From assembly GCA_050084985.1 (NCBI GenBank), contig JBITNC010000001.1, positions 119,288,001-119,352,000 of the forward strand: 64,000 nt of DNA, given 5' to 3'. A program made the translations under genes and the position numbers. Within the stretch, counting starts at the first letter, position 1; each line of letters starts with the position of its first letter. The notes beneath the pieces are model-generated. The model was given only the letters and a program-made list of their open reading frames with translations. It did not search any database and was not told where the DNA came from. Of this stretch, positions 1-64,000 are shown one piece after another. The stretch comes from Nageia nagi. Its lineage: Eukaryota; Plantae; Pinophyta.

Positions 1-15
1 ATATAAATTTTATAG

Positions 16-527
16 GACATGTGTATGTCATTGTTACACTTGAAGGGAATGAAGAGGTAATAGGGTATTGGTTAGCTCAATGTGTTAAGAAAAAATATAA
101 GTTAACTTAACCTCCACATGATGATGATGGATTTGTTTATCCAATAAGTTTGTATAACATATATATTTGTGTTTAATTTAAGTGAGCTTACTATCTACTC
201 TCTAGATATTTCTTTAGACTATTTGTCATCTTTTCCAAATTTTGATAACGATCATGGTTATATCCAACGGGTTCTATGGTGGTTGTTGGCACATGGATAT
301 GAAAATATCTTACTAGGTAATTAACTTGTTTTCTTGCATTTGAAGATTATGAACTAGATAATAAGATTATAGATTACTTGCATTTGATATTGGCAACAAA
401 TATCAAACTATCCATATATAGAGGGAATCCTTACAATAGAATGTTTTGGACCTTTTCATTGAATGACCATGAGATGATTATAGATGCATTGTAAAAACAA
501 TAGGATGCATATGGTACAATGGATTGA
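16..527 (+). pseudogene. C-terminal exons of Sola2-like transposase (S1), decayed
   Basis: After an acceptor tttatag (15), reads HVYVIVTLEGNEEVIGYWLAQCVKKKYKLT*PPHDDDGFVYPI / SMVVVGTWI..., homologous to S2 39740-40120. Internal stops; intron-like insert at 148-270. Confidence 0.7.
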
Positions 528-1062
528 AATACTATAAAGGTAAGCTCATTTAATAAGAATTATTTAAATTTTCTAAATTAAATACAAATTTATGTTATAT
601 ATATTTTATCTCACATTCCCTTACACATTTTGTTGATAGTTGTAAAGGAGAGGACTCACACAAGTACATAACTATTTTAAGAATCATTGAATTGTGTCTC
701 TTGACACCACCTATATTTATAATTTTGGAAATTTGTGCCTAGAAGATCTCATGAATGATAATATATATATATATATATATATATATTGTACACATGATTT
801 AAATATTTCATTTAAAGTTTTATTATATTCATTTATATTTGAATCATGTGTATATATATGATGAATGAATTCTTGAGAATGGGACATAGTTATAATTGTT
901 TGTTATCTTGATCTTGGTAAAAGGTTCATTAACTTACCCCATTATCAACATCTAGCTATGTGCTTTATTTGCAAATATGACTAAATTGGAACTAATCTCT
1001 ATGGGATATAGCCAACTTACAAATATGAATCATACACTAATGATTTACAAATTAAACATGAA

Positions 1063-2230
1063 TCATACATTCCTTTAGAAACCATGAGAGAATTAATGTA
1101 CATGAATTATTTTCTAGATATATTTTATAATTTTTGACTAGCAAGTTAAGGTTATCATTGTTTGAATTCTTAATGATTTAGATTCTAAAAGTACACTTTA
1201 ACTATAAATGATCTAGTAAGGGTGATTATATTAGGATTTAAAATTATTCTTTAAGTTAAATCTTATGTAGACTAGAAGTATATTAATCCAATCTTAAATT
1301 GATTTACTTAAAATTCTAAAATTTATAATTTTCCATATGGTTCTTAAGTTGGTAGAAGATAGTAAAGGATTTAATGTTTAGATCACCTTATTAGTTGAAC
1401 ACCAAAGGTTATTATCTTTTTGTTGAGGACCTTCAATGCAACTTCAGTAGGACTAGATAATAAATTTTTCTAACTTATTTCTTTGCATTAACAATTATTG
1501 ACCTTATTGTTGATTATGGATATGCTTACAAATTCAAATTAATAAATGGTAAGTTATTTGTAATGTCTTGGTAGATACTTACAAGTTGATTTTTGAGATG
1601 GAGTATCCTCTAATTTTAGTTTTTATTTATGGATGAGTTTGTTGATAAATATTTTCTAAGTTGTGCACATTTATTTGTTATGTATGTCCTTAAATTACTA
1701 TATATGAAAATTATTGAATATTTGAATATTCATACATTCCTTTAAAAACCATGAGAGAATTAGATATATTTTATAATTTTTGACTAGAAAGTTAAGGTTA
1801 TCATTCTTTGAATTCTTAATTATTTAGATTCTAAAAGTACACTTTAACTATAAATGATATAGTAAGGGTGATTATATTAGGATTTAAAATTATTATTTAA
1901 GTTATCTTATGGAGACTAAGTAGATTAATCCAGTCTTAAATTGATTTACTTCAAGTTCTAAAAGTGATAATTTTCCTTATGGTTCTTGAGTTGGTAGAAG
2001 ATAGCAAAAGATTTGATGTTTAGATCAATTTAATAGAAGTTCACCAAATGTTATTAGCTTTTTATTTCAAGGACCTCCAATGTTGATAAGACATACTCTA
2101 ATTTTAGTTTTTATTTATGGATGAGTTTGTTGATAAATATTTCCTAAGTTGTACACATTTATAATTTGTTGCATGTTCTTTTACTATTATTTACCTTATT
2201 TCTTTGCAACAACTATTGACCTTATTGTTG
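1063..2230. repeat. Imperfect tandem duplication, period about 670 bp
   Basis: catacattccttta[g/a]aaaccatgagagaatta at 1063 and 1731, followed by several hundred colinear bases. Confidence 0.85.
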
Positions 2231-2729
2231 TATTTTATATTAAGGTTGTTTAAGTGTTTTTTTAATGAACAATTAAATTAATTACATCCAAATTCAAAGT
2301 ATATATACATTCACATATACATTAACTAGACTCACCATTAATTAAATGGATAAATATAAACAAAAACATAAATTTGAATCTCATCCATGTAAATTATTGA
2401 ACATCTATGAGCTAGTTCACTATGCATGCATCAATCCATCAACATAATATATATATATCAAGGTATATAAATGCATGTACATATATATCAATCCATCAAC
2501 ATCCATCAATGTAGATCAAAACATAAATCATACATGTATATGAGATCTAATCTAGAAACTAGGCATGTACACACATGCACTTGACAACATGTACTAGAGC
2601 ACATCAAAATAATAAGAATATATATACATGTATAGTCCATGAACTAGTCCAAATGTACACTCAAAAAACAAAAATGGAAATCTATATAAATCCATACACC
2701 TCTAGATATCTATCTATCTATTTGAACTA

Positions 2730-4447
2730 GTCCTAACTAGGTGAAGGGGCATAATCTAGACCCCTCTTCATTCCATGTGATGTATCATGAGGAACTATCT
2801 CATGCTATACAAAACATGTAAACTTAGAGTTAGAACTCAAATTAATCATACATTATAAATTAAAAATTATATGAAATGTACATGTACTACATTAGATATG
2901 TTTTAAATGCATTATAAATGAACATGGTATCATGCTTAGAGATTGAATGGTAAACCATTGTAGGATGACCTAATGAGTCATACATGATATCATGATAAAT
3001 TAAAGTGCCCACAATCACTATAGGTCACTATAATGAGTCATGTACCTCATGAGAAAAAATGGTGTCAACAGAGCTCTATAAGAGATCAAAAGAAAAAAGT
3101 TAAAAAGTTAAAACTTTAAATCATTACTTGAATTTATAACCATGTCTAGATATAACAAAAATATATTACAAATTATCAAGAATGTATGTTGATAAGTGGA
3201 AGGATCAACCACTATAGATTGCACATGTGAACCATGTGTCTTGCTAGTAATAGCGGTATCAACAAAAATATCCTAAACCATAAAAGTGTCACGGTCAACC
3301 TACAAGTACATATTTATAAGTTCATTCAAATTTTATTAAAATTTTATGATTTCATTAAATATGTATACATGTGAACTTGTTTAAATATTATAATATATAC
3401 ATACCATGGATCGGTCAAAAGTTATCTCCTATATATGTCTACCAATGGAATCAATATGTTAGTCACCTCAATCACCTTAAGATGCAGATCCATGCTTATA
3501 TACCTCATGCTCAATATCACCAAATAACATATGCATAAATCCTCCTAAATCTAATGGTGTGGATGATCCATCATATATCACATGGAAAGCACTACATCGA
3601 TGGAGTCTAGATATCTCAGGCAAGCTTCTAGTCCCTCCCACTCCACTAGGTCTTGATCCATCACCTCTAACCTTAACGAACTCAGCTACAACATTGGTAG
3701 TTTATTCAGTGAGGTTCCTTATAAGTTGACTCAATGATCTAAGGTTTGAAACTATGGCTATATGATGTACATGTGTATATACAATCACTCTACATGTATT
3801 AACAAGAGGTATAGCATGAGCAGGTCATCTAGGATCAAGTTGTGCCCCTAGCGTCTATTGTGAACTACCCATACCAACACCATGAAACTCATGAATATCA
3901 AAATAATTAGGCTTTTGATCAATAAAAAACTCTACCCATAAAAATTTGATGAAATAAAAGGGTACATCACTACCACCACTATGTGGTGGATGATCAAAGA
4001 CCATCCACCATTGGTCCCAAAAATGTGTAGTGATCCCCTCATGCTTACACTAAAAAATAAAAACTCACTTTTGGGTGGATGCCATTGGTTCTCCAATTCT
4101 AGGATTTCTAAAATATAAACCTAAATCCCCTTTTGTAATATGATAAGTCTCATCAATATCTCTCTAGGATAGGCCATCATTGTAAAACCTCCTCCTCTCC
4201 TCTCTATGTAATGGAAATCACCTATGGTCTTATCTCTGCAAGTAACAATATCAACTATAGTTTGCATTAAAGTTGCAAATTTTGTAAGGTGAGGGGTGAG
4301 TTCCCTATGCTATAGTATCTCATTAATATTACCCTAAATAGAGGTGATATTCTCAATTATAGTTGTTCATAAGTGAGCATCCTCAAGTAATGTGAGTTCT
4401 TGACTAGGCTCATGGGAAAGAGGTGGACTATTTTGTGATGGATCCAT
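2730..4447 (-). pseudogene. S1 ORF2: multi-exon gene of unknown family
   Basis: ATG at 4447: MDPSQNSPPLSHEPSQE...HFWDQWWMVFDHPPHSGGSDVPFYFIKFLWVEFFIDQKPNYFDIHEFHGVGMGSSQ. Homologous to S2 ORF2. Stops and frameshifts present; the downstream exon limits are approximate. Confidence 0.6.
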
Positions 4448-5029
4448 TATATATATATATATATATATATATAAAGGTCACTTGATGCATGAAAAATATA
4501 TTTTAGAATAATTAAATATAACTACATTAAATTTAAATATATCTATATATAAATCCTAACTTTATATACAACTCAAGTTCAATATATATCAAACTTAAAG
4601 GCTAATATAAATAATTTAAAAAACATAACATGCATTCATAAAACTTGATATACACTAAAATTTAATGTTCATTAAATCTCCATAACAAGACTCCTAAATT
4701 CAAATGTAGTATGGAAATCCTTATTTAGATATGTCATATATTTTAAGATACTTTGAAAGATAAAATCAACATCAAGAAATAAATTAATCACCTTAGTAAG
4801 TATGCAAAACTTATGATTTTTTCATGGTTAGAACTCAATGTATAAGAATATGTAAAACTCAAAGTCATGCTAGTTTGGCCTTACCTCAATGTATCATTAA
4901 AAATTACCCTTAAATGAATGACCTCCTTAAATAAGGATGCTTTGATTTTAGAAAATTTGAAATTTTATTACCATTGATTCATGTATCCACTAGTTCTATA
5001 AGAGGGAATGCTTTATATTTATAAGTCAA

Positions 5030-6243
5030 GAAATGTTGATTTTTGAAAAAATTATTTACCTAGATTCAAAGAGATATCAATCTATGTCTTTTGTTCAATT
5101 TGCATATGGGTTGATTTTGGAGTAGTTTAGTTTTTATCATATACTCATACTCATTTAATCCATACCCATCTAATTTGCAAGGTTACTAGTTATGGTATCT
5201 AGATGATTCTTTGACTTGGTGTGCCCACCTTCCTAGGTAGTTTATCCTTTGTATATATTCTTAAGGCTTTATTATTCATATATGTTTTCATGATTCCAAT
5301 ATCTCACATTTCATTAATTACTCTTCTTATTATTGATTAGAGCTCAAGGTTATTATGGCATACAATGATGTAAACCTAAGGAAGTCTTTTACAAAAAAGA
5401 GGTCTCTCTTATTATGGAAACCTCTATTGATATAAATAATAAAAAAAAAAACTAATATATGATAGAATTTGTATTTTCATAGATCCAAATGTGTGTGATG
5501 AAAAATTATGTACGAAAATTTACAAAGCATTATAGAAAAAGTCACTAATTAAACATCTAATGCTTAAAGTCTTCTTTGGATAACACAAATGGACATGTAC
5601 ACTATTATTACACTATCTTTTTATAATTAACCAGTTCTAGTAAGTATGATTCAAGAGAAATTTGATCCCAAAAGATTTATTACATACAATAACAATTGAT
5701 ATTAGGTGGGAGAAATCAATCAATAAAGTAGAGAAAATGGACTATTAAATTTTACGCAAAAGGATCATCGAAAAATGTTGATCTTGGAAAAACTATTTAC
5801 CTAGAGTCAAGGAGGTATCAAGCTATATTTTTTGTTCAATTTGCATATGGTTTGATTTTGGAGTGGTTTAGTTTTTATCATATACTCATACTCATTAAAT
5901 CCATACCTATCTAATTTGTAAGGTTACTAGTTGTGGTATCTAGATGTTTCTTAAATGACTTGGTGTGCCCACCTTTCTAGGTAGTTTATCCTTTGTATAT
6001 ATATTCTTAAGGATTTATTGTTCATATACATTTTCATGAGTCCAAGATCTCACATTTCATTAATTACTATTCTTATTTTTTATTAGAGCTTGAGTTTCTT
6101 ATGGCATACAATGATGTAAACCTAAGGAAGTCTTTTACAAAGAAGAGGTATCTCCTATTATGGAAACCTCTATTGATGTAAACAATTAAAAAATAATATA
6201 TTCAATGTAATTTGTATTTTCATATATCCAAATGTGTGTGATG
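5030..6243. repeat. Imperfect direct duplication of about 470 bp (5030-5500 vs 5773-6243)
   Basis: Both copies run from aaatgttgat..tatttacctaga to ccaaatgtgtgtgatga. Confidence 0.85.
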
Positions 6244-6254
6244 ACATTAAACAA

Positions 6255-6560
6255 ATTAGGTGACACTTAAACTTCAAGAGGTGGCTCTTGAGTGGTGGAA
6301 TACCTTGAAAACAACTAAGAATATCCAAACCAAAGACTTGGAATGGGGTGAATTTGTGTTAGTTTTTAAGAAGAGATTCTTTATTAAATAGTTTTATGTT
6401 AAGAAGTTCGAGTAGATTATGAGTATTCAATAAGGAAGAGGACTATAAAAAATATTACCAAATTTTTATCAATCTATTGAAATATGTGCCAAAATTTAGA
6501 ACTAATGAGCATTTTAAGGATTATGAGGTGTTTTTCTAGGGATATAATCTTATTCCAATC
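6255..6560 (+). pseudogene. Ty3/gypsy gag (Retrotrans_gag-like) fragment
   Basis: TLKLQEVALEWWNTLKTTKNIQTKDLEWGEFVLVFKKRFF, a typical AxxWW...WxxF...F gag pattern. Confidence 0.7.
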
Positions 6561-9409
6561 ATGATTAAAGTTTACATTAGAATTTTGGAAGACTTTACAT
6601 TAAGTAATTAGAACCAAACTAAATATAACTACTTCATATCATCTCAAAACTAACAAAAAAATAAATACTTGGTTAACTAAATGAATTACAAGTTTAAAAA
6701 CAAAATTGCCATACACAAAATTCATAAAGTATCCTATAAAACTATTTTTTACTCAAAAAAATGATGAAACAAGAGATTCAAAAATATACCTTGAAGGGGG
6801 AATGATGGCAATCACAATAGGGGAAGCTAGAGGGTAGATGAACACTTTTGGGATCAGGATCGTGGGTATACAAGTTTGGGATCATCAAAATTTTAGAAGA
6901 GGTATGTAACAAGTGTGGTGAAATGGTTGGGGAGGAAGCTATGTGGGTTTATAAGTCTACCCTAGGATCTCATGTATCAGGATCTTGGTTAGGTTTGGGA
7001 TGTCAAGCCTAGCTGAGATCTCAATCTGTACATGAACTCCTAGGCTCACATTTTAAAAAACTAAGTCCCACTTAGTTCCTATAAATTGGGATTCAACTCT
7101 TGCACCCATCCACAAGTTTACATGACTTTGATATTTTGACCCCTTGTACATTCCACAAGGGAAAAATATGTGGTCTACACTTTTCTTATGCATTTTTAAT
7201 CTCTTTTTAAATGATACATTGTTAAGGGATTAAAATTATTTATTAAATACATAAAGGTTTATTTTGAAGCATATACAAATAGAAATTCTTTTATTAATCT
7301 AACATGGGTAGGAATTCTATCTAACTCTTTAATTCCTACATCATTATCAGTAATATCATCATGGCTTTCTAAACTTATATTTTTTAAATCATAATCATCT
7401 ATAGATGCATGAATCTTATTAGGATTTTATCTGATAATATCCATCCTTTTGCTAGAACTTGTAGATTCGATATCATTATCTTCATCAATATCCATTCTAT
7501 CATTAGGAGTAGGTTCTTACAAAGCTAAATCAATGCTAATCCTAAGACTTATTCCAATATCATTAAAATGAACCTTACTTTTAAAAACCTTAGGTTGTTC
7601 TTCATTAAGATCCATCTTTGAAATATAGGTAGAATGAACCCTAGTTTTATTATTTTATCTAGCTATTATTCTAAGCACCTTGGGTAAGAGAAGAGATAAT
7701 AACACAAATAGATTCATAACTCCTAAGAAGAGATTCTCTAGAAAATATTCTATTTATGTAGAAATGTTAGGTTCACCAAAATGTAAACCTCAAATTGTAT
7801 AAATTACAAATATAATAATAAATAAATTGATTTACAATATAAGAATTGTGAATATGAGCACTATATCAAATACAAAAATTATACATAAAGCACATACACC
7901 TGATATGAAGTGTATGTACAATCCTTAACAATAATTAGCAATGAATCTTTAGAGGATTGGGATCAGATCTATGGTGAGTTCACATGGATCTTCATATGCA
8001 TGAATCAACAACTCGACTTAGAACTCTCAATCTAGAAGATGCACTTCGATGGTGACCTAAGATAAGCACACCCTTAATTGTGTAAGATATATCAAATTAT
8101 GTCATGCATGAAAGATAGAAAGTTTTAGAGCTCATAGTATAATAATTTATCATAATAGGTGGCATCAAGATATATTATAGCTTGATGAAGGTTATGGATA
8201 ACCACCACCTATCTGAGATCTTGTCATATCAAAGAGTTTTGATATGTGGAAGTTAGTCTATTCAACTTGCATATATAACCTATAAAGATATAGAAAAAAG
8301 TGAAAGCTAACCTCTAGCAATAATATAAACTTTGTTATATTCAAGATACTTTAAAATATAAACCATGATAAATGATATAGCATTTAATATAACACATGGC
8401 CTTGCATTGTAATATCAATTTTATTTTGATATTTGTAATATTGCAATAAGTCATTTAAGAAGTCTAAATATGATTTATTAAATAAATAATATATCATTTT
8501 TAGGCATCTACAGTTATTATTGTATTCTTAAAAGGAATTTAATATTGCTTTGGTTTATGTATTATAGGTAGTTAATAGTCTATAAATGAACCACTTAAAA
8601 ATTGTGTACTTAAAAATTGTGTAGAGAAGATTAGACTTCACAGCCTATAAGTGAAGTGAACTCATCTAGGTTTGTATTGTTTGAGATTATTATTTCCCTT
8701 ATGCTACATTTTTTTTTTTGCTTCATATTTGAAATAAATGATATATTAGCCTAGCTTCATGATTCATTATTATCCTTAAGAATAATGATGGAATATTAAG
8801 AAGAATGATGGAGTAGTCTAGTTCATTAGCTTTTATAGTTGTAAAAGAATGGAATAAAAATAATATATACATTTTTAACATTTAACTAATGTAGCATTTC
8901 ACGGAAAAAGAGAATTGTCAATATTATATTTTGAATATTGAATTTAATTGATAAGGTATGATCCATGGTTAAATAAATAAATTAGCATTATAATGTATTG
9001 AAATTCAAATAATAGAAAATACAGTATTTTAATTAATAAATACATTTTAAGTATCTAGTGATATAAATGAATTGCATATGAAAAAAAATAACAAATATTA
9101 AATTAAAAAAAAAAACAAAATATTGAAACATTATGAGATTTTTGGAACTTTCTCTTGAAAGTTGTGCAATTGTTTTGAGCTCTGATTACATTTATTTATG
9201 CTAGTTTGGGCATATCATTGTATTTTTTATTGGTTTGAGAAGAAGGGATTTTGGAGCAATGCATTTTCCTTGTGCATTTAGATTCACTGCATTGATTTAT
9301 AGGTTTTCTCCATCTCATTCATTTGCATATGTTATATAAATAAAATTACTTGTTCTCTTTGATGTGTTGTGGTTTTTGAATACATTATTACTAGATTGTA
9401 TGAATTAAT

Positions 9410-9640
9410 TATTAAAAAATATTAAATTTTTATTTTGTACTCTGGAATTTGTATGAAAAAATAGTTGTGTATTTCTATTTTGCACACTTTGGAAATTGTA
9501 TGAAAAACTAGTACTATGTTTCTATTTTTGTTCTCTTTGGAATTTGTATGAAAAAATAAAATGGTACTATATTTATATTTTTGCATTCTCTTGAAAGTCT
9601 AAGAAAAAATAAAAAAATTGTACTGCATTATTCCATTTGT
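9410..9640. repeat. Degenerate tandem repeat of about 50-60 bp
   Basis: ggaa[t/a]ttgtatgaaaaa...tactat..t[c/a]tattttt recurs 3-4 times. Confidence 0.7.
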
Positions 9641-9959
9641 AATTTTGAGACTTATAGCAAGAGAAAAGAAATATATGGACTTTAAAGGGATAAGATCCTT
9701 AAGTTGTATAAAAGAAACTTAAAATCAATCCCATTTAAGTTCTATTTCAAACATAGGAAAATTATAGAGATTTTTAGTTGGAAAATAAAACTAGAACATA
9801 GTTTAAATTGTAGCTTTAAAGTGTTCATGTTGTAGAGATTGAGAAAATAGAGAAAGCCCATCTTTTGGTTTTGAATTATAGGAAGCTATGAAATTTGGGG
9901 TTTTTATCTTATTTTTTACAACTTGGACAATGAAAAAAGAGATTAATAGTTGTATTATA

Positions 9960-9962
<3 letters not shown>

Positions 9963-10040
<78 letters not shown>
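9963..10040. repeat. (TA)n microsatellite
   Basis: Perfect TA run. Others lie at about 761-786, 4448-4472, 16093-16124 and 18815-18873. Confidence 0.95.
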
Positions 10041-10043
<3 letters not shown>

Positions 10044-10686
10044 TTAATTGTTCCATAAATTTTTATGCAAATATTGAGTTATGAAGTTATAAAATATGAA
10101 ATAATATAATAATTTTTATATTATATAAATTGATAATAATATAAAATATTATAAATCGAGTTATATAATAATATTAGTGTTTAAATAATATGTTGATTTT
10201 AAATGTTTTATTTATATTATTATTTACTATTATTTTTAAATTGAAACTTTATTATAAATTATTATTTAGAAATGATAATATTTTAATTTAATTAATATTG
10301 TTATTTATTATTATTTCTAAATTGAATTTATTTGTAATAAGTTGTTATTCAGAAATAATAAAATTTGAAAATCAACAATATTAACAAGGTTAAGAATTTG
10401 GAATTCTAAATGTGTTAATGTAGTTTATTAATTACATTAACAAAGTTGGAGTTAAACACATTTTGCGAATACTAGATTTTGGAAAATAAGTAATATTGGA
10501 AATGTTTTTATTTTTTAATTTTAATTTGATTCCTTAAGTTTAGCAATTAAAAATATTATAGTTTTAATTAAGAGTTATTATTAGACTCTTGAGTTTAATT
10601 CATTTATTGGTAATTAGGCATATGTTGAGGTGCATAAAATTACATTTTGATACTTAACAAATGAAAAGAATAATTATTATTCCAAT

Positions 10687-11140
10687 TGTTGACACCCAAA
10701 ACTGGACATCTTAACATGTTCCCATTTAGGTGCAACTTCACATACATTTTTAATCACATTTTATAATATTTTAGTCATATTTTACCATATTATCACATGT
10801 TTCTCAGGTTGTATTCTTATTTTTTATAATTAGGTACATCACTTAGGAATGGACACTCAACCTTCACACAAAGGGTCAAATAGTGATATCACATCTCATA
10901 TAAATGTAAGCATCTATAACCTTAGAAAAGCATGTTAAAATTACATCTTAATAGTTGGTACCCTACAGTTGGGTGTTACTAAATACTATCTATTGATATT
11001 GGAATCTTATTATCACTAGAGAAAATATCTATCATATTTTATATTTACAATCATATACTTGGTTTGACTTATTATCATATCTATTGTTATTGATCCTTGT
11101 TGGCTGACCTCATTCTATAAAAACCTTAGCATTTGCACTA
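10687..11140 (+). repeat. Putative 5' LTR of R1
   Basis: Starts tgttgacacc like the other LTRs here and is followed by a decayed PBS-like tttttggaac..cccatgctagg. No partner LTR in the window, so the end is approximate. Confidence 0.5.
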
Positions 11141-12198
11141 AATTTTTGGAACTTAGTGCCCATGCTAGGATTCTTTCTACTATTGGAGATGGGGTTCACA
11201 TAGCAAGGTTATCTCTATTCAATAAGTTTGCCTTACATATCTCCAAGCATGATACAGGTAAGGACATACAAGTATTTATCTTACATTTGATTTTATCTCT
11301 TTAGTGCATGCATTCATTTTAATTCTTGACATTAGTGTAATTCATAATTATGTTACTACACTACTATACTCTCGATTCCCATTTATTCATGTATATTTAT
11401 TTGAGTAAATTAGCTTAGATAATACATACTTAAATATTTATGTGTATTTAGTTCATTTAAAATAAAAATCTAAGCGTACTAAAATACATATCAACATAGT
11501 GGCACCCACCATTTATGAATTTTTTTTTCTCTTAATTAAGGTTAGAATAAAGATGCTTTTGAACCTACAACTCTACCACAATGTCAAATTTATTATGGGT
11601 TTTATTTACATATTATATTCTTAAGGTATTTTTTGTTACTAATAATAAAAATGCATAAATTTCTACTAACCCTATAGCTAAGAAAACTCCCAAAAAATGG
11701 AAACTTGGTAGACCAAAGGTGGTTCAATGATGAAGTTAGAGAATTCATATAAAACAACCATCTATAGATGTATAGGGATAAATAACCAAATATGCTAGTG
11801 AAAGTTCTTCAGATAAAGATACTTTTATAGAAAGCTCTGATAATTCAATAAAGATAGTAAATTAGAGGATTCATTCTTATAATATTGGATATTAGACCCA
11901 TAAATGAACAAATTCCTCCTATAATTGAAGAAGAGATCATTTCCTAATTAAGTGATGATGAAGTATTAAGCAAAGTCACAATTTCAAAGGAAAATAGACA
12001 TACATTCATCAAGTTTCTCAATGGGCTATCAGTTTAGGAAAAAGCTTATGCAATTGATACACTCAAAGATGAAGAAGTGGTAAAGCAATGAAAATTATGG
12101 TATTGTAACAAGGAAAAGAAGAATATACCTCCTAATGATATGACTTTCACACTAAGAAATATGAATTTAAGATTCTTCGTAAATAGCTCCATACCTAT

Positions 12199-12897
12199 TG
12201 TTAACACCTAAAAAGGAATTTTGATTTAATTAAAATACCTTTTTAGATATTTAAAATAGTTTATTTAATTTATTAAATAAATAGTTTTTCCCATATGCAC
12301 TTTCATCTACCTTTATATTTTATGGTAATAGGTCAACTCAACATCATAATAAGCCTAAGGAAGAGCCTTACCACTAGACCTATTACCTATAAAGTTGGAG
12401 CAATTATGTATGATCAAAGATATGATATGACATGATATAATTTTAAATCCTTAACATGTGGTAATATACTTATGTCAATCTTGACCAGTATTTCTAAATG
12501 GCATCTATTATCTCTAAATTTTGTTATACTTTGAGCTATGCATTCTTGTAATCTTTCTTCCCTTCACGATCAAGATTTGACATATCAAAAGTGGGATGAT
12601 GACATCAAGCTTAAAGGTGAGATATTCTAGAGAGGTTGTTAAACATTATTATTAGGTTGAGGATGGATTGGTGGCTCTGTATTTTGGAGAAGCTCATAAT
12701 TCATCCTCTTTTAATTAAATCTTGTATTTATTCATCATCATAGGTAAAGTGCAAGTTTTTATCTTCCATTAATCCAGTTGTGATAGTTCAAGTAGATCAT
12801 TGACATATTTTATGTCATCAATATCTTGTTATTTAGTTAATTGAAGAATTTAATTATTCTATAAATAACTATGATGATTATTATTTTAGTTATAACA
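12199..12897 (+). repeat. R2 5' LTR
   Basis: TG...CA (tgttaacacc...ttataaca), colinear with 50438-51156. Confidence 0.93.
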
Positions 12898-13049
12898 ATT
12901 AGTGAACCCAAATTTTTTTGATACATTGCTATTATCCTTCAATTGTTTCCCTAAAACCTTAGGGTTTTGATAGGACTATCTTTCATTTCAAGTATTTTAA
13001 AAATGGAACCTACTCATTTTCTTACCATGGTCAATAGATTTGACAAGAT

Positions 13050-14513
13050 CACCAAAGCTAATCTTAAAAAGATGTTATATGAGAATAAATAAAGGAGTAA
13101 AGCCTCTAACATTAAGAGCAATAATTGATCTTTGGAGGTGGTTCACTTATGATCAAGGATTCAAATCCATTGTGTGATGAGATTTCACAATGCAAGGGCA
13201 CCTGATATATAAGTAGAACCTATTTTTGATACATATAATGGTGAGGGAGATCCTATGGCTCATATCAAAGCTTTTGAAATAAAATTTAAGTTGAAATTTG
13301 ACATGAATAATAATTTAATGGTCAAATATTTCCCCACTACATTTAGTAGTAATGCACTCAATTGGTACTTCTCTTTTCCTACTAAATTGATTAATTGCTA
13401 TATAAAAATTATTTCAAAATTCTATATGCATTTCAAATATTATACTCCTATACAAATGATAATTTTATAGTTAATTAGTATCATCCAATATGCCAATGAG
13501 TGATTTGATAAAATTTTTCAAAGATTTTAGAAAATATGAAGCATGATTCTTGAACCTTTATCTTAATCTCATGTCACATCCATATTTGTCCACAATATCC
13601 ACCCTAAACCAAAGTTCATAGCCCTAAATTAAATGAATTTACCCTTTACCTAAATTGTGCATAGGCTTACTCAAAAGAGAAGTGCTTAGTTGATATGGGT
13701 GACTTGAAATATGAAAACCCTAGTAAAAAAACTAATGGAAGTAAAAATCAAAAAGGGAAAGATAAAGAGGTCTTTGCCAAAGAATAACCCTTATTCAAAG
13801 AGAGCTAAAAAAGCCAAGCAAAGTAGAATTTCAAGAAGAATAATAGGTTACCATTAGCTCCTTCTATCATGATGACAAACTTGGTTGGTACAATGAAGCA
13901 AATTTTTATGAATGTCATAAGGTAAAAGGTCATAGAACAAATGCATGTATGATCTTAAAATGCAATTATAGAAATTGGTAGATGATGGCAAGATACAATA
14001 TGAGGCCCATGCAGTAGATTTTGAGGATGCCAAACCACTCACAATAAATGTCATCTTAAACCAAGAACTATGTGGTATTGCTAGGAGAGGTAGACCTAGA
14101 GGGAGTATCAATATAGCTATAGTAGAATGAATGGAAATCCCTTGCAATCTTGGCATGCAACAATCCTTGAGCAAATAAAGGTGACTCATACCAAGGTAAG
14201 TATTTTTGAACTTTTGTAATGGTCATTTGAACATAGAGATGCTTTGTTTGATCCACTTAAGAAAATTAAAGCTGATGTAGATATTCTTATTGATTAATTT
14301 GTTGAATTAGTAGGTAATCTTAAAAATAATTTGGTTTGTAACATGCTCTCTTTTAAATATAGCAAATTACCTGATGATGTCATTGAGAAAAATTTGGGAT
14401 TGTATATCCATGTTAACATTAATGGTATTCTTGCTAAAAAACTTTGATTGATATTGATCCAAATGTTAATGTATGTTTAGTTGAATTATTGCAAACATAT
14501 TTTCCTTCCATAT
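13050..14513 (+). pseudogene. R2 gag and start of protease
   Basis: YNGEGDPMAHIKAF...KYFPTTFSSNALNWY gag motif, knuckle FYECHKVKGHRTNAC at about 13905, protease-like TLIDIDPNVNV at about 14440. Cut by R3. Confidence 0.8.
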
Positions 14514-15416
14514 TGTTATCCCAAAAAAGTAACCTATTATCAAATAAGATAAACATACATTTAATATCAATGTATATTTTATTACTTTCTAAGGTAACCT
14601 CAATTTTACAATGTGGATCCATAGATCCGATGCCTTGTTAGGGAAGGCTTTTGATACAAGCTAGGTTTTCAACCTCTTTGGGCTTTATAGAGTCACTAAA
14701 AATCAAGTTGAGTCATTGACATTTGTCTTCAATCGTTGGCATCTAATGTAAATTGATAGAATTTTTGCACTTAAGTTTTACGGAAGGATTTTTGTCTCTC
14801 TTTCTCTTTTGTGTAATCTCTCTTATGGAATCTAGATGGCTCTTATTTTGATTTATTTTAGTTTCTCAAATCTTTAGATCTTGTGGAACCTATACACATG
14901 CCAAAATAATATATCAAATATACTTGTTCATAGAAAAATATTCAATATGCACTACATAAGACATAACATTCATAAAATAAATCAATCTCACAATAAGTCC
15001 TAGAAATATTTTGGCAGCATAAGTTTACTTTGAAAAGGTGTCCCTTCACTCAAGGTATGAGGTTGTATTTATAGATTCTTGAGTTTGTTTGATTTGTTAA
15101 TTTTAGAACTCAAAATTTGGGTTCAAAGATGATCTAGAATCCTAAATAGATTTGGTCATCAATTTCACACTTGTAGGATAGAGTTCAATACATGTATCAT
15201 CCATATTTTGAGCTATGGATGAACATGGCTTGTAACTTATTTTAGCTTTGCTAAATAAAAAATCATCAATGATTAGGTATTGAACATTAAATACTGAGAT
15301 GAATCACTAGAAACCCAATCCAATCATTTGAGATTATGATTTTCTATAGTTTGTGCTAAATGTTTTAGTCCCTTATTGATTGACTTTTGAATGAGGGTCA
15401 TTTTTAGGTGTCAATA
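14514..15416 (-). repeat. R3 3' LTR
   Basis: Colinear with 32693-33594 and preceded on the minus strand by the PPT. Confidence 0.93.
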
Positions 15417-16089
15417 TTTTGCCCCTTTTTAAATTATCAATTGTTAGAAGTAGTTGATAATTCAAAAACAAAGATGGTTGTGTGCAAGTTTTTGGGCTTG
15501 ACAATTCAACTCTAGGATTGGTATTTAAAATTGACTTATTCTCTTGAGTAAGTCAAGTTCGATTGATTGAATCATGGTTAAAAATATTTTCATCTTTTTC
15601 TCTTGATACATTTTGAAAACTATTGAAATATATACCAAAACATTGCTTAAATTGACCATACATAGTGTATGCTTGTTATGATAGTTGTATGTTGATACTC
15701 TTGTTCATCTCTACATGTCGAAGTGAGTTTGCATAGTTAAGCTTAGTTTTTTGTATATCAATTTGATTTTAATAGTACTACCTTTTATCCTAGCAATGAG
15801 GTTTCATGATAATCTTATGCAAAAGATTATTCCATTTTAAAATCATGTTCAATTTTTCAAAGTCTAAAATATTGAATAAGCTTAAGTCTTTTTCATTCAT
15901 GTGGCCTGGAGTAAATTTCTAAGATAAGGACTTGTTTAATGTCAATTTATTATGTTCCAATAATAGGAAGAATATTATATTTTCAACCTTATTTTCATTC
16001 ATGGAAGGAGGGTTATATTATCATTTTCCCTTTTTTTTTAGAAGTAAGGGTAAATGGATTTCTATTTTTTTGTAAAAGTTTTTATATTT

Positions 16090-16128
<39 letters not shown>

Positions 16129-16549
16129 TACTTCAAGCAATCACTAGTGTTTGGGAAGAATCATTGATGTCCATCCTCAATCACTAGCATTTCAAAGTGC
16201 AAGGGGGATAAAAAGGAAAAATTGACTATCATTTTCTTATTTGCTTTCTTAAGCTAGAGTACTTGTCATCTTGCTACTCATGTTCCTTTTGACTTTTGAC
16301 CACTATTTTAGCTACCATTTGCATGTAAGGGCCAACATTCATCCTTGATGATGACCAACTAGTTAGAGAAGACCAATCTGGGAGAAGGTAGGGTTTTCTA
16401 AACATTCATTTTTTATTTTTTTTCTTGTAAGTAATATTTTATCTATCAATTCTTAAAATAAAAATTGTAGGAGTCCTTATTTTTTGTATTTAGAGCATTT
16501 TCAACTATTTATTTTTTTATTTTTAACTTATATTTTTAGCTTTTTGAAA

Positions 16550-18660
16550 ATGTTAGAAACTCATATCCATAATCATTGGCTAGGATTGAGGTAGTAGAAT
16601 CATTAGTATTCAAGGTTGGATGTTGGTGACCTTGCAATCAGGTTTCTTGATCATCAACATTTGACTTTAGGTCATCAACGTTTTTTTTACTTATGCAATT
16701 TTTATTTTTAGGTTCATGATGTATTCAAGCCATAAGGACAATATCCTTTGATTCTGTAAGAGGGATGTTAGTTTCTTACTATCATAGACCATGCATTTTT
16801 CTAGATAGTTGGTTTTGGAGTGGGACCCTTCATGGATTGAATTCATTAGGAGTAACCTTTGTTGGATGCTCTTCTTGAGAGGTGGGATTCTATCACTTCC
16901 ACCTTTCATCTCTCAATAAGGGAGATTATGATCATAATGGAGGATATGCATCATCTATATCACTTTCATTTTCATGGATGTAGGATTCAACATATAGTGG
17001 ATAGGGATGGTGCATTGCTAGATATCTCTCATTTGTATGGAGTAGATAAGGTGGATGTTATCACTTCAAAGATTAGTTTAAGGGCCATCTATTACAAGTA
17101 GTACTAGATGGAGGATTAGTAAGGTAGTATTATATTTTCATATTTGATGGGGTTGATTCAGTGCTACACTCTTCAAGAAACTAGAAGTGGTAGATTTTCA
17201 TGATCCTTGTTATCCATTATTGTAGATATGGTCCATCATGGGATAGTTTATACATGGGCACCTACTTTACTAGCTCATATTTATAGAGATTTATTCTTCT
17301 ATTCTTAGGTTCATCAAGCTTCATTATTAGTGATGATCACTTTATAGTCATGGTATTATGAGTATATTTCAATTATTCACCCCATAGGATTACATGTTCC
17401 TAATTTTTCCATCCTTGTTGAGTATCTAGCTAGCATCTAAGGTGGAGGGATGAATTTTAATTACATTAAACAAATGGAGTCCATAGGGATGTAAGATTTT
17501 ATAGAGATATGTTATCCCATATAGTGTCTGATCATGTCTGATTCAAGTCATACTATCTATAGCTAGCATGGGATGAGCTCAAGTCTGAGTTGACATGTAT
17601 TCATTAGGTGAGGGTCTTGAGTGATAGGAGGATTGAGTTCCTAAAGTACTTTCATTTTGAGTGTGTGAGGCACTAGTTTTTATTGGTTTAGGATATGCAC
17701 CCCAATCCAATGAGATATCAATGAGAGGGCACCCTTCTAGTTATGAAATATAGAACTTGGTGTATGCAAAACCAAACCCTACTCAAGAGGAGGATATTAA
17801 AGAATAGTCTACTAAGGATTATTTTGGATTGAATGAGGCTTTTGCTTCCTGGTAGAGTTAGAGGAGATGAGTGAGGAGGCTCAAGAGTGTTGGGTACATC
17901 AATAGGTAGATTTTGAGGAGGGTATGGTAGAGGAGATTGGAGTAGATCCTATAATGGATATCCTTTAGGAGGTTGAGCTAGAGATTGTAGTTGATGTTCT
18001 TAAGAGATCCATATAGGGTGAGGAGGATGCTACTTAGGGTGAGGAGGGAGACATAGGAGGAGATGAGGTACCTCCACCCTAGGTGCCCAATATTGATTCC
18101 TTTTTAGGTGATATATATGAGTTGCAATATCAACTAGCTCAAGATAACTCACATCATTATTGATATAAGGCTAAGTAGGATTGCTACAAGCTAGAGAAGG
18201 ATGAGTCTTGTGCCACCATCCAAAGGTTTTAGGAGTAGTAGATAGGTATAGTGAGCTCTTTTATGGGGGTAGATAATTACTCCTTATATTTTATGTGAGG
18301 CATTTGTATTCAGAGGGATTTTTATATGAATATAGTGCATACTTAACTGAGTGATGTTTTAGCATTCAATTTAGGTGGTTAATATCCTCTCCCTCTTAGT
18401 GGATATGTTCCCATTGATATTAGTACACATGCAGTGGCTACAACTAATGGAGCTCAAGGGACTATCAACATGTAGGGTAGACCATTCAGACCAACTTTTT
18501 CCCATAGTAAGAGTGTAACTACAAGCGTATCATCTCATCATCCTATAGGTTCTTCTAAATTATGTAGGGCTAAATGAGAGGTTAGTCCTAGTGGATCAAT
18601 TAGCACTACTCATCTAGGTTGAGGTACTAGAGAGAGAAGAGGTCAAGATGAGGGTGGTTC
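16550..18660 (+). pseudogene. Aminotransferase-like plant mobile domain (PMD) gene, antisense within R3
   Basis: LLDALLERWDSITSTFHLSIREIMIIMEDM (16859 ORF), YTWAPTLLAHIYRDL at about 17250, WYYEYI at about 17350, then an acidic / coiled-coil tail. Confidence 0.85.
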
Positions 18661-18807
18661 ATGAGGATGCCCTAGAGTTTGTCATATTTTCCATGATGAT
18701 GTTATTTTATAGACTACATGGATTTGACTTTACTTATTTTTGGGATCATGGAGGGCATGATCTAGCTTCATGGATGGACATGATTAGTTTTTGATAAATT
18801 GACATAT

Positions 18808-18879
<72 letters not shown>

Positions 18880-20999
18880 TTGATGATGATGATATTAATG
18901 TTACTTTTATAATAATTCTAATGATTATTGATGATGATATTTTGTGCATATTTATAGTTTTGTACTCATGATGTATGCCTATTGATGACATGTTTTCCAA
19001 TATGTATGAGTTAGGGATTTGGTATTTTTATTATTAATGAAATGATATGCATTGTTGATGATTAGTTGTTCAAGTTATTTAGATGGATTATTTATAGCTT
19101 GAAGTTAATTGATGCATATGGAGTATTTTTTTTTTTGGAACAATATTTTATTTATAGTAGTATGAAATAAGATTGCATAATTTTTCATTCTTGGCTATTT
19201 CTACAGATGGTTGATGTACACATATGACAAGTTATAGATAAAAAAATATAATGAAACAATGAATGAAATATTTATGGAAATAGGAATATATGAATGTGTA
19301 AAATTAATAAACATGTGGTAAAATATGAACATTGGATTTCAATCTAATAGGATAAGTAGATGATAATATATAAATATTTGATCATGAAAATGGATAAGTA
19401 AGTGAATGATATAACCATACAAATGTCAAACATAACATGTCAATAACTCGCCAAGATTATAATAATAATGTATACATCATGAAGTGGGATATATAGATAA
19501 TATAACAAAGAAGTGTAATAAATAAGATATTCAATCATTTATTTCATCTATTAAGGATGATATAAAATAAGGTTATAATACACATAGGTATATTGTGAAC
19601 TCTTGTGTGGGAAATGATTTTCATATCCTTCTCTTGGCACTCACTAACTTAATGTTTCATGAGCATAATATATGTAAATTAATTCATCTATATGAAATGT
19701 ACATTGATGCACTATTAGGAATGGACATGTCACCACCTAGTAAGGTATACCCCACTACCAAAAAGGCATCCATAGCCTTGATAAAAGGATATTGTAATCA
19801 CCCAAGAATTCTACTTGTCTCTTCTTTGTTTTTAAATTTTGCTCTTTCTTTCTTTTTCTAAATCCTATCTCTTTGGTTCAAGATGAAGCAAAATAATAGG
19901 ATGAATAATTACTCAACATTATGTTCAAGCAACATCTAGCTTTTAATTATTTTGATATTTTAAGTGTAAAAATATGCATGAGTTCATAATATCTTGATGA
20001 TGTATCATAGTTATATTCATTTATCACCTGAAGTTTTAGAAACTTCACATTAGATGCTTTGACCAAATCAAATATGAATATTATATTCATAAAACACTTC
20101 CTTATTTCTAAGTACAACTCTTTATGTGGATAGTATATGGATAGATGGATGATATATATAGCTTGATGAGTCATAACATTACCATGTTTGATGCTCAATA
20201 GTTTTATCACTCATAGATGATGAGTAATACAAAGTAAATATAATACAATGACATAGATACAATGGAAAGCTCACCCAATAGCTAAGATGCTTTAAAAATA
20301 TAATTTTCAAGTATATACATACATATAGAGTTTTTTTTGTATTTTTTAATTTTTTTTTGAGTTTTTTTCTTTTAATCTTCATTTGACTCATCAAAGAGAA
20401 ACCTATGTTGTATGTAGATTTGCAAAAATTGATGATGGTAAATGGTGTGAAAATGATAAAATGTATAAAGGGTATGATTGATATGCTAATAGGTATGGTC
20501 ACATGTTATTATGGAGAAAAGTATAGTATCCTAATGGAATATATTTTGTGACATAATGTGAGTTATGGTAAGTGGATCAAATGACACTTTATGGTGTATA
20601 GATGGTGGAATGAGAAATAAAATGAACTTGCATATGAAGGTATTCACATTTCCATTAAGTGTTATTCTCCAAATTAACCTTAGAAAATACAATAAGTTCA
20701 TTAATATTTTGAGGAATTATTCATCATGTATGCCATAAACAAAATAGGTTCCCTAACATGGTTCATGGTTTATCACAATACCCACATCCATAGAGTTTTC
20801 TAGGTCATAAAAGGCTTGATTATATTTTTCAAGAACATTTGAGATATTACCATGGATAGGATTTTGTGTTGGATGCTTTTGAGTAAATCATGAAATAGGT
20901 CAAGACCCACATTTTTTTGATAGACCTTTATGTCAATGGGTAAATGTGCAATGAAAATGTAAAGTGATAGGTTACAGTAACTCTTAGCTGGTGGGTAGA

Positions 21000-22650
21000 A
21001 TTTGGATAGGATTAGATGCACATTGAGAGGTCAATTTGAAAACACAATTTGGATAAATCATGATGTCAAAAGTGAATGCCTACTTATAATTAATGATAAT
21101 AAAATTTGGAGAATAAAACTAAAAATGTGACCTAATGCAATGACAAATTATAAAAATTTTGATTATTTTTTTGGACATAAAGGATTAATATATTATTCTT
21201 GGATTACATTTTGAAAGAGGTTTTTTATGAATAGTCCATCATCCATGGATAAAAAATAATGAAACAAAGGTTTCAATAAAATATGCACATGACTTGATCC
21301 AAGAATTGAATGTCAAGAATGGGTAGGATAATATATTATTGTAGAGGGTGGTACTAGTTTTGGCATGAACTTTTAATAGCCCTTTTTGGTTTAAAAGATG
21401 TACTTTCATCATTCACCTTAGGAGGAAGTATAAAAGGGTGTATATATGGAGTATGTGGTTATTTTGGTAATGATGTATTTTGGGAAAATAAATTTTGATG
21501 GTAGTGGTGGAATCCTTAGGAAAAGGCTTTATTCTTTCGATTGATCTATTCTTATCAAGATGTTGCTTAATTTGTCCAAATCATTCTTTCACATTCAAAG
21601 GAATATTTAGATAGTAATATTTATTTAATAATGAACTATAATTGAATTAAATTTCATCATTTTTGAGGGAATGCAAGATGTAATCCAAGGTATGCTCATG
21701 AATTACCTCCATTCAAGAGATGGTGTATTCCATGAACCTAAAGGTAACATAGTCAACATAATTCGATAATATTATAGGTTTATCATAGGGCCAATGTATC
21801 TGAAAAATATGGAGTGAAATTATTTTAGACTAGTGTTCCATCCAAAACTCTTTTGATTCCATTTCAATGACAACCTTTAAACATTTAGGTATAGTGACTA
21901 GGCATTTGATTAAATGATTCTCATAATATTCCATGCCATGGCAATGAACTTTTGAATCTTTTTTGGTAGGGATAAAAAATAAGAAATAAGTGTAGAGGGA
22001 TTTATTTGTAATAGATTTATATAGGAATATCCTCTATATCTATCCATAATATTTTGATTGGCATAATCAAATTGGAATTGTGTTGAGTGAAAACCTCTTG
22101 ATGACTATCTTACAAGGGATCTCTTTTGAATGTTACGAGATGGAGGACAAGGAAACCTTGATTTTAAATGAACAAAGTGTTGTTTGATTTTCTTCTCAAT
22201 TCTTTTTAACCTCCTATGTTTGGGTACAAATGTAGGAGAAAAATCACATACTAGCTTTTGATGGTACAAATGTCCTACAAGATGATTTATCTAGTACAAA
22301 ACCAAGCCTAAATTATCAAGGGTGTACATGGCAATGTCCAAGATCCAGTATAAGTTTAGGGACTATAGTTGGCCAATATATACATAATAGGATTATTTTA
22401 TATATATATTTTTTATAGTTCCAAAAACCTAAGAAGTATTTAGCTTGGTCTATATGAATTTTAGCATCATCTCCTTTGATATATACTTCCCACTCGTCAT
22501 ACTTTATTGGATAATAGCTCAAAGCTATATTATTTTGTATTTCAATAGGTAGCTATAGAAAGTTTCAAGATCCTTGGAAGGTAAATCTTGAAATTTGTGA
22601 TAAAGTTCTATCCCCTAAGTATCAAGGCATCTTAAACCATAATTTTTACA
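21000..22650 (-). pseudogene. Extra decayed sense-strand ORF 3' of R3 integrase, weakly integrase-like
   Basis: KIILLCIYWPTI (ORF 22316-22522) and FHSIFFRYIGP..VDYVT at about 21820-21740 echo integrase motifs. Similarity is weak. Confidence 0.35.
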
Positions 22651-22829
22651 AAATTCCTCTTTTCTCCAACAGTACATGCACACTTTTACTCCTCTTGATC
22701 CCAATTTCTATCTAATTTAAATGTATTTAGTAGTTCATTGTACTATATTCTCCTAATTATATCCACACTATATACAAGTTAAAAGATAAAAGTTTTTAAC
22801 TATAAAAAAAATGAATATGTGTGATATGT

Positions 22830-25800
22830 ATAGGATCATGCTCTTTGTTCCCTTGTATATCATCTAATTGGTAAGCTTCTGATCCAATTTTGTTTTTAAC
22901 AACATATGGTCCAAGCCATTTTTGGGAAAATTTATCATGACTATAATTCCATTAGATAGGTTTGTTGATTTTATTTAAGTACTAAGTCTCTTATATTGAA
23001 TTCAAAAATTTTGCTTTCTTATCAAAGGCTATTTTTATTTGGTTTTGATATGTTCTCATATGTTCCAAGGCATGGATTTATCTTTCATCTAGTAGAGGGA
23101 GTTGATCCAACCTTATCTGGTGGGCTACTTCATTAGTTATATAATATTGCAAAGACAAATTTAGGGAAGGGATTTTAATTTCTAAGTGTAATATTTCTTT
23201 TTTATCATAAACCAAGGATAGGGTGTTTCCTCAATAGGAGTTTTAATTCTTGTAGGATACACCCATAGAGCATGGGGAATTATCACATGCAAATATCTAT
23301 GAGAGTTATTAACAATTTTCAATAGAATACTTCCAATGGTTTAATTTATCACCTCAACTTGGCCATTTCCATAGGGATAGTAAGGAGTTGAAAAAATAAT
23401 CCTAATGTGATAACCTTTGCACAAGGCTAACACTTCCTTATTTTTAAATTTTTTTCCATTATTCATCACTATTTGAGTAGGAATTTCAAAGCGACATATG
23501 ATATGATGTTCTATGAATTTTGCTATCTTAGGTCCTTTAGTTGAAATTATGGGAATAACTTCCACCTATTTAGTGAAGTATTCTATCACTGTAATTATGA
23601 ACTTATGACCTCCTAATGATGTGGGCAAACTTTTTCCTATCAAATCTAATGCCTACCTTGAAAATGACCATAAGGATTGCATGGGTGTTAAGGCTTGAGA
23701 TGGTTGAATATATAAATTAGCATGTTGCTAAAAATTAAAGCAATTTTAATATATTTAATATAATCATGTTTTATTTTAATCCAATAGTATCGCATGCGCA
23801 TCAATCTCTTTGTGATAGTGGAACCAATGAAGTGTCCTTCACATATCCAATTATGTGCATATGAGATATCTATTTATGAATCATCCCATTCTAAACATAT
23901 TAGTAGTTTTCCATCAAAATCCCTATGGTACAACACATCTCCTAACATGCAATAAGAAGAAGCTTTTATATTGAAAGCATTTTTGTCTAACTTAGTTAGG
24001 TCTTTTGGTATGACTCCATCTCTTAGAAATTTAACTAGTTGGCCATGCCATAGATTCTTACCTTCCATGGTAATGTACAAAACTTCATAAGATTATTCAT
24101 TTTCATCTAATTAATATTTATTAATTTGAACCATTTTAATGTTAATAATACATTATGAGTATCTTATGGTGTGAGTGATCTAATTGATGCCATAGCATTA
24201 GCAAACCTATTAGTTGATCTAGGAGCTATATCTAATTCATATTTTTTTAAATGTTGTAATAACAAATCAACTAATTTCTTATACTTATGAATTAAAGGCT
24301 CCTTAAACTAAAATATTACCTTAACTTGATTTACTATTAATAATGAATCACCAATGAATTTTTACTCTTTCATTTTTAATTTTATGGCAATCTTCATGGA
24401 TAGTATTAAAGCTTTGTATTTAGAGTTATTATTTGTATAAAGAAAATTTAGTTTAAAATAATAGAGAATGGGTACTCCTTGTGGCATGAAAAATAGAATA
24501 CCAATGCCTTCACTTTTTCACATCTAGACCTATCAAAATAAATGATCATGTCCCAATCCTCTTTAGGTTCCATAGGGAGTTATGTTTCATCTACATGAAA
24601 TACATGTTCATCGGTAATTCAATTACAAGTGGTTTATCATCCTCTAATAGGGCTTTTGCAAGGTAATCTACTATAACTTGACCTTTTATATAATTTTAAC
24701 TAATAAAATGTAGATCAAACTCTATTAAATGCATGATCCACTTGGATATTCTTGTATTTTGATATATCTTGCTCATCATATATTTTAGTGGATATGCTTT
24801 GGCAATCACATAAGTTGTATGGTTAAGCATATAATGTGTAAGAGTTTTTGTTGTAAACACCACAACTAGGCATAATTTTTAGTGTATATATACTTTATTT
24901 CATAGTTAATTAAGGTTTTACTAAGATAATATATAGCTTATTCTTTGTTATTTTTATTCTTTTATGCAAGCATGGTACCTAAGTAATTTTGATGGCTAAT
25001 GAATATAGTAGAAATGGTTCTCCTTCTTTAGGAGGAATCAATAGTGCTAGTGATAAGAGATAACATTTTATTTCATTAAATGCCTCTTTATTTTCTTTAC
25101 CCTAGTGGAAAGTAATTCCCTTTTTTAATAATTTATTAAAAGGCTTACATTTGTTAGACAATTGAGATATAAAATACCTAATTGCTTGCAATTTTGCTTA
25201 TAAGCTTTGCAATTATTTTATACTCAAAGAAGGAGGCATATATATTATAGCTCTTATTTTTTCAAGTTATACTTCTATTCAATGCCTAGATACAATGAAA
25301 CCTAATAAATTTCCATAATTAACTTTGAACATGCACTACTTAGGATTTAATCTCACATTATGTTTTAGCAATCTATCAAAGATTTTAATGAGAACTTTTG
25401 GAATTTGATAAGTTTTGTCCAACATTCTTCAAACCAAAGGGCATCACTTTATAACAAAAGGTACCCCATGGAGTGATAAAGTTTATCTTATATTAGTCCT
25501 CTATAGCTACCCTTATCTAATTATATCCAAAGACTCCATCCAGTAATGAAAGCATCTCATGTACAGCCATAGAATATACTAAATTATTGATATTTGGAAG
25601 AGGAAAATCCTCTTTTGAACATGCCTTGTTTAAGTCTCTAAAGTCCATGAAATTCAAAATTTTCCATTAGTTTTTTTAACTAGAACCATGTTGGAAATCC
25701 AATCTGAATAGTTAATAGGTTGGATAAACTTTACTTCTAATAACTTTTGAAATTCTTCTTTCACCATTAAAGCAATTGTAGGATGCATTTTCTTTAGTTT

Positions 25801-27700
25801 TTTCTTAACAACTTAAGCATCTTCCTTCATTCCTAAGTTGTGTACAACTAACTTTGAATTTAGTACAGGCATATCCACATAAGATGATGCAAATACCTTT
25901 TGTTTCTCTTTTAGACTAGTTATCCATTATTTCTCTTTTAGAATGGTTATCCATTATTTCCCCTACTAGCATATGGGATCCATCTTCTAACTAATTAGGC
26001 ATAGGGACCCAATGCTTATCATTCATATTATATTCCTCATCTTCACCAATATTTTGCTTGATTAAATTGTATTTATAGTTGGTTCCATCATTCGAAATGT
26101 AATATTTATGTATTTGAATTCTTGTATGGTAGGGTTCTTAGAAATGAGTGAAAAGTTTGCAGTGTCTTCATTAATTGCAAATAGTTCCTCATTTCTATAT
26201 CATTCTAAAGTAATTTTCTTTTCTTACTTATTAGGTATTTCATCAATTTGCACCATGTTGAATGAGATGATATTAGAAGATAGGTATTAAGGGATTGTCA
26301 CTTCTAATTTTATTTCACTTTTGATGGACCCCCATTTATAATCTTGGACTAATTATTCATAATCAAGGGTTTCTAGTTCTAGATCAACTATTTCCACTGA
26401 ATATTAATTCTTTTTCTTTTCTTTATATCCAATTTCTATTTTATCTGTTGGTAGTTGATAGTAAATATCAATGACATACCTAGGTCCTTATTCATAATGT
26501 CCAAGGCCATACTCTTTCCACTAACATCTACGAAAATATTTTTAAATAAAAGACCACATAAAAGGAGAAAGGTAATCCAACATATTACAAAATACACCTT
26601 CATTAGGTTCAAGTAAAGGGATTTTTTTAGGTTCCTTAGCTCCCACATATACAAAAAATGTTTAATTAGATTTTCTCCCTAATGGTACTAATTACCCTAC
26701 CATACAAGGAGATTGACTACATCATCCCATATATTGAGCAGAAGGAATATTGAATATGATGTCATTGATATCATATTCTCCAATTCCTAAGTCAGATAAT
26801 TACATCATTACTAATAAATATTTGATGATTTATCTTCATTAATTTCAACATCTTGAGATGATACATTTACTTGAGATGAACTTTTTGAAGAAGAATCTTC
26901 ATTCAATTCATATAACTTCTTAGCTCTTTATTCCCAAGATTTCTTCTCTTGTGATGTAACTATTAACTTTGGTTGTAAGAAAATATTCTCTTCTTGACTA
27001 TGATTACATGGATTAGGTTGGTTTATAATTTACTTATCTTTTAACACATTAGAAATATTGCCATTTTATAAGAATCAACCATCAAGGGTTCACTTTTTGG
27101 TATGGGTATTGTAAAAAAGTGAGTAGATGGCAAGCCTATATTATTAGGAAAATGAGTAGTATTATAATGTGAATATGAATTCTCATCTCTAAGGACACAA
27201 TGTACTACCCCTTCATCAATAAAATTCAAACACTTATGATATATAGATGGAACACACTACATATCTTTAATCCATGGTCTCCCTAAGAGAATATTATATT
27301 ATGTAATATCCCCTTCAATTACTTGTAGTAATATTTGCATATTTTTCATTCCTATAGTGATGGGTAATGAAATTAATCCCACCATTGAACATAAAGCATC
27401 ATTGAATGCTTTAAGTTTTAGAGAAGGTGCATAAATATGGGAAAAGGAAGATTCAAATTCTTGTATGTAGTTGTGGAAATAATGTTTATAGTTGACCCTT
27501 CATCAACTAAAATTCTTTTAAATGTTTTTTCATAAACCTTAGCTATAGTATGCAAGGGTGGATCTAAATTTTGTGTCCCATTATAATATTTTATTTCATG
27601 ATCATAAAGGGTTATTACAAGCTTTTGGCTTACTTTAACATTTCCCATAAAAGTTGTAAAACTTTTAGGATCATTAATATCCAACTAAAATGATTGCAAC
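22830..27700 (-). pseudogene. R3 pol: protease, RT, RNase H, archaeal-type RNase H, integrase
   Basis: ILVDEGSTINII (PR, 27418-27684), WGTFCYKVMPFGLKN (RT, about 25470), aRH at about 24190-24570, IICRFEIPTQIVMNNG..STPYYPYGNGQVE (INT, 23341-23565), WLGPY at about 22910. Confidence 0.92.
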
Positions 27701-27899
27701 AACTGATTCATGGCATCTCTATGATCCTTGGATTGTTGTAACAAATCAAATAAGGATAAATTATGATTTTTTTAGTTGTTGTTGCAAAGCACCTTTTACA
27801 AACACTTTTGGTGATTAGGGTCTTGGTATGTGTGCTTACACATGAACTTTATCTTATTGATTGTTTGACACATTTTGCTTTCCTTAGATCTTTTGAGCT

Positions 27900-30875
27900 C
27901 TAGTAGCTACACTTATCATGCCTACAAAGTTTGTATCATATTCAATCCATTTGTGTGTTACTTGTTTTTTCCTTTGAATGTTTAAAGAAATAACATTAGT
28001 TGGATGTTAAGGAAGTGGATTTTGATAAATTCCTAGATTTTGATTAGGAGTTGTAACAAGATTATCCTCTTCTAGCTTTCCATTGTCTATCAAGTCTTGA
28101 ATTATGTTCTTTAAAATTTGACATTTGTTTGTATCATCATCCTTCTAATGATGGAAATGATAAAACTCTTCTTCCTTATAACATTTACTTTCTTTATTTA
28201 TAGTATTCTCTAGCCTTATGTCAAGCCATGTGATCACCTAATGGTAACATAATTTTTTGCAAAATATCATAAGGGGACTTGGATAGGGGTTTATAGTTCT
28301 TTCTTTGTCTATTTTCCCTTTGATTATTTTGTGTTTATGTTGGTTCATTCTCTTTTATAATGGAGACCTTATTTGCTAGTAATTTCTTATCCATTTAAGT
28401 TTTGCTTTTTGTATAACCTTCACATTTTTTACCTTTTCTTTTTTCATCTTGAATTCTTACTATTTCAATAATGATCATTTGATAAATAACATCTTAAAAG
28501 GTCTTATATTGTTGTATAATTAACATCCTATAAATTGATCTTAGCTAACATTGATTAAATAATTTGACCAACTCTTGTTGAGGTAGAGTGTAAGGCATAC
28601 TTGTTAACACAACTCTCTATCATGAAACAAAATCACTAATGGATTCATATGGGAATTGTTGTAATCTTGTAAGATCAATGATATATTTTTTATCCTTCAC
28701 ATTAAGATAGATTTTTTATCCTTCACATTAATCCTAAAGTGTTATAGAAACAAATTTCCTAACTAAGAATATAATGTAATGCTATGTTTAGGTAAATTGT
28801 TATACCAATCCATGGCTTTTCCAACAAGCATCATAGGAAAAACATGTAGCATTAATGCATCATCATTAGCAATCAAATATCTTGAATACTTAAACCTTCT
28901 TATATGTTCTTTGTGATCATATTTTCCTTTAAAAGGTTAATTTTGGGTATTTCAAACTTATAAGGAATGTCCTTCTTAGGAACACTATGATGTATTGGCT
29001 CGCTAAAAATTATTTCATATGACAACTTCTTCTTATCTTGCATAAGGAGGTTTTCTTCTATTTGTTTTAATCATTTTGCAAGATCGCTATCTTCTTTGGT
29101 TATTCTTGCTAATGGTTGGATCTCATCTTGAATGTAATTTTCATCTTCAAGATTACTTTCTTCTTGGTATCCTTGTGAAGGTTTGTATTGTTATTCATAA
29201 TATCCTTCATCATAAGGTACCATTTGTTATTATGGTTGTTGTGTTTATTGAGGGGATCCAAGAATTTGTGGTTGATGAGGGACTTGATATTCTTATGGCC
29301 TGACCTATGGTTGAGGCTATTGATAAGTAACTTGATATTTTGGTGGCCTAACCTATGGTTGAGGCTACTAAGGAATTCTAGGAGGATGATGTTGATGAGG
29401 TATATGATATTTTAGTTGTATACCTTGTAATTGAGAAGTAATTATTTAACCTTTATCTTGCCTATTCTTTAATATAAATTCTTATTTTCTAGCATGATAA
29501 GGATCTTGATGCACTCCTCACCCTGAGGTGATAGTAATCAAGGTTTAGGGGAATGTACTTTGACCCTAGGGGATGGTGGCCTTATTTAGTTTGAATTGGT
29601 TTACTTACATTTTGACCCATACTAGTTTGACCTTGATATATAGGTTGCTTACCTTTTTGCTGAATATCCATAATATATTTTTATTGTTACACTTAGGGTC
29701 TTACCAAGGTTTGAACTTGTTGAGGCATACCTAAAGTGCATGACACTTGAGGTATATCTTGAAGTTATATTTTTTGAGATGGCATACCTAAAGTGTACTG
29801 CACTTGAGGTAATATTTGAGTTTCCATTTGGGGTTGGACATTTAAAACTTGCATAGAAAATTATGGATTCCACATATATTGAGTTGGAGTTTGATATTAT
29901 TTGGTGAACTTTCTCAATTTTGTTATTTTTTTAGATTGAGTTATAGTTTCATCATACTCTTGTAAATTACTTTGGTGATATTCCCTTGATATACTTGCAT
30001 CTTTTGGAGGTGCTTCAACTTTTTTGTGCATATATGAAGGAATTTCTTATAACCAATGTTGTGATATACTCAACTTAGGTGGGTCTTTATTGAGGTAGAT
30101 TTTCAATTCTTTTCATTTGTAACTATTGTTGAGTCCATGATTCACCTCTTGTCATAGAAGGTATTTCCCTTGGATTTAGTAATTGATAAGGGTTGTAGTG
30201 TACATTGAATCCATGTAAATTTTGTGACACAGGACTTCTTGAGTGTATAGAAATATTATCATTTTCTTCTTTCATTTCTCTAGATATGGTGGAAGGTGAA
30301 TCATCTACTCTTCTTACTTAAATAAGAACTAATTACCCATTAGGATTGTACTTTTTAACATGAGTGAACTTAGGTATAAAAGGCCCTTGTTGTAATATAG
30401 GATCAATTGTATGTATACTCAAAAGAAACTCTATTTCATCCAAATCATTCAAGTTACTTGATGTTAATGATGTGTCTAAGGGTAGTTCATCAACATATAA
30501 TGTGTTTCTTATAAAGAGACACTATGTATATGAAGAGAGGATGGAGGTATTCTTAACTACTTTAAGCATTCCCTAGCCTCTATCAACATAGAATTATATT
30601 CATTCTTTGGATTTGTTAAGTATGCATATGGATTTGGATTTCTATAAAATTTGATAGGTATCCAACTTCTCATTAGGTTCTTCTACTATAGGTTGGAATA
30701 AATATTTAGGATAAATTTCTTGTATTAAAGGTTCAAGCATTTGTTCTTGAGGTGTTTGCATTTGTTTAAGGAATTCTTCTAGATCCAACACTACTTCCTT
30801 CACTCAGGTTGAACATACATTGAGGTACTTATTATTGTTTAGCCTTTTGTGAATGAGTTTGAACCCTTGTTTCAT
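27900..30875 (-). pseudogene. R3 gag with long N-terminal extension
   Basis: Starts ..RVQTHSQKAK, contains HVFPMMLVGKAMDWY at about 28820, a His/Cys knuckle at about 28130-28170 and short in-frame repeats at 29280-29370 and 29720-29810. Confidence 0.8.
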
Positions 30876-31619
30876 TTTACTTTAAATTATACTTAATAAA
30901 TACAAATGAAACAAGGCAACCATATTTTTATTTTTTATGTTTAAATTATACAGGAAAACAAAACATGCACAAACACCTATAGGAACTATCACTTTTTGAT
31001 ATGTTTATCTTTGTTAAGGATTTGAATAAATTTGATTAATATTGCTTAAGTGTACAATATGAATGAATTATTTTTAATTTTTCATAGTTTTACTAACTTT
31101 GTGTTCTAGTCATGTGTTTAACAAGGTAAGGTAGTAATCCTAAAATAATGTCTAAGGCAAAGTTATGAATTTGCACTTAAAGTGGTCCCCTTAGTGCAAT
31201 GGGGCTTGGGGAATGCCATTGAGATCTACATTGGTGATTAAATACAAGGGTATTCCCTTTTTTATAGTCATCCAATGGATAGTTACAACTTGTACCTTAT
31301 GAACCTAGTATTCATCTCTAGGTTTTAGATCTAAGGTTTATGATTTTGATTAGTGGAACTCATGAATATAAGAATTAATGGTTGGTAATTATGTCCAACT
31401 CATTTATGTTCATTTTAAAAGGAAACATGAATATGCATTTAATAAATAAAAGTACATATGATATGCAAAATTGACCCTTCCCAACATACATGTTTATTGA
31501 TTGAGTTTATTTTAATGTGATTAAAAATAATGTTTTACTTTAATGAATCTTGATCTAAGTAACCATGAGATTAATTACCAAATTAGGTGATGTTCATTCA
31601 CAAAGATTAAATGAGATTC

Positions 31620-31960
31620 ATTAGACTCTTCTAGCTATGGAAGTACTTAGTGAGATATATTCCCTCTTCTTTTAGTCACATAAACCTTTGACCTCCTCTC
31701 AGAGTGGTAAGAGTAGACATGTAAAAGTCTTTAAGTGAATGTAAATTTCCTTAAATTTGATTCATTTGCCCCTCTTCAAGTCACATCAACCTTCAACCTC
31801 CTCTTAGAGTTATAAGGGTATAAAAGTAAGAGTATTAATGTGAGATAAGTTTTAAAACCATGTAAGAGTTCATTTAACCCTTTTTAGTAAACTTTTTTGA
31901 TCACTTCAAATCACCATAGGCACAAAAGTAAGAGTATACTTAGTTTAATAAAAGTATTTT
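31620..31960. repeat. Degenerate tandem repeat of about 110 bp in the R3 5' UTR
   Basis: cctctt...agtcacat.aacctt..acctcctct.agagt..taag repeated. Confidence 0.65.
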
Positions 31961-32692
31961 AATGTAATTACACTTACCAAATTTATTAACAGTTTAATGT
32001 GCTATGCTACCTTCAATCTGATTCATTGTCCTTAGGTTCATTTTAATTTTAATGAGAGTTCATTAACCCCTCCTAAGTGTGGAAATATCTTAATATCAAT
32101 TCATTAGCCAACTTAGTGGTATTGTGAGAGTGCAAATTTCATTTACCTCTTCCCTATCAAACCCATTCTAGTCACCTAAGATCGCATAAAAGTACAAAAG
32201 GAGAGCATAAGTAGATAGGATAAGGGATGTCTTAAATGTGAGACAATGATCCCAATCCAACAAAAAGGTAAAATAAGATGAGTTATACCTTCAAAAATAA
32301 GATTAAACTAAATGCATTCTTACATTTTATTCATCCCATCCCTACATACACTCTAAGAAGAGAGATCACAAACAAAAGGTTTTTCCCATATTTAAGTTTA
32401 GGTGCCTACATTGTGCTTGTTGTATTAATGAAAGTTGGGAATTCACCTTATATCTGAATCATTGATGTTCTTTATGAATCTTTGGAATTTTAGGTATGAT
32501 CATTGATGTTTGAAGTCAAATAATTGATGACTCTATAAATGATCTGTAAAAACATAGAATAATGAAAATAAGATTAGTATGCTAGAAACCATAAGATACA
32601 AAGAGACACCACACTATAATAACCTAGGAGAAACCCCATGTGTATAATATTTGATATCATTTGTATGACAGGCTATCCTTTTAGTTCCAAAA

Positions 32693-33594
32693 TGTTATCC
32701 CAAAAAGCAACCATTAGCAAATAAGGTAAAAACACATTTAATATCAATGTATGTTTTATTGCTTTCTAAGGTAACCTTAATTTTACAATGTGGATCCCTA
32801 GATTTTATGCCTTATTAGGAAGGGATTTTGATACAATCTAGGTTTTTAGCCTCCTTAGGATTTATAGAGTCACTATAAATCCATTTACATTACTAGCATT
32901 TTCCTTCAATCACTAGCATCTGATGTGAATCATTAGCATTTTTGTACTTAATTTGTATGGAAGGATTTTTGTCTCTCTTTCTCTTTTGTGAAAGCTCTCT
33001 TATGGAATTTGGATGGATCATGGTTTTATAAACTTTGGTTGCTAAGAGATTCAATACCTATGGAATTTATGCACATGCCAAAATAACACATCAAACATAC
33101 CTATTCACACAAAAATATTTAATATGTACTAAATAGGATATAACATTCATAAAATGAAACAATCTCACAATAAGTCCTAGAAAGATTTTGATAGCATAAT
33201 TTTACTTCAAAAAGGGGTCCCTTTTCTCAAGGTATGAGGATGTATTTATAGATTCTTGAGTTTGTTTTATTTTTCAATTTTAGAGCTTAAAATTTGGGTT
33301 CAAAAATGATCCAAAATCCTAGATAGTTTTCATCATCATTTTCATAGTTGTAGGATAGAGTTCAAGATGTGTGTCATCCATATTTTGAGTTATGGATGAA
33401 CATGAGCTCATAACTTATCTTGAATTTGCTCAATACAAAATATTTTATGATTGGGTATTAGATGCTAGGGACTAAGATGAATCACTGATGACCCAATCCA
33501 ATCATCAAAGATTATGATTTTCTATAGTTTGTGCTAGATATTTTAGTCCCTTTTTGATCAAATTTCAAATGAGGGTAATTTTTAGGTGTCTACA
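32693..33594 (-). repeat. R3 5' LTR
   Basis: Minus strand reads tgtagacacc...gataaca, then a decayed PBS ttttggaac. Confidence 0.93.
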
Positions 33595-33599
33595 CATAT

Positions 33600-36500
33600 A
33601 TACTAAAATGAAATGAACAACTATTAGCATAAATGGGTTTGATAATATTGAAAATGAATTTATTGGATATGTATTTATGCTTATGAAGTAGATGGTAAAC
33701 TAGTTGATCAAAAAGTATATATTTTTCAAGTAAAATTATCATATAATTTATTTCTTGGTAGACCATGGATCCATAATATTAGGGTTTTTACTTCCACATT
33801 ACATTGATCTAATAAATTTATGCATAAAGGCAACCATGTTACTATTCATGTAGAAGATAATCCTATAGATATGTGTTCAAGTAGTTGAAAGATTTTGGAT
33901 TCCTCATAATTTAGTTGAAAGTGAGAAAGATACACCAACACCTATCATAACTATCACCTCACAAGAGGTAAGCATGGGTGCATATAGAATCCCCAAGATA
34001 GACATATGGAAGAATTTTAGAGACTTGGACAACCCCTTCCATTTTCACCTAAAGGAGACTAAAGTTGACCATGGATTCTTTATTACTGAGCAAAATAATG
34101 ATCCCATTGAAGATGCTAGCATAATCTACCAAGGGCATGATGAAAAAAGTGCATCCAATAGTGAAGATACAACTCGTTCTATAAGTGCATCCAATAGTGA
34201 AGATACAACTCTCGATTCTACTTTTTCTAATGAATATATGTATAAATATTAGTATAGTGGAAAAGGATTAGGAAAGAATGAGCAAGGAATAATAGAGCCC
34301 ATTCCAAATGGAGGTCACCATAAGAGAACAACTAGTGTTAGATTTGATGATTCTACACTTAGTTCATCTTCAATGGTTCCATTAGTTCAACATGTGGATA
34401 ATAGTGATTAGGGCTACACCAAATATATATATGATGAGTGGCTATATTATGGAATGATACATGATCCAACATAGGAATTATAGGCTTATTATATACATCC
34501 ATTCATACCTCCTACAACTTTGGTACAAGTGGATATTTTCAAAAATGATGATGCCATCCTTAAGAAGTTGGGGACATAGAGTGAGTTTCCCAAATCTAAT
34601 GAAAAGAGGTTCATAGCATGGTTCTTGAGACATCAAGCATATTTTTGTAAAGAGGTTTGTATGGATGATGTAGACATTGCACATTAGAACCTCACCCTTC
34701 CTTTTATTTCTATTTATTTCCTACTCATTCTTATTTGTTTTCATTCATATTTTATTCATTTTTTATCAAATAAATCTTATGTCTAGGTAATCTTTCTTTC
34801 ATATTTAATCTTTCCATCCCTTAATTGGATGCAAATGCTAAATTTATAGCACTACCACTATATTATTCCCCTCTCTTATGGTTGAGTTTAGACGAAGGAT
34901 TTGGGGCATTACCTATGCCTCCCCAACTCAATGATGAAATATCCTATATTAGTGAAGAAACAATAGAAGTCAATATTGGTACCCAAGTGGATCCATAGTT
35001 GATCAAAATATGATCTTGGTTAACCTTGGAAGAATAGGAAAGGTACCACCTATGGTTAAAAGATTTTTCTAATATATTTTCTTAGTCTTATTCTAATATG
35101 CCTGGTATTGATCTTGATTGCATCACTCATAGCCTAGTTATCAATGAAGATGTCAAACTTGTTCAACAAAGTCCTAGAAAAATGCATCCTAAGATATCCC
35201 TTGATTTTAAAAAGAAATTTGAGAAATATCTTACTACTTGTTTCATTGTCCCCATTGATTATCTTCATGGATATCTCACATTGTTTTGACAACTAAGCCT
35301 AATGGTGAAATAAGATATTGTATAGATTTTAGAGATATCAACAAGACATACCCAAAAGATGCTTTCCCTCTGCCTAACATTTATATGATTATAGATTCAA
35401 TATTAGGCCATGAGGTTTTATATTTCATGGATGGATTTTTTGTATACAACCATATTAGGATCAATAATAAAAACTAACATAAGATAACTTTTATTACTCC
35501 TTGGAGAACATTTTATTGGGTGGTCATGCATTTTGGTCTAAAGAATGTAGGTAAAACGTATCAGAGAGCCATGGTATGTTTCATGATATGATCCATGAAA
35601 GTGTTGAGGTTTATGTTGATTACATATTATCAAAATACATAACCAAATATGATAATATTTTATATTTTAATAAATTTTTCCAAAGAATGAGAGAGTACAA
35701 GTTTAAATTAAAACCTCAAAAGTGTGCACTTATAGTTTCATAAGGTAAATTTCTAAGGTTCATTGTTTCAAGAAGAGGTATAGAGGTGGACCCCAAGAAA
35801 TTTTTAGCTATTATTGATTAGAATTCTCCTAATAATTTTAAGGTATTAAGAAGTATTCAAGAAAAATTTTAAGCAATCAAAAGATTCATTTCTTAGCTAG
35901 TAGATATGGCTTCCCTATTTTCTTATTTGCTAAAGAAAGGTGAGAAGTTTATCTAGGTTGAAAAGTGTCAAAAAGCTTTAAATAACATTAAAAGGTATCT
36001 TACTAATTCTCTAGTATTATGCCCCTATAATTTATAAAATATTTTTTTAATTTATGTTTTAGCAACATTAAGAGCAATGCTAGCTCACAAGGATGATAAC
36101 AATAAGGAAAGAGTAATCTATTATGTTAACAAGACTTTACTTGACTATGAGATAAGGTATAATTTAATTGAAAATATGTGTTTTACTATACTCTTATCAA
36201 ATGAAAAATTAAGACATTACATGCTTATAAATATAACATATATCATAGCTTAAGAAGATCCTCTTAGATATCTCATGTCTAAGCCCTACCTATCTACAAA
36301 GGTTGCAAAGTGGGTAATGTTGCTTCAAGAATTTAATTTGTATTTATCACTTAGAATTAAAAAAAGGGATAGGATATAGTATATTTCATTGCTAATCACC
36401 CATGAAATAAAGTATCCAACATGCAATAATAGTTTCCAAATGAAGTGGGCAACCATAACACCCTTGAATAGTGCACTATCACTCTATTCTTGAGCCTTAG

Positions 36501-36885
36501 TATCCATAAGTTTTTATTAGTTTCATGGAAAATTATGAATGGACCATGTTCTTGGATGGTTTGAGATGCATTCAAAAAGTAGGGGTAGGAATTGTTCTTA
36601 TCAACCCTCATGGTGATGTTATCCCTATATCTTATCATTTAAGTTTTGATTCCACTAACAATATAGTAGAATATGAAGCCCTAATTCTAGGTTTAAAGGT
36701 TGTAATACTTCTAAAAGTAAAAAGGATCAAAATTATTGGTGATTCTCAATTCATTTTGAAGTAAGTGTCTAGAATATACAACACCAAATATCTCAAGTTA
36801 CAACCATACAAGGAAATGGTAGAGAATATCCATGTATACTTCAATGAGTATAAAATTGATAAGATTCTAAGATACAACAACATGT
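33600..36885 (+). pseudogene. R2 pol, first part: protease end, G-patch, RT, RNase H, aRH (cut by S2)
   Basis: YNLFLGRPWIH at about 33745, GKGLGKNEQGIIEP at about 34260, RYCIDFRDINKTYPKDAFPLP, VYVDY at about 35610, aRH WTMFLDG..NNIVEYEALILGL..GDSQ. Confidence 0.92.
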
Positions 36886-36910
36886 GGGTAAGTGCAAGAA
36901 GATGGATCCA
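36886..36910 (+). repeat. S2 left TIR
   Basis: Inverted match to 48134-48158. Confidence 0.92.
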
Positions 36911-38109
36911 AAAAATGGCAAAAAAGTGGATTCATTTTCCATAATTTTTAGGTTTCATCATAATTGATCTCAAATTTTTAATCCCTTAGAGATAGAATCT
37001 TGAAAAATATCACTAGCTAAAAATAAAGCTCTTAGAGTGTAGTTTCCAAATATGTAATTTATTACAATACCTAGTTGATAGAAATTGATTTATGATAGGT
37101 ACTTCTAAAAGCTATTATTTAAAATGTGCCATTTTATTAGCATACCATGGTCTTCTATGACAAGCATATTTTGACCTAAAACATAATCTTTTTAAAATCA
37201 TTTTGGAAAAAGATACCTAACACATTGAATATTATGCAAGATATTTTTTCATATTTTTCATGAATATTTTTTTAATTAATTTTGTACTAGTTGTAATTAT
37301 TATTTCAAAAAGTACCAATCTACAGCACACATAATTTGACCTAAACTTATCCTTTTTTAGTTTTTGTTTTTTAATTTAATAGAGAATTATTTGTAGATTG
37401 TTGACATATAATTTTTATTTCTTAATTCTTCCAAAATAAAAAAGTTTTTAAAATAAGTCATAAAACCTAATTTTTCAAGTTTAAAGACTAGTTTCATTGA
37501 AAATTACTTTATAAATAGGAAACATAATCAAATTATTAAAAAACTTATATATTTGTAATTTGTACTACTTGGCCTATAATGGGTTTTAATTTCATGAAAA
37601 AACACCTCAAATCACTAGATCTAACATTTGTCAAAAGTCTTTATTTTTCCTTGTCACTACCATGAACAAGAAGGTGCAAGTCCAAGGCTAGTACTTGGTC
37701 CACCAAGCCTTTTCAAATAACAAAATTTTATTCCATAACAAAATTACATTATATTTTTTTATTCAAAATAATGAAATTTTGTTACAAATGAAATTATGTT
37801 ATAAATAAAATTGTGTTATAGATACAATTTCATTATATTTGTACTTGTTATTATCAATAGTACTTTGTACAATACTCTATCTAAAATTTGCATCATTCCT
37901 CCCATACCCTACATCACCAATATCTTTGAAAGTGATATTTTTACATTTTTCTAATGCAAAATTATTGAGGATAAGTTCTTTAGAATCCATTTTTGAATCT
38001 CTTATCATAGGTGGTAACTTTGCAACATTTTTGAAGGTGAAATATGAATATTTGATGGTGAAAGAAAGTGTTTTCAATCTTTTATTTTGAAGAAATTATT
38101 GACTAATCA

Positions 38110-40120
38110 CATGGGTTCAAAACATCATCAAACAAAGAGAGCAAGGATGAATTTGAGACCTAAAGAAATTCAAGTAAATAAAGAAAAGGAGGCAAAAAGA
38201 TAAAGTGATAGATATGCAAAGATTAAAACATCTACCTTAATTGCAATTGTTTAGGAGAATAATGAGGAGAATGTAATTGAAGATATGAATATGGATGATG
38301 CAAGTGTGGAACATGCAAATATTATATATGCTTTAAATCCTAGAAGTAACTCTTCAAATACAACATTGAATGAAGCTCTAATTCCAACCACATATTCAAA
38401 TCCACTAGTGAATGAAGCTTTAATTTTGATAACTATGAATATGAATCTAGGTATACCTTCAAAACCTCCTTTGAATGACATGTGAAATGTGGATATTCAA
38501 TTTAATTTATATATGCCTTTTAACCCTTCTTTTGATAATGTAGATGATATTTATTCTAATCATGAGGAAAATGAAATAGTAAATGATATTAAAAATCATA
38601 GTTTTAATAATTATTTGGACACTATTTTTTTTTTAATTGAAATCAATGGATTAGATAATGTCCCTGGTAATAAATCTTGGAGATACATATGAAGATATGC
38701 AAATATGGTATATGATCAATTTTTCTTTAAGAAAATATTAGTTTTTCAATGTCAATTCCTATTGTAATTAATTATATGGTGAAAATGAGAAAGGTAGTCA
38801 AAACTTTAGGCATTTGTGTGAAGAAGGATGAACCCCTTAAACAAGTTATATCCACTATTACTAGTGCCACTGACTCTACAGGAAAGAAGAGTCAATCTAA
38901 AGATAAGAATGGGGAACATTGAGCTATAATAGTAACTTTAGTTTATCCATTTCTACATAAGTGATAACTAATTACATTCACTAAAGTTTATCCAATATTT
39001 GTTCAAGGTATTTTATGATAATTTGAAATAAAGGGAAATTCAAATGGCACAACATTTAATTTGGCTAGATAATTGTATGGGATAGTTTAAAAATGCATAA
39101 GTATTTTATTGGCCAAGTAGGGCTCACAAAGAGAATAATATCCAACATATGTGGAGTTTTTTTGAAGTTGTACATGGTAAAGGAGAACATGATGGAGCTA
39201 GTGCATGCATTAAAAGAGCTCTTACTAGATAGCAACTAAAATTTGAAGAGGCAACCAAATTTAGAGATACATATACAATTTTGGATTGGTGTAATATAAA
39301 ACTATCTAAAGGATCAAGTTCAAATTCTACAATTCAATGATTTTTTTGGTTAGTTGAGGAAGATAATATTCTAAGTCATCATGATTGTGAGACAATCAAT
39401 GGATCAGCAAAGTGGCATTTATTTAGGAGTTCAAAAGTAAGCACATGGACTTTATGGACAAGAAATTTGCATGTTTTTGTTATTTTTATATTGTAATGAT
39501 TGGGAATCATGTACAAATAAAGAATGGGTTGAGGAATGGAAACAAAGATATTTGACACCTATATAATCAAATGATCAATATGAAAAGAGAATTGAAGATG
39601 AGAATCAAGTTTTTGCATCAAATGACTATGATCATGTTTTAGATATTGTACAAGAAGGTAATTTAATTTGTTATATTTATATGAATGCATAATTATGTAT
39701 ATATGTTATACTTTATTGATACAAATTTTAACTTCAAGATATGTGTATGCTATTGTGGCACCTAAGGGAAATGTAGAGGTAATAGAGTATTGGTTAGCTC
39801 AATGTGTTCAAACAAAACATAAGTTAACTCATACTTGAGTTGATGATGATGGTTTTGAGTATCTGATAGGTTCTATGGTGGCTATTGGCACATGGCTATG
39901 ATCATATATCATATGACAAAATGGTTTTCCTACATATGAAGATTATCAAATAGGTAAGAAGATTATACACTACTCACACTTATACTAGAAAAATAAAATA
40001 AAACTTGATAGATTTTGTGGGAGACCTCATAATAAATTGTTGTGAAAAACTTTGATGGAGGAACATGAAAAAATTATGGATGCATTGCAAAAAAGAGAGG
40101 ATGAAATGGTACAATAAAAT
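38110..40120 (+). pseudogene. Sola2-like transposase, spliced, internally deleted and decayed
   Basis: One frame reads HLIWLDNCMG*FKNA...HMWSFFEVVHGKGEHDGASACIKRAL (D at 39068 and 39191), then ACFC..DWESCTNKEWV. GT-AG intron at about 39658-39739. The first catalytic motif was not found. Confidence 0.75.
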
Positions 40121-40159
40121 AAAAAATATAGGTACTTATTTATAACTTAATATTCTTAT

Positions 40160-40222
40160 CCCTAACCCCTAATCCCTAAACCCTAATCTCTAACCCCTAA
40201 TACCTAATCCCTAATCCCTAAT
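40160..40222 (+). repeat. Degenerate plant telomere-type heptamer array (CCCTAAA variants, 9 units)
   Basis: ccctaac ccctaat ccctaaa ccctaat ctctaac ccctaat acctaat ccctaat ccctaat, followed by a C-rich pyrimidine tract to 40311. Confidence 0.85.
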
Positions 40223-40312
40223 ATCCAACCCCTTTCCTCCTTCTCTTCTCCCTCCTCTTCTTCCCCTCCCCTTATTCCCTTCTCCCCTTATCCTCCCATC
40301 CCCTCACCCTCA

Positions 40313-40385
40313 ACTATATTAGCTCAGCTAGAAGAGCATGTGGATTTTAACCATGTGGTAGTGGGTTTGATTCCCATATATAGCA
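40313..40385 (+). pseudogene. tRNA-Lys(UUU) pseudogene
   Basis: 73 nt actatattagctcagctagaagagcatgtggattttaaccatgtggtagtgggtttgattcccatatatagca, colinear with plant tRNA-Lys(UUU) as recalled. A box tagctcag, anticodon stem gtgg/ccat, T arm ggtttgattccc. Differences are mostly C>T and G>A. Confidence 0.8.
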
Positions 40386-41409
40386 TGTACCTTCAGAATT
40401 AAATGACCTTATGTACATATAAACTTCTATCCTTAGGTAAGTTGATAAGGAAAAATAACGACTCAAATTGAACCAATCATTCTAAGATGAATGCACTTTG
40501 AATTTGATTAACAATAAACTTTTTCAACATTGTTAATGTTGTCTTCTTTTTTCATTATTTTGTCCTTAATTCTATCCTTATTCTCTTCCTTATTAGTTCT
40601 TAATTTTTTTTTGTCTTCTATTATCGTTATTAGTTCAAATTTGAGAATACAAAATTGGTGAATCAATCTAAGGATTATATAATAATCATCATTGAAGTAA
40701 CTACAGAAATATCATATTTCCAAATTACTTAAATATATCTACATTTTCCTCTCCTATTTTTGTTTCCTATAAGATTTCATTTGATTTGTGGTATTAATTA
40801 TTCTCAATATATATTCATTTGTCATTTAGTCATCTTATACTCTAGAATAGGATCTTCATCATCTAGATTTATGAATATTTTCTTCCTATAATCCTCTTAA
40901 TATTAGGGAGAAATGTATCATGTAACATTAGGGAGGAATATATCATCCTCTTAACTATTTGGGTTCCTTCCTTTTTCTCTAACTCAATTTCTAAGATTCA
41001 TAGTTCTTAGTTAAATAATTTGTGTTACTATTTTTTTAATATCTAAATCTAAAATTTATGTTATGAGGTTTTTAGTAGGAGGCCTTGAAGAGGAAGTATT
41101 TTGTTAAATAATTTTTGTTGGGAGGTTTAAAATTCTTGTTCAAGGAAACCTTCTTTTTAATTCATTAAGGGGGTCATTCAATTTTTTGGACAAAATCAAC
41201 CTCTTGGAAGGAAAGTAGGAATTTTACCCCTTAGGGTTCTATTTCTAGGTGTGAACATTTATAAATATTACTAGTAGGAATTTCTAGATTTGTAAGGGTT
41301 ATCTCCTACTTTCAACTCTTATAGGTGTCACTATCTTGAGGTCCTTTTGGTCAACCTATTTGCAGAGTTAGTTTATACCTTGAACTTTCAATTTAATGAG
41401 TGTAAATTT

Positions 41410-41570
41410 TCAACTTACCATACAACATATAGTACCTTCAAGATATAAAATATTGGAATATTTGATAAACTTATTAATATATTATTAATGTATTCCAAAA
41501 CCTAACTTAGTAAGAAATCTAATGTGTAAAGGTAATCCAAGATACTTGATTATTGATTCATATAATTATC
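41410..41570 (-). pseudogene. L1-type LINE ORF2 fragment
   Basis: IKYLGLPLH..FWNTLI..LSNIPIFY, the post-RT motif set of plant L1 elements. Confidence 0.5.
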
Positions 41571-42299
41571 TGCAAGAGCCTTATATTAAAATTTGAATTC
41601 CCCCCCTAGTGATAATTTCTAAGGAATCAAAACATCATACCAACATAACTTATTTTAGCTTATGAGCTAACTTATTTACTTTACAAATTATTTACAAGTT
41701 ATTTTATATTTTACAAGTTATTTACAAGTAAATGTTGTATTAACTTGGTATTTTTATTATGAGCTAAGTCTCCAAGATTAACTTAGTATTTTTACAAAGT
41801 ACCCTATCATAATTACTAATTTACCTATAATAATTTAACTTGATGTACATTAGATAATTTAATGCAACATAACTTGACATAAAAACATAATTACTAAATT
41901 GCCCTATCATAATTTAATTCAACATAAAAACATCAAAATAACATGCAATTCATTAACATGCCTCCATAAACATCTATGATAAAATCATGCATATATATGT
42001 CAAAAAGTAATATATAGTCCATATGACCCATAATAATGTACATAATAACATCCATAGTCTATATAAGAATGTACATCTAGTCTCAGACAACACATGTACA
42101 TGTACATACATACATATATCAAAAAATACAAAGTCCATCAAATTCAAGTAAGTTCTCAAAGATTTATATAACAAAAGGCCTAATATAATGTGCATGTAAC
42201 AACAAAAGACTTAAATCCTCAAAAATGTATATAACAAAAGACCCAAGTCCTCAAAAATGTATGTAACAACATGTACCTAAGTCCTTAAACACATACATA

Positions 42300-42541
42300 T
42301 CTACTCATAGATCTAAGTCCATAAGATCTATCTAATACATACACCTTCCCTATCATAATCAATCTTCCTTTTAGTTCCATGTGATGAAGGTGAAATTGTA
42401 GACTCATGATGTTAGATAATATAAAGAAAAATAAAATCATCTTTTTAAAAATTTGATTCAATTTCTTAATAAATTATATTGAAGTCACTAACCTACATAC
42501 ATGCATACATACATACATACAACATACATATACATACATAC

Positions 42542-42606
<65 letters not shown>

Positions 42607-44283
42607 CATAAATTTTACCACATCATGATGCTCCTCTACTCATTTAGAAACTACATACTGAATGTTGTTGTGCAACCTATAGTTTATTTGATGCATCAAT
42701 ACAAAATATATCATCAGGTAGACCCTAAAATATCAAATAAAACACCAAATAAAATGCATATGTGTACACACTAGTTATTTTAACAATATTACCTCAAATC
42801 TATTAGGTGGGTTAGAGTGAAATTATGTCTCCCTAGTAACTGGTGATTAGGATCCATTGTAATGATGCTATCAACTTGCAAACATATATACAATTTACAT
42901 GCTAGATCTAGTGAAAAAAAGAGTACATAATAATGACTAGTATTTAATTGAGAAAAAACATATAGTGGTTGGTAGATCCTGAATAGTAGTCAACACAATC
43001 TCTAGATGGTCAGATGTGAACATACCATGATCTCCCCATAATAATTAAAATATTATATGATAATGCAAGAACATGTATACAAAAGTGAAATGCTTGACAT
43101 TACAATTTAAACAAGGTGTAAATTTGATTACCTAGAAGGGTGTCTAATCTTGTCTAGAAGTTAATATAATATGACCTCAATCATATCCATATAATGATGT
43201 AGAACCCATCCTCTACACCAAAAAAATACAAATATAAGATTTATATATTAATTTTATGAAATTATCCTTATTAAATATAAAATGTGTGCCTTAAAAATAC
43301 ACATGAAATTTACCTGTGTACTAGAAGTATCATAACCGCCTAATAACATCTGCATAAAACTATGAAGATTAGTATTTACTATACCTACACCTAGAGTGGG
43401 CCTAATACATATCTAGTGGTAATGATATAAGGTGTGAGGCATCATCACCTATGAGTTACTATATCCCTCTACATCAAATGCTTCTTAATGTCTCTCATTG
43501 AACTTAGCTACCACATTGGTAGCTTGTTTAGTGAGAGTACCTGATAGCTGACTCAATCCCTCTAACCCTAAAACCACTATAGAACTAAGAAAATAGTAGG
43601 AATAGTAGATCAAGTAGAAGGTACAAGAGGTGGAACACATCCCAAGTCAATTAGGATCAACCCATGCCCCTAGTCTATCCTATGGATAACCAAGACCAAC
43701 ACCCTGAGATGGTCTAATATCAAAGTAGTTTGGTTTTTTATGTAACACAAACTCTACATGCAATTTCTTCAAAAAATACAATGGGATATCTCTCCCATTA
43801 TCATATGGGGCCTAATCAAATACCATCCACCATCTATCCCAAAAATAATGGGCTATCTTAGAAGGGGTACGCCACCTAATACTAATTCTTTATTTACTAA
43901 GTAGGATTGGTTGATTGGTTTTAGAATTAATGAATTACTTAGATACTATTTGTTTAGTAATTTTTAGGTCATTTATCTCCTTATGGGAGAGACCATTTTC
44001 ATAAAAATATCTAGCCTCCTATCATGATGTACATCATAGATATAAAACATGACTTATGGGGGGAAATATCTCTAACAATAGTATGGAGTGCAGTAATTAT
44101 ATCTTGTAATACCTTGATATTTTGAGTAATAGCTTCTCAAAGGCGATCCCCATTTGACTGAGGGGGTGGTGGGTTTTCATGAGGTGGACTAAAGGATGAA
44201 TTTAGGGGGTTCTCATCATATGGAATATAGGGTGGAGAATGGGGGTTTTCATGATGTGGAGATGGTGGACATGGGGGATCCAT
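42300..44283 (-). pseudogene. S2 ORF2: multi-exon gene of unknown family
   Basis: ATG at 44283 MDPPCPPSPHHENPHSPP..., then IPLYFLKKLHVEFVLHKKPNYFDIRPSQGVGLG. Several small downstream exons with GT/AG edges. Homologous to S1 ORF2. Confidence 0.6.
42495..42602. repeat. (TACA)n-(TA)n compound microsatellite
   Basis: Directly visible. Confidence 0.9.
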
Positions 44284-44539
44284 GGTAACAAAAGCTACAA
44301 CCTAAGTGAATATACATAATCTAATCTATGAAAGCATAAATATTTCAAAAGGATATGAATATCACATGATATTCAATACATGATAATCTATAAATACAAA
44401 TTTTAAAAATAAATTATGTAAATACAAATAATATTCAATATGATAATCTATAATGCATTTGAATATATGAAAATAATCCCTAATTCATTACAATATGTAA
44501 AATAATTAATGTTCAAATGGCATCCCAATTTATCTTAGT

Positions 44540-46800
44540 GTTATGCTTTGCTTGGTGATATCATTGTAATCAATAATTAGCTTTCAAAGCTTGGGAAGAG
44601 TGTCTCCATCCCTTGAAATTATTAAGGGTTAACAACTCAAGAGAGTTCCAGAATTTGATGGTTGGTAAAGGTTGTAAATAAGGTTTGCTTAGTGATTTGT
44701 AAAGAGCATGTATGCACATATAGGTTAATGATTCTACTGGGAGAGAGATCAATCCTATGAGGGAAAATATAACAATACATATGTAATCATAAATGGTCCA
44801 TTCCTCCAACAATTCATGAGCCTAATGAAGGTGTTCCACCTTCATTGCTACCTTTTCCACCTAGATTAAGATCTAGTTACATATTAAATAAAATTGTATA
44901 TTTGTCAATAAAATTAAAAGGAGAAGGGGAAAAATAATGAAAAAAGAATATCATAACTAGCTTTCCAAATACAAAAATGAATGTTCAATCTAAATAAATA
45001 TCATGTACTCTTGGTAAAGGAATGGTGAAGGAAGGTTGGTCCCCTAAGAAATCTTATTGCCATGACAAGGGATTAAGCATGAAAGTACATTATAAATAAA
45101 GTACCAAGCTTATTTGGCATTTGTACATGCCCTAAAAATATGCAAGACATCATTAAGTGGTTGGTATAAGGGGTATTGAGTTCATCCACTTCTAGGTTTA
45201 TGAGATGAGTACTAAGAGGTAATCCATAATAAATAGAATTCTAAGAAAAGATTAATGATTGGGTTCAATATAAGATATCCATACCACTTAAAAGCTAACC
45301 CTCCTTCTAGACTTGAAATAAAATAAGTTCCATTTCTTATCAAGAGCTTCGATACCATGGGGAGATAAGGAAGTAACCTTGCATATACTTATCAAGCTTT
45401 ATAATTAAAGAGTACAGGGTGTCCATAAACTAACTCAAGTCTATCTAGGAGGGCTTTTATATTAGACTCCATTTTCATGGAGCATATGTGTTCAATTGCA
45501 ATAAATAATAATATCACAAGCATCCATCCTTAGTTTATAATTAATGGCTCTACTGAAATTCAACCTATGGAATCTAGTGTCTATTTAGTAAGAGAACAAG
45601 TATAAAATGGATTTGATACCCTTTCTATACAAATTCTATGCATGTAAGTTAAACCTTTTCTCGCAAGATTCCCTAATAAATAAGAACATAGGATCACCAT
45701 ATGTAGTGGATGGTATACTACCTATGGATTTGACCCATGGTCTCCCATAGTTCTCCCTAATAATGAATTATAGGGAAAGAAATATTTTCACTATGTAGTA
45801 AGTCTAGTATTGAGAGTTTTAAGTGCTAATTGAATTGGTAAGAATTTATGATCATTGTAAAAATGGACACATTTAAGTTCTAAAGTATTTTTTCTTTCTT
45901 AAATGTTGTATCATCCAACATGTCCATATGAGATTGTAAAATTTAAATAAGCTTATATAAGAGGATTATATCTTGAGTTTCTTTGATTGCTTAGTAATAT
46001 TCTATGTTCTTGGGTACCTTTAGGGAGTTATAATCTTTCTAGCACTTGATAAGATTTTGATATGCTATTATACCTTTTTGTTTTGGCATGTACACATACA
46101 TATTTATTCAAAATGATTTATCAAGATAACTAGATGTACTTGGATTGAATTAAAAGGAAAAAGGGTACATGTTTTCAATAGAGGAGGCAAGGAAAGTTGA
46201 TCCTACAAGGCCTTCTTCCCCATTATCATTTATGCAACTTGAACCTATAAAATATGTCACCTTAGTATAAAGCTAAGTAACATCATCCTCAAAAGGTTGA
46301 ATTCTATCAAGAGCAACCTTGAACTTAGTAAATCTAGTAATTACATTACTAAATTATTAAAATATACCATAAAAATACAAAGTAAAAATAACTATCAAGA
46401 AATGTGAAAGTTTAGTTTCATGTTCTTACCTCAAGAAAGAGCCAAAGCAATAACAACATGAATAATAATGTCTCTATCTAGACTAGGGGCATTTATAGAT
46501 GAATGAGATGCATCCTTGGCTATGTTGAGGGTAGGAAGCTCTATATACATATACTCATAATCTAAAGTATATTATTTTAAATATAGATACTCAAGCTCAC
46601 CATCTGAGGACATAGGAACCCTAAGAGGAGTAGGTCGAATGGTATCCTAGTAAGAAACATAATCATCTAAGATAATGATGACATTACTTGATCTTTCCTC
46701 ATAGGTCATGGATAATGAGACTCTAGTTTCTCTTAGGAAACAAACCAAGGAGGCATATAACAATCCCTATCAATCACAACACTCTTAATAAAATTTTGAA
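44540..46800 (-). pseudogene. S2 ORF3: decayed multi-exon ORF of unknown family
   Basis: Long frame 46070-45500 (KGIIAYQNLIKC*KDYNSLKVPK...GELWETMGQIHR*YTIHYIW*SY) whose stops are compatible with CAR/TGG/CGA deamination. Last exon overlaps ORF 44570-44812. Splice-like edges at about 46428 and 44862. Confidence 0.45.
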
Positions 46801-47269
46801 TTTAATAAATAACAAATTTAAAAATTTCTCAAGAAACAGCAAACTATCTAAGAACATGCTCGATATGATAGGATTATAAGGAATCAAAGTTAGTGTATTA
46901 TTTTCCTTTGTAACTAGGTATAGTGGAGAAGGATTATAAATACCTCATAACCATGAATGAATATTATCATATTACACCTACAATGGATCTTCTTGGTCAT
47001 GTTGTACATCTAAATGAAGCAAACAAATTTATAAATAGCATTTAAATAAAATCTAGTGTTGTAGTGTAGAATTATTTGCTTTATGCTTATATAATTTATA
47101 AATTTTAACCCCTCATTCATTCTAGATTCTATTTAAGAGCTCTAAAAAGGGTTTGCCTTATAAATGAAATGAAATAGAAGTGTTTTCCAACCTGATTAAT
47201 TGTCTATAAATATCCTTTTAGTTTTTGTAAACTCAACATCTCTAAAAGAGGTTGTTGATAAATAATGTA

Positions 47270-47520
47270 TTTTAGGGTACATATTTTTCTTGTATGAGCC
47301 TACTGTATTATGTTTATGTTGTTCTAAAAGTGTATGTAAATATTTTTCTTGTACGATATTCATGACCAATATTCTAGATTAAAGTTGAAAAAAGGGTACA
47401 TGTTTTTCTTATACGAGCTAGTGTTTGGTTGAAGTTGACAAAAGGGTAAATATTTTTATTGTATATGTGATGATTAGTGTCAAGGTTTGTTCAGTTGAAA
47501 AATGGTACTTATTTTTTATT
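47270..47520. repeat. S2 subterminal direct repeats of about 55 bp
   Basis: (ttgaaaa)aagggtacatattttt(t)cttgta five times with variation. Confidence 0.7.
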
Positions 47521-48133
47521 TATTTAAAGTCTCTTTGATTAAAGTTAAGTAAACTAAATTAAATTTTTAATGTTTAATTATTCATTTTTTTAATTAAACT
47601 AAACTAATTTTGCAAAAGAAAAGCATGAAATACAAAAGTACACTAAATTTGCAAATAAAAAACTAAATTAAACTACACACCTCAAAAACTAAGAAACCCA
47701 AAAACTAAATTTTTAAGTGTTTTTACAAATAAAAAATAAGAGAAGTAAGAAATAGGGTACTCAAAGAGCTAAAGAAGGTCATGTAGTGGATGCAGGGCAT
47801 AAGAGCATGGGGTGGGCCTCCTCAAACCAAAATGGCATTTGTTACATAAGATAATGAGGGCCCACAGGCTATTTTCATAGGGGTTATAATTATATGAAAT
47901 GAAATCTCCATTCTTAAGAACCAAAATTTCATTTCTTAAAAAAAATGGTTATTAAGAATAAAAATTTTATTTTTGGGTCAGGATGTTGAACCAAAATGAA
48001 ATTTTGATTTTTAAAGATTGCAATTTCATTTCATTTTGGTTTGTGAGGTAGAAGGAAATGAAATTTCAATCATTAAAAATCAAAATTTGTTTTAGTCTAC
48101 CATTTGTTTTTAAGTGAAGATGTCCACCTTAAG

Positions 48134-48158
48134 TGGACCCATCTTTATGCACTTACCC
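48134..48158 (-). repeat. S2 right TIR
   Basis: tggacccatctttatgcacttaccc. Confidence 0.92.
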
Positions 48159-48162
48159 ATAT

Positions 48163-49580
48163 ATGTTGATGCTGTGGTTAGTGTTTCTTACCTTGATCCT
48201 ATTCCCATAGAATATGAAGAGACCATTCTCACAATCAAAAATATTGGTAAGCATTCCCATGATTTTGTTATTGAGGATTCCTTTGAGCACCATTATTTTT
48301 CTACTAGTTGTATTAATGCATGTGAATGGTACCAAGATGTTTTCAATTATCTTAAAGATGGTGTTATCCCTATTACCTTTAATCATAATGATAGGATTAG
48401 ATGTAAAAAAACTAACAACTAAGTATATCATCTTGGCTGATTTATTGTATAAAAGGTCTTTTGATGGTGCTCTTCTTAGATGCTTAACAAGACATAATGT
48501 AGATATGGCCCTTCATCAAGATCATGATGGTGAAAGTGGTGAACACTTTAGTGCTAAATTTATTGATCAAAAATTGCTTAGACTAGGTTATTATTGGCCT
48601 ACTATGCTTGAAAATTGTGAATTACATATAAAAAAGTGTGAACAATGTCAAAAGAATGCTAGTCTTCAACCTTCTTCTTATCACACTTTGCATTATATTG
48701 TATATCCTTGGCCTTTTTTTTATTTGGGAACTTGATTATATTGGTAAAATTAACTTTGTTTCAAGAGAAAGACACAAGTTTATCATTACAACTACATATT
48801 ATTTCACAAAATGGGTAGAGGCTATACCCATGAAATCTACAAAAGTAGGTAAGATTATTGAGTTTATGATCTGTAGATATGTTGTTACTTCTAAATTATT
48901 TATGGATAATGGTACTAGATTTAAAGGTAATGAAGTTAAAGAATTTTGTGCTAAATATCATTTTGAACAAAATTTCTCTACCCTATATTACCCCCAAGGT
49001 AATGGTCAAGTTGAAGCTTCTAACAAGGTCATCAAGAGTATTTTATCCAAAATTATTACTAAACATAGTAAGGATTGCTATGAAAAAATCCTTTATTATT
49101 TGTAAGCCTATAGAATAAGAATAAGAAATTTAGTAGGGGAAACCCATTTTTACCTAATTTATGGTGATGAATCCATAGTTCTCCTTGAGCTAGAGATCAC
49201 ATCTCTTCATGTGTCACTAGATGGTCTCATTCCTAATAAAGATAAAAGGAAAGCTAGAATAGAAAAAATAGAGGTCCTAGTTGAAAAATGATTTAATGCT
49301 CTAAAACACCTTCATATCTACCATTATAGAATCCAAATATCATATAGCAAAAATATCAGACCTAAACAATTCAAAGTTGGTGACCTAGTCTTAAAAGAAA
49401 ACCTTGCCAACATTAAAGCACTAGAAAATGAAAAGAATGGTAAGTTCAAAACTAATTGGATAGGTCCTTACATTATCATTACAAATTATGGAAAAGGTAT
49501 GTATAAATTGTGAACAACTTATGGTAAATAAGAACATAATACAATCAATATTATGCATCTAAATAATTTTTATATGTGAT
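48163..49580 (+). pseudogene. R2 aRH end and integrase
   Basis: LYKRSFDGALLRCL..HDGESGEHF..LGYYWPTM..CEQC, YFTKWVEA, STLYYPQGNGQVEASNK, WIGPY at about 49460. Confidence 0.93.
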
Positions 49581-50437
49581 CTTTTCATAAAATTTTGCAT
49601 ATCTTTATTGTTTCATGCTAACATTCTAAGAAAATGAACTCATAACTTGGCAATGTCATTGCATTCCTAGCAATGCCATTGGAATCTATTTATTAAATAA
49701 GTTAGAAAAATCAATTATCTCTTCCATAACATAGTAAATTAGTGAAAAAGATAGTTCATTCATTTACTTTCATATTATTCTTGTTAAACAAGTTGCTTAT
49801 CAATAATGCTTATCAAAACATGTTAATATGATATTTCATTTTTTATTTATACCATTGGCCTCATTTGTAAGTGAGGATCACTCTTATCATAAAATCCATG
49901 GAAATATGATGGCTTGAGGTAACCAAGATTATCAATCTTATCATTTGATGTCTTTGTAAGAAAGGGTCAAGCTTACCATTTGGTACCTTTATAAGAAAGG
50001 TCCATTCCTATCAAAATCCATGGCAACATGGTGGCTTGGAAAATCAAGCTCATTAATTTAAATTGTTTATCATATTCATAAAAATCTTAGCAGGTAATTC
50101 ACCAAGGACAAGTTTGCTTTTTTATCACTTATCATACTTTCCATATCATATTATTGAAATATTTATATTTCATATATATATTATGCAAAAATATTTCTTA
50201 TCTAAGCTCTTTTCATGTAACTTTTTCTTTACCTTGGATTCATCCTATGAGGAAAAGTCCATCATATCGTAACTAATTCAAAGAGGGGGTATAACATAAG
50301 CAAAATCTAGGCATCTAAATTCACCATCATATCACAACTTTAGGGAGTATTTACTTGCTTATCTTGTTATACTTTGAATTCATGTTTTTATTTCCTTTTG
50401 TCTCAAAAGAATCAAAACATATTCAACATGGGGCATC

Positions 50438-51156
50438 TATTAAGACCTAAAAATGAATTTTGATTTAATTAAAATACCTTTTTAGATATTTGAAATAATT
50501 TATTTATTTTATTAAATATATGTTCTTTTCCATGTGCACTCTCATCTACCTTTATGTTTTATGGTAATAGGTCATCACTACATCACAATAAACCTAAGGA
50601 GGAGCCTTAGCACTAGACCTATTACCTATGAAGGTGCAAGAGTTATGCATGATCAAAGATATGATATGACATATCATAATCCAAAATCCTTGATAGGTGA
50701 AAATATACTTGTGTTAGTCTTAACCAGTGTTTCTAAATTCTACCTATCATCTTTGGATTTTGTTATACTTTGAGCTCTGTATTCCTATGATTTTTCTTCC
50801 ATTCACAATCAAGATTCAACACATTGAAGGTGGTATGATGATATCAAGCTTAAAGGTGAGGCATTCTAGAAAGATAGCTAAGTGCTATCATTAGGATTTT
50901 GGTATCATCACTAGGCTAGATTGGTGGCTCTGTATTCTTGAGAAGCTCATCATTCATCCTCACTCGATTGAATTTTGTATCCATTCATCATCATAGGTAA
51001 AGTACAATTTTGTATCTTCTATTAATCCAATTTTGATAAGTCAAGGACAAGTACATCATTATCATATTTCATGTTATCAATTTCTTATTATTTAGTTAAT
51101 TGAAGAATTTAATTATTATATAAATAACTATGATAATTATTATTTTAGTTATAACA
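50438..51156 (+). repeat. R2 3' LTR
   Basis: Colinear with 12199-12897, starts TA (decayed TG), ends ttataaca. Confidence 0.93.
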
Positions 51157-51968
51157 CCTATGTTGTGTGTTCACTCATTTATCCTTCTAGATCCTAGCAT
51201 GGATGCTCACATTAGCATTGACACTAACCTTAACATGGATGGTAAGCCTCACTTAAACATAGTAGTTTCAATTCCTCTAGTTGTCTCCATGCTCAATGTA
51301 GAATTAGGTATTTAGCAAGAGATTATTAGTCTAATACACAATGTAAGTGAGAACATTACTCATCCTACTACATTGGAATATTTTCTTCATCAAGTAGCTC
51401 AAGTTGATAACCTAATCCCCTTAAACATTATTGATGGTATAGCTACACAAGATGAATAAAATAAATAGGATAAATAGTTTCAAAAATTTTATGAGGAAAT
51501 AAACATATTCATTTAAGATGAGGTGATAAAGAAGATCTTGCAAAGTATGAAGAGATCAATAAAATTCTTGAATAGATTGATATGCCATATCCAAATTAGT
51601 AAGAAGAAGATAAAAAGATAAAATTTGAATTTCTTCATTCAGTAGAATAGCTTATCATTACAAAAATGAGTATAGCAGTGAAAATATTATATTTTAATTC
51701 ATTTCTTCACAAGGTTCAAAGTGATTACAAGAACAAAATAGAACTATGTCAACCTAATAACAAGCAACCAGTACAAGTCCCTATCATAGATAAATGAATA
51801 TATTAAGATGAATATGTTGATAGACTACTTGCTCAAGCTATGCAATCCATTATTGGTTGGGCTCAAGAAGAAAATGATATCAAATATGCATAATTACTAA
51901 AGTGTAACAAAGAGCACATGATATTAATGCCTCATAATAACATAAAGTGGTTTATTCTAATAGCTTTG

Positions 51969-53286
51969 TGTAGACACCTAAAAATGAATTATTATTTACT
52001 AAATAATTCATTTTAGAGTCTCAATGATGTATTATGTAAAAAGGGGTTAAAAATACCCAAAGCTATGTAATTCATGTAATGGACCATTATATCATGACCT
52101 AGGGGTCAAATCTTATAATAGAAGTGTTGCTATATAAAGAAATAAAAGGAAACACAATCTCTAGAGGATAGAGGATGAAGGGAGGATGTACAAATAAAAT
52201 ATGCAATATCATATTCATCTGAATAAAGGTGTTCTATAATGCCAACTATTTTTGAGTTGATATACCCTTCATCTTGTCTCATGCATTTCAATTTTTGCTC
52301 ATAGATGTGTGCATTTTAGGTTGTTAATGGCATTCATTGTGCATGAATGTTATTATGTTTGAAATTGGATCTCTAATACTCTTCATCTATTTTTGTATGT
52401 TTCAATTCATGTGCATAATTCTACCAATTCCACATCGCTAATGGCATGTATTTCCTATAAATTGATGGTGCAGTAATTTGACTACCTAGAGCTCACTAAC
52501 AATCAAAACATAGGTATGTGCCTTGGTTGCACCATTCAAGGACCTTTCCTAGGGTATCCAAGTCAAAAGGGATAGCAAGGGACACTCATCATCATCATCA
52601 TTATCATCATCAACAACAATAAGGGATAGTATAATAAAAAGTTCAAAGTTCTCAAAAACATTTCTTCTACACTTCTTCTTTGGATATGTAATTTCATTGC
52701 TTCAATCACACCTCCAAAGAGATGAAATTTAGACACCTAAAAATGAATTATTATTTATTAAATAATTCATTTTAAAGCCTCAATAATTTATAATGTAAAA
52801 AAGGGTTAAAAATATCCAAAGCTATGTAATTCATGTAATGGACCATTATATCATGACCTAGGGGTCAAATCTTGTAATAGAAGTGTTATTATATAAAGAA
52901 ATCAAAGGAAACATAATCTCTGAAGGATAGAGGATGGAGGGATGATGAGTGAATAAAATATGTAGTATCATATTCATCTAAATAAATGTGTTCTATAACA
53001 CCACCTATTTTTGAGTTTATATACCCTTCATCTTATCTCATGAATTTCAATTTTTGCTCATGGATGTGTGCATTTTAGGCTATTAGCGATGTTTGTTATG
53101 CATGAATGTTATTGTGTTTGAATTTGGATCTATAATACTCTTCTTTTGCTTCTATATATTTCAATTCATGTGTGTAATTCTACTAATTCCACATTGCTAA
53201 TGGTGTCTATTTCCTATAAATTGATGGTGTAGTAATTTAACTACCTAAAGCTCACTAATGATCAGAAGATAGGCATGTGACACTCA
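51969..53286 (+). mobile_element. R4: TRIM-like or internally deleted LTR element
   Basis: LTRs at 51969-52588 and 52728-53286, both ending gacactca. 139-bp non-coding interior ending in a PPT-like aaagagatgaaa. TSD ctttg/ttttg. Confidence 0.8.
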
Positions 53287-53291
53287 TTTTG

Positions 53292-54470
53292 TATTTACTT
53301 AGAACTCTCTACTCATTTATGAGGTTGAAACATCAGTTAAAGATCAAATATGGATTGTATATCCTTAAAAAATATTATATATTATAAATCATATTAATGA
53401 ATTATTTATTTGATTCATTATTTATGGTCTAAACTTTACATAATATCATCCATGATAGAAATGATAAAACTAGAGCTCTTGAAATATTCAATCCTAGATT
53501 GTAATTACTAACATTCGAAAAAGGATAAAATTCAAAACAATAATTGGAAAATACAAGGGAAAATATTTAAGCAATTATAACAATACCAAATTCAAAAATA
53601 GCATTACCAATGATACCTACAAAATGATTTAGCAAGTTACAACATGCTAGCATTGATAGTTTAATTGATGATTACTAGATTTACATTACAAAAAAGGTTA
53701 CATTTAGCAATTTGATTACTTTAAAGCAAAAACAAGGGTACTCCATTGAGTCATTTATTAGATTTTAGACTAAAAATGCTAATTAAGTTCATGAAGATGA
53801 TAATATGAAAATTTAAACCTTCATTGAGGCTCTTCAATCAAAATATACAATAGAAAAAGGAAGGTTTCACATCAAATATGGACAATGGAAACCAATAAAA
53901 AAAAAATTCACCTTCATAACCTCAACATTAGTACAAAAAGGAACAATAAAAAGAGTCACCAATCATGCCAAAGTGGAATCAATACAATAATAAGTAGTAG
54001 TAGCAAATGAAATTAGAGAGATTGACAAAGATGAGAAACCAATTTACATATAATGTCAAAAAATTTCTTTATAAAAATTTACACCTATACATGATGATAT
54101 TGATGAAATCACAAAGGCCTTAATCAAAAGAAAATTGCTAGTTCCACCACCTAAGTCTATAGTTCAACCATCCTTTGTAGTAGGGGTTCCAAGTAAGTGT
54201 AAGTTATATGAGTTATATAAATATCATCAATAGTGAGGACATGTGACAAAGTATTATGTATCACTAATCAACAAGTTTCAATATTTGATCAATCAAAAGA
54301 AGGTGTCTTTTTGAGAACCTAAAGTAGATGATCAACCAAAGCAATTATGAGAACCTTAGTATGAGAAGAATAATAATATGAGAATATTCAATAAGCCATT
54401 TTCTAATTTCATCGAATCAAAATCACTGAACACAAGCATCAATTTCATTGGTAATATCAATCTAACATGA
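53292..54470 (+). pseudogene. R1 gag, C-terminal part
   Basis: TLKQKQGYSIESFI at about 53720, decayed knuckle YKYHQ**GHVTKYY at about 54215, NMRIFNKPFSN at about 54380. Confidence 0.65.
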
Positions 54471-55528
54471 TGAAAAGTTGTACATTATTTTAATTGCTCT
54501 TATCATTTACTTTGATATACACTAGAATAAGAGGTAAATTTATTTTTCTTTTATGATCATACATCCCTTACAACTCCACATCCATGCTAGGATGTAATAC
54601 CTTTATCTGTTACCTCAACCATACCAAGGGCATCTATACATCACTAACCAATAATCCCCCTATCCTTTTGTAACCAAGTGCTAATGTTGATCTTAGTGTG
54701 TGCACTAGTATTAATTAACAATCTATATAAATTGTTAATGCCTTGAGGTCATCCATAATACCTTAGTAATCACCTCCAATACCTTGAAGTGTTTCTTTAC
54801 CATTTATCAAGAAAAACTCTCCAATAGGTACCTATTTATAACTTTTAACCTCATGTACAACTAACATGTTTTCCTACTAGCCATAGTTTATTTCTACCTA
54901 AACCTTTAGGGGAGGTCAAATTAGCAATAAAGGGATCATAACCAAAATCATTTCCTATCTATCAAGACATTTCCTACATTGAGTTCCTTATTAATCTTTT
55001 AACATAGTTGATGCTTTCCTATTACCTATCATCCATTGTAATATTTTAAACATTATATCACTTTACAATTTCATCTTAAATTCATTTACATCATTAAGGT
55101 GTATTTTTTTCCTTATTCTCACATTAACGTAGTCATATCAATACCTAGTTTTCAGGTAGCCAAATCATTAAATTATGATCCTACCCATAGCCATAACACA
55201 TTAAATCAAAACTAGAACCTATCATTCCTCAAAAACACCAGCATCATGCTAGGATCCTTCTACTTTTTTATATATAATTAAATCCCTTAATGCCATCATT
55301 GATTAATTTCACCTCTAAATTATCCATACTAATATATAATTAAACATTTAACATACATTATTTTAATACTTAATAACTTAAAATAACATAATACCTTAAA
55401 AATAAATTTACATAATCATTAATTCCATATTTAAGCATACATTACAATATATCTCAAATATATATTAATAAAAAATTTGATACATTATCTTTAAAATGAC
55501 CAATACATGAGCCAACTAGCTCAATAAA

Positions 55529-57480
55529 TCAATTACCTACACTCACACCACTTGTTCTACCATGATGGCTCATATCACATCCAAAACTCTTTGTCCTAGA
55601 GGTAGTCCTACTTAAACTAGGCATCTTTAGCCCAAGTTGCTCGTCCAATGCCATAAATTGTGTTTGAAGATATGCTTTCTTATTGATAAGATTTACAAAC
55701 TTTGTGGTGTGCTCCAATACATGGTCCATTATGCCTAGGTATTCCTTTTCATTTGAAGCCTCATGCATTTTCCATAATGTTTCCATGGTTTTATCCAAGG
55801 ATACTAGCCTAACCTTTAACCCATCAATCTCCCCATCCTTGGTATCCACCTTGTCCTTTAGTCTTGCTAGCTCCTCCTCAGTATGTTATCTTGCAACCTT
55901 ATTTGAGTCTATATACAACCTTATTTGATGTACAAAATCAAAAAAATGAATATATGTTAGTCACATATTATTTTTTTAAAGTAATAACTTAAAAGTAAAA
56001 AGAGTAGCATACTTACTTAATTCATTCTCAAGTATTGTCGAGTGTCTATAATAGGTATACCAATGGATGCATCCCATCCACCTTACTCCTCCAACTAAGG
56101 TGCATCCTTCATGAGCATATCTTATTTCTCTTCTTCCTCATCTTCACCTTCCTCCTCCTATTTATATGCTTATCCCTCAACCACCTTTGCTAACTACTCC
56201 AAACCATATAAATGAAGGGGATCTTGTCTTGGTCCAACCCACCATGTCAATTACTCCTAGTCAAATTAAGGTCCATCCAATGCCTCAAATTTCTCATCAT
56301 TGATATTGATTCTTGATCCATGGTATTGGGGAGGATGCCACTCTTTCTCTCATTTTGGTATCATCTGCAATATATTACAATCATATGCCATATACCTTCT
56401 TGTCCTCACTACAAATTTGCATTTAGGTATAATGTCTTACTTATAACCAAATTATCATTTTACCTTGTCTATCCTATAGTGCTCAATACATATCTTCCTC
56501 ACTTTCAAATAACAAGGAGTTTATTTCCAATATAAATCACCCCTATCTCATTTGGTCACTATGGAAAACTCATGTAGGGTTTATAGATGACATCTTTTGT
56601 AAAACCAAAATAATATGTTAGAATCCTTCAAAATCAAGTTAACCCAAATCAAAACTAAACTTGTGTGGTATATTACTTACCATCTATCAAACCATCTATC
56701 ATCTTGTAGTATGCCTACATGATCTTATGAATCCATGTGATCTTTCCTGATCTAGCCTACCTATACCATATAGGATGTTTGGTAGATATGTTATGAACTA
56801 GAAGTTCTCTTGGCTAAATCACTATGATGTGTTTATAAGCCCAACACTAAAGCATGAATGAGTGTGCCACCCTATTACCACTCTTTTGTACCATAAAAAA
56901 ATTATAAAAATCATGATATATTTAGGAAATGATATATGGAGTTCATGCATACCATATACCTTAAGTTATGTGGAACAACACATGCACCAATCCAAGTGGG
57001 AACACCTCATGGTTCTTGTTAGGATAAATAATGCTATTAATACAAGCAACCATATTCAACTGTACCTTTCAAAACCTCTTCATCTTACCTTTGAAGGTAC
57101 AATGAAGGTAGGCACCCTTCTTTGCCTCATGGTACTCCTCCAATCTTGTCAACCACTTTGTAGTACCCATGCATTTTTCATCAATCATACTCTCCACAAA
57201 ATAGATGGGGCATCCTTTTACATGCACTCGTAGAATCTTATGAATGTCCTTTGGTATGATGGTAATCTCTCTTGTAGGAAAATGGAAGGTATTCGTCCTC
57301 TCTAACCACCTTTCCATAAGGGTTGTGAGCAACTCTTTATCTAGCCATACATAAGGAGCATGAAGTTGTAACCCATATCCACATATCATAACATGTTGAG
57401 CTCATCATCAATTAGCTTGTCCTACCACACCATATACTTCTTCTAGATCTGGGACATAAGCTTGAGCTCCATCAAGAATT
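55529..57480 (-). pseudogene. PMD gene with coiled-coil tail, antisense within R1
   Basis: LDKELLTTLMERWLERTNTFHFPTREITIIPKDIHKILRV (57069-57389). Intron at about 55930-56016. Coiled-coil last exon in ORF 55529-55849. Confidence 0.85.
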
Positions 57481-58819
57481 AATAACATTATAATCATAAA
57501 AGATAAATATATGTATCAATTTATCTTGTAAATTAATTCAAATCATAAAGAAATTTTTTTATTTTATTATTATAAAGACACATTAACAATAACCACAACT
57601 AGAAACACATTTCCCTTGCCCAACAACTATTGTTTCAAACTAGTGTTAGTGCTCATGCCAACGCCTATGCTAGCCCTTCTATGGCCATTTTTTTAAAAAC
57701 TTTAGGGAAAAATATCTCTATCCACACTATTGTATAAAATTGTATTTTGATATCTAAAAACTAACACTAACTACAAATCATGGAATCCCTAGTATTAAAA
57801 CCCTTTCCATAGGGTATTTAACTAATTTTTCCTTTCTTTATCTTAATTTACCAAATTAAGTTCAAAATTACAAAACAAAGGTCCAAGAAAATTACCACAT
57901 GAGTAGAAACCTAATTATTCTAGAGCAATTATGCCTAATGGTTATCTTACTCAATAATCTTCATCCTGCAAATAAATATTAGGTTAGAATTCTTGCTACA
58001 TTAATCAAAATCAACCTAAAATAATTATATATACATAAAAATGCTTACCTCATAATCCAAACCTCTTGAATCACTCAAAGTTTCTCCACTATAACCACAC
58101 TTGTTCTCTTGTACTATATCTTAAATTCTAAATAATTAATATGAAAATAAAACCCAATTTGGCCTATTTAAAATCAAAATTAGGATACATTCTATGAGGA
58201 AGTCAATAAATGATAGCCATCTTGCATAATCATGCTTTTCAAAATATAATATTTACTCATATCTTTGAATTCAAATTTTTACCCCAAAATTGAGATATAT
58301 AATTCATTATGGCCCTTGCATCTATGTTGGCATTAGTGTCCACACTGGTCACCAACATCTACACTATTGATCCTAAACATTTACCTCCTTACCTTGCATA
58401 CATTGGCTCCTATAGTTGAATATGGTATAAAAAATACTATAGGACTAACATGGATTAGAGAATGATGTTCTTTATAGGAATGAACACATATCCAATTAAA
58501 TAATGATGAATTCCCACATGTTTGTTCTTGGGTTTGACCCATTCCACATAATATTCAACAATCCATCAGTCTTTATCAAGTATGAAAACATTATTTTCAT
58601 ATTCATAAATCATGTTACATGATGCAATTGTAATAGCACCAGAATACATTTCTATTTTGCTAGTGCCAACACTAAAGTGAGCATAAATGTTGGGATACAA
58701 AGCCATAAATTAGGTCTAATCAACATAAATTAGCATAGTGGATAAGATACAAGATGTATTTTTATCCTTATCTATACTTTGCATTCAATAACATGCATGA
58801 TTGGGAAACAAATCAATCA

Positions 58820-59220
58820 TCTTGGAGTCACCTTTGCTAGTTGGGTTTTAACTAACCATCACCTTTAAATCATAATTAAGAATGGGGCATGTACCTCATG
58901 ATGATGATAATATATCATGTATACATCTAAGAATGGAACATGTACCTCACAATGATGCATGGCATATCTCTTAGAGTCACCTTTGTTGGTTGGGTCTCAA
59001 ATAACCTCCATATTTGAGTCACATCCTTCATTGGTTGGGTCTAAACTAACTATAACCATGCTAGTCCTTTATTATTCATATGTTGCATCTAGAAATGGGG
59101 TGTGTGCCTCATGATGATGTTAACATATATGGTTTTGATTATATATGTTCCATATAGGAATGGGTATGTAGCCCATGATGATGTATACAAACCTTTCTCA
59201 TGACTTTGTATGTATGCATC
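58820..59220. repeat. Interleaved short repeats in the R1 3' region
   Basis: aagaatggggcatgtacctcatgatgat four times and gagtcacctttgttggttgggtct three times, both degenerate. Confidence 0.75.
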
Positions 59221-59229
59221 TAAGAATAA

Positions 59230-62200
59230 AATATTAAGTATTTTTGCATTTGGTGTTTGTAAGATGATGTGTTCATATTATATTAATTTCATCCTTACTC
59301 CATTACTTATGTTGTAATTATTTTATGATTAGGTTTAAAAATTTTGATTTGTTAATTTGTATTTGGTGAAATGTTTAATAGAATAGCTTACATAGTTTTA
59401 CAGATCACATGGTATCAAACAAAGTGTTGACAATTCAAATTGGAAATTATGAATGCAAGGTAGAAGGTCTCAAAGAGGTGAGTTATTTCTTATCAACCTT
59501 CAGATTGGAAGGATGCATATGATAAAAAATTTCATGGAAGAGTAGGAAGGAAGATAAGTTATAACATATTTTGATTTAAATTTTGAATTTGAGAGGAGAT
59601 CTCTTGCAATAAAGAGTAATATGACTAGGATCATGGAGTTACTGCAAGGTAGAAAAAGCATAGAGGATCCAAGGATACCTAAGTTTTATAGAATACTAGT
59701 TAATGATGTTGGACTTCTCATGCCACTACATCATTATAATTAAAGGTAGAGGTTAAATTTGAAATCCCTACTTCTAAAGGAGAGATAGATTTTGAGAAGC
59801 TCAATAATTGATTAATAAAACTTGAGATATATTTTTAGATTTAATGTATTGATAAAAATATTAAAAAAAAAAAATCATTTGCAAGATTAAAATGGTATTT
59901 TATGCATTGATTTTATGTAAAAGTAATGTTGAATCCCTTAAGCATGAGAACCAACCATCTATATTTTCTTGGGATCAATTCAAGAATCTATTAAGAGATC
60001 AATTCTATTATTTGGGTCATCATAATAAGCAATTAATGAAATGAAAATTTTATCACCTACAAAGAGGGTAATCAGTCCAAGAATACACTACAAAATTTAG
60101 AATACAACAAATTTTTATGGGTATTTCTCTTAAGGATTACCAAATTTTGATGAAGTATATTGGAGGATTGAATATTCATTTACAAAACCTTATTATGTTG
60201 TTTAATATTACTTTCACCAAGTTTATGTGCAAACTAAATATTTGGAAGAAGGGAAGCAAAAAACCATTATGGGAACTCCAAGAACAATTCAAACAATAAG
60301 GGACACCAATAAAAAGGAAAATATGAAAATAAAGATAAAGGTAAAGACAAACAACAAGAAAAGAAAACTAACAATACTACTAAGAAGGAGACTAATAGTA
60401 GGCATTTATCACATTGTGATATTAAGGGTGGACATGTTTATAATAAATGTTGGAAGTTTCATCCTAAATCATATCTCTATAAGAGGAAGAAGAATCTAGA
60501 AAAGAAGAATGTAATGGTTACCAAGAATGAGGATAGTTCATATTCTAATGAACTCAATTGTACATCATACTAAATAGTTGGAGATGAGAAGGATATTGAA
60601 GAAAATAGGACTCAACTATTTCATTTCCAAGTTCCAAATCGGTAATTTGAAATTTGATTCTATTTTATTTCTTTTTTATCAAACTTATTTGATTTCTAAA
60701 AGTTTAATGAAGGGATTAGGACTAAAGATGTACAATCATCCATACCCATATCCTCTTGGATGGGTACATCAAGATGCCAAATTATAAGCTATGAAATAAT
60801 GTAATTTTTAATTTATCATAAATATCAAATATCATGATGAGATGATAATTGATGTTGTTCTTTTAGAAATATGTGGTGTTATGTTTGGAAATCCATATTT
60901 TTGGGATAGATATGCTCTTTTTTATATGAGTAAAAGTTAATATAGGTTGATCAAGGAAGGAAATTCCTACACCATTCATGTTGATAAAAGTGAAAAATAT
61001 GTACCCTTGGTGATTGTAAGCATGATGAATATACTAGTAAATGTAAGCAAGAAGTTCATTTTTCTAATGGCTAGAGCCAAAAAATATGGATCAATGAGAT
61101 GCATGGTGCTAATGCCCTTTTCTTGTAATTCCATAATGCACACATCATTTAATTATTAGGATCAAATGCATATAGTTTTAAATGAGTTTCAAGAGGTATT
61201 TGTAGATCCATCAATATTACCACCTAAGTGGAATATTCAACATGAAATTTAGTTACTACTTGATTCCCCTCTTCCTAATATAGGATTGTATAGGTAATCA
61301 ATTTTGAAGTAAGAGGAGATCAAGAATCAGATTCAAGATCTTATTAATAAGGGTGTGATAAAACCTAGTAGATCACCATGTAGGTCACTTATTATTTTGG
61401 TTCCAAAGATGGATGGTTCATAGAATATGTGCATTGATTATAAGGCTTTGAATAAGATCATCATTTAGAATTGTTATCCATTACCTCAAATAGATGACAT
61501 TATTGAACAATTGTAAGAGGAAAGATTATTTTCTAAGCTATATTTGAGGAGTGATTATCATTTAGTGAGGATTAAAGAGGAAGATATTTAAAAAATAGCC
61601 TTTAAAAAAATATAAGGCCTATTTTAGTATTTATTTTACCTTTTTGTTTATGTAATGCACCAACTACTTTTATGAGGGTAGTGAATGAAGTCCTTAGAGA
61701 TTTTATTGATTCTTTTGTTGATGTATACTTGGATGATATACTTATATATAGTTATACATGGGAATATCATTTGATACATCTTAGAGTAAATGTAAATTTG
61801 AAATAAATTAAATTTGATCTTTGATGTATATAGGCCACATTATTGGTGGTGAAAAACTCAAAATAGATCTTAAAAAAGTATGAGTCATTGTGGATTTGCC
61901 AAAGCCAAGGAATGTGAAAGAAATATAGAGTTTTTTAAGGGATTTCTAATATTTGAGAAAGTTTATTATTGATTTCTTTAATATTATTTTACCAATGGAT
62001 GGGATTTTTACAATGCTTTCATTTGGTGCTTAAAGATAAGGAAGTACAAATAAGATTATTGACATGATTTCCAGATCCACAAATGCAACAATAAAAGAAC
62101 TAATGCCCTTGTTTGAGAACACAATTCTCACACTAATCCAATAGTGAGATTTTATAAATCTAATACTAATGTAATTTTGTCAATTTGTTTAGGAAGCTTA

Positions 62201-62990
62201 TTTGTAGGATTCTAATTTTAGAGAGTTGTATCAAAAGTTGAAACAATCATTTATAATAAGTGAAGGTGTAGATGAGCATCATATTATTGATGGACTTCTT
62301 TGTAATATGAATTTATTATGTGTTCCTAAAAAATGAAAGAGTTAAGTTGATTAGAGGAGAAAATATATCAAAAATTATTGAGAATTTTGGATTTGGAAAG
62401 ACAATTACAAATTTGTAAAGGTATGTGTATTGCTCCAATATGCAAGATCAAGTTGCAAAATACATTCAAGGATGCATCTTGTCTTATACCAATAAGCTAA
62501 GTAACATGAAATGGGGTTTGTATCATCCATTTTCAATTCCTAATCATCCTTGGGAGAGTATCTCAATGGATTTTATGGGTGGATTACCTATGACTAAAAG
62601 AGATCATGATTATTTATTTTTTATAATAGATCATTTTAAAAATATGTGTTTTTTGATTCCATGTAAGAAGATTATTACAAGAAAAGAAGCTTTATATAAT
62701 TTCCTTTACTCATGTTTGGGTTCATTTTGGTTTTCCTAATTCAATTATTTCATATAGGGATTTAATATTTTTAGGCAAATTTTAAACTTTTTTGTGGGAG
62801 AAAATGGATATGAATTTGAAAAGGAGTATTGATTTGCATCCTCTAATAGATGGCTAAACTAAAGTGGTAAGTAAAATCATTGCTAAACTTTTGAGAGGCT
62901 ATTTTGATAATAATTCTAATACTTTAGATGATCATATTGTTTACATCCAATATGCATATAGTAGGGAAATTCATACTTCTACAAGTAAAT
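59230..62990 (+). mobile_element. R5: CRM-like chromoviral Ty3/gypsy remnant, 3' truncated
   Basis: PBS-Met tggtatca at 59410, gag KVEVKFEIPTSKGEIDFEKLNN, protease HPYPYPLGWV, RT VYLDDILI at about 61724, integrase PNHPWESISMDFMGGLP. RNase H mostly missing. Confidence 0.85.
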
Positions 62991-62995
62991 AACCA

Positions 62996-63795
62996 CAATA
63001 AAAATAGTTTACAAAAAAAAATTCATCATTCTTTAAACAATATAAATTCTTCTACTTCTATATGGTGACATCTTAGTTGAAGATAATTCCTTGCAATGAC
63101 AGTTTAGTGTACAAGATCATCATGAAAAATTGTTTAATTATAACAAATATTATTTGAACCAAGTACAAAATTTGAATGACTATTTCTATGAAAAAGATAC
63201 ACTAGATTTATTGCTACACTTTAACCAAAAATTCTAATAAATTATAACAAGTATGACTTGAACTAGATACAAATCTGAATGATTATTTCTATGAAAGAGA
63301 TTACCTAGATTGATAGCTACATCTTAGCTAAAGATAATACCAATAAAAGTAGTTTATAAGAAATAGAATAATTATCCATCATTCTTTATATAATGTAAAT
63401 TCTTCTATGTCTAGATGGTAACATCTTAGTTAAAGATAATCCCTTGAAATGATAGCTTAGTGTGCAAGATCATCATAAAAAAATTAAAATTATAACAGAT
63501 ATGATTTGAACCAGTACAAATCTGAATGACTATTTTATGAAAAGGATAAACTAGATCTATTATTACACTAACCAAAAATTCTCTTAAATTATAACAAGTA
63601 TGATCTGAACCAAATACAAATCTCAATAATTATTTCTATAAAAAGGGTTCCTAGATAGATAGCTACATCAAGGTAACCCCATAAAAATAGTTCACAAAAA
63701 AAGAAAAAAAATTATCCATTATTCTTTATATAATGTAAAAAATTCTAGTTGATGGTAACATCTTAGATGAAGATAATCATTTGCAAGGATAGTTA
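62996..63795. repeat. Tandem repeat of about 345 bp, 2.3 units, with internal subrepeat of about 100 bp
   Basis: Units start at about 62996, 63341 and 63680 (ataaaa.tagtt...gatggtaacatcttag.tgaagataat). Confidence 0.85.
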
Positions 63796-64000
63796 ATAAA
63801 AAATTCCTCATTGTTTATATACTGATAGATTCTTTTACAAGTTGAGACTATTATACAGTTGTATCTAGATGTGAACCCTCCCTACAACGATGGAGGAAGC
63901 ATATGCACTGCCAGACATCGAAATACTTATTCATCTGCAGTCAGCCATCTGGGAATTTTATTTATATATTATTTTGTACCCATAGTAAAATAATATAATG

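Follow-up and report, generated by a model that had tools for sequence, protein, structure and literature searches.

Transposons of the Sola2 group end in 5'-GRG...CYC-3' termini and share with the plant family analyzed here, besides these G-R-G ends, a DDD triad, 4-bp AT-rich duplications, and no Pfam domain. The family is represented by an 11.3-kb element at positions 36886-48158 of the window (the whole stretch of 64,000 nucleotides of Nageia nagi DNA that was analyzed), which lies inside a Ty3/gypsy retrotransposon. Its likeness to Sola2-1_HM of Hydra (class E.12, RNase H-like; PMC3985635) resides in the blocks DFAENY..., ...ISDDxxHD..FV, [ST]DGCxxQ[FY]KN, and WNFFxxxHGKG, but several traits set it apart from that element: a streptophyte lineage, a much greater length (about 12.4 kb undeleted), a GDxFAV...FYLxxC domain at the C terminus, a module with tRNA-Lys and telomere-like parts, and ORF2 in convergent orientation; the copy in hand is, moreover, dead. 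In dictyostelids, the Sola2-Fanzor elements DFa-1/2/3 and PPa-1/4/5 resemble it in their length of 10-15 kb, their short imperfect terminal inverted repeats (TIRs), their 4-bp AWWT target duplications, and their possession of a second gene (PMC3627910), the ends of dictyostelid Sola2 reading GAG...CTC in the noisy text of suppl. 11 of that paper; however, their passenger encodes a Fanzor/TnpB-like protein (PMC3627910), when ORF2 of the window has neither such similarity nor a known domain. A transposase and a convergent accessory gene between TIRs (mudrA, mudrB), with many internally deleted derivatives, are also found in maize MuDR, which differs by its unrelated MULE transposase superfamily, its 9-bp duplications, and its long TIRs.

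Conifers, the lineage of the window element, whose nearest named protein comes from Cryptomeria, are themselves rich in repeats classed as DNA/Sola-2: these amount to 56.7 Mb, or 0.6% of contigs, in Cryptomeria japonica (PMC11539532), and rank first in abundance among the DNA-transposon superfamilies of Cupressus sempervirens (bioRxiv 10.64898/2026.07.23.736688). The accessible portions of both papers give automatic class totals and describe neither the ends and duplications nor the genes or any passenger tRNA. An earlier note on this DNA had expected such a family to be poorly described; this does not hold for the class, since a sizeable Sola2 class is catalogued in conifers, but it does hold for the anatomy of the element, for which the accessible portions of the literature yielded no published description. 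Overall, our analysis indicates that the element very probably belongs, as an old and non-autonomous copy, to a DDD cut-and-paste family of Sola2 type with abundant representation in this genome.

Ends, target site, and passenger parts

The boundaries of the element and its insertion site comprise the following features:

36510-36885, plus strand: RNase H part of the host Ty3/gypsy pol, broken at 36885 (Pfam RVT_3, 8e-8; RNase_H, 2e-4), whose frame resumes at 48163
36882-36885, no strand: left 4-bp target-site duplication, ATGT (frame restoration and flank match)
36886-36910, plus strand: left TIR, GGGTAAGTGCAAGAAGATGGATCCA (start of L009 similarity; record 9 of read contig X2 matches from 36887)
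36911-38047, plus strand: 5' subterminal non-coding region (82% identity to L009 7498-9610; read contigs from four runs)
47894-48094, no strand: short repeats of the 3' subterminal region, both direct and inverted, with units of about 39-42 nt (repeat search)
48134-48158, minus strand: right TIR, reverse complement GGGTAAGTGCATAAAGATGGGTCCA (paired with the left end)
48159-48162, no strand: right 4-bp target-site duplication, ATAT (frame restoration)

The two 25-nt TIRs, of the form GGG...CCC, agree at 22 of 25 positions as the earlier note had described, and they are the sole such pair within the window. The left end is also marked independently, similarity to the metagenome contig L009 beginning exactly at 36886/7. 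On either side, Pfam identified domains of the host pol, with RVT_3/RNase H upstream of the element and Integrase_H2C2 and rve downstream. When the element and 4 bp are removed in silico, the host frame ...KILRYNNMY/VDAVVSVS... is joined unshifted, in agreement with the earlier claim that excision restores the interrupted retrotransposon frame, whereas retaining all eight flank bases shifts it. Because frame restoration allows the removal of 1, 4, or 7 extra bases and the flanks match for 4 only, we conclude on a 4-bp duplication, the length that had been proposed, although the AT-rich flanks ATGT and ATAT are identical at 3 of 4 positions and this imperfect duplication is known from one copy. 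No empty paralogous site of the host gypsy element was found within the window.

The family is abundant in the source genome: thousands of diverged contigs from the four runs overlie positions 36400-40400, and every bin of the 5' subterminal region is covered. When 80 related metagenome loci were searched for the TIR sequence, or for whole elements bounded by G-R-G ends and flanked by 4-bp duplications, chance-level pairs alone were returned, plus a single left end in L009; these loci thus yielded no second complete element with both ends.

Downstream of the transposase remnant, the interior of the element holds several passenger parts, and a second copy of the family opens the window:

40158-40312, plus strand: telomere-like CCCTAA[AT] array (40158-40222) and C/T-rich tract (TRF)
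40313-40385, plus strand: decayed tRNA-Lys(UUU)-like gene (Rfam RF00005, 49.5 bits, E 1.4e-7)
43257-44283, minus strand: ORF2 remnant (similarity to window copy 2 and to the ENA fragment P0270)
44284-47893, no strand: unassigned interior of ~3.6 kb that separates the start of ORF2 from the 3' subterminal repeats, where the claimed second extra gene would fall
1-4450, plus strand: second copy of the family, more diverged and truncated by the window start (transposase and ORF2 similarity)

The telomere-like array (period 7, 9.3 copies) is conserved with the related copy L015, where the homologous tRNA-Lys (4238-4310) is intact, and both the array and the tRNA-Lys-like gene likewise lie 3' of the transposase in related copies; ARAGORN made no call on the tRNA-Lys-like gene of the window. 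As for ORF2, it starts with MDP... at 44283 and contains the conserved block ...HYFWDRWWMVFD*APYDNGRDIPLYF...KPNYFDI...GVG...; several stops and one change of frame interrupt it, leaving unbroken pieces of 58-74 aa, and its alignment comprises 4 rows. It is colinear at the protein level with window copy 2 (best block, 54% over 70 aa), and P0270 matches it at 78% identity (E 4e-18). Searches of ORF2 against Pfam and the ESM Atlas gave, respectively, no domain and no usable match, and homologues of ORF2 or of the 3' interior were absent from the 80 related metagenome loci. Window copy 2 holds the C-terminal exon of the transposase (1-520) together with ORF2, which runs on the minus strand from about 4400 to 3480; the tRNA module is absent from it, and its ends, including any recognisable right end, were not found.

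The earlier note had counted two extra genes on the opposite strand, of which ORF2 stands, with window copy 2 and one database fragment behind it, while the second drew no support. If the interval from 44.3 to 47.9 kb were a third, intron-rich minus-strand gene, and the family a three-gene one, this would suit some 3.6 kb otherwise unexplained, in which there are a few short stop-poor minus-strand stretches. However, the interval contains no long stop-poor frame, ten minus-strand pieces gave no Pfam match, and at the protein level the interval resembles neither copy 2 nor any of the 80 related loci, which makes a third gene decidedly unlikely. We retain a family with one accessory gene.

Superfamily of the transposase

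The transposase remnant occupies the plus strand between the 5' subterminal region and the passenger module:

38048-38689, plus strand: stop-poor frame, possible N-terminal transposase exon (homologous ORF, L009 8902-9264)
38943-38947, no strand: point at which 1,087 bp of the element have been deleted (L009 9611-10697 and L015 1744-2820 lack a window counterpart)
38948-39677, plus strand: transposase core remnant, one exon (tblastn, family HMM, L009 codon comparison)
39678-39739, plus strand: single supported intron, approximate limits (protein alignment jump from ...DIVQEGN to YVYAIV...)
39740-40110, plus strand: C-terminal transposase exon with the GDxFAV...FYLxxC domain and stops (HMM positions 377-481, 37 bits)

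Along the core exon, HFYISDN, WLDNC (39062-39076), HGKGEHDG (39173-39196), and a Cys-rich block follow one another, the second catalytic Asp being encoded at 39068-39070 and the third at 39191-39193. The 41 codons that separate these two Asp codons are those given by the earlier note, which had described the transposase as spliced; both motifs in fact lie within one exon, and the single intron is located further downstream, with its counterpart in the same gap of L015 (3541 to 3636). The nearest named protein is Cryptomeria P0167 (XP_057867281; 49% identity over 182 aa, 1e-53 by tblastn), and the core reaches 67% identity with P0004. A local family HMM, run on window frames with X at stops when the other searches used unjoined pieces, gave colinear matches of 165, 26.5, and 37 bits along the window, the core accounting for the 165 bits. 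The C-terminal exon matches Taxus P0209 and is conserved with window copy 2. The 38048-38689 frame, made of a basic stretch and then of an acidic/Ser-rich part (MNMDDASVEH...), has no database or Pfam match and is possibly coding.

Among 1.84e9 representatives, a family profile search retrieved 230 proteins at E<=1e-3 and a second search 534, with named members in Klebsormidium, Ceratodon, Adiantum, Taxus, and Cryptomeria; the transposase family is found across streptophytes, in charophyte algae, mosses, and ferns as well as in conifers. D181, D270, and D311 are invariant or nearly so in the family alignment. The AlphaFold model of P0167 has a mean pLDDT of 63, with core blocks mostly at 80-92; its residues 147-360, which include the three Asp, align to the catalytic domains of retroviral integrases, Mos1, Metnase, and IstA (VIA-align Z 8.7-7), and its Foldseek matches, weak, are mostly RNase H-like proteins. 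The model thus predicts an RNase H-like catalytic fold for the core of the family transposase.

With regard to the superfamily, the ATGT/ATAT flank corresponds to the 4-bp AT-rich duplication of Sola2, and the GGG...CCC TIRs to its short imperfect GRG...CYC ends; in Sola3, the target duplication is 6-bp rather than the 4 bp of the window element. As judged by reading published alignments, without scoring, the blocks around the second and third Asp agree with the core of Sola2-1_HM (PMC3985635 suppl. 5) and with dictyostelid Sola2_DFa-2/PPa-1 (PMC3627910 suppl. 3). Sola2 blocks 2 and 3 are thus present in the window as WLDNC..FKN and HGKGEHDG, block 1, deleted in this copy, being found in sister copies (VVDFAKNYTL in L009) and in the family alignment. 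A comparison by hhalign of the plant profile with an insect homologue carrying SDG..QY.N / HGKG..DG blocks gave 96% (E 2.8e-9). Neither the Sola1 blocks FDLEK..., SDNCGGQNRN, and ...GHTQS (Sola1-1_AP), where the window family has HGKGEHDG and QFKN, nor the Sola3 blocks KDYCQK..., SDNASSYHGN, and ...EPCRGKD (Sola3-1_HM) were matched (PMC3985635 suppl. 5). Pfam searches of 36 pieces of both window copies (including one database fragment) and of 13 family proteins, at E<=1 or E<=0.1, returned no match to hAT, MULE, PIF/Harbinger, CACTA, Tc1/mariner, piggyBac, P, Merlin, Transib, or Ginger/rve.

A superfamily other than Sola2, be it a plant-specific DDD lineage or Sola1/Sola3, would turn the likeness of motifs into convergence or deep ancestry; this would be compatible with a link to Sola2 that comes from published alignments and carries no E-value, and with structural matches that are generic to RNase H-like proteins (Z about 8). 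Nevertheless, the agreement with Sola2-1_HM and dictyostelid Sola2 extends block by block and contrasts with the disagreement with Sola1-1_AP and Sola3-1_HM, the duplication and ends are Sola2-like, the 13 family proteins have no Pfam match to other superfamilies, and the conifer genome papers class abundant repeats as Sola-2. Taken together, these observations make such a superfamily highly improbable, and the Sola2-type assignment of the earlier note holds, since the flank, the GGG/CCC ends, and the second and third Asp blocks fit Sola2 and not Sola1 or Sola3.

Decay and proposed history of the window copy

The window copy is a dead, internally deleted, non-autonomous pseudogene. Its core exon bears six in-frame stops (38969, 39029, 39083, 39098, 39230, and 39338), which face codons of L009 in changes such as CGA->TAA and CGG->TAG, and two 1-nt deletions (39466 and 39495). 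The motif once given as WxDNCxGxFKN actually reads WLDNCMG*FKNA*, stop codons included, and the downstream ACFC motif, although present, falls in a different frame because of the two 1-nt deletions. The 1,087-bp deletion, with AGTA microhomology at its junction and seen against the sister copies L009 and L015, cost the transposase its N-terminal third, some 230 residues, and with it the block of the first catalytic Asp (in L009, VVDFAKNYTL); family HMM positions 1-137 are absent throughout the window. A candidate for a decayed first-Asp block at 38700-38760 ('YMINFS / ENISFSM') was rejected, as it is invisible to the family HMM and as L009/L015 place the true block in the lost 1,087 bp.

An intact or near-intact autonomous multi-gene Sola2, with a transposase restored by splicing and two working opposite-strand genes, could invoke the presence of the motifs, the one real intron, and the conservation of ORF2 between both window copies, but it retains next to no probability. 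For this copy, aligning it to L009, L015, and P0004 already refutes such a reading: six stops and a pair of 1-nt deletions lie within an exon continuous in P0004, P0167, L009, and L015, and the first Asp block is deleted. ORF2, for its part, has several stops, and no third gene was detected. What the earlier note took for a spliced transposase is instead a ruin that no longer works.

For this dead Sola2-type copy, we infer a chemistry and an order of events in which the family transposase would have bound the GGGTAAGTGC... inverted ends and excised the element from a previous site, before its insertion into an AT-rich, ATAT-like 4-bp target in the RNase H region of the Ty3/gypsy element, with duplication of these 4 bp. 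The 1,087-bp deletion with AGTA microhomology would be a typical product of abortive gap repair, and decay of the C-to-T type, presumably at a later stage, added the six stops and two frameshifts.

Significance of the element

The window element is an ordinary member of a known conifer group, with a few undescribed passenger parts, and a single dead copy of a family counted as Sola-2 in conifer genome papers adds little. Its use is modest: it documents the anatomy of a plant Sola2, with its ends, 4-bp duplication, almost intronless core exon, C-terminal domain, tRNA-Lys/telomere-like module, one accessory gene, and deletion derivative; it contributes evidence for a transposase family that extends from charophyte algae to conifers; and it offers a clean case of element death by CpG decay and gap-repair deletion. 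That the tRNA-Lys(UUU)/telomere-like/C/T-rich module and the convergent ORF2, which has no known relatives, are maintained by selection as functional components of this gymnosperm Sola2 lineage, and are not mere captured junk, strikes us as rather unlikely. If the module were selected, however, its Pol III unit or telobox array might shield the element from silencing or drive its expression, ORF2 could be a lineage-specific transposition cofactor, and tRNA-Lys genes would be spread through the genome by each transposition.

Ends, target duplication and host gene

The 11.3-kb transposon copy at window positions 36886-48158 interrupts a Ty3/gypsy-type retrotransposon within its pol gene, as recognized from the Pfam domains found around it.

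Ends of the element and flanking host domains (window coordinates)
36886-36910, left inverted end, GGGTAAGTGCAAGAAGATGGATCCA
48134-48158, right inverted end
36510-36764, host RVT_3/RNase H
48214-49102, host Integrase_H2C2 and rve

As the earlier note had proposed, the inverted ends are identical at 22 of 25 positions, and they form the only matching pair in the window. To the left the flank reads ATGT, to the right ATAT; when the element is excised in silico together with one 4-bp flank copy, the host RNase H frame runs uninterrupted (...KILRYNNMY joined to VDAVVSVSYLD...), while retaining all eight flank bases shifts it, in agreement with the duplication and frame restoration first read from the sequence. 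The left end is also marked by L009, a metagenome contig carrying a sister copy, whose DNA similarity (82% over 2.1 kb) begins at base 36886/7, with unrelated sequences upstream; likewise, in one public run, a read contig matches from 36887 onward. Given the inverted ends, the restored host frame and these two independent left-end marks, both the element with its ends and the 4-bp duplication are real, the latter being known from a single copy. Immediately internal to the right end are short repeats, both direct and inverted.

Transposase core and superfamily assignment

Transposase remnants in the window
39062-39076, WLDNC motif
39173-39196, HGKGEHDG motif

Both motifs reported earlier are present, with their Asp codons 41 codons apart, but the first spans stop codons, since the translation reads WLDNCMG*FKNA*VFYW. 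Searches were made with stop-free window pieces only. The piece 39101-39229 retrieved three short ENA fragments (73-81% identity), from which a profile was built that recovered 230 proteins among 1.84 billion representatives; a second profile, A3, recovered 534. Named members of the family occur in algae and moss (Klebsormidium nitens, K. subtile, Ceratodon purpureus) and in fern and conifers (Adiantum nelumboides, Taxus chinensis, Cryptomeria japonica). At 49% identity (tblastn, 1e-53), window 38948-39493 matches the Cryptomeria protein XP_057867281 (P0167, 505 aa); the alignment goes on in another frame as far as 39677 and resumes from 39725, beyond a gap of ~60 nt. A local HMM built from 31 long homologues gives colinear window matches at model positions 138-322, 322-387 and 377-481 (165, 26.5 and 37 bits, respectively), and its positions 1-137, which include the first catalytic Asp, match nowhere in the window.

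No Pfam domain was detected in the window pieces or in 13 family proteins, which at the sequence level excludes the superfamilies covered by Pfam and is consistent with Sola cores having been reported without Pfam match (PMC5751038). Set against published alignments, the plant blocks (VIDFAENY..QNEIQS, HFYISDDxxH..FVQ, W[SL]D[GN]CxxQFKN, WNFFExGHGKGEHDG) agree one by one with the core of Sola2-1_HM (GDFAENYTFVVQDEIQSYHW ... CFISDDITHDVTYV ... FTDGCAGQYKN ... WNFFATSHG; PMC3985635 suppl. 5) and with the Sola2 blocks of dictyostelid transposases (MDFKENIALG, FWSDGAKHFKS, YHGKSDVD; PMC3627910 suppl. 3). By contrast, the core blocks of Sola1-1_AP (FDLEK, SDNCGGQNRN, GHTQS) and Sola3-1_HM (KDYCQK, SDNASSYHGN, EPCRGKD; both PMC3985635 suppl. 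5) are unlike those of Sola2-1_HM. The TIRs of dictyostelid Sola2 elements are also short and imperfect, their ends read GAG...CTC and their duplications are 4-bp AWWT, and the element agrees with them in these features. Conserved blocks, ends and duplication all fit the Sola2-type assignment made from the sequence in the earlier note.

Profile-profile comparison of the plant family with an insect homologue gave 96% probability (E 2.8e-9). In the AlphaFold model of P0167, the core is confident, and the best structural matches, which cover residues 147-360 (the part with the three Asp), are the catalytic domains of retroviral integrases, Mos1, Metnase and IstA (Z 8.7-7). The modeled core shows a predicted RNase H-like fold, for which no closer solved relative was found.

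Two observations concern distant or unusual homologues. The annotated fern gene product P0098 (Adiantum nelumboides MCO5547757.1) joins an N-terminal Sola2-type transposase piece, with the HGKGEHDG block, to an AP2/ERF DNA-binding domain (Pfam AP2, 5.7e-14). The fusion may stem from a faulty gene model or from exonisation of a piece of transposon. In the long metagenome contig L076 (8350-9142 and 17158-17964; also in L078 and L079), inverted repeats of ~0.8 kb surround a distant transposase homologue and may mark a relative with long TIRs or an inverted duplication that is unrelated.

Decay and interior of the copy

Internal features (window coordinates unless a contig is named)
L009 9611-10697, stretch missing from the window, 1,087 bp
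L015 1744-2820, stretch missing from the window
40158-40222, CCCTAA[AT] telomere-like array, directly after the transposase
Within 40158-40385, C/T-rich tract, after the telomere-like array
40313-40385, tRNA-Lys(UUU)-like sequence, Rfam 49.5 bits
44283 (start, MDP...) to at least 43257, minus strand, ORF2, several stops

The sister copies L009 and L015, both metagenome contigs (82-88% and about 73% identity to the element), have ~1,080 bp separating two points that adjoin in the window at 38943/38947. This stretch, continuous there within the same exon as the transposase core, codes for residues about 5-230, among them the first Asp block, which reads VVDFAKNYTL in L009. The junction bears AGTA microhomology, and we infer that the 1,087-bp loss was an abortive gap-repair deletion. 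What is left of the exon contains six in-frame stops, several derived from CpG codons relative to L009 (e.g., CGA to TAA, CGG to TAG), and has lost 1 nt at each of 39466 and 39495, owing to which the ACFC block noted earlier is present but in another frame. A single intron is supported (~39678-39739, with an equivalent gap in L015). With these lesions and the first-Asp region lost, the element does not hold a working spliced transposase; the copy is dead, and mobile, if ever, only through the help of another copy.

Among the two extra opposite-strand genes first proposed, ORF2 stands: at the protein level it is colinear with positions 4400 to 3480 of a second family copy in the window, reaching 54% over 70 aa in the best block, and it is matched by the ENA fragment P0270 (78%, E 4e-18). 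Neither Pfam nor Atlas gave a match to it, and it lacks a counterpart in 80 related loci, mostly distant relatives or too short to reach there. The other gene is unsupported, since 44284-47893 yielded no domain, conservation or long stop-poor frame (Pfam, the 80 loci, the second copy). A passenger gene is known in large dictyostelid Sola2 elements too, where it is Fanzor. The second copy (1-4450), more diverged (about 70% nt) and truncated by the window start, still has ORF2 and the C-terminal exon of the transposase, arranged convergently as in the element; it carries no tRNA module, and its right end is not recognisable.

Both ORF2 copies in the window carry in-frame stops at two identical alignment columns (43647-43700 and 3825-3860, minus strand), reading ..GYP*DRLGAWVDPN* versus ..SSQ*TLGAQLDPR*, with Lys at the first in P0270; either a dead master copy was the common ancestor or hypermutable codons changed in parallel. 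Similar (TACA)n/(TA)n microsatellites lie at 42494-42603 in the element and at 9953-10055, 18802-18902 and 16081-16139 elsewhere in the window.

The telomere-like/tRNA-Lys module recurs at the equivalent place after the transposase in L015, in two to three tandem repeats (4060-4840) with an intact tRNA-Lys accepted by ARAGORN (4238-4310); the metagenome contig L022 (2270-2594) has a C/T-rich satellite and tRNA-like tail.

Catalogue status, age and abundance

Sola2 is already known in seed plants at catalogue level: DNA/Sola-2 is listed at 56.7 Mb, or 0.6% of contigs, in the genome paper on Cryptomeria japonica (PMC11539532), and in Cupressus sempervirens no class II superfamily is reported to be more abundant than Sola2 (2026 preprint, bioRxiv 10.64898/2026.07.23.736688). 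The earlier expectation of a poorly described family therefore fails for cataloguing in conifers but holds for anatomy, as no description of plant Sola2 ends, duplication, tRNA-Lys/telomere-like module or ORF2 was found in the accessible literature.

Mismatches at 3 of 25 TIR positions and 1 of 4 flank positions, with a G+C of 24-34% across the window, point to an old insertion. Logan contigs from four public runs (three studies) were mapped onto 36400-40400, a stretch present in no RNA run. Each run yielded 1,700 to 13,000 contigs at 85-99% likeness, with every bin occupied and differences that are mainly transitions. From such diverged contigs, in thousands per run and in all bins, it follows that the transposon family is a high-copy, old repeat in the organisms of the four runs.
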